Positions 1 to 59,930 of a stretch of 59,930 bases of DNA are shown here, in pieces (within the stretch, counting starts at the first letter, position 1; each line of letters opens with the position of its first letter). The stretch spans positions 1 through 59,930 of the IMG/VR virus record IMGVR_UViG_3300021962_000115. One strand, given 5' to 3'. The DNA is from a virus (Duplodnaviria > Caudoviricetes). Both the position numbers and the translations under genes were made by a program. A model generated the notes under the pieces. That model had not been told where the DNA came from, ran no database searches, and was given only the letters and a program-made list of their open reading frames with translations.

Positions 1-581
1 TAAATGGTTATTTGAATCTAAATGGTAATACAGAAATATATAATACTAATCTAACATTTAGATGGAAAAATGGAAATACTTTTTGGGCAGGAGCAGGTGA
101 TTTAAGTGGTACTACAGGTATTGCAGATATGGGGTCTTCCCAAGTAAATGATTTTAGTAGTTTTTCTAATTGGGAGCAAGTTTACTATAATGGATTAGTA
201 ATAAAAGGGTGTACTTTTACAAGTGCAGGAAGTGCTTCAGTAGGTCAGTTAGTTTATCAACGTGCTGATGGAACTTGGGCATTGGCAGATGCAGATAATA
301 GTTCGGCATCATTCCTTTTGGGAATTGCATTAGATGATGTGGTTGCAGATGGGTCATTCTCTGTTTTATTAAATGGTATTTATGCTACCTCTTATCACGA
401 CCAAAATGGAAGTGCTAATTTAGGTTATCCATTATATGTTTCACCAACGGCAGGGAATGTAACTGAAACTGCACCATCAACAAGTGGTCAATATGTTAGA
501 TTAATTGGTCACAATTTAAATACAGGAACAGATGTTCAAGTTATTAGATTTGACCCCGATTGTACTTGGATAGTAATTTAA
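1..581 (+). CDS. 5'-truncated virion fibre/decoration protein with C-terminal cement-like (DUF2190-like) domain
   Basis: Frame is open to the window edge upstream of the TTG at 12; C-terminus GQLVY..GTWALADA..LLGIA..PLYVSPTAG..TAPS..VRLIG resembles domains ending phage fibre/cement proteins. Confidence 0.5.
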   Translation, partial: NGYLNLNGNTEIYNTNLTFRWKNGNTFWAGAGDLSGTTGIADMGSSQVNDFSSFSNWEQVYYNGLVIKGCTFTSAGSASVGQLVYQRADGTWALADADNSSASFLLGIALDDVVADGSFSVLLNGIYATSYHDQNGSANLGYPLYVSPTAGNVTETAPSTSGQYVRLIGHNLNTGTDVQVIRFDPDCTWIVI

Positions 582-601
582 AATAAAAAATAAAATGAGA
601 T

Positions 602-1123
602 ATGGCAAGTGTTAATGGTATCCCTTTTGCAAGTGTAAACCCAACAGATTATTGTTTACCAATGAATAATAGTGGTGGTGGATTTGATAATTCAGCACTA
701 TTTTATAAAAGGGTATATCCGTGGGATGTACAAGAAACATTATTTACAGATTTTGAATATTTTTCTACAGGTTTTCCAAGTGGTGGATTGTATATTTTTC
801 CTCAACAAAATATTCCTTTCAGCACATTAAAATATAGAACATATATAGGAGATTTTAATAATAATTCTACAGGAGAGGCTATATTAATGGACAATGGTGG
901 CATTTCAATAGTGGGTAACACTTCTATATCAATAAACTCGCAAGGTAGTCTTGGAATAACTGCAGGAGAACAAATTCAAATTGTAAATGGATATGGTCAG
1001 AGTCCTTTAAATATAAGGTCTTTAATTATGGCTACAAATGGTGATGCAGGATTTGGTTTTGTAGTTGATGTACCCGATATGGGTGGTCAATATGTTATAC
1101 CTTGCTTTAATATGAACAGATAA
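602..1123 (+). CDS. hypothetical protein, possibly fibre-associated
   Basis: 173 aa G/N/S-rich ORF with A-rich leader, in operon with fibre-like gene. Confidence 0.5.
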   Translation: MASVNGIPFASVNPTDYCLPMNNSGGGFDNSALFYKRVYPWDVQETLFTDFEYFSTGFPSGGLYIFPQQNIPFSTLKYRTYIGDFNNNSTGEAILMDNGGISIVGNTSISINSQGSLGITAGEQIQIVNGYGQSPLNIRSLIMATNGDAGFGFVVDVPDMGGQYVIPCFNMNR

Positions 1124-1135
1124 AAAATAAAAAAG

Positions 1136-1435
1136 ATGGCTTTAATAGTTTCTAATTCAAAAATAAAAAATACAGAAATAGATGCGCCTACAATGTATGT
1201 TAGGTTGCAATTTATTGCATTATATGATGGTTCTAAATCTAATGTCTTTCTAAAATCATATTTAAGTAAAGAAGTATTTGATAATGATTCAAAAGCATTT
1301 GTAGAAACAAATATACCCGAACTATTGTTGGTACAAATTCCTGTTGGACAGAATCAAGATTTATCAACAATCCATACATTGACTAAAGATGCTTTAGAAC
1401 AATTAGGATTTGTAGTAACTATAGATTTAACATAA
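1136..1435 (+). CDS. hypothetical protein (possible fibre assembly chaperone)
   Basis: 99 aa ORF after fibre-like genes; function inferred from position only. Confidence 0.45.
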   Translation: MALIVSNSKIKNTEIDAPTMYVRLQFIALYDGSKSNVFLKSYLSKEVFDNDSKAFVETNIPELLLVQIPVGQNQDLSTIHTLTKDALEQLGFVVTIDLT

Positions 1436-1459
1436 ATTAAATTAAAAAACCAAATAAAC

Positions 1460-1597
1460 ATGGATCCAGAAAAAGCTATAAAAATGCTTGAACAAGCATT
1501 GAATCAAGCAACTATAAAAGGAGCATTTGATCTTAATGAAGTTTCTCATATTATACAAGCACTTCAAGCATTAAAACCTTTAATTGATAAAAAATAA
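1460..1597 (+). CDS. small hypothetical protein (45 aa, MDPEKAIKML...KPLIDKK), not in ORF track
   Basis: ATG 1460 to TAA 1597 fills the gap between neighbours; amphipathic helical sequence; AAACCAAATAAAC leader. Confidence 0.65.
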   Translation: MDPEKAIKMLEQALNQATIKGAFDLNEVSHIIQALQALKPLIDKK

Positions 1598-1600
1598 TTG

Positions 1601-1608
1601 TATATTTG
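1601..1608 (+). promoter_or_regulatory. Bacteroidota-type -7 promoter box (TATATTTG)
   Basis: Matches the TAnnTTTG consensus; intergenic, 17 nt before ATG 1626. Confidence 0.6.
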
Positions 1609-1625
1609 CTTAAAACCAACAGCAA

Positions 1626-3818
1626 ATGAACAACATATGTCAACTGGCATTAGCTAATGGAGGCTCTGTCAATTATCTTATAATCCCAGGAAATATTACT
1701 GAAGGTTTAGGTCTTACTAATCCATCTATCTATTATAGTGATGGGTTATACACATTAAACCTAAGACATGTTCAATATGCACTATATCATAGTGAGAATG
1801 AACAAAAGTATCAGACTCCATGGGGACCATTAGCATATCTTAACCCAGAAGATGACGTAACTCTTAGAACTACAAACTATGTTTGTTATCTAGATCCTAA
1901 TACTCTAGCAATTGATAGTCACTATAAAGTAGATACATCTAAGTTAGATGTAGCTCCTGTATGGGAATTTATTGGATTGGAAGATGCAAGAATTGCATAT
2001 TGGAATGATAAGTTCTATCTCACAGGTGTACGTAGAGATACTAAAACAGATGGTGAAGGAAGAATGGAACTATCTGTAATTGACAATAATGCTAAAGAAA
2101 CTGAGAGATATAGAATAGAACCACCTACACATTCTTATTGTGAGAAGAACTGGATGCCTATTCTTGATATGCCATACCATTATGTTAAATGGACTAACCC
2201 TACAGAAGTAGTAAAAGTAGATCCTAAAAAAGGCACCTCAGTTTCAGTAAAGATTGTTGAACAAGATGTTAAGTTTCCTAGAGATATTAGAGGTGGATCC
2301 CAAGTTATTACGTACGGTGATTACTATGTAGCTCTCACACATGAAGTAGACCTATGGTTTAATGAGCAAGGAAAGAAAGATGCTCATTATTATCACCGCT
2401 TTATTGTTTGGGATAAAGACTGGAAGATAGTTCATTACTCTCCAGAGTTTAAGTTTATGACAGGAAATATTGAGTTCTCCTGTGGTTTAGCATATGATGG
2501 TGATAGTTTTATTATCCCATTTGGTTTTCAGGACTCTACGGCCTTTATTTTAAAACTTCCTGTCACAGTTTTTAATGAAATTTGTGACATACCAAATACA
2601 GAAGTTAAACCAATTACTAGAGGTATAACACCATCTAAGTTAGAAAAGTTTATTAATGATCCATACAATGCATCAAAAGCATTTGATATGGGTAACTATT
2701 ATTTTACTAATTCTCACTATGCCTCTGCAATGTCATTCTTCTTAAGAGCTGCAGAATACAGTAAGAATAATGAACTAACATATGACTCACTAATTATGGT
2801 TGCTAAGTCTCTATCTGCTTTAGGTAGAAGAAAAGTAACTGAATTAGGTCTATGGCAAAATGCTATTGCTCTTGAACCAACAAGACCAGATGCATATTTA
2901 CATATAAGTGAGTATCATGAACAAATGAAAAACTATCATCAATCTTATTCACATGCTGTAATGGGTTTACACTTTACAGAAGTAGGTAGTACTCATTACT
3001 GGGAACTTATGTTTCAAAAAGCAGTTGCTGCATGGTGGATTGGTAGAGGTAAAGAAGCAAGAGATACATTTGCATACCTTGCTGACAATGCAAAGAATCT
3101 TACAGAAAAGTACCAAAAATTGGTACAAACTAATATTACATCATTAGGCTCAGGACCAGATCCATTCCTTAGATATCATAAAGGATTCTATGATCAGCTA
3201 AGATATAAGTTTCCAGGAGCAGAAAAAATTGAGAAAAACTATTCTCAGACATATCAAGATATGTTTGTTTTAACAATGCTTGATGGTAAAAGAAATGGTA
3301 AGTACTTTGAGATTGGTGCAGCAGATCCATACTATGGTAGTAACTCAGCATTACTAGAAGAGTTTGGTTGGACTGGAACATCTTTAGAAATTAAAGAAGA
3401 AGAAGTAACTAAGTTCAATGGAGTACGTAAGAACAAAGCTACACTAGTAGATGCTACTAAATTTGATTATAGTGTTCTTAAAGGTCACATAGACTATTTA
3501 CAAGTAGACTGTGAACCACCAAGCACAACATTTGAGATTCTTAAAATGATCCCATTTGATAAATGTACATTTGGAGTAATTACATTTGAACATGACTACT
3601 ATGCAGATATTACAAGATCCTACAGAGAGTTAGGAAGACATTATCTTTTATCAAGAGGATATGTACTTGTAGCAAGTAACATTGCACCTAATGACACTAG
3701 TGCATATGAAGACTGGTATGTACATCCTAAACATGTTGATGATAAAATACTTAAGATTATGTTAGCAGCAGATGACACAGTTAAAAATGCAGAAAAATAT
3801 ATGCTAGGAATGTTATAA
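1626..3818 (+). CDS. fusion: beta-propeller glycosidase/phosphorylase-like (GH130/GH43 clan-like) + TPR repeats + FkbM-family methyltransferase
   Basis: N-terminal GLEDARI, CEKNWMP, RGGSQ, IEFSCGLA motifs; central helical TPR-like repeats; C-terminal YSQxxQD..YFEIGA..DYLQVDCE..ITFEH..EDWYVH. Confidence 0.7.
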   Translation: MNNICQLALANGGSVNYLIIPGNITEGLGLTNPSIYYSDGLYTLNLRHVQYALYHSENEQKYQTPWGPLAYLNPEDDVTLRTTNYVCYLDPNTLAIDSHYKVDTSKLDVAPVWEFIGLEDARIAYWNDKFYLTGVRRDTKTDGEGRMELSVIDNNAKETERYRIEPPTHSYCEKNWMPILDMPYHYVKWTNPTEVVKVDPKKGTSVSVKIVEQDVKFPRDIRGGSQVITYGDYYVALTHEVDLWFNEQGKKDAHYYHRFIVWDKDWKIVHYSPEFKFMTGNIEFSCGLAYDGDSFIIPFGFQDSTAFILKLPVTVFNEICDIPNTEVKPITRGITPSKLEKFINDPYNASKAFDMGNYYFTNSHYASAMSFFLRAAEYSKNNELTYDSLIMVAKSLSALGRRKVTELGLWQNAIALEPTRPDAYLHISEYHEQMKNYHQSYSHAVMGLHFTEVGSTHYWELMFQKAVAAWWIGRGKEARDTFAYLADNAKNLTEKYQKLVQTNITSLGSGPDPFLRYHKGFYDQLRYKFPGAEKIEKNYSQTYQDMFVLTMLDGKRNGKYFEIGAADPYYGSNSALLEEFGWTGTSLEIKEEEVTKFNGVRKNKATLVDATKFDYSVLKGHIDYLQVDCEPPSTTFEILKMIPFDKCTFGVITFEHDYYADITRSYRELGRHYLLSRGYVLVASNIAPNDTSAYEDWYVHPKHVDDKILKIMLAADDTVKNAEKYMLGML

Positions 3819-3838
3819 ATTTTTCGTATATTATATGT

Positions 3839-4345
3839 ATGAAGTATATACATATATCACGGATTAATCTTTCTACTATGTTGCAGGTATGTCTAATAGT
3901 GATGTGCCTGTTTCTGCTTTTAAGGAAACCTAAGCAAGTTTATCCAGTAAGCAAGCAGAAAACCATAGAAAGAAGAATAGAAGGTAGGGAGACTATTATT
4001 AGGGAGCAAGGTAAAGTAATTGATAACAGTAAATCAATCATAGCTCAACTTAATAATGGTCTTTCTGATTTACAGGCTCAGCTAGAAGAAGTAAAAAATG
4101 CTAGAGATACCTTCAGAATTATCCAGATCCAAGATACAATGATCCATGTACTTTATAGAAGAGATAAAGAAAAAGATGCTATTATAGCTGCCCAAGATAC
4201 TGTTATACAAGCGCAGAGATATATTATCAACTCAAAAGATACTATAATAACAGCTCAAGCCTTTGATTTGAAAAGAATAAAAAGACAAAGAAACATCTCA
4301 ATACTAATAAACGGATTATTAACCACAGGATTAATTATCAAATGA
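3839..4345 (+). CDS. membrane-anchored coiled-coil protein, spanin-like candidate
   Basis: Hydrophobic N-terminal segment, coiled-coil middle, hydrophobic C-terminus; directly upstream of holin/endolysin. Confidence 0.45.
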   Translation: MKYIHISRINLSTMLQVCLIVMCLFLLLRKPKQVYPVSKQKTIERRIEGRETIIREQGKVIDNSKSIIAQLNNGLSDLQAQLEEVKNARDTFRIIQIQDTMIHVLYRRDKEKDAIIAAQDTVIQAQRYIINSKDTIITAQAFDLKRIKRQRNISILINGLLTTGLIIK

Positions 4346-4839
4346 AAACTAAAATAACTTTTTTTACATTGTCAGTCTTATCAATATTTTCTCCGATAGA
4401 ATTGAGTTCTATTCTTTTAATGTTTGTAATCTTTGTTGATACTATAATTAAACTAATTTCTCTTAAGAAAATAGCCTGTGCAGAAAACAGAACTTATAAG
4501 GAAGTGTTTAAATCTAAAATATTAAGAAGAGGTTATATATTTAAAGCCGCTGGTTACTACATATTAGCAATAGCAGTATTTCCTTTAGACTATTATGGTT
4601 TTACACCATTTGTTAATACACTTCTTAAAACAGCCGGATATGATGTTGTAATACCTACCACAGCACTATTTACAAACATACTTATTTATATATTTGCTAT
4701 AATTGAACTATCTTCAATTAATGAAAATTGGTTTGATCTTACAGGTAATAATATATTTAAATCAGTATATAGAGTAGTTAAAGCTATTAGAGGAGGTATT
4801 CAAAAAGTCTCTGATACTTATAAAGAATTTAAAAACTAA
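4342..4839 (+). CDS. putative holin
   Basis: Three hydrophobic segments and IELSSINEN motif typical of phage holin 4-like family; precedes endolysin; ATGA overlap with previous gene. Confidence 0.7.
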   Translation: MKTKITFFTLSVLSIFSPIELSSILLMFVIFVDTIIKLISLKKIACAENRTYKEVFKSKILRRGYIFKAAGYYILAIAVFPLDYYGFTPFVNTLLKTAGYDVVIPTTALFTNILIYIFAIIELSSINENWFDLTGNNIFKSVYRVVKAIRGGIQKVSDTYKEFKN

Positions 4840-4840
4840 T

Positions 4841-5359
4841 ATGAACTATAACTTTTTAAAAGAAGAGAAGTCTCCACAGATTCTAGTTCAAGCTGTAAAG
4901 ATGCTTGGTACTAAAGAGATTGTAGGTAAAGAACATAACCCTGTAATTATGGGATGGGCTAAGGAACTCGGATTACAAAAAGTATATACTGCAGATGAGA
5001 TTCCATGGTGTGGTTTAGCAGTAGCCTATGCAGCACATAAAGCAGGAGTACAAGTAGTAGATAAACCACTATGGGCACTTAACTGGGCTAAGTTTGGAAA
5101 CAAAGTTAGTGAACCTATGTTAGGTGATGTACTCACTTTTAAAAGAAATGGTGGTGGACATGTAGGAATATATGTTGGAGAAGATAAGGATTGTTATCAT
5201 GTACTTGGAGGAAACCAAGGAAATGCAATGAGTGTAACTAGAATATTAAAATCAAGATTGTACCAGGCAAGAAGAACAGCATGGAAAGTTGCTCAACCCA
5301 AAAATGTCCGTAAGATATTTTTAGATGCAAAAGGTACAATCAGTAAAAATGAAGCATAA
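4841..5359 (+). CDS. endolysin, TIGR02594-type NlpC/P60 (CHAP-like) peptidase
   Basis: DEIPWCG catalytic Cys, GGGHVGIY catalytic His, VLGGNQG. Confidence 0.85.
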   Translation: MNYNFLKEEKSPQILVQAVKMLGTKEIVGKEHNPVIMGWAKELGLQKVYTADEIPWCGLAVAYAAHKAGVQVVDKPLWALNWAKFGNKVSEPMLGDVLTFKRNGGGHVGIYVGEDKDCYHVLGGNQGNAMSVTRILKSRLYQARRTAWKVAQPKNVRKIFLDAKGTISKNEA

Positions 5360-5517
5360 TGAAATTTAGAAACGGTTGGAATACCTACACAAAACAATGG
5401 GACAAACTTGCAATCAAGTTAAGATTCTCATTCATTGATATCTTATCTATAGAAGTAGATATATCAAGAAACTTTTATTTACTGACAGTATTTAACTTAA
5501 CTATTAAAAGCAGATAA
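5359..5517 (+). CDS. small hypothetical protein (52 aa, MKFRNGWNTY...), not in ORF track
   Basis: TAATG overlap with endolysin stop; ends at TAA 5517, 2 nt before next ATG. Confidence 0.65.
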   Translation: MKFRNGWNTYTKQWDKLAIKLRFSFIDILSIEVDISRNFYLLTVFNLTIKSR

Positions 5518-5519
5518 TC

Positions 5520-5777
5520 ATGAAAAAGGCAAAAGGACTAGCTGGTACTAAGTGCGCTCTAGAACATTCAAAAACAATGTATTCAACAGGTGGATCCATG
5601 ATTAAACCTAAATACCAAATGGGGGGTGAGTCTCAAATGACAGATCTAGGAACTCTTAAGAGAAAAATTAAAAAAGGTTTTAGAAAGGTTAAAAATGCAA
5701 TAAAAAATCCTGGAGGAGGTAGTCATACCCCTACATTCCATAAACCTAAGTGTGGAGGCCCAGGTCACTATTGTTAA
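5520..5777 (+). CDS. small basic protein with xxxGG motifs
   Basis: 85 aa Lys-rich; YSTGG and YQMGG motifs. Confidence 0.6.
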   Translation: MKKAKGLAGTKCALEHSKTMYSTGGSMIKPKYQMGGESQMTDLGTLKRKIKKGFRKVKNAIKNPGGGSHTPTFHKPKCGGPGHYC

Positions 5778-5797
5778 TATAACTTAAACTACTAGAG

Positions 5798-5827
5798 TCC
5801 AGGTACTTTCAGTGCCTGGATTTTTTT
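5798..5827 (+). terminator. intrinsic terminator
   Basis: TCCAGGTACT-ttc-AGTGCCTGGA stem (one G-U pair) followed by T7. Confidence 0.85.
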
Positions 5828-5858
5828 ATTTAAACAATATACATTTAAACTTTTTTTG

Positions 5859-5866
5859 TATATTTG
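5859..5866 (+). promoter_or_regulatory. Bacteroidota-type -7 promoter box (TATATTTG)
   Basis: TAnnTTTG match right after the terminator and upstream of ATG 5891. Confidence 0.6.
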
Positions 5867-5890
5867 TTGTAAACCAATAAATTAATTATT

Positions 5891-6184
5891 ATGGAAAACC
5901 AACAAGAAAGAGAGTTGACAGCTGAAGAACTAGCTGCTCAAAAAGAACAAATGCTTCAATTTTATACTGAATCTCTACCATATTTAGAAGCACAGCTTAA
6001 GTATGAAGAAGTTCTTATGAAAATTGATGAGGTAAGATTCAAAAGAACTAATATCCAGATGCAGTATGCAATGATGGCACAAGCTCAACAAGAAGCTGAA
6101 GGAGAATTAGAAGGAGAAGATTCTGACATTGATAATCAGCCTGAAGTACCTGAACAAGGTAAGAGGAAGCTTAGAAAACAATAG
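5891..6184 (+). CDS. hypothetical acidic coiled-coil protein
   Basis: 97 aa ORF, first gene after promoter. Confidence 0.7.
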   Translation: MENQQERELTAEELAAQKEQMLQFYTESLPYLEAQLKYEEVLMKIDEVRFKRTNIQMQYAMMAQAQQEAEGELEGEDSDIDNQPEVPEQGKRKLRKQ

Positions 6185-6186
6185 TC

Positions 6187-6564
6187 ATGGCTATAGTAAA
6201 TCAAGTACAGAAGAGAGTAAAAATGCCTAAATGGGATTTGGTTAAATTTCAAATTCTAACTCACTGCTATATTAATAAGTTTTCAATAAGTGAATCTGAC
6301 TTGAATTGTTTAACACTATTAAGCTTTAATCAACCAATTGAACTAACTGATTTCTGTTATGATGCTTCTTCAGAAGAAGGATGGATTTTTAAATCACCCC
6401 AAACTGTTAGAAATTCAATAAATAAAGCAGAAAAACTTGGACTAGTCATAAGAGACCAAGAAAACAAAAAATCTATTTTATTAAACCCAAACATGAAAGT
6501 GCAAACTGAGGGTACAGTTTTGTTAGATTTTAAATTCTTAGGATATGAATCCAAAGAAGTCTAG
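6187..6564 (+). CDS. hypothetical protein, possible winged-HTH DNA-binding protein
   Basis: SPQTVRNSINKAEKLGLVIR followed by beta-hairpin-like segment resembles recognition helix plus wing. Confidence 0.45.
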   Translation: MAIVNQVQKRVKMPKWDLVKFQILTHCYINKFSISESDLNCLTLLSFNQPIELTDFCYDASSEEGWIFKSPQTVRNSINKAEKLGLVIRDQENKKSILLNPNMKVQTEGTVLLDFKFLGYESKEV

Positions 6565-6937
6565 TACTTTATATAAAGAAGTTTCAGAAGAAAATAATGT
6601 TTCTGAAATGCTTGTAAGTGATGTTGTAGAATATTACTATAAAGAACTTAGATTATTACTAAGTGGTCTTAAGTACCCAAGAATAAATGTTGAAGGTTTA
6701 GGTCAATTTGTTATTAAACAAAAGCTTGCTGAGACATACATAGAAAAGCTAAATAAAATACTACCCTCACATGATGTTTCTACTTTTAAAGCATATCACA
6801 ACAAAAAGTCCATGGAAGAAAAACTTCAGTTGCTAAATGATGTGTCACTAAAAATAGAGGAAGAAAGAAAGAGGAAAATAGAATTTTTTAAAAACAAGAA
6901 CAATGAAAACAGTACTGAAAGCAATTTGGGAGAATAG
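6545..6937 (+). CDS. HU/IHF-like DNA-binding protein
   Basis: Two N-terminal helices then RINVEGLGQF, equivalent to the HU V.I.GFG.F motif; such genes are typical of crAss-like phages. Confidence 0.65.
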   Translation: MNPKKSSTLYKEVSEENNVSEMLVSDVVEYYYKELRLLLSGLKYPRINVEGLGQFVIKQKLAETYIEKLNKILPSHDVSTFKAYHNKKSMEEKLQLLNDVSLKIEEERKRKIEFFKNKNNENSTESNLGE

Positions 6938-7196
6938 AAAAGGAATCCTAGAAGGTATAAAAAACTCAGTAATTAGAGATGAGTTTGTAGAAGATGTATC
7001 ACGTATGAGATATGATGTCTGTGATGAATGTCCTAGTAAAGGAAAGAAATGTGCAGTAAAAGGTACAGCTCCATGTTGTAATGAATGTGGTTGTTCATTA
7101 GCTTTTAAGACAAGATCTCTTTCTTCAGAATGTCCTCTTGGTAAATGGCAAGCTATTACCACAGAAGAGGAAGAAGATAAATTAGACCAGTTATGA
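6903..7196 (+). CDS. small Cys-rich metal-binding protein (DUF6171-like)
   Basis: R...CDECP...CNECGC....KT......CPLGKW pattern. Confidence 0.65.
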   Translation: MKTVLKAIWENRKGILEGIKNSVIRDEFVEDVSRMRYDVCDECPSKGKKCAVKGTAPCCNECGCSLAFKTRSLSSECPLGKWQAITTEEEEDKLDQL

Positions 7197-8029
7197 GCAT
7201 AGTATTTAATGCAGATGATCATAGTTATGTTAGTGTAGATCCAAATGATCAGATCAAATGGACTAGTGTAACTACATTAATTTCAAGTTTAAAGAAACCT
7301 TTTGATGCAAAAACAGTTGCAGCTAAAGTATCTAAGAACAAGAAGTCTAAATGGTATGGTATTACTCAGAAAACCATATTAGAAATATGGGAAAATGAAG
7401 CTAATAGAGCTACTACACTTGGTACATTTTATCATAACCAAAGAGAATCTGACTTGTGCTCATTAGCATCTATTGAAAGAGAAGGTGTTACTGTTCCAGT
7501 ATTTAAGCCTTATGAAGCAGAAAATGGTCTAAAAATTGCTCCTTCACAAAAATTAGAACCAGGCGTGTATCCTGAACATATGGTCTATCTTAAGTCAGCA
7601 GGCTTATGCGGCCAATCAGATTTAGTTGAAGTAGTCAATGGTAGAGTTAATATCATTGACTACAAAACTAATAAGGAAATTAAAACAGAATCTTTTAAGA
7701 ACTGGGAAGGAATGTCTGAGAAAATGCTTCCACCTGTAGATCATTTAGATGATTGTAATTTTAATCACTATGCATTACAGTTAAGTGTATATATGTACAT
7801 TATCTTAAAGCATAATCCTAAACTTCAACCAGGAAAGATATTTATTCATCATATTACATTTGAAACATCAGGAGAAGATCAATATGGTTACCCTATTGCT
7901 AAATTAGATGATAATGGAGAACCAAAAGTATTAGAAGTAATACCAATGCCAGTACCTTATCTTTATGATGAGGTTATCTCAGTTATCAACTATCTTAAGG
8001 AGAATCCTTATATTATTAAAAAGAAGTAA
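7193..8029 (+). CDS. PD-(D/E)XK nuclease (RecB/Cas4-like exonuclease)
   Basis: SVTT, GTFYH, GQSDLV, IIDYKT, HYALQLSVY motifs. Confidence 0.85.
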   Translation: MSIVFNADDHSYVSVDPNDQIKWTSVTTLISSLKKPFDAKTVAAKVSKNKKSKWYGITQKTILEIWENEANRATTLGTFYHNQRESDLCSLASIEREGVTVPVFKPYEAENGLKIAPSQKLEPGVYPEHMVYLKSAGLCGQSDLVEVVNGRVNIIDYKTNKEIKTESFKNWEGMSEKMLPPVDHLDDCNFNHYALQLSVYMYIILKHNPKLQPGKIFIHHITFETSGEDQYGYPIAKLDDNGEPKVLEVIPMPVPYLYDEVISVINYLKENPYIIKKK

Positions 8030-8030
8030 T

Positions 8031-8546
8031 ATGCTAGTCAGACTATTTGACGTACAAAATGGTATAGTAATTCCTACGGAACATTGCTATACATTAAAAG
8101 CCCTCAAAGATATCATGGATAACTATCCAGATGATTATCTTAAAATATATCTCTATTTGTTTTATATGACTTGTCCTAATCCGGATATGAATCCTTTCTT
8201 TCATACTCCAGAGATAGATAAAGAACACATTATTCTAAAAGAAATAGAAGCTGAATTCTCAACTGAAGATGATGATATACATACAGCTCTTTTATTTTGT
8301 GAAAGAATGTATGAAACACCTACATCTAGAGCATATAAAGGAATGGCTTCTATGTTGGATAGATTAGCTAGATATATGGAAACAACCCCCATTTCTGCTG
8401 GTAGAGATGGAAATATTAATTCACTAGTGGCTGCAGCCAAAAACTTTGACCAGATTAGAGCATCATTTAAAGGAGTATATAAAGACCTTCAAGATGAACA
8501 GTCTAGTAAAGTACGCGGAGGCCAGGGACTTGCTTATGATAGTTAA
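8031..8546 (+). CDS. conserved hypothetical protein, candidate terminase small subunit
   Basis: Likely start is ATG 8031 (just after nuclease stop) rather than 7965; helical protein immediately upstream of TerL, ending VRGGQGLAYD. Confidence 0.5.
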   Translation: MLVRLFDVQNGIVIPTEHCYTLKALKDIMDNYPDDYLKIYLYLFYMTCPNPDMNPFFHTPEIDKEHIILKEIEAEFSTEDDDIHTALLFCERMYETPTSRAYKGMASMLDRLARYMETTPISAGRDGNINSLVAAAKNFDQIRASFKGVYKDLQDEQSSKVRGGQGLAYDS

Positions 8547-8548
8547 TT

Positions 8549-10756
8549 ATGAGTGAGATTTATCAAGACATACCAACCTATGACAATGGAACATGGACAA
8601 CAACAAGCTTTGAATCCAGAGAGGACTTCAGCAACTTCATATTTGGGCTTTTCAGAGAACCCGGTAATTACAAGTTCAACAATACAACTAATCAGATATT
8701 TATATCTGAGTCAAACAAATTTAGAGATACTGGAGTATATTGTACAGCCCCGTTCAAATCAAAAGACTTTATTGCCTATTGGGATGATCAAAAGCTAAAG
8801 TGTAGAAAAGGTGTTATTATAAAAGATGAAACTGATACATGGTTTCTTGCAAGAGAATACTACATGTGGCTTAACTTTTTACCAATCTTTGATAAGGAAC
8901 AACAAAAATTTGACTTTGCTAAGATTAGAGATGCACAGTATCATATGGCTCTTTATGAGTTATTAGCTGAGTTAAACTATAAACATGCAGCTATCTTAAA
9001 GAAACGTCAGATTGCATCTTCTTATTATCATATGGCCAAGTTTATAAACCAACAATGGTTTGAAGCTGGGGTTACCCTTAAAATGGGAGCAAGTCTTAAA
9101 GATTACATTAATGAGAAAGGATCCTGGAAATTCTTACAAGAATATGCAGCCTTCTTAAATGAACATACTGCATGGTATAGACCTATGTCACCAGATAAGG
9201 TAATGATGTGGCAACAGAAGATTGAAGTAAGAAAAGGAGATAGAAAAACAGAAGTTGGTCTTAAAGGCACTATACAAGGTATGTCATTTGAGAAAGATCC
9301 AACAAATGGTGTAGGAGGTCCAGTAAAATACTTCTTTCATGAGGAAGCAGGAATTGCCCCTAAGATGGATCAGACATATGAGTATATGCGCCCAGCTATG
9401 AGATCTGGTATGGTTACTACAGGAATGTTTATTGCAGCAGGATCTGTGGGTGACTTGTCCCAGTGTAATCCACTAAGAGATATGATTCTTAATCCACTCT
9501 CTAAAGATATCTATGCTGTAGAAACAAATCTATTAGATAATAAAGGAACTGTAGGTTTGTCAGGTTTGTTTATTCCTGAACAATGGTCAATGCCTCCATA
9601 CATAGATGACTTTGGTAATTCTAAAGTAGAAGAAGCATTAAAAGCTTTAGATGATCAATTTGAACAGTGGAAAAAAGAACTTGCTCCAGAAGATTATCAG
9701 TTACGTATTTCTCAGCATCCAAGAAATATCAGAGAAGCATTTGCACATAGATCTGTATCTGTATTCCCAATGCATTTAGTTGCTGCTCAACAAAGAAGAA
9801 TAGAAGAAAAAGAATATTCTTATGAGTTCTTAGATATATTTACTGATGAAAATGGTAAGGTAGCTGTTAAGTCTACAGATAAACAACCAATTAAAGAATT
9901 TCCAGTTCCCAAAAAACTAGAAGATAAAACAGGAGTTTTAGTAGTATGGGAGAGACCAATAGCAGATCCTACATTTGGACAGTACTATGCTTCTATTGAC
10001 CCCGTATCTGAAGGTAAAACAACAACATCAGAATCTCTCTGTTCTATTTATATTATGAAAGCTCCTGTAGAAGTTACTAAGGTAACTCTAGGAGAAACAG
10101 AAACCTATATTGAACCAGATAAAATTGTAGCAGCTTGGTGCGGAAGATTTGATGATATTAACAAAACTCACCAAAAATTAGAGCTAATTATAGAATGGTA
10201 CAATGCATGGACAGTAATAGAGAACAACATCTCTCTGTTCATACAGTATATGATATCAAGAAAGAAACAAAGATATCTAGTACCTAAAAGTCAAATCATG
10301 TTCTTAAAAGATTTAGGAGCAAATGCAAATGTATTCCAGGAGTATGGTTGGAAAAACACAGGTACTCTATTTAAAGCACACTTATTAAGTTACGCTATTG
10401 AATACACCAAAGAAGAATTAGATGTAGAAACTAAAACAGATGGTTCTGTAGTTAGAACCAAATATGGAATAGAACGTATTCCAGATCCAATGTTATTAAA
10501 AGAAATGCAAGAATATGCAGATGGAGTCAACGTGGATAGACTAGTATCTTTTGCAGCACTTGTTGCATTTATGAGAATACAACAAGCAAACAGAGGATAT
10601 AGTAAAAGAGTAATCATGGATGATGCTTCTAAAAACTTGCAAAAGTCAAATAATTTGTTTAAATTAAATAGAACCCCGTTCCGTCATATGGGATCTGGGG
10701 GACGAGTTATTAATGGTCAAGTTTTTAATAGGTCTGCTTTTAAAAACCTTAAATAA
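8549..10756 (+). CDS. terL: terminase large subunit
   Basis: ATPase motifs LKKRQIASS (Walker A-like) and FFHEEAG (Walker B); RNase H-like nuclease ASIDPV, IENN, NVDRL; precedes portal. Confidence 0.9.
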   Translation: MSEIYQDIPTYDNGTWTTTSFESREDFSNFIFGLFREPGNYKFNNTTNQIFISESNKFRDTGVYCTAPFKSKDFIAYWDDQKLKCRKGVIIKDETDTWFLAREYYMWLNFLPIFDKEQQKFDFAKIRDAQYHMALYELLAELNYKHAAILKKRQIASSYYHMAKFINQQWFEAGVTLKMGASLKDYINEKGSWKFLQEYAAFLNEHTAWYRPMSPDKVMMWQQKIEVRKGDRKTEVGLKGTIQGMSFEKDPTNGVGGPVKYFFHEEAGIAPKMDQTYEYMRPAMRSGMVTTGMFIAAGSVGDLSQCNPLRDMILNPLSKDIYAVETNLLDNKGTVGLSGLFIPEQWSMPPYIDDFGNSKVEEALKALDDQFEQWKKELAPEDYQLRISQHPRNIREAFAHRSVSVFPMHLVAAQQRRIEEKEYSYEFLDIFTDENGKVAVKSTDKQPIKEFPVPKKLEDKTGVLVVWERPIADPTFGQYYASIDPVSEGKTTTSESLCSIYIMKAPVEVTKVTLGETETYIEPDKIVAAWCGRFDDINKTHQKLELIIEWYNAWTVIENNISLFIQYMISRKKQRYLVPKSQIMFLKDLGANANVFQEYGWKNTGTLFKAHLLSYAIEYTKEELDVETKTDGSVVRTKYGIERIPDPMLLKEMQEYADGVNVDRLVSFAALVAFMRIQQANRGYSKRVIMDDASKNLQKSNNLFKLNRTPFRHMGSGGRVINGQVFNRSAFKNLK

Positions 10757-10761
10757 TAGAT

Positions 10762-13506
10762 ATGCAGGTATATAATGCTTTACAGTTAAAAAATGGTGCT
10801 AAAGTCAAACAGAATAGACTTGGTAGCATTATGCAACCATTACAATTTTTACCTGAGAAAGAAAAGGATGAAGAATGGGCAGCATGGAATCTTGACTGGT
10901 TAGAATGGCAGGGACTGAAACAAATCCGTAGAAATGCCCGCAGGTTAATGAAGAACTACAAACTTGCTAAGGGTATTATTGATAGAACTGATTACATAGT
11001 AGAAGAGAATAATGAATACAGAGATGTTGTTGAACTACTTACTAAAGATGATCCCTCAGCATTAGAATTAAAGTTCTATCCAATTATTCCAAATGTTATT
11101 AATGTTCTTGTAGCTGAATTTGCAAAGAGAACAACTAAACTTACTTATAGAGCAATTGATGAGCTCTCATATAATGAGATGCTAGAGCAAAAAAGACAGA
11201 TGGTTGAAGAAACCCTTATGGCAGATGCTAAAACAAAAATTATTGCAGCTCTAGTTGAACAAGGTTTAGATCCAGATTCTGAAGAAGCACAAGCAGAAAC
11301 TTCTCCTGAAAAACTTAAGTCACTTCCTGAAATTGAACAGTTCTTTAAAAAGAGCTACAGATCAATGATTGAAGAATGGGCAACTCATCAGCATAAAGTT
11401 GATGTAGAAAGATTTAAAATGGATGAGCTTGAAGAAAGAGCTTTCCGTGATATGCTTATTACAGATAGGGAGTTCTGGCATTTCCATATGATGGAAGATG
11501 ACTATGATGTAGAACTATGGAATCCAGTAACTACATTCTATCATAAATCCCCGGACATTAGATATATTTCTCAAGGTAACTGGGTAGGTAAAATTGATAT
11601 GCTTACACCTTCTGATGTTATTGATAAGTATGGTTATGTAATGACAGAAGAACAACTTGCTGCATTAGAAGCTATTTACCCTATTAGATCAGCAGGTTAT
11701 ACTATTGGTGGCTATCAAAATGATGGTACTTACTATGATGGTACTAAATCACATGAGTGGAACACCAATATGCCATCTCTTGCATATAGACAATATACAT
11801 CTGCAGTAGCAGGATCTGTAACTGATGGTGGTGATATTATAAATCAAATTCTATCTCAGGGAGAAGATTATTTTGATAACGGTCAATCTTTCTTATTAAG
11901 AGTTACTACAGGTTATTGGAAGTCTCAAAGAAAGGTTGGACACTTAACTAAAGTTAGTGATACAGGAGAAGTAGTTACTGAAATTGTTACTGAAGCATAT
12001 AAAGTAATTGATAAACCTGTATATGATACAAGACTCTTTAAAAACAAAACAAGAGATAATGTGATCTTTGGAGAACATATTGATTGGATTTGGGTAAATG
12101 AAGTTTGGGGTGGTGTTAAAATTGGACCTAACATCCCATCTTTCTGGGGTATGAACAATCCAGGTGGATTTAGTCCAATTTATATTGGTGTTCAGAAAAA
12201 TCATATTGGACCGCTTAAGTTTCAATTTAAGGGAGATTCATCTCTCTATGGTTGCAAACTTCCTGTAGAAGGTTCTGTATTCTCAGATAGAAATACTAAG
12301 TCTACAGCACTAATAGATCTAATGAAACCATACCAGATTGGGTACAACATTGTAAACAATCAAATTGCAGATATCCTTGTAGATGAGCTAGGAACTGTAA
12401 TTATGTTAGATCAGAATACTTTACCTAAACACTCACTTGGTGAAGACTGGGGTAAAGGTAATTACGCTAATGCATATGTAGCAATGAAGAACTTCCAAAT
12501 TCTTCCTCTTGATACCTCTATTACAAATACTGAGAATGCATTAAATTTCCAACACTTCCAAAAACTTGATCTTGATCAGACTAATAGATTGATGTCAAGA
12601 ATTCAGTTAGCTAATCACTTTAAACAACAAGCATATGATGTAATTGGTGTTAATCCACAAAGGATGGGACAACAGTTATCTCAAATGACTGCTACAGGAG
12701 TAGAACAGGCTGCTGCAGCGTCTTATGCTCAGACAGAGGTATTCTTTATCCAGCACTGTGATTATCTAATGCCTAGAGTCCACCAAATGCGTACAGACTT
12801 AGCTCAGTACTATAATTCAACTAAGCCATCTGCAAGATTAAGTTATATGACTGCAGCAGATGAAAAAGTAAACTTTGAGATTAATGGTACTGATTTATTA
12901 ATGAGAGATCTTAATATATTCTGTAGTACTACTGCAAACCATAGATCAATTCTTGAGCAATTGAAACAAATGGCAATGCAGAATAATACTACTGGAGCAT
13001 CTATCTATGACCTAGGTAAAATTGTACAATCTGAATCAGTTGCTGAACTTACTACTGCACTTAAAGATTCTGAGCAAAAACAACAAGCTCAAAAAGAACA
13101 AGAAATGCAGCAACAACAAGAAATGCAGCAACAACAAATTCAATCTCAACAAGAAATTGAGAAGATGAAGATTGATTCAGTAGCTGCTGAAAAAGAAAAA
13201 GATAGACAAAGAGATATCTTGGTTGCTGAAATTAGAGCTGCTGGTTATGGATCTATGGTTGATGTTAATAAAAATGAGCAATCAGATTATGTTGATGCTA
13301 TGAAAGATATTAGACAATCTGAATCATATCAGCAACAAACTACTCTTCAAAGAGAAAAGCAGTCTAATGAAAACCTTAGGCAATCTCAAAAGATGGATAT
13401 AGAAAGAGAAAAGATACAAGCACAAAAAGAAATAGCAGATAAACAACTTCAAATTGCTAGAGAGAATAAAAATAGATTTGATAAAAAATCAAATGAAAAG
13501 AAATAG
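10762..13506 (+). CDS. portal protein
   Basis: 914 aa between TerL and scaffold/MCP; YPIIPNVINVLVAE and LIDLMKPYQIGYNI segments; Q/E-rich coiled-coil C-terminus as in crAss-like portals. Confidence 0.85.
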   Translation: MQVYNALQLKNGAKVKQNRLGSIMQPLQFLPEKEKDEEWAAWNLDWLEWQGLKQIRRNARRLMKNYKLAKGIIDRTDYIVEENNEYRDVVELLTKDDPSALELKFYPIIPNVINVLVAEFAKRTTKLTYRAIDELSYNEMLEQKRQMVEETLMADAKTKIIAALVEQGLDPDSEEAQAETSPEKLKSLPEIEQFFKKSYRSMIEEWATHQHKVDVERFKMDELEERAFRDMLITDREFWHFHMMEDDYDVELWNPVTTFYHKSPDIRYISQGNWVGKIDMLTPSDVIDKYGYVMTEEQLAALEAIYPIRSAGYTIGGYQNDGTYYDGTKSHEWNTNMPSLAYRQYTSAVAGSVTDGGDIINQILSQGEDYFDNGQSFLLRVTTGYWKSQRKVGHLTKVSDTGEVVTEIVTEAYKVIDKPVYDTRLFKNKTRDNVIFGEHIDWIWVNEVWGGVKIGPNIPSFWGMNNPGGFSPIYIGVQKNHIGPLKFQFKGDSSLYGCKLPVEGSVFSDRNTKSTALIDLMKPYQIGYNIVNNQIADILVDELGTVIMLDQNTLPKHSLGEDWGKGNYANAYVAMKNFQILPLDTSITNTENALNFQHFQKLDLDQTNRLMSRIQLANHFKQQAYDVIGVNPQRMGQQLSQMTATGVEQAAAASYAQTEVFFIQHCDYLMPRVHQMRTDLAQYYNSTKPSARLSYMTAADEKVNFEINGTDLLMRDLNIFCSTTANHRSILEQLKQMAMQNNTTGASIYDLGKIVQSESVAELTTALKDSEQKQQAQKEQEMQQQQEMQQQQIQSQQEIEKMKIDSVAAEKEKDRQRDILVAEIRAAGYGSMVDVNKNEQSDYVDAMKDIRQSESYQQQTTLQREKQSNENLRQSQKMDIEREKIQAQKEIADKQLQIARENKNRFDKKSNEKK
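13099..13137 (+). repeat. 18-bp in-frame tandem repeat (CAAGAAATGCAGCAACAA x2)
   Basis: Encodes QEMQQQ twice in the portal tail. Confidence 0.8.
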
Positions 13507-13570
13507 TTATTGGATAGCTATATAATCCAAAAAATTATCAAATCCATTTTAAATATTTGAAGTTTAATTT

Positions 13571-13578
13571 GTATATTA
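13571..13578 (+). promoter_or_regulatory. recurrent GTATATTA promoter-like box upstream of head genes
   Basis: Same box, after a T-run, occurs intergenically at 3826, 24717 and 26724. Confidence 0.55.
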
Positions 13579-13601
13579 AATTATAAACAAAACCAACAGT
13601 T

Positions 13602-14867
13602 ATGGCAGAACCAACAAAAAATCCTGAGGAAGATCAGGTGTTAGACACTACAACGGTAGGTCAAGCAGATGTTAACATTGATGAGCTATTTGGAATGCCT
13701 GGAGCAGAAAATGTAATGCTTCCTTCAGATAGTCCAACAGAAGATAGTCCAAAGTCAGTTTTCTCAAAAGCTGATAATTTAGACACTACGTTCCTTGACA
13801 AAACTGAAACTAAATCTGATGATACAACTAAACCAGTTAGTTCCACAGAGGTAGATGAAGCAATTGCTCAACTGGATGATATGATCACCCAAGAAGAGGA
13901 TGCAGGTAATAAGGGAAGACCTAAAGTAGATAAATCAGGTCTTGCTGAGCTAGCAAGTAAAATGATTGAGGAAGGTGCTCTTATTCCATTTGATGATGAT
14001 AAACCATTAGAGGAATATACTACAAAGGACTTCCGTGAATTATTTGAAGCTAACTTTCAGGAAAGAGAAAACAAAATTAGACAAGACACTCCAAAAGAGT
14101 TCTTTCAATCTCTACCAGAAGAACTTCAAGTTGCTGCTAAATATGTAGCTGATGGAGGTACAGATCTTAAATCTCTTTTTAGAACTCTTGCAGAAGTAGA
14201 AGAAGTAATTGATCTTGATCCTACAAATGAATATGATCAAGCAGAAATTGCAAGACAGTACTTATATGCTACAAGATTTGGTACTCCTGAAGAAATTGAA
14301 GCTGAGATTAATGATTGGGCTGATATGGGTAGACTAGAGCAAAAGGCTCAACAGTTCAAACCAAAGTTGGACAGAATGCAAGAGGAAGTTGTAGCTAGAA
14401 AACTTGCAGAACAAGAATATAAAAAACAGCAACAAGCAGAGCAAGCAAAAGCATATACAGAAAATGTATATAACACACTTCTTGCTGGTGAACTAAATGG
14501 TATTAAATTAGATAAGAAAACACAAAGCATGTTGTACTCAGGTTTGGTACAACCTAGTTATCCTTCTATCTCAGGGAGACAAACTAATTTATTAGGACAC
14601 TTACTTGAGAAGTATCAGTTTGTTGAACCAAGACATGATTTAATTTCAGAAGCTCTCTGGTTACTTTCTGATCCAGAAGGTTATAAAGGAAGAATAAAAG
14701 AACAAGGGTCTAAAGCAGCTGTAGAAAAAACAGTAAGACAATTGAAAACAGAAGAAGCAAGAAAAATTTCTTCATCTGCACAACAAGAGTCTGATGATGC
14801 AAGAAGACCAAGTAATAAACCACAAAGAACACTCTCTAGACAAAACAATTTGTTCAAGAGATTTTAA
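13602..14867 (+). CDS. putative capsid scaffolding/assembly protein
   Basis: Acidic disordered N-terminus, helical body; sits between portal and MCP. Confidence 0.6.
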   Translation: MAEPTKNPEEDQVLDTTTVGQADVNIDELFGMPGAENVMLPSDSPTEDSPKSVFSKADNLDTTFLDKTETKSDDTTKPVSSTEVDEAIAQLDDMITQEEDAGNKGRPKVDKSGLAELASKMIEEGALIPFDDDKPLEEYTTKDFRELFEANFQERENKIRQDTPKEFFQSLPEELQVAAKYVADGGTDLKSLFRTLAEVEEVIDLDPTNEYDQAEIARQYLYATRFGTPEEIEAEINDWADMGRLEQKAQQFKPKLDRMQEEVVARKLAEQEYKKQQQAEQAKAYTENVYNTLLAGELNGIKLDKKTQSMLYSGLVQPSYPSISGRQTNLLGHLLEKYQFVEPRHDLISEALWLLSDPEGYKGRIKEQGSKAAVEKTVRQLKTEEARKISSSAQQESDDARRPSNKPQRTLSRQNNLFKRF

Positions 14868-14896
14868 TTAGTAACAAATAAACAAATAAATAAAAA

Positions 14897-16513
14897 ATGG
14901 CAACTCCAGTTTTAAACAATGGTATATTCCTTAGGGATACCGCTTACAACGCAAGTTCCCATGTGGATTCTTACCACTTGGTGAATATGCTGAAAGATGC
15001 TGAGCCAATGGATCTTGGTCCAGTGGATCTATGGGCTATGGCTCAGAAAGTAGAAATGCCCCTTTATCAAATGTCTTCATTTGGTGGCAAAAATGTAATC
15101 AACGTAGATAATGCTCGTGGAGAGTATAGATGGCAGACTCCTGTATCTATTGATCTTCCTTACATTGTTGAGGATATTGAGCCAAACAATGATTTCAAAG
15201 GTATTGAAGGTACTACTTTCCGTATCAAACTCAACAAAAGAGAATTTGGACATGGTGATATCATCACTTATGACAAATACAATGGTGTTGAGATGTACAT
15301 CACTGCAGAAGATATTCTTCCTTTAGGTGATGGCTTTATCTATACTGTACAGTTAGTTAACAATGATAACTACAAATATCTTGATAGCAAGTATTTGGCT
15401 AATGGTACTAAAGTATTCCGTAAAGGTTCTGCAAGAGGTGAATATGGTGAAAGATTCTCTGACATCATTACTAATGCTGGTTTCCGTGAATTCTACAACT
15501 TTGTAGGAGGTGCTGAAGCTCACGTTCACTACTCTATCTCTAGCCGTGCTGACTTGATGATCAAAGGTGGTATGAATGCAGATGGTACAGTTCCTGTAAC
15601 TGAAATCTGGAGAACTCATGACAAAAACTTAGATCCATCAATTGCTTCTTTGGAAGACATGGTTAAAGTTATGGGTAAAGATGCAGTTAAGAAAGCATTT
15701 GACAATGGTAACTTGTCACGTACATTCTTGACCAATATGGAAGCTGCTCACTTGAGCAAAATTGCTACTGACATTGAAACTTACTTAATGTGGGGTCATG
15801 GTGGTAGAGTTCGTCAAGATGGTCCAGATGATGTTAGATTGTCTGTGGGTCTTTGGAAGCAGTTGGATAACTCATTCAAAAGAGTATACAACAAAAACAA
15901 CTTCACACTTGACTTGTTCCGTTCTGAGATCTACAACTTCTTCAATGGTAAAGTTGAATTCCAAGGTCCAGATCCAAAACGTAGCCTAGTTGTACAAACA
16001 GGTATGGGTGGTATGCGTATGGTTAATGAGGCTATCAAACAAGAGGCTATCTCTTCTGGTCTTCTTATCCAAGCTGCTGACATAGGTGCAATCACTGGTA
16101 AAGGTATGGACTTGAACTTTGGTTTTGCATATACTTCATATGTAATTCCATTCTTGGCAAATGTTAAGTTTGTTCTTAACCCAGCATTTGACAATGTTAA
16201 TACTAATGACATTGAGAACCCAATCATTGATGGTTTCCCATTATCTTCTTACTCATTCATTATCTTTGATATCACTGACAATACTAATGACAACATCTTC
16301 TTGTTGAAATTGTCTTGGGATAATCAATTGAAATGGTGGTATCAAAATGGTACTATGGACTACATGGGACGTAGCCAAGGCTTCCAGTCTTCAGGTCAGT
16401 TCAATGGTTACCGTGTAATGATGTCTCAAACAATGCCAGCTATCTGGGTTAAAGACCCTACTAAAGTGTTGAAAATTGTTATGAGAAACCCAATTACTGG
16501 TGGATCATTCTAA
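14897..16513 (+). CDS. major capsid protein
   Basis: 538 aa after scaffold; biased codon use (many TTC/AAC/ATC/CGT) suggests high expression; strong terminator follows; size and position fit crAss-like MCP. Confidence 0.85.
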   Translation: MATPVLNNGIFLRDTAYNASSHVDSYHLVNMLKDAEPMDLGPVDLWAMAQKVEMPLYQMSSFGGKNVINVDNARGEYRWQTPVSIDLPYIVEDIEPNNDFKGIEGTTFRIKLNKREFGHGDIITYDKYNGVEMYITAEDILPLGDGFIYTVQLVNNDNYKYLDSKYLANGTKVFRKGSARGEYGERFSDIITNAGFREFYNFVGGAEAHVHYSISSRADLMIKGGMNADGTVPVTEIWRTHDKNLDPSIASLEDMVKVMGKDAVKKAFDNGNLSRTFLTNMEAAHLSKIATDIETYLMWGHGGRVRQDGPDDVRLSVGLWKQLDNSFKRVYNKNNFTLDLFRSEIYNFFNGKVEFQGPDPKRSLVVQTGMGGMRMVNEAIKQEAISSGLLIQAADIGAITGKGMDLNFGFAYTSYVIPFLANVKFVLNPAFDNVNTNDIENPIIDGFPLSSYSFIIFDITDNTNDNIFLLKLSWDNQLKWWYQNGTMDYMGRSQGFQSSGQFNGYRVMMSQTMPAIWVKDPTKVLKIVMRNPITGGSF

Positions 16514-16527
16514 TCTAAACTAGAAAC

Positions 16528-16556
16528 AAGGGAGGGGGAAACTCCTCCCTTTTTTT
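16528..16556 (+). terminator. intrinsic terminator after MCP
   Basis: AAGGGAGGGG-GAAA-CTCCTCCCTT hairpin with GNRA loop followed by T-run. Confidence 0.9.
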
Positions 16557-16594
16557 CTCTATATTTAACCAACAAAAAATAAAACCAACAAAAC

Positions 16595-17611
16595 ATGGAA
16601 AATTTCACAATGGTAGAAACCGGTCATGGTACCGTAAAGAAATCAGCAATTGCTGTAAGACCGTTCTTTGACAATGCAGTCTCTAATATGGGGCTAGAAA
16701 ATTATGGCTTATCTCTATATGATGGAGTTAAGCACTTTGAACAACTTGCTTGTTTAGAGCAGAATGGAGTAGTAAGATACCTTACTGGTCTAAATGAATT
16801 TGCTCCAGAAGTTAAACTTCTTAAGGGTGATGATAAAGAAGCAAGAATAAGAGAAATTAGAACAGCTGTTGCTGAACTTGAGCAAGAGTTAGCAGCTAAT
16901 GTTTTAGATATTAATGATCCTCAGTTCTGGAATCAAGTTAAATTACTTAAACCAGATAACAAAGAATTCTGGAATAGAATTAGTATATCTTGTGGTAATG
17001 AGCCTTTATTTCTAGATCCTAATGATCCTTATGATAGAATTAAACTATATGCTATTGAGGCTGGTGGTTTTTCTATTGTAGCAAAAAGTTTTGATGATGC
17101 AAGATCAAGAGCTGTTCCACCTAAGTTTTACTTAGACAAACAAGAGCAGACAGTTATTGCAAGAACTGAATACAAGAAAATGCGTAACAAAGCACTTTCT
17201 GAACTTCAGAAATTATTTGACAAAAACAGTACTAAACTATTCTATGTAGCTAAAGTAGTAGATGGTAACAGTACACAATATAGAAAGTCAACACCTAATG
17301 ATGTTATGTATGAGAATATGGACTTGTACATCAATGGAGAAGGAGTTGAAAGCAACAAAGAAAGAGCTGCAAAATCTTTCCTTGAAGCAGTAAATATGGA
17401 TATGGAAACTCTAAAAATTAAATCAATTGTAAGAGATTCCGTATTTTTTAAGTATATTATTAATAAGGCTGATGGTTACATTTACCATGCTAAGACTAAT
17501 GCTATGTTAGGTAGAAATGTGTCAGATGTAATTGAGCACTTGAAGAACCCACTCAATGAGGATGTTCTAACAGATCTCAATAAAGCCTGTGAAAAATTTT
17601 GGAATAGTTAA
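16595..17611 (+). CDS. conserved protein following MCP (crAss-like head-module gene)
   Basis: 338 aa; syntenic position directly after MCP. Confidence 0.55.
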   Translation: MENFTMVETGHGTVKKSAIAVRPFFDNAVSNMGLENYGLSLYDGVKHFEQLACLEQNGVVRYLTGLNEFAPEVKLLKGDDKEARIREIRTAVAELEQELAANVLDINDPQFWNQVKLLKPDNKEFWNRISISCGNEPLFLDPNDPYDRIKLYAIEAGGFSIVAKSFDDARSRAVPPKFYLDKQEQTVIARTEYKKMRNKALSELQKLFDKNSTKLFYVAKVVDGNSTQYRKSTPNDVMYENMDLYINGEGVESNKERAAKSFLEAVNMDMETLKIKSIVRDSVFFKYIINKADGYIYHAKTNAMLGRNVSDVIEHLKNPLNEDVLTDLNKACEKFWNS

Positions 17612-17808
17612 TGGCAACTAAAAAAACAACTAAAAGCAAAGTAAACCAGGCTGGTGTCTACACTAAGCCTGGTATGCGTAAGTCTTTATTTGAGAGAATT
17701 AAAGCTGGTACTAAAGGTGGTGACCCAGGAGAATGGTCTGCTAGAAAAGCACAACTCCTAGCTAAAGAATATAAAGCTAAAGGGGGTGGTTATAAAACTA
17801 AAAAGTAA
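17611..17808 (+). CDS. small basic protein, DUF5872-like N-terminal half
   Basis: YTKPGMR..IKAGTKGGDPGEWSARKAQLLAKEYKAKGGGY. Confidence 0.7.
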   Translation: MATKKTTKSKVNQAGVYTKPGMRKSLFERIKAGTKGGDPGEWSARKAQLLAKEYKAKGGGYKTKK

Positions 17809-18074
17809 TGGCTAAAGATCCTCAACAAAGTCTTAGAGATTGGTCTGCTCAAAAATGGATGACTTCTGGTACTTATGCTAATAAAAAGAAAGGTAAGAAC
17901 AAAGAAGTAAAATCTAAGGGTAAGAAGAGGTATTTACCAGAAGCTGCTTGGAGTGCACTATCCTCTGGAGAGAAAGCTGCTACAAATAAAGCAAAGGCTT
18001 CAGGTAATAGTAAAGGAAAACAATTTGTTAAACAGCCTAAGAACATTGCAAAAAAGGCATCAAAATATAGATAG
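17808..18074 (+). CDS. small basic protein, DUF5872-like C-terminal half
   Basis: QQSLRDWSAQKWMT..RYLPEAAWSALS.GEKAATNKAK..GKQFV. Confidence 0.7.
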   Translation: MAKDPQQSLRDWSAQKWMTSGTYANKKKGKNKEVKSKGKKRYLPEAAWSALSSGEKAATNKAKASGNSKGKQFVKQPKNIAKKASKYR

Positions 18075-18075
18075 T

Positions 18076-18315
18076 ATGGCAATGAAAAAAACAACTACAA
18101 AGAAAACACCAGCTAAGAAATCATCTTCAGTTGGCATTTCTATTTTAGGTGGTAGTAAAGCAGAGATGAGAAAGTGGGAAGTTGAATCTGCTATGTCTAC
18201 ATTACAGAGGGCAGCAGATATTCAGAAGAATGCTAAACTCATGAATGATGTAAAAAAACTTGCAGCAGAAAAAGCTAAACAGTTTAATAGTATTGCTTCA
18301 GGTAAAAAGATTTAA
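18076..18315 (+). CDS. small basic protein
   Basis: Probable start ATG 18076 (not 17953, which overlaps the previous gene); Lys-rich N-terminus. Confidence 0.65.
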   Translation: MAMKKTTTKKTPAKKSSSVGISILGGSKAEMRKWEVESAMSTLQRAADIQKNAKLMNDVKKLAAEKAKQFNSIASGKKI

Positions 18316-18317
18316 TC

Positions 18318-18590
18318 ATGGCAAAGTCACCAGCATGGCAGAGAAAAGCAGGTAAGAATCCATCTGGAGGTCTTAATGCAAAAGGTGTTGCTTCCTATAG
18401 AAGAGAGAATCCGGGAAGTAAACTTAAGATGGCTGTGACTACTAAGCCCTCTAAACTTGATCCAGATAGTAAAGATGCAAAGAGAAGAAAATCTTTTTGT
18501 GCTAGAATGTCTGGTGTTAAAGGTCCTATGAAGGATGAGAAAGGAAGACCTACTAGAAAGGCTCTTGCTCTAAGAAAATGGAATTGTTAA
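18318..18590 (+). CDS. small basic phage protein (DUF6321-like)
   Basis: GGLNAKG..SY.RENPGSKLK..RRKSFCARM..LRKWNC pattern. Confidence 0.65.
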   Translation: MAKSPAWQRKAGKNPSGGLNAKGVASYRRENPGSKLKMAVTTKPSKLDPDSKDAKRRKSFCARMSGVKGPMKDEKGRPTRKALALRKWNC

Positions 18591-18603
18591 AATATATATA
18601 ATC

Positions 18604-19083
18604 ATGGCAAAGAAAAAATTAGCTTGTGCAAGCTGTGGAATGGCAGTTAAAAGAAAAATGAAAACAGGTGGAACTACAGGTTCTGCTGGTATTCCTTATG
18701 CTACTGGTGCTGGTCAAACAGACGGTAAAAATGGAATGATGAAAAAAGGTGGTGCTACACGTGGTGCAACAGACTGTCCAAAAGGACAATATTGGGATGG
18801 TACAGCATGTGTTTCTAATGCAAGTCCTAAAATAGCTGCTGGAGTTCTTGGTGCAGTTATGGCTGCATTAGGTGTTAGAATTGGACAAAACATTAAAGCA
18901 AATAAACCAGTTAGACAAGCTAAGAAAGCTGCTAAGACTATGGCAAATGATATTGCTAAGAAAAAAATGGGTGGTTCATTAAAACCTGTTCCTTCTGGTA
19001 ATAAAGGATTAGCTAAACTTCCAACAGCAGTTAGAAATAAAATGGGCTACCAAAAAAGAGGTGGTGCTATAAAAAGAAAATAG
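18604..19083 (+). CDS. basic protein with repeated xxxGG motifs
   Basis: MKTGG, MKKGG, KKMGG, QKRGG; one hydrophobic stretch; NKGLAKLP..VRNKMGY segment. Confidence 0.65.
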   Translation: MAKKKLACASCGMAVKRKMKTGGTTGSAGIPYATGAGQTDGKNGMMKKGGATRGATDCPKGQYWDGTACVSNASPKIAAGVLGAVMAALGVRIGQNIKANKPVRQAKKAAKTMANDIAKKKMGGSLKPVPSGNKGLAKLPTAVRNKMGYQKRGGAIKRK

Positions 19084-19085
19084 TC

Positions 19086-19475
19086 ATGGCTGTTAAAAAG
19101 ATTATTTCACCAAGAGAATCTAAACAAAAGTTTTACTCACCTGATGGTAAGTATAAAACAACTGTTAAGAAAAGGTATGATATGCCTGAAACAGCAAAAG
19201 AAACTAGAACTGTTAAAGGTGTTATTACTAGAGCTGCAAAACCTATAAAAGAAAGTGCTCCATTAATTAAAGATGAAGCTCCTTTAAGATATGCAAAAAA
19301 AGGTGGATGGATTCAGGGTGCTATTAAAAAACCAGGTGCTCTCAGAGAACAACTTGGTGTAAAGAAAGGTGAAAAGATTCCTAAAGCTAAATTAGAAGCA
19401 GCAGCTAAGAAAGGTGGTAAACTTGGTCAAAGAGCAAGACTTGCTATTACTCTTGGTAAAATGAAGAAAAAATAA
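19086..19475 (+). CDS. basic protein
   Basis: C-terminal WIQGAIKKPGALR..LGV..GEKIP..KL..AAK..GKLGQRARLA.TL module after YAKKGG. Confidence 0.65.
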   Translation: MAVKKIISPRESKQKFYSPDGKYKTTVKKRYDMPETAKETRTVKGVITRAAKPIKESAPLIKDEAPLRYAKKGGWIQGAIKKPGALREQLGVKKGEKIPKAKLEAAAKKGGKLGQRARLAITLGKMKKK

Positions 19476-19481
19476 TACTAG

Positions 19482-20180
19482 ATGTTAAATAGTACAATTG
19501 AAATAAAGATCAAGCAACGGCTAAACAAATTAGATAGCCAGGACTATGACAACATTGAATGTTGGCAAATAGTTGAGGCATTTAATAAAGCACAGGTTGA
19601 GTGGGCTAGAAGACAATTGCATGGAATTAACTTAGTTAAAGAAGGTGATGAGGGTTCTACCCGTAGAAAAGATGATCTTCAAGTACTATTAAGTACTACA
19701 GATCTAGATCTTACAGATAAAGAATACTACTACTTTGGTAAACTCCCTGAAGAATATTTACAGTGGAAACGTGTAGATGTTTATGCTAAAAAAGGGTGTT
19801 GTGATAAGAGAAGGATGACAGTTTATCTTGCACAAGAGGGTGACTTAAATCAACTTTTAAGAGATAAAGCTAAACAACCAAACTTTGATTGGGCAGAAAC
19901 ATTTGCTACTCTTATTGGAAATACTACTCATATTTATACCAACGGAGATTTTGAAGTACAAGCTGCTAATTTAGTATACTACAGACAACCTATTAAAATT
20001 CAAATAGATGGTTGTATTGATCCATATACAAGTGTAGCTTCAGTAGGAAATGTAGAATGTGAGTTTAAAGATGATATAATAGAATTAATAATTGATGAAG
20101 CAGTGAGTATCCTTGCAGGAGATATAGAATCAGGAAACCAATTCTCTAGAGGTACAGAGACTGCAGAACGTAACAACTAA
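19482..20180 (+). CDS. putative head-tail connector/ring protein
   Basis: 232 aa; N-terminal LNKLDS..FNKAQ and C-terminal YYRQP..CEF...IIELIIDEAV pattern of crAss-like ring proteins. Confidence 0.65.
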   Translation: MLNSTIEIKIKQRLNKLDSQDYDNIECWQIVEAFNKAQVEWARRQLHGINLVKEGDEGSTRRKDDLQVLLSTTDLDLTDKEYYYFGKLPEEYLQWKRVDVYAKKGCCDKRRMTVYLAQEGDLNQLLRDKAKQPNFDWAETFATLIGNTTHIYTNGDFEVQAANLVYYRQPIKIQIDGCIDPYTSVASVGNVECEFKDDIIELIIDEAVSILAGDIESGNQFSRGTETAERNN

Positions 20181-20182
20181 TT

Positions 20183-20701
20183 ATGGACACAAAAACAAGA
20201 GTACTAAAAAGAAATCCTGAACCTGCTAGAACAATTAGCAGACCTCAACCTGTTGTTACTCAACCAAAGAGTGAACCAGCTAAACCAGAACCAACTTCAG
20301 ATGCTGGAGTAGGTGGAAGCTCACTTGATACTATGACAGCAGCTTGTGCTACAGAGATGATGAATGCTGCAACTAGTTTTCATAGATTACATCTAAAAGT
20401 TACAGGGGATGGTTCATATTCTGCTCATAAGGCATTGGGAGAATTTTATGAAGCAATGCATGGTCATGCAGATACATTGGTAGAAGGTTATCAAGGTGTA
20501 TCAGAAAAACTTCTTAAGTATACTGACATGCCAATTAGAACTCTAGATGATACAGCAGATGCAGTAAGATATCTCAGAGATTTATATAATTCAGTTAACA
20601 AGCTCCAGGGTATGATGCCCTATTCAGAGATAGTAAATAATCTAGATCTTGTTAAAGACCTAATTAACTCAACTAAATACAAATTACTTTTCCTAAAATA
20701 A
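20183..20701 (+). CDS. ferritin/Dps-like four-helix protein (DUF5856-like) with Pro-rich N-terminal extension
   Basis: HRLHL......SAHKALGEFYE......DTLVEGYQG resembles the Dps ferroxidase motif; C-terminal TKYKLLFL. Confidence 0.7.
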   Translation: MDTKTRVLKRNPEPARTISRPQPVVTQPKSEPAKPEPTSDAGVGGSSLDTMTAACATEMMNAATSFHRLHLKVTGDGSYSAHKALGEFYEAMHGHADTLVEGYQGVSEKLLKYTDMPIRTLDDTADAVRYLRDLYNSVNKLQGMMPYSEIVNNLDLVKDLINSTKYKLLFLK

Positions 20702-20764
20702 TTTTGAAAGTTCAAAAACTTTCACTATATTATAGTATATATTTATTAATTAAACTTTATAAAA

Positions 20765-22048
20765 ATGGCTTATTTTAATCATGCTTTTCAAAAAAGCTTT
20801 TATGTATCTGAGTTATTAGACTATACTGGTGCTTTAGGTACTAATGGTCTTTTAACTACAGGTCAGTTATCTGCATTTAATGCAAAAACTTGGCAAGGTA
20901 TTGCTTGGGCAGATCTTGCTAATGATTGTTGTAATCTTGTAATTGCTAATGGTTCACTCTATCAAAATGATAAGATTGGTCCTTTCGCGGGTGGTTACTT
21001 GGAATCAAATAAATCAAAAGAGATCAATGCTAAGTATGTTTCTAGACTTTATTCTGTAACAGCTAATGGTCCTCAAGCAATGGTGGTAAACGTAGGTTCT
21101 ACTCCATTTACTGTTGCTGAAGGAACTGCAGGATGTTGCAAAGAATTTTTATGTGGTGAGACTTACTACTTACGTATTGATGTTAAAGGTTCTCCTGCAA
21201 TGAGATTCTTAGATCACAATGCATACCTTACTGTTGATGCTTACACTGGTTGTTGTCCTGATGGTGCTATTGCACCAGTTGCAGTTGACTCAACTGAAGT
21301 AATGATCAAGTGGGCAGATGCAATTGTTAACTCTCCATTGATTTCTCCATTTATCCTTCCAGTAGTTGTAGCTGAAGATTTATCTTTATGGTATGCTCCA
21401 GGTACTGACACTACAGGATACGTTGCTCCAGCAGGTTACACTATCGGTGGTACTTGGGATGAGTATGTATCTCCAGGACATACAGATGGTGAGTGTGCAG
21501 GTCTTGTACTTAATGGTGCATATGTAGATACTAAATTCTTAGATTGTACATTCCAAATCTCTGACTTCTATGAAAAAGAGCCTGTAAGAATCTATGCTTC
21601 TGAAGTAGATCTTAATGGTGATCCATGTGCATTTGATGGTATCTGTGTAGTTAATGAGTGTCTTGGTCTTCAAGTAAATGGTCTTGGTGAGTCAGTTGCT
21701 CGTGAGATGATCCTCTCTGAAAGTTACAGACAATCATTCTTTGCTACTGATCTCCGTATCCGTGAGATTACTCAAGGTAACCAAATCTTGGATGTTATTG
21801 ATAGAACAGAACTGTATGATGCTGTTTACTTACAACACAATGTTCCACGTTTCAATAACCCAACCGGTGTGTTTGATAATGATCAATACTTACTTGCATT
21901 CTATTCATTGAACAGTACTACTCTTGCTGCTGATTTATACAGTGCATTAAATACTTGGTTAGGTGCATGCGGTTCAACTTGTAACTCTGAAGAAATTTCT
22001 GCACAAACAGATTGTACAGCACTTGTTCCAATTGCTCCAGCAGCATAA
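20765..22048 (+). CDS. abundant structural protein (auxiliary capsid or tail component)
   Basis: Own promoter-like box and terminator, MCP-like codon bias, Cys-containing beta-rich sequence. Confidence 0.55.
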   Translation: MAYFNHAFQKSFYVSELLDYTGALGTNGLLTTGQLSAFNAKTWQGIAWADLANDCCNLVIANGSLYQNDKIGPFAGGYLESNKSKEINAKYVSRLYSVTANGPQAMVVNVGSTPFTVAEGTAGCCKEFLCGETYYLRIDVKGSPAMRFLDHNAYLTVDAYTGCCPDGAIAPVAVDSTEVMIKWADAIVNSPLISPFILPVVVAEDLSLWYAPGTDTTGYVAPAGYTIGGTWDEYVSPGHTDGECAGLVLNGAYVDTKFLDCTFQISDFYEKEPVRIYASEVDLNGDPCAFDGICVVNECLGLQVNGLGESVAREMILSESYRQSFFATDLRIREITQGNQILDVIDRTELYDAVYLQHNVPRFNNPTGVFDNDQYLLAFYSLNSTTLAADLYSALNTWLGACGSTCNSEEISAQTDCTALVPIAPAA

Positions 22049-22070
22049 TTAATTAAACATTAATAACTAG

Positions 22071-22108
22071 AAAGGGGAGAGAGAGCTTAGACTCCTCTTC
22101 CCTTTTTT
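22071..22108 (+). terminator. intrinsic terminator
   Basis: AAAGGGGAGAG...CTCTTCCCTTT stem followed by T-run. Confidence 0.8.
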
Positions 22109-22119
22109 ATTAAATTCTT

Positions 22120-22662
22120 ATGGCAAATCACGTATTAAGTTTAGAAGTTCCTACAGTAATGAACACCTGCATATTGACAGTAATGGATACTAGTCAATAT
22201 ACAGATCTTATTCCTGTAGTATGTGAGCAGTTAAATATTACTGTTCCTGGATTTCAGTATTCTGTACAGCTAGATGTTAGTGCAGGGTTTATCCAAAACA
22301 TCACAGCATGTGATCTTAATTTACAGACAGAAAACTGCGGAACAGAATATGTAGATATCCCAGATGGAATTTATATTATCAAATACAGTGTTTCTCCTAA
22401 TGATGTAGTATATGTAGAATACAATCATATGAGAATCACTAAAGCATTAAACAGATACTACAATATTCTTTGTAGATTAGATATGGCAGACTGTGATCCG
22501 CCATTTAAGATTAAACAAAAACTTGAACAACTTAATCTTATCAAAATGTATTTAGAGGCTGCTAAGTCTAAAGTAGAGTTTTGTCATGAACCTCAGAAAG
22601 GAATGACACTCTATAATTATGCTTGGAAGCTACTTAATAAAATGGATTGTATTAATTGTTAA
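22120..22662 (+). CDS. hypothetical structural protein
   Basis: 180 aa; Ig-like N-terminal part (IPDGIYIIKYSV) and helical C-terminus with Cys residues. Confidence 0.55.
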   Translation: MANHVLSLEVPTVMNTCILTVMDTSQYTDLIPVVCEQLNITVPGFQYSVQLDVSAGFIQNITACDLNLQTENCGTEYVDIPDGIYIIKYSVSPNDVVYVEYNHMRITKALNRYYNILCRLDMADCDPPFKIKQKLEQLNLIKMYLEAAKSKVEFCHEPQKGMTLYNYAWKLLNKMDCINC

Positions 22663-22681
22663 ATTCTAAAAACCAACAGCT

Positions 22682-22822
22682 ATGGCAATGTGCTCAAATT
22701 GTAAATCAAATCTTTCTTGTGGATGTCAGAAGAGAACAGCATCAGACGGAAAGTCAGTATGTACAAAATGTCAAACCTCTTATGAGGCAAAATTAAAACA
22801 AAGGAATACATTAACTAAGTAA
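22682..22822 (+). CDS. small Cys-rich zinc-finger-like protein (46 aa), not in ORF track
   Basis: MAMCSNCKSNLSCGCQKRTASDGKSVCTKCQTSY...; preceded by AAACCAACAG leader; stop 1 nt before next ATG. Confidence 0.75.
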   Translation: MAMCSNCKSNLSCGCQKRTASDGKSVCTKCQTSYEAKLKQRNTLTK

Positions 22823-22823
22823 T

Positions 22824-24707
22824 ATGTCTTTTTCTACAGCTTATTTTTCATTTGAACCTTGTTGCGGTGGTACAACATTGTATTTTGCTTTTGATGGTGA
22901 TGTAGTTGTTGAACCATCACAAGGTATCAATATATATGAAGGATCAGCTGTATTTGGTTATGACCCTATTACTGGAACATACCTTCCTTTATCAAATCAA
23001 TGTTATAAGTTAGTAAGGGGAACTGCAGGTGATGGTGGACCAATTACGGGACCTATATATGGTAGCTTACCTATGGTTCCTTCTAATACACCTAGTAACT
23101 ATACTTTTGACAGTACAACTAATTATGAGACTCCTTGTGGAGGACAAGATCCTTCTTTTGAGTGTCCTACTTGTGCCCCAGCATGTTATACTATTTATTC
23201 ATGTACAGGACAATATCCACCTCTTTCAGTATCTACTGATCTATCAGCTTATGTAAATGGCTATGCTAGCATTCAAGTTGATGCTGATTTTGGGTACTTC
23301 TGCTTCTATGTAGTAGCTTCTTCAGATTGTACTAATGCAATTGAAGTTATAGTAGATACAGAAAATCCTTGCTCATGTGACTGTGTATGCTATGAAATAC
23401 CAGAAGGCACAGCAAAACTCAGTTATATTGACTGTGATGGCAATGAAGTAAATGAACTAGTAACTGGTTATTGGAAAAATTGTTCTAAAGTATATCCGTA
23501 TACATCTCCAATGTTACAAGTTGTAACTAGTGGAGATTGTATTGATGGTCAGTGTCCAACAGAATGCTATGAACTTGTAGACTGTGAAGGGATAAGAGAT
23601 CATATTTATACTACTGCTCAATCATTATCACCAATGGCAACATTGGGTCAAACTGTTGTCATACAGGGATACGATAACTGTTGGACAGTTAGTGAAGTAG
23701 TTTCATGTGATTGTGCTATTGATGTAGTAGTTCTCCAGGTATATGATGACTGTGCTACATGTAAACCAAATCCAAACTACAAACTCACTAATTGTGATGA
23801 CTCAGGTACAATAGCTTATACTTCATCTGATCTCAGTGCTTATGTAGGACAAGTAATCCAAAGAGAACCTGATTGTCCTGGATGCTGGATTGTTGAAGAA
23901 GTAAATGGTCCTATTCCATCTGACACAGCTGTAATAGTTTCAGAAGCATTTGATGATTGTGAAGCTTGTAAATCTGTTTACTATTCACTTACAGATTGTA
24001 CAGGAACAGAAACAACAATAATTACTAACACAGATTTATCAGATTACATAGGTCAAGTAATTATTCTTGAATGGTGTCCTACTACTTGTTGGACAGTTGC
24101 TGTTTCACAAACAAGTGCTGGTTCTGGAATCCTTGGAGATATTTCAGGTGTATTCCAAGCATGTGTAGATTGTTTAGTAAGTTTTCCATGTGTATGCAAA
24201 AGAATTAAAAATCATGATACAGTTGATCATGATTATAATTATGTAGACTGCACTGGGACAGTGCAAACTATAACAATCCCAGCAGGAGTAAGGTCTGAAA
24301 GAATATGTATGGGTGTACTACTTACATCATATTCTACAGATTATGTAGAAACATTTGGAGATTGTATTGATGGAGAATGTCCTCCTCCTGTATATCCAAG
24401 AAGATCTTTAAGACCAGGGTATAATACTCCACACTGTACTACTTGGAAATATGAAGAGATATCTTGTAAAGCAGCAGAAGCACTTTACAAACAAGTTCTT
24501 GAACTTAGATATGGAATTACTAATTGTTGCCCTGAAGAAGATCAGGAGTATTTAATTAAAAAACAACTTATAGACTTAAAAGCTCTAGTCAATCCAGACT
24601 ATACTTGTGCTACTCCATCATGTGGTTGTAATACAGGATGTAACTGTGGAGGATCTTGTGGTGGTAACTGTGGTTGCAGTAGTACAGGTAGAACTTGTCA
24701 GTCTTAA
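22824..24707 (+). CDS. Cys-rich repeat protein, probably a virion surface protein
   Basis: About 54 Cys in 627 aa (hand count); four Y.L.DC......T..DLS.Y.GQV...CW.V..DC..C-type repeats; Cys/Gly-rich tail. Confidence 0.65.
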   Translation: MSFSTAYFSFEPCCGGTTLYFAFDGDVVVEPSQGINIYEGSAVFGYDPITGTYLPLSNQCYKLVRGTAGDGGPITGPIYGSLPMVPSNTPSNYTFDSTTNYETPCGGQDPSFECPTCAPACYTIYSCTGQYPPLSVSTDLSAYVNGYASIQVDADFGYFCFYVVASSDCTNAIEVIVDTENPCSCDCVCYEIPEGTAKLSYIDCDGNEVNELVTGYWKNCSKVYPYTSPMLQVVTSGDCIDGQCPTECYELVDCEGIRDHIYTTAQSLSPMATLGQTVVIQGYDNCWTVSEVVSCDCAIDVVVLQVYDDCATCKPNPNYKLTNCDDSGTIAYTSSDLSAYVGQVIQREPDCPGCWIVEEVNGPIPSDTAVIVSEAFDDCEACKSVYYSLTDCTGTETTIITNTDLSDYIGQVIILEWCPTTCWTVAVSQTSAGSGILGDISGVFQACVDCLVSFPCVCKRIKNHDTVDHDYNYVDCTGTVQTITIPAGVRSERICMGVLLTSYSTDYVETFGDCIDGECPPPVYPRRSLRPGYNTPHCTTWKYEEISCKAAEALYKQVLELRYGITNCCPEEDQEYLIKKQLIDLKALVNPDYTCATPSCGCNTGCNCGGSCGGNCGCSSTGRTCQS

Positions 24708-24740
24708 TTAATTTTTGTATATTATATTAATAGAAGAAAT

Positions 24741-26375
24741 ATGAAGCCACTAAACTATGATAACTCACCATGTAGCCCAATTTCAAGTAATTGTGTAATT
24801 TGGCAAGGACCAGATATTCCTTGTATTAAATTGTGTGCTGGTGATACTGTATCAGATGTTGTATTTAAACTTGCAACAGAACTATGTACTGTGTTAGATA
24901 CACTTAATGTAACTAACTATGATCTTTCATGTTTCAATCTAACTGCTTGTGGACCAAATGATTTTCAAGCACTTATCCAATTTTTGATTGAACAGATTTG
25001 TGCATTACAAAATCCAACAACTACAACTAATACTCTAAGTTCAACAAGTGCAGATACACTAGTAACAGTAGCCTCTTGTTTTGTAGTTGGTGGTGTAACA
25101 GTTATGACTGTTGCAGAATATGCTCAAGCAATTGGTACTAAAGTATGTTCATTAGTGTCTGAGATAGCAGCAATTCAAGCAAGCATAACAAACCTTGACG
25201 TAAGAGTAACAGCCCTAGAATCTGCTCCAGCACCAACGTTTACACTTCCTTCTATTCCTGTAGACTGTACACTTAGTGGTACAATTGTATCTCCAGGATC
25301 ATATCAAATTGATCAAGTACTGAACGCTCTTATAAATGATAGTACATATGGATACTGTGCTCTAAAGTCTGCAACTGGAGAACCAGCAGATATTTCAGCA
25401 GCAGTACTATCACAGTGTATAGCAGATGCAGATCTATCACTTACATATGGCACACAGTTCTCTATTGCATATGCTGGCTCATGGGTTACATCAGGTAGTC
25501 TTACTACTGCTGCAGATGCAATTAACAACTTATGGGTAGCAGTTTGTGATATCTATAATTATGTTAGTACATTCTCAATTAGTGTAGATAATACTGCTAC
25601 AATTAATCTTGACAATACAGGAAATGTTATTACTGCAAATATCACAGATACAGGTTGGGTAGATCTTGAAGGTTTTACTTTCTACTCAGGAGTAGCAAAA
25701 CCGCAGTGTAGAAGAATTGGAAACCAAATTCACTTTAGAGGTACTGTGTATGTACCACTAGAGAATCCATCTTCTCCTGGTTCTGTAGTTACTCTATCAT
25801 CAACTTCTGCGTATAATTCAGTAGCTGGATGTACAACATGGAGTGGTGTAGGTGGATGTTCAATTAATGCTAACGGAGCTATATCATTTAATAATGGTGG
25901 TTCTGTAATTCCAGCATCTGTAACAGCTGGGAATCTAGATAACACATATTCAAAAGCTTGGGACGTTGCTCTTAGAGCTATTGATATTGATACAGAGTAT
26001 GGAACTTGTTTAACTTCTGCTATCAGAGCTTCAATAACTTCTACTAAAGGATTAACTGTACAACTTGTTCATGATATTGAAATTACTACAACAAGAGGCT
26101 CTGGTATTCAAGGTAACTCTCCATTGAGACTTGTTACTAGTAATGTAAGAGTTGGAGAATACCTACCTAACTATTTAGGTACAGGAACAGATATACATAA
26201 TGCTCCTTCAAACGCAACTTTTCCACTACAATCAGATACATTTAATCTTACATGGCCATTTAGTTGTGATGCAGGAGATGAGAATGAAATAGGTGGATTT
26301 AACTTTAATCTTGATGGATTAGTAGCTTATGTAGATCCATGTAATACAGAAACTGGTTTTTCAGCAACATGTTAA
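24741..26375 (+). CDS. putative tail fibre/spike protein with Cys-rich N-terminus
   Basis: Short coiled coil (IAAIQASITNLDVRVTALE) and DTGWVDL..PQCRRIGNQIHFRG fibre-tip-like motif. Confidence 0.6.
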   Translation: MKPLNYDNSPCSPISSNCVIWQGPDIPCIKLCAGDTVSDVVFKLATELCTVLDTLNVTNYDLSCFNLTACGPNDFQALIQFLIEQICALQNPTTTTNTLSSTSADTLVTVASCFVVGGVTVMTVAEYAQAIGTKVCSLVSEIAAIQASITNLDVRVTALESAPAPTFTLPSIPVDCTLSGTIVSPGSYQIDQVLNALINDSTYGYCALKSATGEPADISAAVLSQCIADADLSLTYGTQFSIAYAGSWVTSGSLTTAADAINNLWVAVCDIYNYVSTFSISVDNTATINLDNTGNVITANITDTGWVDLEGFTFYSGVAKPQCRRIGNQIHFRGTVYVPLENPSSPGSVVTLSSTSAYNSVAGCTTWSGVGGCSINANGAISFNNGGSVIPASVTAGNLDNTYSKAWDVALRAIDIDTEYGTCLTSAIRASITSTKGLTVQLVHDIEITTTRGSGIQGNSPLRLVTSNVRVGEYLPNYLGTGTDIHNAPSNATFPLQSDTFNLTWPFSCDAGDENEIGGFNFNLDGLVAYVDPCNTETGFSATC

Positions 26376-26386
26376 TAATATAAAAA

Positions 26387-26623
26387 ATGGCAACAACAAA
26401 ATGTTCTAATTGTGGATGTGAGGATAGTTTCTTAACTAGTCCAGCACCATGCCCTACACCGGCAGGATGTCCAACTCCTGAACCGTGTTATACAGTTACT
26501 GATTCTCAGTGTACAATCTATACTGGACCAGACATTATGTGTGGAACAGATGTGATTGTTGCAACTAATACTAATGTCAATGATGCTCTACAAGCTATAG
26601 CAGCATATTTTTGTCAACTATAA
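26387..26623 (+). CDS. small Cys-rich protein
   Basis: 78 aa; shares the C..C.I..GPDI.C module with the N-terminus of 24741. Confidence 0.7.
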   Translation: MATTKCSNCGCEDSFLTSPAPCPTPAGCPTPEPCYTVTDSQCTIYTGPDIMCGTDVIVATNTNVNDALQAIAAYFCQL

Positions 26624-26626
26624 GAG

Positions 26627-26657
26627 GTTACAGTTTGTTGGTTTCTGTGACAACAAA
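26627..26657 (+). ncRNA. candidate structured RNA element/sRNA with loop antisense to the AAACCAACAAA leader motif
   Basis: GTTACAG-[TTTGTTGGTTT]-CTGTGAC hairpin immediately 5' of a terminator; function inferred. Confidence 0.4.
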
Positions 26658-26658
26658 G

Positions 26659-26691
26659 GCAAAGCCCCTGCACTCGCGGGGGTTTTGTTTT
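26659..26691 (+). terminator. intrinsic terminator
   Basis: GCAAAGCCCCTGC-actc-GCGGGGGTTTTGT stem with T-rich tail. Confidence 0.85.
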
Positions 26692-26696
26692 ATTAC

Positions 26697-26731
26697 TATA
26701 TTTGCTAAAGTGCATAATTTTTAGTATATTA
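26697..26731 (+). promoter_or_regulatory. tandem promoter boxes (TATATTTG at 26697; GTATATTA at 26724)
   Basis: Host-type TAnnTTTG plus the recurrent phage box upstream of ATG 26743. Confidence 0.55.
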
Positions 26732-26742
26732 ACTTATATGGT

Positions 26743-27324
26743 ATGAAAGAATTTAAGAGTCCGGACTTGACAGCCCCAAGATATAGGCCTAAAGTACATA
26801 CTATGTTGAACAAAGAGTTCTTTGATAGTTTTAGAAAGAAGTATCCAAGATACAAAGATCAAGAGAATGATCAGTTAAAGAAAATAATTAGATCCTTTAA
26901 CAACACTCTCTGGAACAAAGTAATTGATACAAGAGATGGGATGCAACTTCCTAACTCAGTTGGTTGGCTATTTATTGGAACATGTGACAATAGTAAGAAA
27001 GAGAATATTGACTATGCAAAGTCCAAAAAGTATGGAGTTAAAGTAACCAATAAAAACTGGGAAACAGATGGCAAACTTGCAAAGATCTTTTTTACAAGCT
27101 TTGCTCTCAAACATAAGATGAAGAATAGAGAACTATGGAAGTTTGTAGCAAATAGAGATTTTAAAAGAGCAGTTGCAAAATCATACCCTGTAAATTGGAA
27201 TACATATATTGTAGTTGATCCTACAAAAAAACTAAGACTAGAAAGTAGAAAACAATATTATAAAGGTGTTCTTTTAAAACAACAAACTGCTGGTTTAAAA
27301 GACTATAATGAATTTGATCTATGA
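26743..27324 (+). CDS. HU/IHF-like protein heading the tail module
   Basis: Helical N-terminus then GMQLPNSVGWLFI; an IHF-like gene precedes tail ring genes in crAss-like phages. Confidence 0.5.
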   Translation: MKEFKSPDLTAPRYRPKVHTMLNKEFFDSFRKKYPRYKDQENDQLKKIIRSFNNTLWNKVIDTRDGMQLPNSVGWLFIGTCDNSKKENIDYAKSKKYGVKVTNKNWETDGKLAKIFFTSFALKHKMKNRELWKFVANRDFKRAVAKSYPVNWNTYIVVDPTKKLRLESRKQYYKGVLLKQQTAGLKDYNEFDL

Positions 27325-27983
27325 CCACAATTGGAGAAGCAATCTCAAGAGTAAGAAATACTCTAAAAGCTGTAAAGGAAGATCCATTCTTAACAGATAG
27401 AACAATTTACTTTCTATTAACTAAGTATGGACAGACTCTTCTTAAAAGAGAAGATAACCAATTTAGACTTATGAAAATAAGCTCTATATTTCAAGTACTA
27501 CCCTATATTGAACTAATTGATGTAGATAAAGTAGAGGCTGGATGTGTTGGTGTATACTCAGGTTGCTACTTCAAAAGATCAAAAGAAAAACTACCAACTA
27601 TACTTGATGGTATCTTTGGACCAATTATACGTACTGTATCTTCAATTGATGGAAGCATAGAAATGTTTAGAACAGATCCCGGCACATGGGTATCTATGAC
27701 TAAGACCACTACATTTAAATACAATAAAAATAAATACTTCTGGTACCTTAACGGTTATTTATATGCTCCTAATGTAGATTGGGAAGCTGTAAGAATGGAA
27801 GCTATTTTTGAAGGGCAGGCAGATACATGTACTACAGATGACTGTCTTGTAAAACAAGATCAACCATTACCATTTCCAGAATACTTATTTTCTGAAATTG
27901 AACAGTATGTGGTAAAAGAATTAACCATATCAATGCAGGTTCCCCAAGATCCTTCAGATGATAGTCAAAATATACTTAGATAA
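27321..27983 (+). CDS. putative tail ring/tubular protein
   Basis: 220 aa; YFWYLNGYLY and C-terminal FP..L..IEQYV pattern; syntenic with crAss-like ring genes. Confidence 0.6.
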   Translation: MTTIGEAISRVRNTLKAVKEDPFLTDRTIYFLLTKYGQTLLKREDNQFRLMKISSIFQVLPYIELIDVDKVEAGCVGVYSGCYFKRSKEKLPTILDGIFGPIIRTVSSIDGSIEMFRTDPGTWVSMTKTTTFKYNKNKYFWYLNGYLYAPNVDWEAVRMEAIFEGQADTCTTDDCLVKQDQPLPFPEYLFSEIEQYVVKELTISMQVPQDPSDDSQNILR

Positions 27984-29041
27984 TGGACTTCAATTACACC
28001 TTAAAATATAGAACCTTTGATCAACTCTTAGAAGATGTAACTGTTGACCTAAATACTTTTGCTCTTGAAAATATGATAGAGCCTCAACAGTTGATTAAAC
28101 TTGTTAAGAAGATTAACTATGATCTTGGTCTAAGAATTAATCAAACAAGAGAAGTTATTTTAGATGTCTGTCATGGTAAGGTAAAACTTCCTGATGACTT
28201 CTATACTTTTAACTTTGCATTTATCTGTGGTGAATTTACAGAACATGTAGGTTATAATGGTTGGGTTGGTGGAACTAACATACAAGAAGTTCCATATGTG
28301 GAAACACCATCTACGGTTGATGTTTGTGCTCCTGCAACAATAAACTGCTCTGTGTGCAATGCAAATCCATGTAACCATACTGCAGCATGTCCAGACAATA
28401 CATGTCCCACTACATGCACTCCTAGTGCTATCCCTACGGCATATGATCCATTAAATCCTTATGGTGATACTTGTACTAGACCAAGAGTATTTATGAACTG
28501 TAAAGGAGATAAATATGAACTTGTTCAAGTTATAAATAGCGCAGGTACTACAAGAACATATTCAGAACTACTTCCATTAAGAATGAGAGCAAGTGAGAAT
28601 ATAGAATGTGATTGTCCTAATTTATATTGGAATGCACCCAATGAGGGTTGGATTAAAGGAGGTTATCTTTTTACAACTTTTGAAACAGGAAAAGTATATT
28701 TAAACTATCAGGGTCAGATGGAAGATGAAGATGGTAATCTTTTAGTTCCAGATCATGATCTGATTAATGAATACTATGAGTATGCTCTCAAGTCAAGAAT
28801 TTTAGAAAATCTTTACATGAATGGTGAAGATGTAGCACAAAGAATGCAGCTTATTGAGCAGAGACTTAAGTCTGCTAGAAATAATGCTCTTAGTGTTGTG
28901 AATACTCCAAACTTTAAAGAGATGGCACAAGTATGGTGGGCAAATAGAAAAGCTATGTATGGTAAATATTACTATATGTTCTCAAGCTATTCACCAAACA
29001 ATAAATACATCAATTCAGCATACAATAGAAGAGTAATGTAA
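27983..29041 (+). CDS. putative tail ring protein with Cys-rich insertion
   Basis: KVKLPDDF and TTFETGKVYLNY..DEDGNLLVPD motifs; central Cys/Pro/Thr-rich insert. Confidence 0.6.
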   Translation: MDFNYTLKYRTFDQLLEDVTVDLNTFALENMIEPQQLIKLVKKINYDLGLRINQTREVILDVCHGKVKLPDDFYTFNFAFICGEFTEHVGYNGWVGGTNIQEVPYVETPSTVDVCAPATINCSVCNANPCNHTAACPDNTCPTTCTPSAIPTAYDPLNPYGDTCTRPRVFMNCKGDKYELVQVINSAGTTRTYSELLPLRMRASENIECDCPNLYWNAPNEGWIKGGYLFTTFETGKVYLNYQGQMEDEDGNLLVPDHDLINEYYEYALKSRILENLYMNGEDVAQRMQLIEQRLKSARNNALSVVNTPNFKEMAQVWWANRKAMYGKYYYMFSSYSPNNKYINSAYNRRVM

Positions 29042-32000
29042 TGGCAAAGATTCAGAATACATCTAAAGAAGTTACTAATACATTTGTCAAGGGTCTAAAT
29101 AAAGATTCTGATCCTTCATTTGTATCAGAAGGGATGTGGATACATGCCCGCAACGCAACTAATAATACAGCAGAAGGTAACTTAGGTACTCTATCAAATG
29201 AAGCATCAAACTACTTATGTGCTTCTGTTGGAACTACTATGCCTTCATTTGGAGCAAATGCTGTAACTGATGTATATATTATTGGAGCTATTCATCTCTT
29301 TTCAGATAAATGGGTAATTTTTTCTGCAGGACATTCATTAACAGGTAAGCCTGTAATGTCTGAGATAGGATTACTAGAAGAATCAAGATGTATATATAGA
29401 CCTATTGTACAAGATTCATGTCTAGGTTTTGATAAAAGAAACCTAGTACTTGGAACATCAAGAGAAAAAGAAGACTGTTCTTGGCAAGTATACTGGGCAG
29501 ATGGTCTGAATCCAGATAGATTTCTAAATGTAGGTGATCCACAAACATGGCCTACAAGTGATTTTCAATGGCAGTTAAATACAATGCCAAATCCAACTCC
29601 TATAGCTTATTCTGCATTAGTAAATAATTATGTAAATAGTGCTGGAGATACAATACTTTGGCCTGGAGTTAGATGGATAGAAGACTGTTCAACTAATTTA
29701 AATTGTACTACATGTACAGATACTAATGAACTTGACTGTGATCATATAAGATTAGCAAGACTTGTTAGTACACCATGTCTTACAATTCAGAGAGGAGAGT
29801 CTGGAGGTAATCTAAGAAATGGAACTTACTTTGCTACTATAGCTTATGCAATAAATGGTCAGAGAGTAACTGATTATTTTTCTCCAAGTAATACTCAACC
29901 CATTTGGTTTCCAGATGATTTACAAGGATCTATTACAATCAATGTAGAAGCTGACTCTGAGAACTTTGATGAGTTTATTTTAGTTGTAGTACAAAATATT
30001 AATCAAGGTACTGTTGCAAAACAGATTGGAACATACTCAACTAAGACAACAAGTATTGAATTAGATCAAATTAAAGATGAACTAATTACAGTTCCTATAG
30101 AACAAATACCAATTATTAATCCTGTATATGAAACATCTGATCAAATGACAGATGTAAACAATTACTTGTTAAGAGTTGGTCCTAGAACTAAATTTGATTT
30201 CAACTATCAACCGCTAGCAAACTTAATTAAGACTAAATGGGTATCTGTAGAATATCCCGCAGACTATTATACTAAAGGTGGCAATAAAGGAAGTTATCTA
30301 AGAGATGAAGTATATGCTTTCTTTATCCGTTGGGTATATGATACAGGTGATAAATCTGCATCTTATCATATTCCTGGTAGACCCCCAAAAGATTATTCAT
30401 ATTTACTTACAGGAACTGCAACTACAATAACAGCTAATGAAGCTAGTAATTCTACACATGATGTAAATTCACTTACAAGTACAGATCAATTATTTGAGAT
30501 GTACAATACTGCAAATACTAATGGCATTCCCTCGCTACTAAATACTACAACTAGTGATGGAGGCACAATTATTGCAACTGGTGAAATGGGTTATTGGGAA
30601 TCTTCAGAAAGATATCCAGATAATCAACCAGAGATATGGAATCCAAGTGAGTATTGTTGGACTGGAGCAGAAGGTCATAGCAGTTATACAGATCCACAGG
30701 GAAATACAATTTATCCTAATGATCTCTGTGGTCAACATATTAGACACCATAAATTTCCAGATAACTATTTAAATAGTAAAACACTTCACTATAAACCTAG
30801 TGCATCTACTGTACCCGGGGACTCAAATAATCTTGACATAAGATTAATGGGTGTAGTATTTCAGAATATAGCATTTCCAAAAGATCAAGATGGTAATGAC
30901 ATTCCAGGAATTGTAGGTTATGAAATCTTAAGAGGTTCAAGAGAAGGTAATAGATCTATTGTTGCTAAGGGTATTCTCAACAATATGAGAACCTATAAAA
31001 TCAAGGGAGATGTAGCAAGAAATAGAACAGGACTATATCCTAACTATCCATTTAACTGTTTACAATCTCCAATGAATACTGGAACAGTTGCTGATGCAAA
31101 CTATCAGTTTAATGATCCATATATTCAACTAGATGAAAACTACTATCAATCTATTCCTGTTGAAATAAATACATTTCACTCACCAGATACAATGTTTAGA
31201 ACTCCATTCTTGGAATCTACTGAACTTAAATTATATGGTGCAGTAAGTGGATATTCAGCACAGAACTTTAAATATCCGGATGAACATCCTAAGTTTAAAC
31301 TACTTAGTGATGCTGGTATGGGATTAGCTTTACTGATTGGTTTTGCAGAAGCTCTTGTTGCTATGACAGGCAAGAAGACAATGAGACAACCTGGTGCTAG
31401 TTTTACCACACAACCTGTACAGAACTTAATTAGTGGTCCTGGTGGTGTAACTATTACAAATCCTGCAGACCCATATTATGAAGCTCCTAATCAAGTTCAA
31501 CAGCAGATTATACAAACAACTGATGTAGGTGATCCAAATGGCTTGAGTTTACCGCCAGTACCTGGTTTACCAGCTCCGTTCTTTACAAAATTAAAGAGTT
31601 ATTTTGGTAATGGAAGCATTATAACTAATGTGGTGGGGGTACCACCCTCCCAAACACTTGACCAAATATTTGAAGAATTCAACTACAATGTTGGTTTTAA
31701 AGTAGGTGGTACATTCACTGCTCCAGATATTGATGTAGAATTATCTGCAGCAACATACCTAGAATCTGCTAATAACCTATCTTTCTTTACAGCTGTAAGT
31801 AATGCACTAGGTGGTTTAAACAAGTTCTTCTATTACTTTTCTTCTGGCTCTGATGCTACATTAGAATTGATTTATGCATTCCTACCATTTGATCAGTATG
31901 CTCTTCAAATGATTGCACATGGTCTATATGATAGTTTCTTATCTCCAAATTATATTGCAAGATTAGGTGAGCCATATGTAACAAGACTTAAAATTGATGA

Positions 32001-34653
32001 TGCATTTTATATTAGAGGTAATATACAAGAAATGCCATATTATCAATCTCAGTGGCCAGCAGTTGTAAATAATAGATACTCAATAAACAATCTTAAAAGA
32101 TCTGACGCAGTTGTATTAAGAACTATGAGTGGTCCTTACTTCCAACCGGCTTATCCAGACGGAGTAGATTTAGGACCTAAGTTTATTAAAAACACAACAG
32201 GAGAGTATTATGATAAATCTCTTGTAACACTGTCCTACTTTAATAACACTGCATCTGGACAAGCTAATGCTTGGGGTAATATTGCAGGTCCATCTTTTGA
32301 TGATAGAGAAATCTCTACTCCATTCTCATTACCAATTGCTAGTCACTATGGTGCAATTAAAATTAGAAAGAGAAACTTATATGGACAATTACAATCTATT
32401 AAACAAATTGTAATTACACCATGTGAGCAGAAACTAAGTGATTCTTTCTATAATAATAAAGTTTGGCCAGAATTGTACACATGTAATGGTACGCAATACT
32501 TGATAAATTGGATAACTCAAACTCCAGTGTTCTTTGGTGGAGATACTTTTGTAAATAGATATACAGAAAAGAATTCAATGTTCTTCTTCTATGATTGGTT
32601 ATATGGCCAACCAGATGGATATGAATTTAATTATCTATTGAGACAAATGATACCAGAACCTAAATTCTGGGTCAACTCAACTAAGTATGACATCTCAGAT
32701 TTTTCAAATGTATTTACTCAGTGGTTTAATGGTGGTGGGGCTCCTGGTACAGGATGGAAACCTACAAACTTCTATCAAATGGACTTTAATAAGTTTGACT
32801 ATAGAGACAATACTGCAGGAGATTATCCAGGAATATTTAGACCAAAGGACTGTTATTTCTACTTAGCTGTTTCTTCTGTAAGAGATTTCTTTGTAGAATC
32901 AGAAGTACTTGTTGATTTTAGAATACAAGGTATTACTGAATCTGAAAAATATTATGACCCATACGGATATACTGATCTATATAGTATGTTTAATATGGAT
33001 CCACAGATTATTACAAGAGGTAATGAATATAGATATGACTATTCACTAAGTATTACTAAAGCATTTAGTCAGTACTTCTCTGCAGGAAATTTGCAGAGTA
33101 GATATTATAATCCTAGTGTTGCTAAGCTCTGCTATACATACTACCCAGATAGAATTATCTATTCTCTACCACAGCAGCAAGAGTCTTTTAAAGATAGCTG
33201 GTTTGTGTATCTAGTAAACAACTATAAAGAATTCCAGCATCAAATATCTGGTGTTAAATCTATTAATAAGAATGGTATTGTAATTACTTTTAAAAATGCT
33301 AGCCCATTAATGCATCAAGGAGTTGATACATTACAAACAGACTTAGGTACTAAAATTACAATTGGGGATGGTGGTCTATTTAGTCAACCAGGACAATCTG
33401 TAATTAATGCTGATGCATCATATGAATATGGTTCATCACAAAATAAACTATCTGTAATCTCTACTCCTGCAGGTATATATTATATATCCCAGAACCAAGC
33501 TAAGATATTTTCATTAGGTTCAGGTTTAAAAGAGATATCACAAATAGGTTTAAAATGGTGGTTTACTAATTTCCTACCATACAAGCTTACTGATGATTTT
33601 CCTGATTATCCTTATCAAGATAATCCTGTATCTGGTATTGGTTGTCAATCCTTATATGATAATGAAAACTCAATAATATACTTTTCTAAGAGAGATTATA
33701 AGTTATTGGACAAATGGAAGAGTCCATTGTTTAATGGTAAGATTCTATACATTCCACTAGTAACTTCAGGAAAAGATAAAGGAACTGGTGATTACTTTCA
33801 GATTCAAAATGCTAATGGTGTTATTCAACCTGGTATATATCAATTAGGTGATCCATTCTTATTTGAAGATGCTTCTTGGACAGTAAGTTTTGACCCTAAA
33901 AATGAATTCTGGATCTCATTTCATGACTGGCATCCTAATCTCAGTATTGGGACTAAAAGTGTTTTCTTAACCACTAAGAAAAATGGAATCTGGAAACACA
34001 ATGATGTATGCAATAGTTACTGTAACTTCTATGGGCAGTCTTATCCATTTGAAATAGAACTACCTATAATAACAGGTCAATCAGTTACTACAGTAAAATC
34101 AATTGAGTACATACTTGAATGTTATAGAAGAAAAAATAATTGTATAGATCAGTTCCATGTACTTGATTACAATTTTGATCATGCCGTTGTATACAATTCT
34201 GAACAAGTTTCTGGATACCTTAATCTAAATATTTTTCCTAAGAATAATGTTACTCTTAGTCAAACATATCCTAAACTAAATCAATCTAACTTACAATCTT
34301 TTGATATTCTATTTAGCAAAGAAGAAAACAAGTATAGATTTAATCAGTTCTGGGATATTACAAGAGACCGTGGAGAATTTCCTATTGGATCAGATTATCC
34401 ACCAACAGGACCAGTTGTTCCAGGAACTACAGTACTACAGGGTAATTATGACCAAGAATCTATCTGGTATACAGAAGCAAATGGATATAAGAGAACATTA
34501 AATCCGGTAAACTTAGATTATAATAAATCTGAACTACAAAGAAAGAAGTTTAGACATTACTTAAATTACTTAACTTTAATTAGAGAAGATAGTACAGATA
34601 CAAATATGATCTTAAAAATAGTTAATAGTAAGAACCAAATATCTCTTAGGTAA
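29041..34653 (+). CDS. tail stabilisation/muzzle protein (P22 gp10-like)
   Basis: 1870 aa beta-rich; starts with F.KGLNKD..P...WIHARN; late WTVSFDP..WISFHDW.P motif; follows ring proteins. Confidence 0.7.
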   Translation: MAKIQNTSKEVTNTFVKGLNKDSDPSFVSEGMWIHARNATNNTAEGNLGTLSNEASNYLCASVGTTMPSFGANAVTDVYIIGAIHLFSDKWVIFSAGHSLTGKPVMSEIGLLEESRCIYRPIVQDSCLGFDKRNLVLGTSREKEDCSWQVYWADGLNPDRFLNVGDPQTWPTSDFQWQLNTMPNPTPIAYSALVNNYVNSAGDTILWPGVRWIEDCSTNLNCTTCTDTNELDCDHIRLARLVSTPCLTIQRGESGGNLRNGTYFATIAYAINGQRVTDYFSPSNTQPIWFPDDLQGSITINVEADSENFDEFILVVVQNINQGTVAKQIGTYSTKTTSIELDQIKDELITVPIEQIPIINPVYETSDQMTDVNNYLLRVGPRTKFDFNYQPLANLIKTKWVSVEYPADYYTKGGNKGSYLRDEVYAFFIRWVYDTGDKSASYHIPGRPPKDYSYLLTGTATTITANEASNSTHDVNSLTSTDQLFEMYNTANTNGIPSLLNTTTSDGGTIIATGEMGYWESSERYPDNQPEIWNPSEYCWTGAEGHSSYTDPQGNTIYPNDLCGQHIRHHKFPDNYLNSKTLHYKPSASTVPGDSNNLDIRLMGVVFQNIAFPKDQDGNDIPGIVGYEILRGSREGNRSIVAKGILNNMRTYKIKGDVARNRTGLYPNYPFNCLQSPMNTGTVADANYQFNDPYIQLDENYYQSIPVEINTFHSPDTMFRTPFLESTELKLYGAVSGYSAQNFKYPDEHPKFKLLSDAGMGLALLIGFAEALVAMTGKKTMRQPGASFTTQPVQNLISGPGGVTITNPADPYYEAPNQVQQQIIQTTDVGDPNGLSLPPVPGLPAPFFTKLKSYFGNGSIITNVVGVPPSQTLDQIFEEFNYNVGFKVGGTFTAPDIDVELSAATYLESANNLSFFTAVSNALGGLNKFFYYFSSGSDATLELIYAFLPFDQYALQMIAHGLYDSFLSPNYIARLGEPYVTRLKIDDAFYIRGNIQEMPYYQSQWPAVVNNRYSINNLKRSDAVVLRTMSGPYFQPAYPDGVDLGPKFIKNTTGEYYDKSLVTLSYFNNTASGQANAWGNIAGPSFDDREISTPFSLPIASHYGAIKIRKRNLYGQLQSIKQIVITPCEQKLSDSFYNNKVWPELYTCNGTQYLINWITQTPVFFGGDTFVNRYTEKNSMFFFYDWLYGQPDGYEFNYLLRQMIPEPKFWVNSTKYDISDFSNVFTQWFNGGGAPGTGWKPTNFYQMDFNKFDYRDNTAGDYPGIFRPKDCYFYLAVSSVRDFFVESEVLVDFRIQGITESEKYYDPYGYTDLYSMFNMDPQIITRGNEYRYDYSLSITKAFSQYFSAGNLQSRYYNPSVAKLCYTYYPDRIIYSLPQQQESFKDSWFVYLVNNYKEFQHQISGVKSINKNGIVITFKNASPLMHQGVDTLQTDLGTKITIGDGGLFSQPGQSVINADASYEYGSSQNKLSVISTPAGIYYISQNQAKIFSLGSGLKEISQIGLKWWFTNFLPYKLTDDFPDYPYQDNPVSGIGCQSLYDNENSIIYFSKRDYKLLDKWKSPLFNGKILYIPLVTSGKDKGTGDYFQIQNANGVIQPGIYQLGDPFLFEDASWTVSFDPKNEFWISFHDWHPNLSIGTKSVFLTTKKNGIWKHNDVCNSYCNFYGQSYPFEIELPIITGQSVTTVKSIEYILECYRRKNNCIDQFHVLDYNFDHAVVYNSEQVSGYLNLNIFPKNNVTLSQTYPKLNQSNLQSFDILFSKEENKYRFNQFWDITRDRGEFPIGSDYPPTGPVVPGTTVLQGNYDQESIWYTEANGYKRTLNPVNLDYNKSELQRKKFRHYLNYLTLIREDSTDTNMILKIVNSKNQISLR

Positions 34654-36203
34654 TGAATAATAAGAAAGTACTCAGTAAAGCAGTTAAGAATCTTTCTAAA
34701 ACTAAGAAGGTTGCAAAACCTAAAAATATAATAGAAGATCCTAGAGGTCAGTGGGCACATCCTGGTGAGATAACCAGGATACCATCTGATACTATAACTA
34801 TGCAAGGAGTACCTTATCCTGTTATGGCATACCCTAATATAGGACAACCACAAATGATGTATCCAGGACAAGAGTACTATTTTCCAGGGGCAGCTCATGT
34901 AGATGAGTATCCACAGATGCAAGATGGAGGTATAATTTCTCAAGAAGAAATAGATGCCGCTAATAGAGCTATGATGAAAGCAAGATTAGCATATGCTCAA
35001 ATGCATGGTAATCCTGCTGCTCAAAGAATGGTGGTTGCACCAGATCAACCCTATCAGTTTGATAATGGAATGATAGGTACACACTATATGGCATCTATGG
35101 ACAATTATGCTGTACCACAAATTCAAGGTGTTGATGGACAACTAGTGCTAGGTGATTTTGGTCCAGAGTCTGCAGAAGCTATGAGATTTGATAATCCTGA
35201 AGATGCAATGTACTTTGCAGAAAATTATAAACAGATAACCCCAGATGAATCATATAGACAAGAAGAAGATGCCTATATAGAAACAGAACTTACCCCAGAA
35301 GAAATACAAGAATACGCTAAGGGGGGTTGGGTTGTAGAAGAAGTAGATGAAATTTCTGCACCAACAGATCTTGATCCAAAAACAATGGCTAAGTACAAGA
35401 AAGCACTCAAGAACCAAGAGAATGCTGGAAAGGCTGGTTACAATAAAGCACAGGATAGATGGTATCCACATGTAAGTCCAGAAGGAGGAAAGAAAACAAT
35501 TGGTTATGGACATAAGCTTACAACTAACAATTATGCTAATGGTTTATCAACAGCAGAAGTAGAAAGTTTACTTGACTCAGATATATTAAAACATCAAGCT
35601 ATTGCTGAAAAACAAGTTGATGAGCAATATGGTAAAGGAACTTTTGATAAACTTCCACAAGATTCTCAGATGCTTCTTGTAGACTATGCTTATAACCTAG
35701 GTACATTAAAAGAATTTCCAAAGTTTGTTAATGGTGTAGTTACAGGTGACAAAGAAAAAATGTTGGCTGAGCATAAAAGATATAGTGGTTCTAGTCCTAT
35801 TACTAGAAGGAACCAATGGACTGTTGATACAATAAATACTATGGATACTACTATTCCATCAAAAATAAACTTACCTGTCCCTACTAATTCTACACAAACA
35901 ACTAAATCTAATAAGGATAGATGGGGAAGATCTCCTAATACTATTTGGTATGGTTTTAATCCTGAGACTAAATTATATGAACAAAAAGGTTTGCTCTGGC
36001 CTCAATATGGAGATCCAGGCCCTGGTATTGGAGGACCACTACCAGGATCTTATATATCCCCAGGACAAAGACTAAGAGAATATCAAGAAGGATTAAAGAA
36101 ACAATCTAAAGGTGGTCAGTATAATATTGGAGATGAGGTTGAGCTTACAGAAGCTGAAGTAAAGAGATTAAGAAGTTTAGGTTATACCATTGAAAAAATC
36201 TAG
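34653..36203 (+). CDS. internal virion protein with GH24 (T4-type) lysozyme-like domain
   Basis: LKNQEN..WYPH.SPEGGKKTIGYGH..LVDYAYNLG..FPKF..RR; flanked by xxxGG motifs and LT..EI modules. Confidence 0.7.
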   Translation: MNNKKVLSKAVKNLSKTKKVAKPKNIIEDPRGQWAHPGEITRIPSDTITMQGVPYPVMAYPNIGQPQMMYPGQEYYFPGAAHVDEYPQMQDGGIISQEEIDAANRAMMKARLAYAQMHGNPAAQRMVVAPDQPYQFDNGMIGTHYMASMDNYAVPQIQGVDGQLVLGDFGPESAEAMRFDNPEDAMYFAENYKQITPDESYRQEEDAYIETELTPEEIQEYAKGGWVVEEVDEISAPTDLDPKTMAKYKKALKNQENAGKAGYNKAQDRWYPHVSPEGGKKTIGYGHKLTTNNYANGLSTAEVESLLDSDILKHQAIAEKQVDEQYGKGTFDKLPQDSQMLLVDYAYNLGTLKEFPKFVNGVVTGDKEKMLAEHKRYSGSSPITRRNQWTVDTINTMDTTIPSKINLPVPTNSTQTTKSNKDRWGRSPNTIWYGFNPETKLYEQKGLLWPQYGDPGPGIGGPLPGSYISPGQRLREYQEGLKKQSKGGQYNIGDEVELTEAEVKRLRSLGYTIEKI

Positions 36204-36205
36204 TC

Positions 36206-38314
36206 ATGGCTAAATATAGAATTACAAGTACTCCAGATGATTCTTTCAAAAAAGGTGGAGAACGTAAAAAGAAAAAGAGGAATAATGACAAAGACTACCG
36301 ACATATTCCTATAACTCCAGAAATGCAAGCAGAGATGCCTGCAGATGAGTGGGGTCAATACATTCAAGAAGTACCTGAAGTATATACTACTAGAACTAGA
36401 GAACAACAGGATATTAGAAATGCTCTTGACTATCAACAAAGAATGGCTGAATTATATCCGGGTAGACCTACTCAGTCAGATGCAATACAACCTGCTGATT
36501 GGTTTTGGCAGTTAGGTGCTCTTGGAGCAACAGGAGCTGCAGGAGATCTATTAAGTGCAGGAGAAACTTTAGGTACTAAAGCACTACCTTATATTGAAAG
36601 TGCTCTTAATACTTCAATACCTAAAATGAGTTCAATTCCTGGAGCCACTTTTGGTAATGCTATGGGAGCTTATTTTGCAGGAGATGCTATAGTTAATAGA
36701 TTATACCCATCTGCAGGTAAAATACAAGAAGGTGAATATGGTGAAGCTGCAACGGATATAGGAACAGGTTTATTAGACCTATGGGGAGCTAACATGTTAA
36801 GTCCTCTATATAAAGGAGCAAAAGCTACAGCATCTGAACTTAGTAAGTTTATAGGTGCTGAGGATTTTAGTATATTTCCTAAACAACCTATTCCGCTTGA
36901 AGGCTATGATCTATCAAAAGGAAGAGCAACTAAATCACTTATTCCTGAAGTAGTTGAAGAACAAAAAGTTATAGAGCCTTGGAGAATGCAACCTATGCCA
37001 GGATTACATTTAAAGTCTACAATGACAACTAATCCAAAAGGTTTACATACACAAGTAGCAAAAGATGGAACTATAAATGTAGAAAATGCTTTAAAATTTA
37101 TTAAAAATAATGAAGGACAAGACAAGTATAATCTAGTAACTAAAGCCTTAGGACAAAACCTACCTAAGAAAATGGACTATAATCAATTTAGAAATCTCAT
37201 ACAAAAAGAATTAGTACCATTAGAAAAAACTGTAGGTGTCCGAGATAATAGTGTATATGGTTTACAAAGACTTGGTTATACTGTTGAACAGCCTAATGTA
37301 ACTACATATTATTCAGATGGTGAAGCAAAAATTATAGAAAATCAAACTATTCTATTAGGTAATAGAAATCAATTTGGTAGGGGATCTACTGCACATGGTA
37401 ATCCTGATGAAACTTTAGGTCATATTCATTTCTTTAGAGATTCTGATACTCCAGATGCATTAACTATTTCACAAATACAATCAGATGCATTTCAAGGTAC
37501 ACATCGGTCATCAATAAGAACTAAAGAACAGGCTGAATCTTCTCTAAGAGAAACGGAAAAACATTATGAAAGATTAAAAAAATCCTTTGACCAACTTACT
37601 CTAGGACCTGATGGTTTCTATCAATTACCCGATGGACAAGTAATGCGTAAAGATATGGCTGATGCTATGCTTAAATCACAAGCAGAAACAATTAATCTAA
37701 TGAAATCAGATTTAAAAAACTTTGATCAAAGACAACTATTAGATAAAAATCATCAAGAAAGATACTTACAAGAAATTGTACAATATGCTGCAGAAAGAGG
37801 TGATGTTAACAGAATTAAATTACCTACTTCAGAAACAGCAGCTAAAATACAAAAATATTCAAAAGAGACATGGGATGATATTGAGGATTTTAGAAGCTAT
37901 ATGCAAGCAGAATATGACCTTGATCAAGCACAACAATTTGGAGACCCTGAAATTATTAAGTCAGCACAACAAAAAGTTGATAAAATTAAACAACAACAAA
38001 TAGATAGAGTACCAGATTATAGATCAAAACATAAAACTATTCTTAAAAAATATAATGAATTACCTAAAATAATTAAGAAATTATATGGTACAGAACCTAA
38101 AATAGTAACAGATAGTAAAGGTAATACGTGGTATGAACTTAATATTCCATATGAATTTAAAGAGGGACCAGCAGAAATAAAAGCATTTAAGAGTGGTGGA
38201 CAATATGCAGCTGCTCTACCACAAGAACAAGATAGAGGTATTGTCACTTCTCTAACAGATGCTGAAATCAAACAATATATAAAAGATGGTTATATTGTAG
38301 AAGAGATCAAGTGA
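36206..38314 (+). CDS. internal virion/cargo protein with a domain like those of large polyvalent phage proteins
   Basis: Gly/Ala hydrophobic stretch; H..PDETLGHIHF..LTISQIQSD and D.KGNTWYEL motifs; C-terminal LT..EI module. Confidence 0.5.
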   Translation: MAKYRITSTPDDSFKKGGERKKKKRNNDKDYRHIPITPEMQAEMPADEWGQYIQEVPEVYTTRTREQQDIRNALDYQQRMAELYPGRPTQSDAIQPADWFWQLGALGATGAAGDLLSAGETLGTKALPYIESALNTSIPKMSSIPGATFGNAMGAYFAGDAIVNRLYPSAGKIQEGEYGEAATDIGTGLLDLWGANMLSPLYKGAKATASELSKFIGAEDFSIFPKQPIPLEGYDLSKGRATKSLIPEVVEEQKVIEPWRMQPMPGLHLKSTMTTNPKGLHTQVAKDGTINVENALKFIKNNEGQDKYNLVTKALGQNLPKKMDYNQFRNLIQKELVPLEKTVGVRDNSVYGLQRLGYTVEQPNVTTYYSDGEAKIIENQTILLGNRNQFGRGSTAHGNPDETLGHIHFFRDSDTPDALTISQIQSDAFQGTHRSSIRTKEQAESSLRETEKHYERLKKSFDQLTLGPDGFYQLPDGQVMRKDMADAMLKSQAETINLMKSDLKNFDQRQLLDKNHQERYLQEIVQYAAERGDVNRIKLPTSETAAKIQKYSKETWDDIEDFRSYMQAEYDLDQAQQFGDPEIIKSAQQKVDKIKQQQIDRVPDYRSKHKTILKKYNELPKIIKKLYGTEPKIVTDSKGNTWYELNIPYEFKEGPAEIKAFKSGGQYAAALPQEQDRGIVTSLTDAEIKQYIKDGYIVEEIK

Positions 38315-38315
38315 A

Positions 38316-38336
38316 TGTAAACTAAATAAGTTTACA
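38316..38336. promoter_or_regulatory. operator-like inverted repeat TGTAAACT-N5-AGTTTACA
   Basis: Perfect 8-bp arms, intergenic, upstream of the CTATATTTAGTATATA box and gene 38379. Confidence 0.55.
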
Positions 38337-38378
38337 GTTTAAATTTTAATTTACTATATTTAGTATATACACTGTGTA

Positions 38379-41300
38379 ATGAAGAAAAAAGTAAGAATTT
38401 ATAAAGCCGAAGATGGAAAGGGGAAGTTTGTAAATAAGACTTCTAAGTTTCTTGCTAAAGCTCAAGAAGGTGGTATGCCAGATATGTCAAGGCTTACATA
38501 TCCTGGATCACAACCCACATCACAAGAAGATCAAACTTCTCAATTAATACAACTTGTTGTTAGTGATATTACTTCAAATGTTCCAAGAGAAAAGACCCTT
38601 ACAAAGTTATCTAATGTAATGGGTATTCCATTTGATAAAGCTACAGAACTTTATATGGCTATTGCTGAACAAATTACACAGCAGATTGAACAACAGGACA
38701 ACCAGGACTATGAAGAAGAAACAGGAAGTCCAAGAGAGAAAGAAGAAGCTCTTCCTGTTGATGCAGTAATTACACAAGAGCCTGAGCAAGATTATGACTA
38801 TGATCTAAATGATGATACTGGAGCTGAAATTGCAATGGCAGATTCTGGAGAGCCTGATGTACTTGATGAAGCTCTTGACCCACTAGAAGGAATGTACCAG
38901 TACGGTGGTATGACAGGAGATGAATATACCTTTGCATACCCTGAAGTAGATAATGAACAATATAATAATCAGGTGTCACAGATGGCATGGCCAGGATCAG
39001 ATGAATCTTCTGAAGAAAATCCATATGCCTCTGACTATTATGGTGATGCTATACTAGAGAATACTGGTTATGCAAAAGGTGGTTCTTATAAGAAAAGTAA
39101 AGCCAAGTATGTAAGTTCTGTAATGAAGCTTCTCAAAAAGCAAATGGGTGGAGATTCTGAAGATATACCAAACCCTAATAATGGAGATCCCACAGGTACT
39201 AACTTTAGAGAAAATAGATTAAAATCATTTACAAGTAGTGTTAAAAATACAGCGCAACAACAAGCACTTAAAGAACAACTTGAACAACAGTATGATCAAA
39301 TGATGCAAGAGGGTGGTCAATCTGGAGATTTTGAAAATCCAATGCACCACTTAAATTTATATTCTCAAGCAACTAGAGGTATATTCAATAATCCAATGAA
39401 CCAAATGGTTCAAGCCAGAAGAGGTATGAACGTTGATCCAGATCTTCCAGTGCAGAATCAAGATCTATTAAATTTACCAAGAGGATTCTCTAGAAGAACT
39501 GTAAGAAGATTTGGAAATATTCCTAATCTCAGAGAAGTTGATGTAAGAAGATCTGGTTTATTTGGTCCAAAGGAATATACAATGTACTTTGAACCATCCC
39601 CACTCCAACAAATAAGTAACCCTCTCTCGGCAGAGATATATGGTTATGGAGCAAACCAATCAGCTGCAAGAAAACAAACTAGAACTTTTGAGGCTACAAA
39701 AACATATACTAATCTTCTTGAAGACAAAGCAGAAAAAGAAGCAGAGAAAGAAGTAAAAGAACAAGTATCTGAAGAACAAAAAGCAGTAGAAGCTGCAACT
39801 CAACAAGGCAGTACAGCGCAAGGATCAACAGCACAAGGATCTAATAAGAGAACTCCTGTTAGTACTCAAAGTTATGCAGCAGAAATACAAAGAGATAAGT
39901 GGGGCAGGCCTGAAGGTGATAAGTGGTATAACTTTAATCCAGATACAAAACAATTTGAAGGTGAGTCACTACCATTCCAAAGAGTAGAAGGAAGTGATTT
40001 TTTATATGGGCGCACACCAGAAGGACAGTGGGCATATCTAAATCCTGCTGCCGCTGCATATTATCCTGTTAGTGAGGGCAGTCCTAATATGAAAGCTCTA
40101 AAAGCAGGTCAATCTAAATCTGCATCATTTGTTACTTTAGATTCTAAACCAGGATACTACTATAGAGTAAGAAATGATGGTGCATATGTAAAGTTCCAGG
40201 GGGACCCTCTAACACATACTGCAAGTACTAAACCACTTGAAGTTATTACATCAGGAGACAAGAGACATGCTTACATTAAAAAGAATGCTAAAGCTAGTTC
40301 CAATGTATTACCTGCAGTTATGTTTGGGCAGCCTTCTGCTAGTCCTAGTTCTAATAGTTTAGACATCTATAATCAGATGGTAAATAAGATGTATGGACAA
40401 CATCCTGCTCTTAAACAACTCATAACACAGCAGTATGGTGGGAATATAGAAAATCCATTTGCCAATCCAATGGAACCCCTACAAAAGTTTATAGGTGGTG
40501 GTTATGATCCTACAGAAGCTCAGATAGATTATTCAGATTCTATTGATACTTCAGATGCATATTTCCAAAGAGGTGGTAACTTTATAAAGAACTTTGTTCC
40601 CGCTAATCTTACTGATGGTAACAGACAAGCTGTTGTACAAAAGATCTATAATCCTGTAACTGGAGAGACTAGACAACAATTTGTTCCAGGTCCTGGAAAT
40701 CAACTTGCAGCAATTGATGTAAGAAAAACAGGTTTAACAGGTAGACCTAAGAAGTATACTGTTTATTATGGTGCTGCAGGTGATCCAAGATATTCTAACT
40801 TGATTACTATGGATGGAGCTAAAGGTGAATCAGGTAAAAAAGCTTCTGGTAATAAAACTACATCAAGTAAATCTGAAAGACAACAAGCACTAGAAAATGC
40901 TGGATATGGTGATAGAACTGATGTAACTGGTCTTAAAGGTAAATCTAAAAGAGCAATTAGACAGGGAGAAAGACAAAGAGATAGAGATCTTAAAAAACTC
41001 TATAAAGAAGATCCTACTAATGTAGAGTTTGAAAAAACTAATATCAATGCTCCATATGATTACCAGATAGAGCAACCTATGCAGATCAGGAGTGCACAAG
41101 ATGAACTAAACAAACTTATCAAACAAGGTCCAGAACAACTAGTAACACAAAAACAAATTGATGATCTTAGATCTCAAGTTAACATGGACTGGTTTCCGCA
41201 GAAGGACAAAGAGTTGGATGATTATTTTATGGATCTATTTAATAATCATAAGGAATATAGAGATCTTGCCATAGAAAATAATTTTAAGGATCCTGATGGA

Positions 41301-43034
41301 AAGACTACAGATCAAGAAAGAAACATAGAAAGAGCTTCGACACTTATACCTAATTATGATTTAGATTGGGTCTTCTCTAATACAAAATCAGATGATATCA
41401 ATAAACGTTATGATCTTAATGTAGATCCAAATAACCTTCTAGATCCTAGACTCCAAGTTGAAGGTATAGATGCAAACAGAAGAGTAGAAGATTGGTACAG
41501 AAAACCCAAAGAAGTATCTGATGATCCAATGCTTCAAGATAATGGGGATGATGCGGCATGGGGACTACCAACTTCACCAGAAGAAAGAGAAGCGGCTGCT
41601 GCAGCTGCACTACAGGATAATGTTGCATATGAACTTCCTCAGGGAGACTATAATGAAGATTCTGGATGGGGTGAAGTAGGTGCTAGATCTTTCCAAGATT
41701 ATGTACCAGGAATTGGACCAGCTGCGGATGAAACAGATCAATTTCCTTCATTTGAAGAACAATACCTACAAGAAGGTTATCAACCTGCATATTCACAAGA
41801 TATGCTTGATAGAGCATCTGGTTTAAGAATGGCCCAACCTGAGCAACCAATGACTGATATGGGTGCATGGTCAGGTATGGGATCTTCAGCAGATATAGTT
41901 TCTCCTGGTGTAAATCCATTTGAGCTACCTACAATGATTGATCCAGGTGGAATACCTAGGTACTTAAATGACTACTACTCACCATTTGAGCAGCCAACAA
42001 GATCTGCAAGACCTACTGCACCTACTGCACCTACTCTAAACCAACTCAGAGCACAACAGCAATCTAGACCAAACGCAAATAAACAATACACTTATAATGT
42101 AGATACGTCTGGTGCTACTAAAGATTCAGACTATATTGCTGCAATGCAAAGAGCTCGTCAAGATGGTGTAGTTACAAATGCAGAAGCAAATGCTGCACTA
42201 AGAGGTTATAAGCAGAAGATAGCTGAAAAGGAAAAAATTAAAGTTGCATCACAAGCTCAGAGAACTATTGATCAAATTATGAATAGTAGTTCTTCTAAAT
42301 CTGAAAAGATAGCGGCTAGAGATAAAGTTCTTGCTCAACTGCAACAGAGATTTGAGATAATTGATAATAGTGTAGGTAGCCGCAAATATGGTGGTGCACT
42401 GAGTAGATTTGTAGATGGTGGTAATAACCAACCCTTTACAGGTGAAAACCCTGTGGCTTATACAAACAATCCTATGATGCAAGGTAAATCTGATTTAGAT
42501 CTTATCACTCTCAATCAAGGTATACAAGGAGCACAAGGATCAGTGAACTGGGGCAGTATGGCTTCAAATCCTGCAAATGCAACATATACAGGTGCACAAC
42601 CAGAACAATATAAAATTGATCCAAATCAAAGAGAAGAGTATCAAGTTGCTAAAACTTATTCTGAACCAATGGCTGTTGATATTAAAGTTCCTATGTCACA
42701 AGCACAAAGAGAAGCTAGTTTAATTACAGGTAATGCACTTATGAGAGGTGTAACTGGTATCAAGAATAGAAGAACAGATGCTCAACAAATGGAAGGTTTC
42801 TATGATAATTTCAGTGCTGATAATCTTTATGCTTCAGATCCAAGTAGAGACCGTGGAGACTATGCAGAATCAGGACTATATAGACCAGATGAACAAGGTC
42901 AAGTATGGAACAGTAGATCTGCTCAATACGGTGGTTATATAGATGATGACTTTGAAGATGGAGAAGAAGTTTATATGACTGATGAAGAGATCAAAGAGTA
43001 CATGGCAAATGGTGGCCAAATAGAATTTATTTAA
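38379..43034 (+). CDS. large low-complexity internal virion/ejection protein
   Basis: 1551 aa, Cys-free as read, Q/D/E/P-rich, about a dozen xxxGG motifs. Confidence 0.6.
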   Translation: MKKKVRIYKAEDGKGKFVNKTSKFLAKAQEGGMPDMSRLTYPGSQPTSQEDQTSQLIQLVVSDITSNVPREKTLTKLSNVMGIPFDKATELYMAIAEQITQQIEQQDNQDYEEETGSPREKEEALPVDAVITQEPEQDYDYDLNDDTGAEIAMADSGEPDVLDEALDPLEGMYQYGGMTGDEYTFAYPEVDNEQYNNQVSQMAWPGSDESSEENPYASDYYGDAILENTGYAKGGSYKKSKAKYVSSVMKLLKKQMGGDSEDIPNPNNGDPTGTNFRENRLKSFTSSVKNTAQQQALKEQLEQQYDQMMQEGGQSGDFENPMHHLNLYSQATRGIFNNPMNQMVQARRGMNVDPDLPVQNQDLLNLPRGFSRRTVRRFGNIPNLREVDVRRSGLFGPKEYTMYFEPSPLQQISNPLSAEIYGYGANQSAARKQTRTFEATKTYTNLLEDKAEKEAEKEVKEQVSEEQKAVEAATQQGSTAQGSTAQGSNKRTPVSTQSYAAEIQRDKWGRPEGDKWYNFNPDTKQFEGESLPFQRVEGSDFLYGRTPEGQWAYLNPAAAAYYPVSEGSPNMKALKAGQSKSASFVTLDSKPGYYYRVRNDGAYVKFQGDPLTHTASTKPLEVITSGDKRHAYIKKNAKASSNVLPAVMFGQPSASPSSNSLDIYNQMVNKMYGQHPALKQLITQQYGGNIENPFANPMEPLQKFIGGGYDPTEAQIDYSDSIDTSDAYFQRGGNFIKNFVPANLTDGNRQAVVQKIYNPVTGETRQQFVPGPGNQLAAIDVRKTGLTGRPKKYTVYYGAAGDPRYSNLITMDGAKGESGKKASGNKTTSSKSERQQALENAGYGDRTDVTGLKGKSKRAIRQGERQRDRDLKKLYKEDPTNVEFEKTNINAPYDYQIEQPMQIRSAQDELNKLIKQGPEQLVTQKQIDDLRSQVNMDWFPQKDKELDDYFMDLFNNHKEYRDLAIENNFKDPDGKTTDQERNIERASTLIPNYDLDWVFSNTKSDDINKRYDLNVDPNNLLDPRLQVEGIDANRRVEDWYRKPKEVSDDPMLQDNGDDAAWGLPTSPEEREAAAAAALQDNVAYELPQGDYNEDSGWGEVGARSFQDYVPGIGPAADETDQFPSFEEQYLQEGYQPAYSQDMLDRASGLRMAQPEQPMTDMGAWSGMGSSADIVSPGVNPFELPTMIDPGGIPRYLNDYYSPFEQPTRSARPTAPTAPTLNQLRAQQQSRPNANKQYTYNVDTSGATKDSDYIAAMQRARQDGVVTNAEANAALRGYKQKIAEKEKIKVASQAQRTIDQIMNSSSSKSEKIAARDKVLAQLQQRFEIIDNSVGSRKYGGALSRFVDGGNNQPFTGENPVAYTNNPMMQGKSDLDLITLNQGIQGAQGSVNWGSMASNPANATYTGAQPEQYKIDPNQREEYQVAKTYSEPMAVDIKVPMSQAQREASLITGNALMRGVTGIKNRRTDAQQMEGFYDNFSADNLYASDPSRDRGDYAESGLYRPDEQGQVWNSRSAQYGGYIDDDFEDGEEVYMTDEEIKEYMANGGQIEFI

Positions 43035-43043
43035 CTTTATATC

Positions 43044-45215
43044 ATGTTAAGAAAAGTAAGAATTATTAAGTCAGCTCCTAAAGCAAGAACCGGGTACCAA
43101 GTACAAGGTTCTCTTGCTAATGATGTACCTGCATTTGGTGGAGCAGACTATAATGCCTACATAGGAACCCCTAATCCTGAAGTATCTAAAACTATTACTG
43201 CAGTACCTAGAAGTATTGCAAACTTAGAAGCTGAAGGTGGAGAGACTGTAGTAGGTAATCTTGATGGTAGTAAGATGCCTTCATTTAAAACTATTAAGGG
43301 ACCAAGGCATTCTAATGGTGGTGTACCACTTTTATTACCTGAAGATAGTTTTATCTTTAGTGATACTAAATCTATGAAGATTACAGATCCAAAAATGTTA
43401 AGCATGTTTGGACTATCTCCTAAGAAAGGTGGGTATACTCCTGCAGAGATATCTAAAAGATATGATATAAACAACTATAGAAAAATTCTTCAAGATCCTA
43501 ATTCTGATCACATTTCTAGAAAGACAGCAGAGATGATGATTAAGAACTATGTAATGAAACTTGGAGCTCTTGCTATTGCTCAAGAATCTAAGAAAGCATT
43601 TCCACAGGGAATACCTTTAATTGCAAGACCTTATATGGAAGCTATGGGACTTAGAGATGAAGATCTTATACCAGAGCTTGCACAAGAGGAACAGCAAGAA
43701 AGTGCGCAGTATGAGCAACAAGAAACACCACAATATGAGCAAGAAGAGATGATGTCTCAGGAGATGCCAATGGGTGAGTACGGTATGTCATTAGGTGCAG
43801 GTATGTCTCAAAACTACATGGGTCGTAAAAGAAGAATGTATGCTTATGGAGGTGATCTACCTATTGCTGAAGATGGCACACCAAGACCTAAAACAGCTAC
43901 AAAAGTAGATCCAGAAGCTTACAAGAAGAGTACCTGGGAAACCAGAAGTGATGCACAAGGTGAGTACAAGTACAATCAAACAAGAGGTCAAGTAGAAGGT
44001 AGAAAAGAATACGATAGACAACAAGCACCATCTGGAGGTTCTAATCCTAATCTAATTTCTGATCTATGTAGAAATATGAAAACTAAGGGTAGTAGACACT
44101 ATGGTAAAACTGCTGAGGAAGTTCTTGCATATGCTGGATATAAACCGGGTTCATCCCTATATAGTAAACACTTGGTTACTCTTAAAGCTTGTGAACAAAA
44201 AGGTGAAGTGATTGAAGAGCAAGCTATTTATACAGAACAACCACCATCAACAGATTGTCCATGTAAAGATAAAGATGGAAATGTAATACCTGGTAAGTTT
44301 GCAAAGAGAGATGAGAATGGTAAATGTCTTCCTTGTCTAGAAGAATGTGAATGTAAAAAATCTGATGGTTCTACATATACTGTTGGTAAAGATGCTAATG
44401 GTAATTGTGAGAAATGTGAAGAAGAAATTGATACAGAAACAAATACTGTAGTAGATACACCGCAATCAGATCCTGAATGGTGGTTACAAGATACTGTAAA
44501 TGCTGCAGGTGCTTTTGGTGATCTAATGAGTGTTAGAAAACAAATGCCATGGGAAGCAAGAGTTGATCTTGAAGAACCAAGACCTACATTCTTAGATATT
44601 ACATCAGAAGCAAATCAATTAAATGCATTAGCTAATGTTAATGCTCAAGCTTTAGCTAGTACAGCTAGTCCTCAAACTACTGCTGTAAATTTATTAGCAA
44701 ATCAAGGTAAATTAGCGGATCAAGTTGCAGCAATGCAATCTAGATATAACAATCAAAATGTAAATATTGCTAATCAATTTGAAGGAACACAAGTTGGTAT
44801 CAGAAACCAAGAACAACTTATGAACCAACAAATGTCTAATAGACTCTATGATAAGAATGTTATTGCAAATCAGCAATTCCAAAATGCTAAACGTCAGGGA
44901 AGAGCTAACATGGCACAAGCATACAATACTGCAGTAACTAATAAATGGAAAGCAGATGCTGAGAACCAACTTAGAGAAGATGTTAAACTACATCCTGGAG
45001 TAGGTGGTAGAGTAGAGATGCAACCAACTGCTAAGAACCCACAAGCTACTAAGCCAGAAATGACAATGGAAGAATTTTATGAAGCTAATAAGGGAATGCC
45101 TGAAGGAGTACTTAAAGAAATGATGAGAATTAAGTATGGTAAGAAGTATGGTGGACCTACTAGTTTTAGAGATGGAGGCTATATTTATACAGTCTTTCCA
45201 ATTGTAACACTCTAG
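43044..45215 (+). CDS. internal virion/ejection protein
   Basis: EAEGGETV..GPRHSNGGV..IFSD motif seen in phage virion proteins; Q/N/A-rich helical C-terminus. Confidence 0.6.
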   Translation: MLRKVRIIKSAPKARTGYQVQGSLANDVPAFGGADYNAYIGTPNPEVSKTITAVPRSIANLEAEGGETVVGNLDGSKMPSFKTIKGPRHSNGGVPLLLPEDSFIFSDTKSMKITDPKMLSMFGLSPKKGGYTPAEISKRYDINNYRKILQDPNSDHISRKTAEMMIKNYVMKLGALAIAQESKKAFPQGIPLIARPYMEAMGLRDEDLIPELAQEEQQESAQYEQQETPQYEQEEMMSQEMPMGEYGMSLGAGMSQNYMGRKRRMYAYGGDLPIAEDGTPRPKTATKVDPEAYKKSTWETRSDAQGEYKYNQTRGQVEGRKEYDRQQAPSGGSNPNLISDLCRNMKTKGSRHYGKTAEEVLAYAGYKPGSSLYSKHLVTLKACEQKGEVIEEQAIYTEQPPSTDCPCKDKDGNVIPGKFAKRDENGKCLPCLEECECKKSDGSTYTVGKDANGNCEKCEEEIDTETNTVVDTPQSDPEWWLQDTVNAAGAFGDLMSVRKQMPWEARVDLEEPRPTFLDITSEANQLNALANVNAQALASTASPQTTAVNLLANQGKLADQVAAMQSRYNNQNVNIANQFEGTQVGIRNQEQLMNQQMSNRLYDKNVIANQQFQNAKRQGRANMAQAYNTAVTNKWKADAENQLREDVKLHPGVGGRVEMQPTAKNPQATKPEMTMEEFYEANKGMPEGVLKEMMRIKYGKKYGGPTSFRDGGYIYTVFPIVTL

Positions 45216-45218
45216 TCT

Positions 45219-45248
45219 TAAACTTTTTAAGTTTAGTAAACTTAAAAA
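45219..45248. promoter_or_regulatory. overlapping inverted repeats (TAAACT-N5-AGTTTA and a 12-bp-arm palindrome)
   Basis: TTTTTAAGTTTA-G-TAAACTTAAAAA at 45224-45248 is a perfect palindrome; intergenic before 45282. Confidence 0.55.
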
Positions 45249-45281
45249 ATTTTAATATTTTTATAATATAAAGAATTACTT

Positions 45282-48188
45282 ATGGCAACCTACTTACAGG
45301 GAGTTACAGATTACATACCACAGTTTCAACCGTTTCAACCGGATCTGAACTTCTATGATAATGTAATGCAAACAAAGCAGACCCAGTATGATAATAACTG
45401 GAAAGCTTTGAATACTATGTATAGTAAATACTACTATGCTGATCTCACACGTGATAACAATGTTAAAGCAAGGGATTCTTTCATTAAAGATGCTCAGTTT
45501 AACTTAAAGAGAATCTCTCAGTTAGATCTATCTCTTGAACAAAATGTTCAACAAGCAGCTCAAGTATTTAGACCGTTCTATGAAAACCAAGACCTAATGA
45601 AAGATATGGCTTGGACAAAAACTAAGAACACTGAACTTGCAGCAGCAGATAGTTTTAGAAAATCTCTTGATCCTGAAATGAATAAAAAGTACTGGGATAC
45701 AGGAGTACGTGAAATTAATTATCTAACAGAAGAATTTAAGAATGCTACTAATGAAGAAGCATTAGGCTTTAGTAATGTAAGATATACGCCAAATATAGAT
45801 ATCATGGGCAGAGCTCAGGAAATTGCAAAAGAATTTGGTGACATTCAAACTGTTAAGTTTACTGAAGATAAGAGATGGATTGTAAAGACTAAGAATGGAG
45901 AACAACTTGAAGAACCACTTCAAAAGTTATTTGAAGCTAGATTAGGTAATGATCCATCTGTACAATCATACTTTAAAACACAAGCATACGTTCAGAGAAA
46001 GGACTATGCTATGGCAAATGCTGCACAATTCAATGGTGATAAAAATGCTGCTGAAATGAAATACCTTCAAGATAAGTTTAATATCATGAAGATTCAAAAT
46101 CAGAATGCTTACAAACAAATGAAGGAGCAGAATGCTGTATATGATAATAAGATAGCAGATATCCAATCTCAAATAGATAAGGGTAATAAAGATCCACTTC
46201 TACAAAAAGCACTGGATCAATATACTATGAACAAGGATATCAATAATGAAGTACTAACTAGGATTGAAAAAGAGAATGCTTTGATGGAAACAAATCAAGC
46301 AGATCCAAATAATCCTTATGGTGATATCCAATCATTTAGATACAAAGTTGATTCAGGTGTTGCATCTCAACTAATGAGCAAATCTTTGGGTGAAGCAGCT
46401 CACACATATGCATTTAGAAACTATTTTGAAGATCTTGATGCTAATCCATATCAAGTTAACCAAGAGAAGTTCCAACAGAATATGGCTCTTGCTAATCAAA
46501 AATATCAAAATGATAGAAAGCTTGCTGAATATAAAGCTGGCCTAAAAGAAAAACTTGATGATAGAAAGTACAAACTTGATGCTGGTACACACTTCTTAAA
46601 TGAAAAAGGTGAACTAGTTGAGAAGTTTGATCAAAATCACTTCTTTACTGAATCTAATGACTCAGGTACAGCAACTGATAAAACAAATGTAAGATCTACA
46701 GCTGAGTATGTACAAAAGAGATATACAGAAAACTATGCTAGTCCATACTTTCAGACTATGATGAGAGTTCTTACTGAAGCTACTGATAGTGATACAGGAA
46801 AGAAATTAACTCAAAAACAGATCAACTATATTATAAATGGTGATGAGAATAAGTACGCTGATTTAAATAGATGGGCTAATAAGATACAAACAAATGCCAA
46901 TTCATTCCTTACTGATAAAGTTGGTGAAGGTTGGATGAAAGCTATTAACTATAGATTTAAAAACTTTGTGGCTCAGAATCCACAATTAACTACTATTAAA
47001 GATAATCAAGAAGCCCTAGCTACAACAGCAACTAAGTTTGATGACTATTTATTATTCTTAGGTGAGAGTAAGAAGTTTGAGAAAACTCTTACATCTGGTG
47101 TAGAAAAAGAACTTGCAAAACAAGGATTTAAGCATGCTAAGTACTTGTATGATGAAAATGGTAATATAAGAAGTAAAGAAGCATTTTTTAGAGCTCTACC
47201 AAAAGGTGCAAATCTAGATGCTGAAGGAAAAACTTCAGGAACACCCTTATATGTAAGTAGTGGTTCTCCATTAACAATGGGAACATCTGGTGATACATAT
47301 GTTAGTGTACCAAAGAATTACTATGAAAATCTTATAAGTGCTGCAAGATCTATTGTAACAGATCAAAATAAAGTATCTAAAATTACAGGAAGACAATCTA
47401 TACCAGGATTAGAAAAAATATCTGATGGTACAGGTATGTTTGGAAAATCAATGTTTACAACAGTTAATCCAAAAAGTTCTTGGGGTACTTATCACTATGG
47501 ACAAGTATTAAATAACTTAAGATCACAAGACTTAGGTTCTAATAATGTTAAGATTAGTGTAGGTGGTCTGAGTGTTACCGGATTAAAAAATAGTTTATCT
47601 GATGAACAAGGTCTAGCATTTCTACGAGAACTACAAAGAGAAATGGATAAAGGCACCAAAGGGTTTAACTTCAAAATGGGAGTCGCACCTATTGCTCTAA
47701 ATAATGCAAATAAATCAGCGTACATATTCCAGGTTTCACCTGACTTAATCAAAAGTCTTACAGGTAAACTTGATGATGATGGTAATCTTACAGGAGGTAT
47801 ATTTACTCCAACACAGGCATCAGAAGTTATGACAAATGGTGTATCATTTATAATGGACAAAAATATGTTCAATTCTGATATGTATAACAGTATGTTTGCT
47901 GATCCATTAGCTGCTTATGTAGATAGAAATAAAAAGTATAGTTGGTCTGATCCTGTAGATCCAAGATATACAATTAATATTAGTAAATCTGGAATTGGAG
48001 GAGATGGTAGCTATCAAATAGATAATTCAATGCCAGTATTTGATGAAAAAACAAATACATGGACAGTTGCTAGCTTTACTAATATTGTAGATAATGCTAA
48101 ACAAAATTTAAGTGATCTTAGAGATTCAACAATCCAACAAGGTAATCAAGTAAAACTTTATAACAATAACCTCCTTAATGGCTACTGA
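45282..48188 (+). CDS. large virion/ejection protein
   Basis: 968 aa; N-terminal FQPFQPDLNFY..VM..KQ.QYD and helical N-half; first of three giant genes as in crAss-like phages. Confidence 0.55.
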   Translation: MATYLQGVTDYIPQFQPFQPDLNFYDNVMQTKQTQYDNNWKALNTMYSKYYYADLTRDNNVKARDSFIKDAQFNLKRISQLDLSLEQNVQQAAQVFRPFYENQDLMKDMAWTKTKNTELAAADSFRKSLDPEMNKKYWDTGVREINYLTEEFKNATNEEALGFSNVRYTPNIDIMGRAQEIAKEFGDIQTVKFTEDKRWIVKTKNGEQLEEPLQKLFEARLGNDPSVQSYFKTQAYVQRKDYAMANAAQFNGDKNAAEMKYLQDKFNIMKIQNQNAYKQMKEQNAVYDNKIADIQSQIDKGNKDPLLQKALDQYTMNKDINNEVLTRIEKENALMETNQADPNNPYGDIQSFRYKVDSGVASQLMSKSLGEAAHTYAFRNYFEDLDANPYQVNQEKFQQNMALANQKYQNDRKLAEYKAGLKEKLDDRKYKLDAGTHFLNEKGELVEKFDQNHFFTESNDSGTATDKTNVRSTAEYVQKRYTENYASPYFQTMMRVLTEATDSDTGKKLTQKQINYIINGDENKYADLNRWANKIQTNANSFLTDKVGEGWMKAINYRFKNFVAQNPQLTTIKDNQEALATTATKFDDYLLFLGESKKFEKTLTSGVEKELAKQGFKHAKYLYDENGNIRSKEAFFRALPKGANLDAEGKTSGTPLYVSSGSPLTMGTSGDTYVSVPKNYYENLISAARSIVTDQNKVSKITGRQSIPGLEKISDGTGMFGKSMFTTVNPKSSWGTYHYGQVLNNLRSQDLGSNNVKISVGGLSVTGLKNSLSDEQGLAFLRELQREMDKGTKGFNFKMGVAPIALNNANKSAYIFQVSPDLIKSLTGKLDDDGNLTGGIFTPTQASEVMTNGVSFIMDKNMFNSDMYNSMFADPLAAYVDRNKKYSWSDPVDPRYTINISKSGIGGDGSYQIDNSMPVFDEKTNTWTVASFTNIVDNAKQNLSDLRDSTIQQGNQVKLYNNNLLNGY

Positions 48189-51100
48189 TAACACAAATGA
48201 AGGTATAAGCCCTCTAGATAACTTAGGGTCAAGTTTTGGAGGTCTCAATCTTCCTAACACTCCTCAGGCTATGCAGCCATTTGAAGGAGATAGAATCAAA
48301 ATGGATGAAATTAACTTTCCAAAACCTGATTCTTTTAGACCAATACAACCAGCTTTTGACAGTCTTAGTCAAGAACAACTTAATGTAAAAAGAAATTTTG
48401 TAGGCAATGCACCTGGAAAGACTGGTGCTCCAAAGGGTACTGATATATCAGATGTAATATCAGCTATTGGTTCTAATCTAACAGCAACTCTAAAGACCAG
48501 TCAAGATAAAAATACTTATGGTAGAATCTATCAATATAACTCTGGTCCAGATAGTAATGCATTCTATAAGAGATATGCTGCATATGGGCAAGAGAAATTT
48601 GATAAAATTGGTTTTACTCCCCTTAGAGATAATGAAGCTACCTTTAACGCTAATACAACAGGATGGGATGACTTTAAAAGAATGATGCAATACTCATTCA
48701 TTCCACTTGTTGGACATGGTTTTATTGCAGGTCCTAAGAGTTTAATAAATGCATTAGGTGGTGATTTTGGTGGAGATCTAGATGAAGCACGTGCATATGA
48801 AGAAGCTACAGCAATTGGATACTCATCAAAAGGTGGTGTAGGATCATTCTTTAACAATGCTCTAATGAACTTTGGGTACACTGCTGGTATTATTACAGAA
48901 GTGCTTGCTGAAGAAGCTCTCTTAGGTGCTATTACTGGATTAACTGGTGGAGCAACTGGAGCCCTAGCAGCTACAAGAACAGGTGCTAACTTAGCAAGAA
49001 TTGGTAAGGGCTTTGCGCAAACCTTCTACATGGACAGATTTGCAGCACAGTTAGGAAAAGCAGTAACCAGTCTTAAGAATACAACAGCAGCAAGAAATTT
49101 CTGGAAAGCTGCAAACAGTCCTGCAGGTAGATTTTTTAATCCACTTACAAATACATTTGAAGCTGTAGGAAATATATCTAAGATTAGTAAGTTTGATAAC
49201 CTTACAGGCCTAGCAAAACTTTCTAAAACAGCGGGAGGTTTTTATGCTGATGTAAGAAGACTCAATGCTGCTTTTTCTGAAGCAAGATTAGAAGGTGGTC
49301 TTGTAGAGAACCATGTGTATGATAATCTCTACAATGAATACTGGGATAAAAACGGCAAAGCTCCATCTAATGATGAAGAATATCAGATGCTGAAAATGGC
49401 AAAAGATGCTTCTAAAGAAACAATAGGTTGGAATACAGCTCTAGTGTATCTCTCTGAAGGTCTTGTGTTTAATAATATATTTACCCCTAAGGGTGGTATG
49501 CGTAGACTTCTTGCTGGTAAAACAGAAGAACTCATGCAACTTGCTGAGGGTAGACTTGTTGCTGAAGTAGGTACAAAAGCTGGAACAAAAGCTCAAGAAG
49601 TTACAGCAAAATATATCAAAAACTCTTTTAAAGAATCTTGGAAAAAGTTTAAAGCTGCTCCAGTTAGATCTACTCTTAAAGGTATTGGGACATATGCAAA
49701 AGCAAATTTTGTAGAGGGTCTCCAAGAAAATGCTCAAGAGACAATTGCTCAAGCAACAGAAACTTATTACAAAGATCTTTATAACCAAAGTGAAGCTCTA
49801 AGGAGTCACATGTTTGCTAGAGCTGCTATGACAAACGGTATGAGAAGTAAGTTCTCATACTATTCAGATGCTTGGGCTGAACAAAATCCACTTACTGAAA
49901 AAGGATTTGAAACCTTTGCTACTGGTTTTGTTATGGGTATATTTGGTGGTGGTCTGAATATGGTTCCTGGATTTGTATCTAAGGGATACAATAAAATCTT
50001 TGATCCAGCTGAATATAAAAAGTACTATGATAAAAAACATAAGTATGGAGAACAACTAGCACAAACTCTAAACGACAATTTATTCAAAGATCCAATGAAG
50101 TTCTTTGATGAGAAGTTATTTAATCTTGCAGTTCAAGATGTAGCTGGTAAACAAAAACTATCAGGTTCAAGAAAGCAAGTTATTGATGCTATGACTGATG
50201 ACTCAATGACAACTGCTATTCTAACTGCTATTAATACAGGAACTCTTGGTGCATTTAAATCACAATTAAACTCATATAAAGAACTTACTGATGTTGAATT
50301 TGAAGATGCTTTTAAATTAGAAAAGGGTGAAGGAGCAAAGAGAAAAGCTAAAATTGATTCAGTTCTACAAAGAATGGATGAAATTGAAGCAGACCACAAG
50401 GAATACAATGATAGATATCCAGATCCAATAGATCTCTCAGGTTATAAGAAAGGTACAGAAGCTTACAATAAAGCTGCTATATATTTATCTGCATGGCAGA
50501 GATCTAGAAACAATGCTATATTCCTAGGTCAGACATTTAAAAATGCTAAACTTAGAAGGGATGATATTAGAAAACTATTAGGTACTAATAAGCCATTATC
50601 AAAAATGACTGATACTGAGCTTATGGTTCTATTAGATACTGATAGACTACCTTCTGAAATTGGTATTCTTGAAAATGAAATTGCTGCAGGTAAAGATGTA
50701 CTATCTGCAAAAGAACTTGCAAAGAAACAACGGAAGTTGGATGCTCTAAAAAACTTTAGAGATAAGGTTGAGTACTTCTATAAATATGATAATGCTGAAC
50801 TAGAAGGCCAGATATCTAGTCTTAGAGAGCAAGGTAGATTTAAAAATGTTAGAGATGATGAGGGTAACCTCATTGATGAACAAGAAGCAGAGGAGATAAC
50901 AAGAGATATTATCCGTAAGCAACTTAATATAAAAGAAAGATCTGATAGGAATACTACTCAAGCTGAATCAGAATTAGAACTTGCATACAAAGACTATTTA
51001 AAAGCACTAGCAGGTTTAAATAATGATGAGTACTTAGACAAAAATGCTGACAAAGCTTTTGAAGAACTTCTTGATAACTATAAACTAGGTAGAGAAGCTT

Positions 51101-54100
51101 CAATTCTAAACAAGCATGTAAACCTGTTATATGATCCTAATGAGTTTATGAAACATGTAGAGAGAAACTTTGCATGGATGTCAGACACTTATAACAATAG
51201 AAAAGAATACTTTGATTCTCTTGTCAACCAGGAGCTAGATAACATTGAACTCAATGCTCTACTAAACGTACTTGCAAATGATAATGTATATGTAAGTCCA
51301 GAAGCTCTATATGAATTTAAGAGAAGTGGAAGAATTCCAACTGAGTTCTTTGATGCAAGTAGAAATATGGTAATACAACCTGGAAGTCTTGAGTACAATA
51401 AATACGTACTAATATTCCAGAATGCTCTTAGATTAAAAAATCTTGATCCAAAAGCAAAAACAAATACCAATGAAAAACTATTCTTACAGCTGAACCAATT
51501 ACATGCTGAAGAACAAAGAGAGCTAAATGCTCTACCACAAAAAGAAGTAAGAGAAGAAAAAGCTAATCTAGATATGCTAGGTAAGCAAACAGTATTATTA
51601 TCTGAAATTGCAAATCAATTAGCTGATGGTGATACACTATCTGCATTCTATTTAGATAATGGTCAACCAAGAGAAATACTTATATACAAGGATGGTGATG
51701 TCTTCAAAGCAGATAACAAAGAGGGAGCTGAAATCAATGTAGAGTCTGTTCAATTTAAACTAATAGACGGTAAGATATTTACAACTAAACAAATTCCTGC
51801 TGATCCTATTGCAGCTCAAAAAATTAAAAATGAGTATGCACAGAAAAGAGAACAAGCTATAAGAGCTGCTATTGATGAGGTAAAAGAAACTCCTGAGTCA
51901 ACAGTTAAAGACTTTGTTCCATTCACAGAACTCACTCCACTTGATGAAATGGATGAAGCTCTATATAAAGATCTACAATTACTATTCAATACACACATAG
52001 AAAAAAATAATCTTGAAGAAGAATATGGTAATCTATCAGATGAAGCTGTAAAAGAAAAGTTTCAAGAATTTGTTAGAGATAGTAAAGAGGCTAAAGAAGC
52101 CATTGAGGAATATAACTCTAAAGCAAAAGCTGAAAACCTTGAAGCAAAAGCTGCAAATGTTAAAGCACCTTCTATCTATGTTAATGATGTTCTAGTTGAC
52201 ATGAGTACAGTCAGTCTAGAAGAAGCAAAGAGAGTTCTTGCAGATTTAGAGAAACAATATGATGCAAAAAAAGATAGAGACCTTTCCAATGAGGAAAGAG
52301 AACAACTACTTATTGATGAACTTCAGATAACTGAACTAAGAAAGTATATTGAAAGTGTAGAGGCTTTAGAAGTAGATGAAGCTACTGGTGAAAAGAAAGC
52401 CAAAACTGAGTTAGAAGAACTTGCAGCTGAAACTGCTAAACGCAGAAAACTAGCTGAACAAGCTCTACAAAGAAGAATAGACTTAGTTGAGGAGAAGAGA
52501 AAACTAATTGAAATAGAGGAGTCCAATATAAAAGATACCCTAGACTATTTAGAGCAATTACTTGATAATACTGTTGAACTAACAGGAGTACAGGTTGAAG
52601 ATCTCATAAATAAAATTGCACAATTAGATAAGACAACTGCTCAACTCTTAAAATCTAATCAGAAGAAACAATCAGGTAAGATAAAAGAGAGATCTAGATT
52701 ATATAAACAACAACTGAGAAGAGAATTTGCTCTATTAAATGATATCATGAATAGAGTACGTGAACTAAAACAGGAACAAGCTCAACTCAATGCAATTAAA
52801 AAAGATCTTAAGAAACAAGCAGATTACTATAGAAACTTATTAGCTGATCCTAAGTTTGATCTATTTACTAAAACTGACATCCGAAATAAGATCCAAAGAA
52901 TTGAAAAGAAAATAGGAACTATTCAAAGACTGATTGAGATCCTAAGGAATGCCATTGCTAGTTCTGTTGAATATATGAAAGAATATCTTTCTATATGGAA
53001 GACTCAAAATGCTGCTCTCAATAAAATTAAAAACTCTGGGTTTAAAGAACTTAGTAGAGAAGAGTTTGATGCTCTTGTAAAAGCTGTAGATGAAACTAGT
53101 AAACAGGAACTAGAAGATCATTTTGAAACTAAGAGAATGCTGGCTCAACTGGAAAGAGATATCAATGAAAGCATGGACAATGTAGAATTCATTGATGCTG
53201 TAAGGGAGCAAGAGCAGAATAGAATGATGCAACTTGAAGGTGCTATACAAAAGTACCAAGATCAAGTAAGATATCTATATGATCTTCTTGAACCGGTTGC
53301 TGGAGAAGCTGTCTCTGAAAAATTAAGTAGTGAGGGTCAAAATGGTCCTGTTCCAACAGAAGTACGTACACAAACTGTAGAGGAGTTATTTGAACAAGAA
53401 GAAAAGAAAACTATTCTTTCTACATTCTCTCTTGCTGATATTGCTGATCTTGATAATGCTTTAACAAGTGAAAGGGTTGGTAGACCACTTACACCACAAG
53501 AAGAAAAACTTGAGTCAGTAAGGTCCATTATAAAAGATGTATTAAGAAATGCATCATTTATAAAACTATCAGAAGATGGTAGCAAGTATGTAAATACTAA
53601 AACTGGAAAAGAATATCAGCGTGTAACAAGTTATACTAAAGAAGAAGATATTAAAGATCCTATTCTACCAAATGAAAGTATAGAAGAATACAGAAAGAGA
53701 TTAACAGACCAGGGTTATTCACCTAAAGATGTTAATAGAAAACTTGTGATGGCTTCTTCTCAAATTATTGGTAATAAGGTAGATGACTTCATTAGAGACT
53801 TCTTCTCTGGTAAAGTAAAGGATATTTCTAAATATAACTTTGCACCGGTAGAAGAAATTGAAAAACTTAAAGCTAGACTAGAAGAAATCAAAAAGAACCT
53901 TGATGCAAAAGGTGAAATAGTTCTTGCTAATAATGTTGTACTATATAATGATGATCTTGGTGTTGCAGGCACTGTGGACTTATTAACTTTTGATGTAAAT
54001 GGAGACGTAAGAATCTATGACATTAAAACAATGAGAGGTAACCAATTTGCTGAAACATATGCTGGGGATACAAAAGTTAAATATGAATCTAATAACTTTG

Positions 54101-54858
54101 GTAAGAGTAATCGTCAGAAACATACTGAGCAACTATCACTATACAGAATTCTATTAAATAATACTCATGGTCTAAAAGCTAAAATGTTGGCTATCATGCC
54201 AATAGCTCTTGACTATGCTGGTGGAGATACATCTAGTAATTCAGTTGATTTACTAAAAGGACTTGAGATTATACCTCAAGATGCTGTAGGTAACGCAGTA
54301 TTAGTAGAACAAAAATCTACTGTTGAAAATGTTCAAGATTCACCACAAGCAACTACAGGAATTAAAGTAGCAACTGATATACAAAAAGAGCTCAGACAGC
54401 AATTAAATCAAATGGGTTACTCAAATACTACAATTGACTTACTACCCAAAGCAGAAATTGAGTATATTATAAGAAACGGAATTCCAAAAGAGCAATATGC
54501 TAATAGAATTGTTACTGACACATTATCTGATGAGAATGGACACTTCTGGGCACTCAAAGGAGATCCTGTAGTTATAAAATCTATTACAGATAAGGGTGTT
54601 AATATAGGAAAAGTTAATAGAAATAGTAGTATCTTTATTACTTTCAAACAGTTACAAGATTCAACAGAAATGAGCACAGCAGTTAAACCTAAAGCACCTG
54701 TTGCAAAAGCAACTCCAGAACAACAAACCATTCTGAAAGAAAGCACTGATCTAGCACAAGATGTTATTAAAAAAGAAATTAATAATACAGAAGATAGAAT
54801 TAAAGATGCTAAACTAGAAGAATTAGAGAATACTTTATTTAATACAGAAATCTGTTAA
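48178..54858 (+). CDS. giant ejection protein with membrane-like segments, long coiled coils and a C-terminal PD-(D/E)XK nuclease domain
   Basis: 2226 aa; Gly/Ala hydrophobic segments, EGLQENAQ motif; AGTVDLL..IYDIKT..QLSLY near the C-terminus. Confidence 0.7.
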   Translation: MATDNTNEGISPLDNLGSSFGGLNLPNTPQAMQPFEGDRIKMDEINFPKPDSFRPIQPAFDSLSQEQLNVKRNFVGNAPGKTGAPKGTDISDVISAIGSNLTATLKTSQDKNTYGRIYQYNSGPDSNAFYKRYAAYGQEKFDKIGFTPLRDNEATFNANTTGWDDFKRMMQYSFIPLVGHGFIAGPKSLINALGGDFGGDLDEARAYEEATAIGYSSKGGVGSFFNNALMNFGYTAGIITEVLAEEALLGAITGLTGGATGALAATRTGANLARIGKGFAQTFYMDRFAAQLGKAVTSLKNTTAARNFWKAANSPAGRFFNPLTNTFEAVGNISKISKFDNLTGLAKLSKTAGGFYADVRRLNAAFSEARLEGGLVENHVYDNLYNEYWDKNGKAPSNDEEYQMLKMAKDASKETIGWNTALVYLSEGLVFNNIFTPKGGMRRLLAGKTEELMQLAEGRLVAEVGTKAGTKAQEVTAKYIKNSFKESWKKFKAAPVRSTLKGIGTYAKANFVEGLQENAQETIAQATETYYKDLYNQSEALRSHMFARAAMTNGMRSKFSYYSDAWAEQNPLTEKGFETFATGFVMGIFGGGLNMVPGFVSKGYNKIFDPAEYKKYYDKKHKYGEQLAQTLNDNLFKDPMKFFDEKLFNLAVQDVAGKQKLSGSRKQVIDAMTDDSMTTAILTAINTGTLGAFKSQLNSYKELTDVEFEDAFKLEKGEGAKRKAKIDSVLQRMDEIEADHKEYNDRYPDPIDLSGYKKGTEAYNKAAIYLSAWQRSRNNAIFLGQTFKNAKLRRDDIRKLLGTNKPLSKMTDTELMVLLDTDRLPSEIGILENEIAAGKDVLSAKELAKKQRKLDALKNFRDKVEYFYKYDNAELEGQISSLREQGRFKNVRDDEGNLIDEQEAEEITRDIIRKQLNIKERSDRNTTQAESELELAYKDYLKALAGLNNDEYLDKNADKAFEELLDNYKLGREASILNKHVNLLYDPNEFMKHVERNFAWMSDTYNNRKEYFDSLVNQELDNIELNALLNVLANDNVYVSPEALYEFKRSGRIPTEFFDASRNMVIQPGSLEYNKYVLIFQNALRLKNLDPKAKTNTNEKLFLQLNQLHAEEQRELNALPQKEVREEKANLDMLGKQTVLLSEIANQLADGDTLSAFYLDNGQPREILIYKDGDVFKADNKEGAEINVESVQFKLIDGKIFTTKQIPADPIAAQKIKNEYAQKREQAIRAAIDEVKETPESTVKDFVPFTELTPLDEMDEALYKDLQLLFNTHIEKNNLEEEYGNLSDEAVKEKFQEFVRDSKEAKEAIEEYNSKAKAENLEAKAANVKAPSIYVNDVLVDMSTVSLEEAKRVLADLEKQYDAKKDRDLSNEEREQLLIDELQITELRKYIESVEALEVDEATGEKKAKTELEELAAETAKRRKLAEQALQRRIDLVEEKRKLIEIEESNIKDTLDYLEQLLDNTVELTGVQVEDLINKIAQLDKTTAQLLKSNQKKQSGKIKERSRLYKQQLRREFALLNDIMNRVRELKQEQAQLNAIKKDLKKQADYYRNLLADPKFDLFTKTDIRNKIQRIEKKIGTIQRLIEILRNAIASSVEYMKEYLSIWKTQNAALNKIKNSGFKELSREEFDALVKAVDETSKQELEDHFETKRMLAQLERDINESMDNVEFIDAVREQEQNRMMQLEGAIQKYQDQVRYLYDLLEPVAGEAVSEKLSSEGQNGPVPTEVRTQTVEELFEQEEKKTILSTFSLADIADLDNALTSERVGRPLTPQEEKLESVRSIIKDVLRNASFIKLSEDGSKYVNTKTGKEYQRVTSYTKEEDIKDPILPNESIEEYRKRLTDQGYSPKDVNRKLVMASSQIIGNKVDDFIRDFFSGKVKDISKYNFAPVEEIEKLKARLEEIKKNLDAKGEIVLANNVVLYNDDLGVAGTVDLLTFDVNGDVRIYDIKTMRGNQFAETYAGDTKVKYESNNFGKSNRQKHTEQLSLYRILLNNTHGLKAKMLAIMPIALDYAGGDTSSNSVDLLKGLEIIPQDAVGNAVLVEQKSTVENVQDSPQATTGIKVATDIQKELRQQLNQMGYSNTTIDLLPKAEIEYIIRNGIPKEQYANRIVTDTLSDENGHFWALKGDPVVIKSITDKGVNIGKVNRNSSIFITFKQLQDSTEMSTAVKPKAPVAKATPEQQTILKESTDLAQDVIKKEINNTEDRIKDAKLEELENTLFNTEIC

Positions 54859-54861
54859 TCA

Positions 54862-57800
54862 ATGGCAATTACTTGTACACTTGGTCGTGATAATATTATT
54901 AAACTTTTAGATGCTGTCTACAAGAAAATGCTTACTGTTCCTGAGGGAGAGGTATTTAATGTAGATGAATATATAAACTATTTGTACAATGGTTTTGAAA
55001 AAGCACAAAGTAGAGATGTTGCATTACAATATATTCAACAAGTACCGTATGTTATAGGTGCTGTAGAAGCACAACTAGGTGGTGATCTCAAGTTAAATAT
55101 ACCAATTGAAAGACTTAGAGAAATAACAAGAGCTTTTAGAAATGCTGAGACAGGTTTAAATGCTATTGAAGAGTACCTAGGTCTTGCACCAATGACACCT
55201 GAGCAACTTCAAGCTAAAGCAAACTACACAGCAAATACACCAACTGGAACAGATGCGGAGCCAGTATCAGAAGGTAGAGCTACTGAGATAGGTGACATTG
55301 CTCTAAAAAGTAGGACTATATTCTCATCAACAGGTATTGAGTTTTTAACTCTTGACCCTAAAACAAAAACCGCAGAGACTGTAGAAATAATTGATAAAGA
55401 TAAACTTAGAATCTATAATACAATTTCTAGAATCTATAATGCTACATACAACTTTGATAGTACACTAGGTAATCCAGTGTATCAGGGTCAAGAAATAACA
55501 CTTGTTCCTGTTGCTCTAAACAAACTACCAGCAGATCAAATGACTGATGAGCTTAGTGCCCTGTTGGCTAAAATGAACGCTATTAATAAACAGGGAACAG
55601 GTACAGGAAAAGTATCCCTTCCAAGTGAAGTATTCTTGTTAGTAGTTTCTGATAGAAGTGGTAATCCAATTTACTTTAATGAAGTAGGAGATATAACAGA
55701 TAAAAAAACCGGTAAACTAGTTTATCAAACACTAAGAGATGTAAGAGAAACTAAAGATGGTTATGCTGTAACCAACATGTACGGTTATGAAAAGATAATC
55801 ACTCCAGCTGAAGAAGCTAATCTCCGTTATAAAGAAATGGGATATACTTCAAAAGTTGACTATGAAAAACAGACTGGAAAATCATTTAAAGATTTAATTG
55901 AAGAAGTAAGATTACAACAACAAGAAGAAGCTAAACAACTCTTTAATCTTAGACAAAAACTAATTAAAGGTGAGAAGTTTAAACTCACCATTACAGGTGC
56001 AAGTAGAGGTGTTTCTAATAAATCTATAAAAGAAAATATTAGACTAGATCAAATAGATTCTTTCTACGCAGAACTTGCAACTGAAATCTTAAATAGTATT
56101 AGGATACTAGATACGCCAGCATACGGTCTTAAACAAGGAGAAGCATATATTATGCTTGGAGAAGGTATTGATCAAATTTATGCTCTAGATAGAGCTGATG
56201 TCAAGCAAGAACTTGCTGATAAGATTGGTCAGATACTAACTTCAAATGATCTCTCAGCAGATGAGAAGTTCAAACTTTACTCACAGTTTTATGCTGAGGA
56301 AATAGTTGATGTACCAGATAAAACAAGAAGACACCAAGTATACTTTGATAAAGATACTGGAGTTCTAACATTTGAGTACTATGAGTTTACTAAACAAGAA
56401 ATGGATGCAAAGGGCATCAGTCTAGAGAATAATCCAGTTAAACAAATTGATTTAACTTCTCCAAGAGAAGGAGCCCTTAAGGATATAGTTTATGTTCTAA
56501 TGCATGGTAAATCATCTGCAAAAGGTAAGAGATACCCTGCAAAGTTTGACTATAGTAGAGATCTAATCAAGCAAGGTACATACTCTGATTATGTAAATGG
56601 TGAGATTGTAGAAAAGAGCTACCATGAGTTCTTAAAACAACAGGGAGCAGAAATTTTCTTAGGTAAGAAAGGTGGTCTACCACTATTCAACTCTTACATT
56701 AAGTTTGCTGCACCCAATACTATAGTAGCTGAAGTTGCAGGTACTAATGAGGAACCGGTTGATAACAGATCTGAGATACGTAAGTTTAAGGACAAAATGG
56801 TGGAGGAGATCTTGTTTGCACCAGAAAAATCTATTAAAGCTAAAGTTACTGATGTAACTCCAATACAATCAAATGGACCAACTACCTATAACTATAATGT
56901 AACTATTGAAGGTCAAGAAGGCACACATAGATTCTATGGTGCACAGGCTAGAGTAGATGTAGGTGATACTTATTATCTAACAGTTGAAGATGTTATTGAT
57001 AATGGTTTCTTATATAAAGATGTTGTAAAGGCTCGTGTAGAATCTCAAAAGAGTGGCATTCTTGATATGGGTTCTCTTGGTGAAACAGATTTTAAAACTA
57101 ATGAGCCTGCCAGAGAACCAATTCCTGTTCAAACTGTAACTGCAGCAAAAGAAGCACAAAAGGAAAGTTTAGATAAAGTTGAACCCTTTCCAAATACTGT
57201 AACTGAAGATCAAGCTGCAATGGGTGATGTAAATCTTACAAACCCACAGAACACTGCACAGCCTGAAGATGCTTCTGATATCAGTGATCTAATAGCTAGT
57301 TTTCAGTTAGAAAGATCTTCTAAGTTACCAAATGGAGTTACTGCAGCACAAGTAGAAAAAGCACTTGAATGGTGGAGTAACTCTCCACTTTCTCAGTATA
57401 TCAAACTTATACAAGCAGCTAACATTGTAAACTCTGATGTATATGCTAAGTTTGTAGCAGCTGGTGCAAGATTAATTACAGATAAAAGCCTTGACCTTGA
57501 TGGTAAACTAGGTGCTATCATAATTAATCCAACTACAGGTGGTACAATGGTTGACGGGTACCATGAAGCATGGCACGTTTTCTCTCAGTTGTTTTTAACA
57601 AAAGAAGAGAAAAGAGCACTATATGATGAAGTAAGAAAATTAAAACCTGAATATGCTAAACTATCTTCAAGAGAAGTTGAAGAAATGCTTGCAGAAGATT
57701 TTAGATCCTATGCTCTTAATCCAAAAGTAATTAAAGGTCAGACTAAAAGAAACACACTCTTCAGAAGAATTCTTAACTTCCTCAAGAAGTTATTTAGAAT

Positions 57801-59930
57801 TAACCCATCTACAACAGATTTAATTAGAAGTGAGGAACTTGCAACAGAAGGTGTTGCTGGTGAGTTATTCCAAAACTTATACTTTGCATCTAAGAATCCA
57901 GCATTACTTAATAACTACACACCATTAATAGACAATGTTCTATTAGATGAACTGAACCGTGGTATTGAGTTAGCAGGTAATAAGAATGAAGATGCACTAA
58001 CAGATTATGATTCTGCAATTGCTATTGAGTCTATTGACTCTCTCTTAGCTGAAGTAACAGATGCTACTTTTAAAAGCAAGGGTGCTTTAGATGCTAGTGT
58101 ATCTATCATTACAAATGAAGAAAATAAGGCTAAGTTCTTCAACTTTGCTAAGCAAAGATTTGAGAAACAAATTAAAGATATCCAAGATAAATTAGAAGTA
58201 AAGCCAGCTAAATCTTTTAACTCTTTTGAAACTCTTAAGAACCTTGAAGACAATGCGGTTGCTATCCTTAGAACTACTAAGGGTGATGATAAGTATGTTT
58301 TCCTTAGAGGTCAAGTTGAAGATTTTAATAATCTAGACCTAAACACTAAAGGTGGTGAGAGAATTAAGGGTGAATTATTTGGTGGTGTTGTTGAAATTAT
58401 AGGTGACTATTTTAATCACAATAAGATAAAGGGTAGGAATGAAGCAGGAGCAGGAATAATTATAGTAAATACTATTGAAGAAGCTCAAGCTCAATTTGAT
58501 GCTTATGCAAAAGCACAAGAAAAATTAGATAAGGAATCAAGATCCTATACAAATATTGAACTATTTCCAGATAGAACTGTAAATGCATTTGAAGTTAATT
58601 ATGATCAAGGACAACTCTTAGATAATCTAAGGATCCTTCAGTCAATGGTTAACAACTGGGAGAACACAATTAGGTACTTTACTAAAAACTCTGCGTTTAA
58701 CATCATGACTAAAAAAGTCACTGTTAAAATGCAAGAAGAAGATCCTACTGATGAAGCTCAGACAGATCCAACTAAAGCACAGACATTTGATAAGACCTAT
58801 GATGTAAACCTACTAGACATTGCAGATAAAGAAGTAGTATACATTCTCAAAAGTTTATTTGCAGTAACTAGAGACAATAGTGGTAAACCTATATATCAGT
58901 ACAATAAACTGGGGTATAGGAAGCTTGCAAACTATAAGAAGGTTTGGAATGCTGTAGTACGAGCTACTAATAGCACAAAGGACCCACAAGAGATGTACAA
59001 GAATATTGTCAATGCTGTAGCTACTTATCCTGAGTTACAACAACTTGTAGAGAGTAGATTACCTAATCCACAACTTGTTGGTGCTCAGGGATATACAGGA
59101 AATGTAAGTAGAGCATTTGATATCACAACATCTTTCTGGTCTGTATTTAGTTTACCCAGAGTCCCTTATATGCAGTTAACTGTATTCAAGGACGGTGATA
59201 ATGTTACTGGAGTTGAAGTAACTAATGCTGCAACAGATATTGGTAATACAATTAGAAAGTTTGAAAACAACTTTGCATCAAGACTAGACAGCTACTTTAC
59301 ACGTAGAGATGAGAACAATAAAACAGTACTAAAACTTGGTGCTGTTGTAGATGCATTCAGTGATAAAGCTGGTAACTTTATATCAGGTAGAGAATTTGAA
59401 TTCTTAAATGCTATTGGATTTAGCCTTGATGATATTGGTAAAATTAAAACTGCTCTATCTAATCCCGCAAACAAACAGAAGTTTGGAATTGATTATATCT
59501 TCAAAACAGTAAAAGATCTATATGAAGCAGAAGCTGCAGGATCAATGACTGATGCTGCAAGAAGATATCTAAATGACTTCATTTCTAAACCAATTACTAC
59601 ATTAAAAAAGGGTGTTGAGCCAGGAGTAATAGGTTTAAGAAATAGTTTCTTATTTACAAGAGGTTCAAAGCAAACTCAGATTGATAAGATCATTGAACTA
59701 CAAAACAAATTTGGTGCAGCATCTTCAACATTTTCAGTTCAAAATCCAGAGAAGAATAGAGTAAATGAGCATGTCAATGATAGTACACTAACAGTTATTG
59801 CAGATGGAATCAATACTTCTGCAATGAGAACTGATATGTATAGATTCGGCAAGACTACACAGCACTTGGATCCTAAAATGAATCCATTTGCTGAAGTATC
59901 TCTTGCACTAAAATCTATGTTCCTTCCTGA
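54862..59930 (+). CDS. 3'-truncated giant protein (>1689 aa) with zincin metallopeptidase motif; candidate virion RNA polymerase-bearing protein
   Basis: ATG 54862 (MAITCTLGRD...) has no stop before the window end, which explains its absence from the ORF track; YHEAWH at 57559-57576 followed by EEMLAEDF; RNAP role inferred from crAss-like synteny only. Confidence 0.75.
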   Translation, partial: MAITCTLGRDNIIKLLDAVYKKMLTVPEGEVFNVDEYINYLYNGFEKAQSRDVALQYIQQVPYVIGAVEAQLGGDLKLNIPIERLREITRAFRNAETGLNAIEEYLGLAPMTPEQLQAKANYTANTPTGTDAEPVSEGRATEIGDIALKSRTIFSSTGIEFLTLDPKTKTAETVEIIDKDKLRIYNTISRIYNATYNFDSTLGNPVYQGQEITLVPVALNKLPADQMTDELSALLAKMNAINKQGTGTGKVSLPSEVFLLVVSDRSGNPIYFNEVGDITDKKTGKLVYQTLRDVRETKDGYAVTNMYGYEKIITPAEEANLRYKEMGYTSKVDYEKQTGKSFKDLIEEVRLQQQEEAKQLFNLRQKLIKGEKFKLTITGASRGVSNKSIKENIRLDQIDSFYAELATEILNSIRILDTPAYGLKQGEAYIMLGEGIDQIYALDRADVKQELADKIGQILTSNDLSADEKFKLYSQFYAEEIVDVPDKTRRHQVYFDKDTGVLTFEYYEFTKQEMDAKGISLENNPVKQIDLTSPREGALKDIVYVLMHGKSSAKGKRYPAKFDYSRDLIKQGTYSDYVNGEIVEKSYHEFLKQQGAEIFLGKKGGLPLFNSYIKFAAPNTIVAEVAGTNEEPVDNRSEIRKFKDKMVEEILFAPEKSIKAKVTDVTPIQSNGPTTYNYNVTIEGQEGTHRFYGAQARVDVGDTYYLTVEDVIDNGFLYKDVVKARVESQKSGILDMGSLGETDFKTNEPAREPIPVQTVTAAKEAQKESLDKVEPFPNTVTEDQAAMGDVNLTNPQNTAQPEDASDISDLIASFQLERSSKLPNGVTAAQVEKALEWWSNSPLSQYIKLIQAANIVNSDVYAKFVAAGARLITDKSLDLDGKLGAIIINPTTGGTMVDGYHEAWHVFSQLFLTKEEKRALYDEVRKLKPEYAKLSSREVEEMLAEDFRSYALNPKVIKGQTKRNTLFRRILNFLKKLFRINPSTTDLIRSEELATEGVAGELFQNLYFASKNPALLNNYTPLIDNVLLDELNRGIELAGNKNEDALTDYDSAIAIESIDSLLAEVTDATFKSKGALDASVSIITNEENKAKFFNFAKQRFEKQIKDIQDKLEVKPAKSFNSFETLKNLEDNAVAILRTTKGDDKYVFLRGQVEDFNNLDLNTKGGERIKGELFGGVVEIIGDYFNHNKIKGRNEAGAGIIIVNTIEEAQAQFDAYAKAQEKLDKESRSYTNIELFPDRTVNAFEVNYDQGQLLDNLRILQSMVNNWENTIRYFTKNSAFNIMTKKVTVKMQEEDPTDEAQTDPTKAQTFDKTYDVNLLDIADKEVVYILKSLFAVTRDNSGKPIYQYNKLGYRKLANYKKVWNAVVRATNSTKDPQEMYKNIVNAVATYPELQQLVESRLPNPQLVGAQGYTGNVSRAFDITTSFWSVFSLPRVPYMQLTVFKDGDNVTGVEVTNAATDIGNTIRKFENNFASRLDSYFTRRDENNKTVLKLGAVVDAFSDKAGNFISGREFEFLNAIGFSLDDIGKIKTALSNPANKQKFGIDYIFKTVKDLYEAEAAGSMTDAARRYLNDFISKPITTLKKGVEPGVIGLRNSFLFTRGSKQTQIDKIIELQNKFGAASSTFSVQNPEKNRVNEHVNDSTLTVIADGINTSAMRTDMYRFGKTTQHLDPKMNPFAEVSLALKSMFLP

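Follow-up and report, generated by a model that had tools for sequence, protein, structure and literature searches.

The genome of a crAss-like phage carries, at the 3' end of one of its operons, a short hairpin that we confirmed to be a real, strongly conserved, single-copy structure of the + strand. It is a new, strongly conserved structured RNA motif of a large clade of marine crAss-like phages, a clade that is very abundant (more than 3000 capsid clusters). The hairpin lies in a 59,930-base virus record with 34% G+C (the window, meaning the whole stretch of DNA that was analysed), and its loop core is complementary to AACCAAC(A), a motif found at the start of several operon-leading genes. 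As to its role, the hairpin may present, from the 3'UTR, an anti-leader loop that base-pairs with the leaders of phage mRNAs, either in cis or in trans, a proposal that we put forward tentatively and at somewhat less than an even chance.

Among the gene products of the window are a terminase, a portal and a crAss-type major capsid protein (MCP; PHROGs, with PF23898 on capsid relatives), together with crAss tail ring proteins 1 and 2 (Pfam) and several giant proteins. A simple selection for non-overlapping ORFs left 45, of which 44 are on the + strand. The portal matched only crAss-like and related phages, at 32.5% identity or less, and for the capsid protein more than 3000 related clusters were found at E <= 1e-10, ocean surveys being the source of some. 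When the phage collection was searched by blastn with positions 24000-29000 and by tblastn with the 193-aa protein encoded downstream of the hairpin, no matches were obtained. Pfam and PHROGs gave no match for the 193-, 78-, 46-, 338-, 421-, 544-, 627- and 730-aa proteins, and among the neighbouring proteins they returned only tail ring proteins 1/2 and virion structural families. The gene starts are without Shine-Dalgarno sites, and TAnnTTTG-like boxes are present in several intergenic regions. We infer a Bacteroidota host, which fits Shine-Dalgarno-less starts and TAnnTTTG boxes as described in passages of PMC7366714.

Several other properties of the window were noted on inspection. The stretches 17610-17807, 1460-1600 and 5360-5519, taken as intergenic, look coding; near 17610 there is a basic ORF of about 65 aa whose ATG overlaps the stop of the 338-aa gene, and short ORFs also precede 1626. 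Strong terminator-like hairpins with U-tracts were seen at 16514-16560 (before the AACCAACA-led 338-aa gene), at 22049-22119 (before the gene at 22120) and at 5778-5830 (after the gene at 5520), and the module appears to be divided into several terminator-bounded units.

The hairpin follows a 78-aa ORF at 26387-26623, whose stop codon was read at 26621-23, and the features assigned around it are as follows.

26627..26633, + strand: 5' arm of the hairpin, GTTACAG, from the sequence and RNA folding, with 99.8% of stem cells paired in 59 relatives
26634..26644, + strand: 11-nt loop TTTGTTGGTTT, with a core TTGTTGGTT that does not vary within the main clade and recurs in two others
26645..26651, + strand: 3' arm of the hairpin, CTGTGAC, from the sequence, RNA folding and pairing in relatives
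26651..26657, + strand: CAACAAA flank, partner of 26634-40 in an alternative helix, with 'AAC' near-invariant in the main clade only
26656..26691, + strand: intrinsic terminator with an A-tract extension, a GC core at 26663-26681 and a U-tract to 26691, from the fold
26697..26730, + strand: promoter-like block of the 193-aa gene, with TATATTTG at 26697-26704, TTGCTA at 26702-07, a 17-nt spacer and TATATT at 26725-30

The sequence-only reading had placed a 7-bp stem with an 11-nt loop between the stop of the ORF at 26387 and a strong terminator, and both the sequence and RNA folding confirmed this arrangement. The stem has seven pairs, one of them a T-G (G-U) wobble. It begins 4 nt past the stop codon (26623), and the flank CAACAAAGG separates it from the terminator, so that hairpin and terminator make up a predicted module of about 65 nt that ends at, and shares, the intrinsic terminator of the parental mRNA. 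Folding returned exactly two hairpins (-32.1 kcal/mol, z -4.9, with 0 of 200 shuffles as good). The one at 26663-81, with the core CCCCTGC/GCGGGGG, agrees together with its U-tract with the definition of an intrinsic (Rho-independent) terminator, and it is absent from the list produced by a simple terminator scan of the window. The hairpin at 26627-51 falls outside that definition, having an 11-nt loop and being followed by AACAAAGG instead of a U-tract. The loop core is exposed, with an unpaired probability of 0.98 in the window and a mean of 0.85 over the relatives (above 0.8 in 47 of 59 sequences), and the YUNR-like tetranucleotides UUUG and UUGG can be read within the loop. An H-type pseudoknot between the loop and the CAACAAA flank was ruled out on reading the sequence, as no linker is available to span the 7-bp stem.

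Relatives were gathered through the downstream 193-aa protein, the upstream 544-aa protein and the exact loop string, and 59 distinct sequences were aligned (alignment A2), with the loci L008, L085 and L105 excluded as cut by contig ends. The hairpin, the terminator and the promoter block were present in every relative with an intact region, which amounts to about 60 distinct sequences. In A2, where 99.8% of the stem cells pair, two of the seven stem pairs are constant and four change on a single side. The pair 12/35 occurs as U-G in 25 sequences, U-A in 19 and C-G in 15, never as C-A, and the remaining variable stem pairs alternate A-U or G-C with G-U. When changes were counted against the commonest pair, both-sided changes were found in none of the seven hairpin pairs and in three pairs of the terminator helix, and covariation support for the hairpin within the main clade is moderate. 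In one relative (L175), G-C and U-G changes in the stem preserve the pairing. Read on the minus strand, or in a DNA cruciform, the G-U combinations of the stem become A-C mismatches, and for this reason the structure is one of + strand RNA or of single-stranded DNA.

The loop core is invariant across the main clade, and 1-nt indels occur in the loop, which rules out coding. The idea that the site is the leader or promoter of a minus-strand gene was rejected, since a stop is met within 4 codons, the TAnnTTTG box is absent on reading, the loop carries indels and the long ORFs are on the + strand but for one. Single copy number was indicated by a covariance model, which gave one strong match per main-clade genome (four searched, 62.9-97.4 bits) and no further convincing match over 705 kb. 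In a scan with the loop string, the stemmed matches share one context among the distinct contexts in the 80 listed loci of at least 117 stretches.

Similarity among the relatives begins at the 5' base of the hairpin, and the coding sequence upstream varies widely. There is no conserved promoter upstream of the hairpin, since the upstream genes differ between relatives, and the distance from hairpin to terminator is always 4-12 nt. In three relatives (L170, L172 and L198), an ORF of about 270 aa is placed between the terminator and the 193-aa gene and the hairpin remains with the terminator, which indicates that it belongs to the 3' end of the upstream operon. The inserted ORF, at about locus positions 650-1470, carries its own small hairpin between the two promoter boxes. 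It was also observed that the genes upstream (window 24741-26623) differ strongly among the close relatives L001-L236, with the hairpin-terminator as a fixed boundary, and this boundary could be the recombination junction of a variable, perhaps host-recognition, cassette. The promoter-like block on the other side (TATATT(A)) is kept in all of L001-L236. Passages of 10.1101/2020.03.07.982082 report tripartite middle promoters in phage phi14:2, including upstream of g070 and g075, and the arrangement TTGCTA-17-TATATT resembles these two upstream regions in outline.

Loci of more distant clades were reached via capsid representatives, and three other clades were found to carry different stems, two of them keeping the loop core UUGUUGGUU. 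In G014, G016, L479 and L480, whose capsid protein is 81-84% identical to that of the window and whose homologue of the 193-aa protein is 45% identical, the element reads GUCUGAAG-UUUUGUUGGUUUU-CUUCUGAC followed by a terminator, with the same loop core and one U-U mismatch in the stem. The stem is identical in these four although the terminators differ, and folding returned the hairpin GUCUGAAG/CUUCUGAC for L479 and a competing helix for G014. The element of G012 (capsid 57%) is UGGUG-UUGUUGGUUC-CAUCA with the loop core kept, and that of G011 (capsid 47%) is CAGAG-AGUGGUUCC-CUCUG with a terminator in the same place and a partly diverged loop. That UUGUUGGUU recurs on unrelated stems is the best indication that function may reside in the loop sequence.

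Leader motif and hairpin co-occur in the main clade, in the G014 clade and in G012, and hairpin and loop were kept in all relatives that retain the motif. For phi14:2, a crAss-like phage of Cellulophaga that is only distantly related, the structural half was read: AACCAAC precedes none of its annotated gene starts, and the 13 inter-gene gaps examined showed no loop copy with a stem. This absence agrees weakly with the co-occurrence. The covariance model gave only weak matches on five incomplete contigs of the 81-84% MCP clade, and the hairpin region probably lies outside them. The homologues of the 193-aa protein from G011 and G012 recovered only themselves as queries, and a deeper alignment (A5) was too divergent for a scan.

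The sequence-only reading had proposed an Rfam search, which failed to place the element: Rfam 15 gave no match at gathering thresholds over the whole window, and a permissive search of 26560-26760 gave rnk_pseudo at 32.2 bits (threshold 55) and BSnc120 at 26.3 bits (threshold 114) as the best hits, all of them driven by the terminator. In the openly accessible literature on the promoters and transcription starts of crAss-like phages and on phage-encoded or UTR-derived sRNAs, no described regulatory RNA of crAss-like phages was found.

The complement of the loop core, AACCAAC(A), stands at five operon-leading genes of the window (1626, 5891, 13602, 16595 and 22682), with 0-5 nt between its end and the ATG, and it is likewise found at the homologous genes of three related genomes (G001, G003 and G005). 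The copies around these starts are listed below.

1613..1621, + strand: leader copy AAACCAACA of the 730-aa gene, with 4 nt between it and the ATG
5871..5881, + strand: leader copy AAACCAATAAA before the 97-aa gene, G-U compatible with the loop
5896-5906, + strand: second copy at the 97-aa gene, just after the ATG
13590-98 and 13608-18, + strand: two copies flanking the ATG of the 421-aa gene, from a sequence scan
16566-76 and 16582-92, + strand: tandem copies before the 338-aa gene, that at 16582-92 exact over 11 nt
22670..22678, + strand: leader copy ahead of the 46-aa Cys-rich ORF (22682-22819) that opens the hairpin-ending operon

The earlier claim that the loop is the perfect reverse complement of the copy at 16582 held over all 11 nt. 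Its list of partial copies was also borne out, those at 1613, 13590 and 22670 matching over nine nucleotides (as AAACCAACA) and those at 5896, 13608 and 16566 with one mismatch. At up to one mismatch, the loop is the sole minus-strand match to AAACCAACAAA in the window; on the + strand the exact copy is that at 16582, and one-mismatch copies are at 5871, 5896, 9046, 13608, 16566, 17349, 27276, 32758 and 44822. Altogether 11 matches to AAACCAACAAA were counted against 3.4 +/- 2.2 expected, and one of 100 shuffles reached 11. A first-order Markov model predicts 0.018 occurrences of TTTGTTGGTTT per window strand. For AACCAACA it predicts 1.8 in the window, where 11 were seen, and 0.045 in the listed intergenic DNA (1481 nt), where five were seen.

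In the interval -30..-1, both in the window and in G001, G003 and G005, AACCAAC and ACCAACA rank among the 7-mers with the highest enrichment. Loop complements of at least 7 nt occur at 4.4-11.1 per kb in the interval -25..+9 and at 0.54-0.96 per kb in gene bodies, that is, 7-12 times denser near starts. Of the best 13 duplex windows, seven are no more than 30 nt from a start codon and six fall inside genes, and the loop/leader duplex is short and A/U-rich (-11 to -12.8 kcal/mol). With respect to the promoters, in two window leaders the motif is preceded, at 4-5 nt, by the end of a TATATTTG box (5 nt before AACCAACA in the leader at 1613), and a TATATTTA box abuts the motif in a third, so the motif may be nearly the whole 5' leader.

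Among orthologues of the 338-aa gene, both tandem copies are kept in most rows of highest protein identity (53-93% over a 60-aa N-terminal query). Most rows of lower identity, including loci of the 81-84% MCP clade, have AAACCAAAC repeats as leaders; in that clade (L358-L400 and others) the leader of the 338-aa gene is mostly AAACCAAAC in two or three tandem repeats, and a different motif, TTAACCC(Y)TAAA, recurs before the capsid gene. The AACCAAC leader is an unexplained start-site signal.

The proposed antisense role would operate as follows. The 3' untranslated end of the operon 22682-26623 would display the invariant loop UUUGUUGGUUU, followed by the terminator of the operon, and the loop would serve as an antisense seed for AACCAAC(A) in the very short 5' leaders of several operon-leading genes, in two cases also covering the first codons. 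Such pairing would make the start region inaccessible to the ribosome or alter mRNA decay, and the output of the AACCAAC-led genes would thereby be coupled to the amount of hairpin transcript. Action could be in trans, with either the intact mRNA or a 3' fragment processed from it as the active RNA, or in cis on the leader of the same operon at 22670. Production of a stable RNA, pairing of its loop with the leaders and the direction of the effect are thus presumed steps of this scheme. A search for RNA sequencing runs that cover 22600-27400 returned none. In the window and in G001, G003 and G005, the hairpin-ending operon also starts with the motif (22670), and from the gene spacing we infer 22670-26691 to be one transcript. 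The same operon was noted to start and end with small Cys-rich ORFs of 46 aa (22682-22819) and 78 aa (26387-26623), which both begin MA..CSNC and have no family match.

The sequence-only reading had suggested a 3'-UTR-derived sRNA or a 3'-to-5' mRNA contact. The position of the hairpin in the 3'UTR, the accessibility of the loop and the complementary motif at start codons fit this part of the suggestion, and the expected covariation of seed and targets was absent. In L159, L160 and L165 the loop is UUAGUUGGUUU and the genomes keep AACCAACAA leaders, which leaves 8 contiguous pairs. The complement of the G011 loop AGUGGUUCC is found at one of 179 starts, and its density is 0.16 per kb near starts, below the 0.21 per kb of gene bodies; complements of the window type are mildly enriched in G011 (2.3 against 0.84 per kb). 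The loop variants in these four genomes are thus unmatched by changes in the leaders. Furthermore, the AAACCAAAC leaders of most members of the 81-84% MCP clade would leave about 7 nt of pairing with an unchanged loop. In multi-target antisense RNAs, the seed is usually more conserved than the individual targets, but this does not count as a positive argument for the pairing.

Another explanation, which we consider rather doubtful, is that the hairpin is a recognition site for a phage or host protein acting in termination or read-through, 3'-end processing or mRNA stability, and that the complementarity to the leaders is incidental or reflects composition (A/C-rich against U/G-rich). Several of the observations above agree with it: the hairpin always stands 4-12 nt before the terminator and moves along with it when a gene is inserted downstream, its location is the border between an operon and a conserved promoter block, and the loop fails to track changes in the leaders. 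An invariant loop on changing stems is as much expected of a protein-binding site as of an antisense seed. However, an exact 8-11 nt complement of the most start-enriched motif would be expected only 0.02 times in the intergenic DNA of the window, and the search for a candidate binding protein nearby with Pfam and PHROGs gave only tail ring proteins. In addition, the hairpin and the terminator stem do not overlap, so that an obvious antiterminator fold is absent.

We also considered a role at the level of DNA, in which the duplex AACCAACA would be bound by a factor that also recognizes the promoter-side leaders, or in which a strand-specific single-stranded DNA hairpin would function in replication or packaging. 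The element is single-copy and intergenic, and in three of the five window leaders the motif abuts a TAnnTTTG-like box or trails it by 4-5 nt and so overlaps the likely transcription start. Against this, the spacing of the motif is fixed to the ATG (0-5 nt) and not to the promoter box (0-12 nt), and copies are also found just after the ATG (5896 and 13608). The stem pairs via G-U, which is mismatched in duplex DNA symmetry and on the other strand, and this pattern makes a DNA-level role less likely; we regard it as improbable.

It is very improbable that the loop mimics or competes with a host RNA contacted by the leader motif, such as a UGUUGGUU-like segment of rRNA, or targets host mRNAs, the hairpin then being a decoy or a host-directed regulator. 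The motif does keep a fixed distance to the start codon, as a ribosome-contact element would in a host group that passages of PMC7366714 describe as lacking Shine-Dalgarno sites. However, the hairpin string had six matches in representative bacterial genomes, none with the stem, and these chance matches gave no clue to the host. Finally, a hairpin arisen by chance, for example as a spacer before the terminator, is scarcely credible: the stem is short, but about 60 distinct sequences conserve it beside diverged neighbour genes and while identity of the 193-aa protein drops to 51%, and the loop core is kept in the G012 clade at 57% MCP identity, the loop of G011 (47%) being diverged.

Returning to the antisense reading, the sequence-only reading had added a mutually exclusive helix between TTTGTTG (26634-40) and CAACAAA (26651-57) that would hide the seed, and this was sustained in one sub-clade and failed in the clade of the window. 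The pairing exists in the window and is predicted to be minor: 35% of 200 shuffles of the flank fold as well, in window-type relatives a fraction of 0.27-0.8 of the shuffled flanks do as well, and on the alignment only 4 invariant pairs remain. As a conserved switch it was therefore rejected for the window clade. In the CUGUGGC-UAACAA sub-clade, which carries an inserted U (L014, L016-L023, L025-L031, L151 and L175), a helix of 9-10 bp between UUGUUGGUU and GGCUAACAA is predicted at -7.6 to -8.5 kcal/mol, as stable as the main hairpin at -7.0 to -7.7 kcal/mol, and a fraction of only 0.00-0.09 of the shuffles reach it. The flank GGCUAACAA of this sub-clade resembles a G-U-tolerant copy of the leader, which hints that the pairing capacity of the loop may be used there.

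When these observations are read jointly, the AACCAAC(A) leader might be a private start-site code in place of Shine-Dalgarno sites, and the loop of the single late-operon hairpin might be the antisense governor of all those leaders, setting the timing or ratio of structural-protein synthesis, with the pseudo-leader GGCUAACAA hiding the seed as a switch in one sub-clade. We offer this combined picture as speculation that is on the whole unlikely to hold in full. If the pairing is true, it would show how a virus of Shine-Dalgarno-less hosts marks and co-regulates its highly expressed genes, and it would provide Bacteroidota genetics with a seed/leader pair that is compact and portable. Should the pairing be wrong, the hairpin is still a new, strongly constrained structured RNA motif with a putative bound ligand.

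Several known systems can be compared with the element. The boxB hairpin of phage lambda has a 5-bp stem with a GNRA-like pentaloop, is accompanied by boxA and lies downstream of a promoter. The present element shares with it, and with the nut sites, a small size, a conserved loop, a phage origin and proximity to a terminator, but it has a 7-bp stem and an 11-nt U/G loop and stands immediately before the terminator. A boxA-like conserved partner was not found in the alignment, and the element falls outside the definition of a lambda N/boxB-type site.

Antisense regulators that present their seed in a loop include the c4 RNA of phages P1 and P7, plasmid CopA and RNA I, and the Firmicutes sRNAs with UCCC loops (RsaE), and c4 acts on targets in the phage's own transcripts. 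In these systems, as proposed here, a hairpin loop bears the complement and one seed can serve several targets that share a ribosome-site motif. The present element differs from them in that it has no sequence or structural homology to them, a separate promoter was not found for it, and its 11-nt seed is A/U-rich where theirs are C-rich loops.

Base-pairing sRNAs derived from 3'UTRs are exemplified by CpxQ, DapZ and SroC. Passages of PMC7366714 define this class by the terminator shared with the parental mRNA, and they describe the sRNA GibS, which pairs with translation initiation regions, and Bacteroidetes mRNAs without Shine-Dalgarno sites. The present element resembles the class in its position in the 3'UTR with a shared terminator, in a conserved, accessible seed just upstream of that terminator and complementary to start regions, and in conservation that starts abruptly in the 3'UTR. 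It departs from the class in the absent seed-target covariation, and it is a viral element predicted from sequence, in a host group where Hfq and ProQ homologues are not obvious according to passages of PMC7366714.

In icaR of Staphylococcus aureus, as described in PMC3868564, base pairing takes place between a motif in the 3'UTR and the ribosome site of that same mRNA. The likeness would lie in a 3'UTR motif complementary to the start of the same mRNA, since the operon described here, taken as one transcript, starts with the AACCAACA leader at 22670. The same source gives icaR an anti-Shine-Dalgarno UCCCCUG motif, a long 3'UTR and an involvement of RNase III, whereas the present motif is held in a hairpin loop, faces a non-Shine-Dalgarno leader common to at least five phage operon-leading genes and is known from sequence only. 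The element is a member of no described family, and we suggest that its nearest counterparts in mechanism may be the icaR contact, the 3'UTR-derived sRNAs and the c4 RNA of P1, a placement by analogy that we make with reserve.

Follow-up and report, generated by a model that had tools for sequence, protein, structure and literature searches.

In PKS/NRPS systems, docking domains are short stretches, one closing the C-terminus of a subunit and one opening the N-terminus of the subunit that follows; they are encoded in order and become dispensable once the subunits are fused. In chaperone-usher pili, subunits are linked into an ordered linear chain by a strand that the next subunit supplies from its N-terminus and in which hydrophobic residues alternate; the pilins are Ig-like folds that lack one strand, the last. 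The internal proteins of T4 carry N-terminal capsid-targeting sequences, a type of signal that is short, N-terminal and removed by the prohead protease, and encapsulin cargo carries C-terminal cargo-loading peptides.

For crassviruses, the available text on phiCrAss001 raises the question of how several megadaltons of cargo are loaded and then released in order, with interactions between cargo proteins possibly setting the order of ejection (PMC10172136). According to the same text, segments of the cargo protein gp45, present in 12 copies, contact the portal wing and the ring proteins (PMC10172136).

A four-gene cargo block downstream of the muzzle gene

The window, i.e. the whole stretch of 59,930 nucleotides that was analyzed, belongs to a crassvirus, and its source is an uncultured crass-like phage. 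A Pfam scan identified the virion genes of Crassvirales in order, namely the major capsid protein (Crass_capsid, 108 bits), tail ring proteins 1 and 2 (CrAss_Ring_1, 40.6 bits; CrAss_Ring_2, 92 bits) and the muzzle protein (crAss_MUZ, 92.3 bits), each above the cut-off of 27. The completeness of the record is estimated at ~50%, so that the window represents about half a genome. The four genes 3' of the muzzle gene, designated A to D, encode cargo proteins with a total of 3492 aa (Table 1). Counterparts of D are encoded in at least 286 stretches of viral contigs, and no close cultured relative was found among 50,697 phage records searched with A and D by tblastn (A matched through its lysozyme domain only, and D had no match).

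Table 1 Tags, genes and other features of the cargo region, with positions in the window.
Feature	Position	Strand	Remarks
Muzzle protein gene	29041..34653	+	1870 aa; Pfam crAss_MUZ, E 3e-26, 92.3 bits (cut-off 27); directly 5' of the cargo block
Cargo gene A	34653..36203	+	516 aa; conserved N-region, internal module, lysozyme domain (aa 278-376), C-terminal module; no strand-type head
Internal module of A	35274..35345	+	aa 208-231, YIETELTPEEIQEYAKGGWVVEEV; HMM score 43.6
C-terminal module of A	36129..36200	+	aa 493-516, 'RLRSLGYTIEKI' subtype; HMM score 41.6
Cargo gene B	36206..38314	+	702 aa; basic head, Gly/Ala-rich hydrophobic stretch (~aa 98-220), C-terminal module
Head of B	36206..36229	+	MAKYRITS; begins 2 nt past the A stop codon
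C-terminal module of B	38237..38308	+	aa 678-701; HMM score 46.0
Intergenic element 5' of C	38315..38378	+	hairpin GTAAAC (38317-38322)/GTTTAC (38330-38335), then AT-rich box 38347-38369
Cargo gene C	38379..43034	+	1551 aa; basic head, long fast-evolving body, C-terminal module
Head of C	38379..38405	+	MKKKVRIYK
C-terminal module of C	42960..43031	+	aa 1528-1551, 'ANGGxxE[FY][IL]' subtype; HMM score 42.1
Cargo gene D	43044..45215	+	723 aa; basic head, PKARTGYQ motif, folded N-domain, Asn/Gln-rich C-part; no module
Head of D	43044..43070	+	MLRKVRIIK; begins 9 nt past the C stop codon
Folded N-domain region of D	43179..43688	+	pLDDT >90 (AlphaFold2)
Gene E	45282..48188	+	968 aa; neither tag; head MATYLQGVTDYIPQFQPF

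The lysozyme domain of A scores 24 bits against Pfam Phage_lysozyme (cut-off 22.3). B was assigned to no Pfam or PHROG family, and a reading of B as a GNAT acetyltransferase was rejected, all ESM Atlas leads lying under the bar. When compared with 13 distant C proteins, C is best conserved at its N- and C-terminal ends. Gly-Gly pairs are modestly enriched in C (14 vs. 9.3 expected; 37 of 500 shuffles match) and in D (9 vs. 4.4 expected; 7 of 500 shuffles match), and the same shuffle test showed no enrichment in A or B. Sequence searches of solved structures with the module profile, D, A and the D profile returned nothing meaningful. By eye only, the head of E, MATYLQGVTDYIPQFQPF, looks like those of homologues of gp46 (cargo protein 2).

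From the structural model and sequence comparison, the N-domain of D appears to resemble weakly the portal-bound domain of gp45 (residues 425-552). VIA-align matched it to residues 437-548 of 7qog_M (Z 5.0, rmsd 3.8, 86 aligned, 23% identity), a match that ranked 6 and was tied with unrelated helical chains, and hhalign aligned D 99-183 with gp45 473-543 at E 0.011 and a probability of 3.9%. The best BLASTP match between D and gp45 was not significant (E 0.85), the D profile did not match gp45 among PDB sequences, and a Foldseek search of the PDB with the D model found nothing at E <=0.001. The N-domain of D may be regarded as a candidate portal binder. The N-region of A showed no significant match to gp45 homologues with hhalign (E 0.55).

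The tags are strictly placed and conserved at the protein level

The first-pass annotation had noted that three successive proteins end in the same acidic module and that the gene after each starts with a basic strand. All the tag sequences that it quoted were found in place, at the C-termini of A (EVELTEAEVKRLRSLGYTIEKI), B (VTSLTDAEIKQYIKDGYIVEEIK) and C (EVYMTDEEIKEYMANGGQIEFI) and at the starts of B, C and D, and so was the further copy of the ~22-aa module inside A. With a profile made from five copies (four from the window and one from locus L001), the four copies in the window had domain E-values from 8e-15 to 2e-13, and the next-best match among window ORFs of at least 80 aa had E 0.13, which argues that the occurrence of the module is not random. 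Opposite charges were likewise confirmed: 109 module tails carry a mean net charge of −5.6 and 77 heads one of +4.1, compared with +0.8 and +0.6 for other termini.

Of 50 distinct C-to-D junctions, 47 keep the module of C. The Gly-Gly pair does not vary among 49 distinct C tails of the standard type, its two codons showing 615 and 666 synonymous vs. 0 non-synonymous differences in 1176 pairs; the invariance of these residues against saturated synonymous change indicates purifying selection at the protein level. Among the best 120 database matches, whose enzyme content is highly variable, 103 have a module 5 aa or less from the C-terminus, and 174 of the 277 modules in the same 120 matches are internal, setting apart SET, lysozyme, SLT, amidase, VanY and YkuD domains. 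Behind internal modules there is in most cases a motif of the LPKAQxG type, and in no case a strand. The module therefore has some role that is independent of a free end and of the strand. Alignment of A with its L117 homologue shows the internal copy to be an insertion or deletion.

The last 23 profile positions of DUF7210 (PF23843) align with the C-terminal module of A at 23.5 bits, under the gathering threshold of 27; this sub-threshold match concerned one of eight module copies and the other seven gave none, so that the module was not assigned to the family. DUF7210 is carried by one database match of the module, and no mention of it was found in the literature. The beta-alpha-beta fold expected from the first-pass annotation was not reproduced: the C tail modeled alone with AlphaFold2 forms one helix with unpaired flanks.

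Head motifs were strictly N-terminal in 695 distinct proteins (138 of 138 occurrences, 0 internal), and heads of the form MAK[YF][RK]IT are also present in the B genes of five other loci (L010, L011, L150, L160 and L163). In the AlphaFold2 model, the head of D is a low-confidence extension that precedes the confidently modeled domain, and residues 1-40 are mostly without assigned secondary structure (mean pLDDT 49-61 per 10-residue block). The N-terminus of A, MNNKKVLSKAVK, is likewise Lys-rich, yet lies outside the strand motif. No published description of paired end tags was found; judging from the sequences compared, the acidic module together with the basic head is a conserved, previously undescribed pattern in environmental crassviruses.

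The tags are jointly present at splits and jointly absent at fusions

Each of the 33 distinct complete chains found in related viral contigs starts with a protein that lacks a head, ends with one that lacks a module and contains no fewer modules than heads; the headless first and moduleless last proteins described for the window by the first-pass annotation thus recur throughout this set. Raw classification of 353 distinct junctions gave 96 with module and head, 16 with module only, 21 with head only and 220 with neither; after misclassified rows were re-read by eye, the counts were 122, 0, 11 and 220, respectively, which mostly reflect gene order shared among related phages and not independent events. 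The expectation that a gene ending in a module precedes one starting with a strand in relatives therefore holds for module-ending genes (122 vs. 0), but does not hold in reverse, given the 11 heads without a terminal module upstream; the upstream proteins examined at these junctions all keep internal modules.

Natural C-D fusions were identified at five loci (L150, L152, L160, L161 and L165), with neither module nor strand at the joint. The distance from the conserved 'YGG' of C to the 'PKARTG' motif of D is 43 aa in the window, comprising 32 aa of the C tail (with the 24-aa module) and 11 aa of the D N-terminus (with the head), and ~8 aa in the L150 fusion. In the nearest relatives of the window, A is one undivided protein, of which the A/B pair represents a split version; aa 66-220 of B share 54% identity with aa 412-561 of the large undivided A in L120. 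The gap at this split holds the lysozyme, the module, the stop codon and the head together. In one clade, the C tail and the D head changed jointly. A single evolutionary event may underlie the fused forms, and likewise the variant clade, and joint change is possible through one recombination since tail and head lie within ~100 nt of DNA.

Heads of one type occur behind tails of different types, so that no strict cognate code exists. Prediction of the next head subtype from the tail subtype was rejected: the A tail of L127, QLRKQGYVIELI, is similar to those that stand before B, yet precedes C. The intergenic gaps are short and conserved in length (1-2 nt for A-B, 8-10 nt for C-D), and the hairpin and AT-rich box upstream of C are conserved in the distinct related upstream regions that were inspected, 45 of a total of 60. 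A presumed alternative tail, KLxKF..., was discarded, being this conserved intergenic hairpin translated as protein.

Candidate roles of the tags and comparison with known systems

The best explanation of the tags, which we hold tentatively and with a little less than even confidence, is direct tail-to-head docking of the module with the head of the next protein. A to D fill the slot that is taken after the muzzle by the single cargo protein gp45 in phiCrAss001. Under the proposed mechanism, the module would comprise, in turn, a brief extended segment, a helix with a Thr/Ser cap, the Gly-Gly pair and a short hydrophobic-acidic segment, and would form a non-covalent clasp with the basic, amphipathic strand at the start of the protein that follows. 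Such a clasp would stand in for the peptide bond where a thread-like cargo is split into polypeptides, and the pieces would stay linked in gene order, with the cell-wall enzymes of A leading and D nearest the portal. We infer physical binding, the topology of the chain in the virion and ordered ejection; the 'lysozyme first' order put forward in the first-pass annotation would follow from gene order and from phiCrAss001 as presented in the available text (PMC10172136). A far-reaching version, a 'virtual polyprotein' in which this clade would have divided a gp45-like thread, running from portal to muzzle, among two to four genes, the pieces being re-joined post-translationally by clasps, fixing the order of ejection and allowing enzymes to be swapped or inserted via a module-stop-head cassette, is conceivable and, on balance, probably not the case. 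Complex prediction for the last 70 aa of C with the first 70 aa of D (12-row alignments) yielded 0.24 and 0.17 relative to a mark of 0.32, values that speak neither for nor against binding.

Coupling of tail to head is favored by the composition of the chains, the N-terminal placement of the heads, the pattern of fusions and splits and the opposite charges, whereas the strandless internal modules and the 11 head-only junctions point away from it. The persistence of heads at those junctions would be expected if the tags were independent, each being recognized by a third component (portal, ring or muzzle proteins, a scaffold or a chaperone) in the course of procapsid or tail loading or of ejection, in the manner of the capsid-targeting sequences of T4 or the cargo-loading peptides of encapsulins. 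Gut homologues of gp45, encoded directly after the muzzle gene, have similar basic heads with no module upstream, and the module was undetectable in seven of them; segments of phiCrAss001 gp45, in 12 copies, bind the portal wing and ring proteins according to the available text (PMC10172136), and the N-domain of D may be a portal binder. The C-D fusions fit independent tags too, because a fused protein needs one N-tag and one C-end. Independent tags are a strong competing explanation, which we nevertheless rate as less likely than docking; they leave unexplained the headless first and moduleless last proteins, the opposite charges of neighboring ends and the invariable presence of a head after a module-ending gene.

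The abundance of internal modules, the variety of domains that they separate and the clean insertion or deletion in A would also be compatible with punctuation of domains, whereby the module would be a small spacer or hinge between the enzyme domains of very long, threadlike cargo, perhaps easing unfolding and tail passage or marking processing sites, its C-terminal copies would reflect gene breaks at domain borders, and the heads would be conserved family starts. Further genes in this region have conserved N-termini, e.g. MATYLQGVTDYI, and a 'beads-on-a-string' build was proposed as an ejection aid for the N4 polymerase in the available text of PMC13434306. However, punctuation does not predict strictly N-terminal heads, their charge or joint loss in fusions, and Pfam scans found no protease family in the window, about half a genome; this explanation seems improbable. 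Finally, the hairpin and AT-rich box before C and the short gaps of conserved length could be taken to mean that the junctions are conserved for signals in RNA or DNA, in the form of translational coupling, ribosome loading or terminators, and not for the protein. For the module, such a signal is largely refuted by saturated synonymous sites with invariant key residues, and modules also lie deep within genes, so that a nucleotide-level role is hardly credible.

If a tag pair does chain the cargo, it would offer a testable mechanism for the ordered loading and release of crassvirus cargo, would account for the gain of enzymes (lysozyme, amidase, VanY, SET and others) by movement of a module-stop-head cassette and would serve as a natural, portable means of loading selected proteins into phage particles. 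Were the tags read by a third partner, they would still be a loading signal conserved across a large group of environmental crassviruses (at least 286 D-bearing stretches).

Compared with PKS/NRPS docking domains, a parallel drawn in the first-pass annotation, the likeness lies in placement, at the C-terminus upstream and the N-terminus downstream, and in the absence of both tags from C-D fusions (possibly a single event); the candidate pair differs in having no sequence relation to any known docking-domain family (Pfam, E <=10) and in its setting, virion cargo and not assembly-line enzymes. The strand at the start of the next protein, in which hydrophobic residues alternate, and the proposed ordered linear chain are reminiscent of donor-strand complementation, but the acceptor here would be a ~22-aa module, helix-containing in the model, and not an Ig-like fold. 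With T4-type capsid targeting sequences the heads share N-terminal placement; no protease family was detected in this half-genome window. Very large, loosely connected cargo, a narrow tail channel and consecutive genes are shared with the ejection proteins of N4 and DEV, for which the available text makes no mention of terminal connector tags (PMC13434306, PMC11445570). The likeness to gp45 (cargo protein 1, 'C1') extends to the slot, directly 3' of the muzzle gene and 5' of a gp46-like gene (E, by eye), to the basic N-terminus and to recurring aromatic-x-x-Gly-Gly motifs, whereas gp45 of phiCrAss001 is one chain of 842 aa and the same slot in the window is occupied by four genes encoding 3492 aa.

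Cargo genes and their tags

The 59,930-bp window is the whole IMG/VR virus record, with a completeness estimate of ~50%, and, judged from its sequence, it encodes a crassvirus virion module. Four consecutive cargo genes (A to D) follow the muzzle gene; A, B and C end in an acidic module of ~22 aa, the tail, with one extra internal copy in A, and B, C and D start with a basic strand, the head. The peptides quoted in the first-pass annotation were all found in the window where it had placed them. A module profile built from five copies (four from the window and one from the related locus L001) matched its four window copies at domain E-values of 8e-15 to 2e-13, and the next best match among window ORFs of at least 80 aa had an E-value of 0.13; the observation of modules and heads in the window is confirmed.

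Virion genes, modules, heads and intergenic elements in the window
Feature	Position	Strand	Remarks
Crass_capsid	14897-16513		Pfam score above curated cut-off
CrAss_Ring_2	27321-27983		Pfam score above curated cut-off
CrAss_Ring_1	27983-29041		Pfam score above curated cut-off
Muzzle protein crAss_MUZ	29041-34653		Pfam score above curated cut-off
Cargo gene A	34653-36203	+	516 aa; after muzzle gene
Module, A internal	35274-35345		profile
Module, A terminal	36129-36200		profile
Cargo gene B	36206-38314	+	702 aa
Head of B	36206-36229
Module, B terminal	38237-38308		profile
Hairpin GTAAAC/GTTTAC	38317-38335		beside upstream stop codon, before C
AT-rich box AATTTAnTATATTTAGTATATA	38347-38369		within intergenic element 38315-38378, before C
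Cargo gene C	38379-43034	+	1551 aa
Head of C	38379-38405
Module, C terminal	42960-43031		profile
Cargo gene D	43044-45215	+	723 aa
Head of D	43044-43070

In phiCrAss001, the slot after the muzzle gene is occupied by the cargo protein gp45, then by gp46 and polymerase-associated proteins, according to excerpts of the published account (PMC10172136). The N-terminus of the gene that follows D (E, 45282-48188), MATYLQGVTDYIPQFQPF, is similar by eye to those of homologues of gp46 (cargo protein 2), MANFSFVSGAKFRPFSY, which suggests that E may be the gp46 counterpart. The 2226-aa product of 48178-54858 has no Pfam family, matches a PHROG exonuclease over aa 1803-2007 (E = 2.9e-12) and occupies the position of the polymerase-associated giant proteins of phiCrAss001. 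Two proteins encoded side by side, at 22824-24707 and 24741-26375, have Cys-rich ends (e.g. ...CGCNTGCNCGGSCGGNCGCSSTGRTCQS) and no Pfam family. Within B, aa 98-220 are Gly/Ala-rich and hydrophobic, with a composition like that of the gp45 region annotated as transmembrane, and an ESM Atlas structure search with aa ~236-650 gave weak leads to GNAT acetyltransferases, below the bar.

Modules and heads in related loci

Related IMG/VR loci were retrieved with D (8 loci), the module alignment (27 loci), the first 70 aa of D (the best 80 of 286 relatives) and the first 70 aa of C (49 loci, conditioned on head presence because the query includes the head). Gene order is conserved among them: muzzle - A - (B) - C - D - 'MATY...' gene. 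The C-to-D junction was parsable in 76 of the 80 loci found with D; three loci missed by the junction pattern have standard junctions, and one has no upstream ORF. Among the 50 distinct junctions, 47 combine a module of the form ANGGxxE[FY][IL] ending C with a D start of the form M..(K)VRIKK, and in the remaining three the C tail and the D head both differ, together.

Automatic classification of 353 distinct junctions gave 96 with module and head, 16 with a module only, 21 with a head only and 220 with neither. Reading of the rows by eye showed that in all 16 'module only' cases the pattern had missed a head and that the profile had missed a module variant in 10 of those classed as 'head only', so that the corrected counts are 122, 0, 11 and 220. 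A module-ending gene is followed by a head-starting one throughout these junctions (122 with a head vs. 0 without); the association is mostly due to common descent with gene order kept, and the 122 cases are not independent. The proposed linear arrangement, whereby the first protein lacks the head and the last lacks the module, was recovered in all 33 distinct complete chains of relatives, and in each of these modules are at least as numerous as heads. The pattern extends to a large clade, in which D relatives are encoded on at least 286 stretches of viral contigs.

Head motifs were N-terminal in 138 cases and internal in none (695 distinct proteins). The module is not strictly terminal: the best 120 of 317 database matches contain 277 copies; in 103 of the 120 proteins one copy lies no more than 5 aa from the C-terminus, and the other copies are internal. 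Tails and heads are oppositely charged: 109 distinct module tails average a net charge of −5.6 over their final 24 aa vs. +0.8 for other C-termini (a set that includes some ORFs cut at locus ends), and 77 distinct heads average +4.1 over their initial 10 aa vs. +0.6 for other N-termini. The module-bearing proteins among the best 120 matches are mosaic, with domains including SET, lysozyme, SLT, amidase, VanY and YkuD; in relatives of A (P0001-P0120), the enzymes that lie between the modules differ (SET-domain methyltransferase, GH24 lysozyme, SLT, Amidase_2, VanY, YkuD), and a small one of 183 aa has SET plus module (L155, 9391-9942). Internal modules are typically preceded by (Y)QxGG and followed by LPKAQxG or SVPxLxQAQKG, and this P-x-A-[QRK]-x-G motif also comes after the heads of B and D. 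Because internal modules and these heads share the trailing motif, a split junction reads as an internal junction with an inserted 'stop - Met - basic strand'. A motif of aromatic or Gln - x - x - Gly-Gly (e.g. AQYGG, MYAYGG, FAEGGG) recurs in A-D of the window and also occurs in module-less gut crassvirus homologues of gp45 (L166-L172); Gly-Gly enrichment is modest (14 vs. 9.3 expected in C, 9 vs. 4.4 expected in D).

Fusions, splits and explanations of the tags

In five relatives (L150, L152, L160, L161 and L165), C and D form one protein, and the joint lacks both tags. The window has 43 aa from 'YGG' of C to 'PKARTG' of D, i.e. 32 aa of C tail with the 24-aa module inside and 11 aa of D N-terminus with the head inside, and the L150 fusion has ~8 aa in place of this stretch. 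On the D-domain tree, the fused forms cluster, with the split L034 (long branch) weakly nested within, and may have one origin. The nearest relatives of the window on this tree, L001 and L044, have a single large A, of which aa 1-311 are matched by aa 1-250 of the window A and aa 412-561 by aa 66-220 of B; the gap between the two matches holds the lysozyme domain, the A terminal module, the stop codon and the B head together. In a variant clade with a single origin in the tree (L084, L105, L116, L143-L158), both elements are altered, the C tail to ...DFQxLIKLAGL(N)K(K) and the D head to forms such as MNKKLNKL. Against A of L117, the internal module of A aligns as a clean insertion/deletion. 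The fusions, the A/B split and the variant clade fit an element pair needed only at breaks in the chain; they fit as well the rule that each polypeptide has a single N-tag and a single C-end. Since tail and head lie within ~100 nt of each other, a single recombination can change both.

A nucleotide-level cause of the conserved junctions appears very improbable. The Gly-Gly of the module is invariant in 49 distinct standard C tails; among 1176 pairs, synonymous differences number 615 and 666 at its two codons and non-synonymous ones are absent, which places selection on the module at the protein level; the Thr and Ala positions show a similar pattern. The hairpin and AT-rich box before C, present in the related upstream regions that were inspected (45 of the 60 distinct ones), are possibly a terminator plus phage promoter; related boxes at 24710-24723 and 26717-26730 precede genes at 24741 and 26743, and the window has 8 matches at up to two mismatches vs. 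3.2 expected. An apparent alternative tail, KLxKF[IT]x (L016, L089, L091, L151), was rejected as a protein-level tag because it is this hairpin translated where the upstream ORF runs into it in frame.

A non-covalent clasp between the tail of one protein and the head of the next would join the cargo proteins in gene order; we tentatively consider it the most likely mechanism. Against a simple docking code stand the 11 distinct junctions where a normal head follows a gene without a terminal module (the upstream genes end in amidase-type, hairpin-encoded or other tails, and internal modules are still present in the upstream proteins inspected), the occurrence of one head type behind different tail types, and gut gp45 homologues that have basic heads and no detectable module. 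The main rival, in which head and module act as signals in their own right and a third component of the virion reads them, is possible but on the doubtful side, and it seems improbable that the module is a spacer or punctuation and the N-termini are family-specific. As to the clasp, the beta-alpha-beta fold suggested in the first-pass annotation was not borne out by AlphaFold2 for the C tail alone (last 70 aa, 12-row alignment), which gave a helix at DEEIKEYMA (pLDDT ~70-75) and no paired strands. In the model of the first 290 aa of D (51-row alignment), a confident domain spans ~aa 46-215 (pLDDT >90), and residues 1-40, whose pLDDT averages 49-61 in blocks of 10 residues, are assigned hardly any secondary structure. 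Both models, with a flexible head ahead of the folded domain in D and a module that stays open by itself in C, are compatible with an element that depends on a partner. No description of the tags was found in the literature searched on crAss001 cargo and muzzle, on DUF7210 and on Crassvirales ejection from 2023 on (few subscription journals covered).

Possible relation of D to phiCrAss001 gp45

In the phiCrAss001 structure, gp45 residues 425-552 are reported as portal-bound (PMC10172136, in excerpt). The confidently folded N-terminal domain of D (43179-43688, aa 46-215) bears a weak resemblance to this part of gp45 in fold and in profile. A fold search independent of Foldseek placed 7qog_M (residues 437-548) at rank 6, with 86 aligned residues, an rmsd of 3.8, the highest identity in the list (23%) and a Z of 5.0 that is tied with unrelated helical proteins. 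We infer that chain M is gp45 from its residue range, which falls within 425-552, as the title names the portal assembly only. A profile comparison with seven gp45 homologues aligned D 99-183 with gp45 473-543 at an E-value of 0.011 for a single comparison (probability 3.9%); against gp45 alone, the E-value was 0.12, and BLASTP and a PDB sequence search detected no significant D-gp45 similarity. Two shared short motifs, M[FY]AYGGD and D-x-[FY]-[IV]-F-S-D, were seen by eye. That D carries a portal-binding domain is a lead of moderate strength; if the match is real, D would anchor the set of cargo proteins to the portal.

In phiCrAss001, as described in the same excerpts (PMC10172136), a single gp45 chain contributes parts to the tail barrel and, inside the capsid, a domain that sits on the portal. 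If D does bind the portal, splitting such a gp45-like thread would require connectors to keep the topology, which would provide a rationale for docking. Gut gp45 homologues have similar basic heads right after the muzzle gene, e.g. MAKKKIKRRGK in phiCrAss001.
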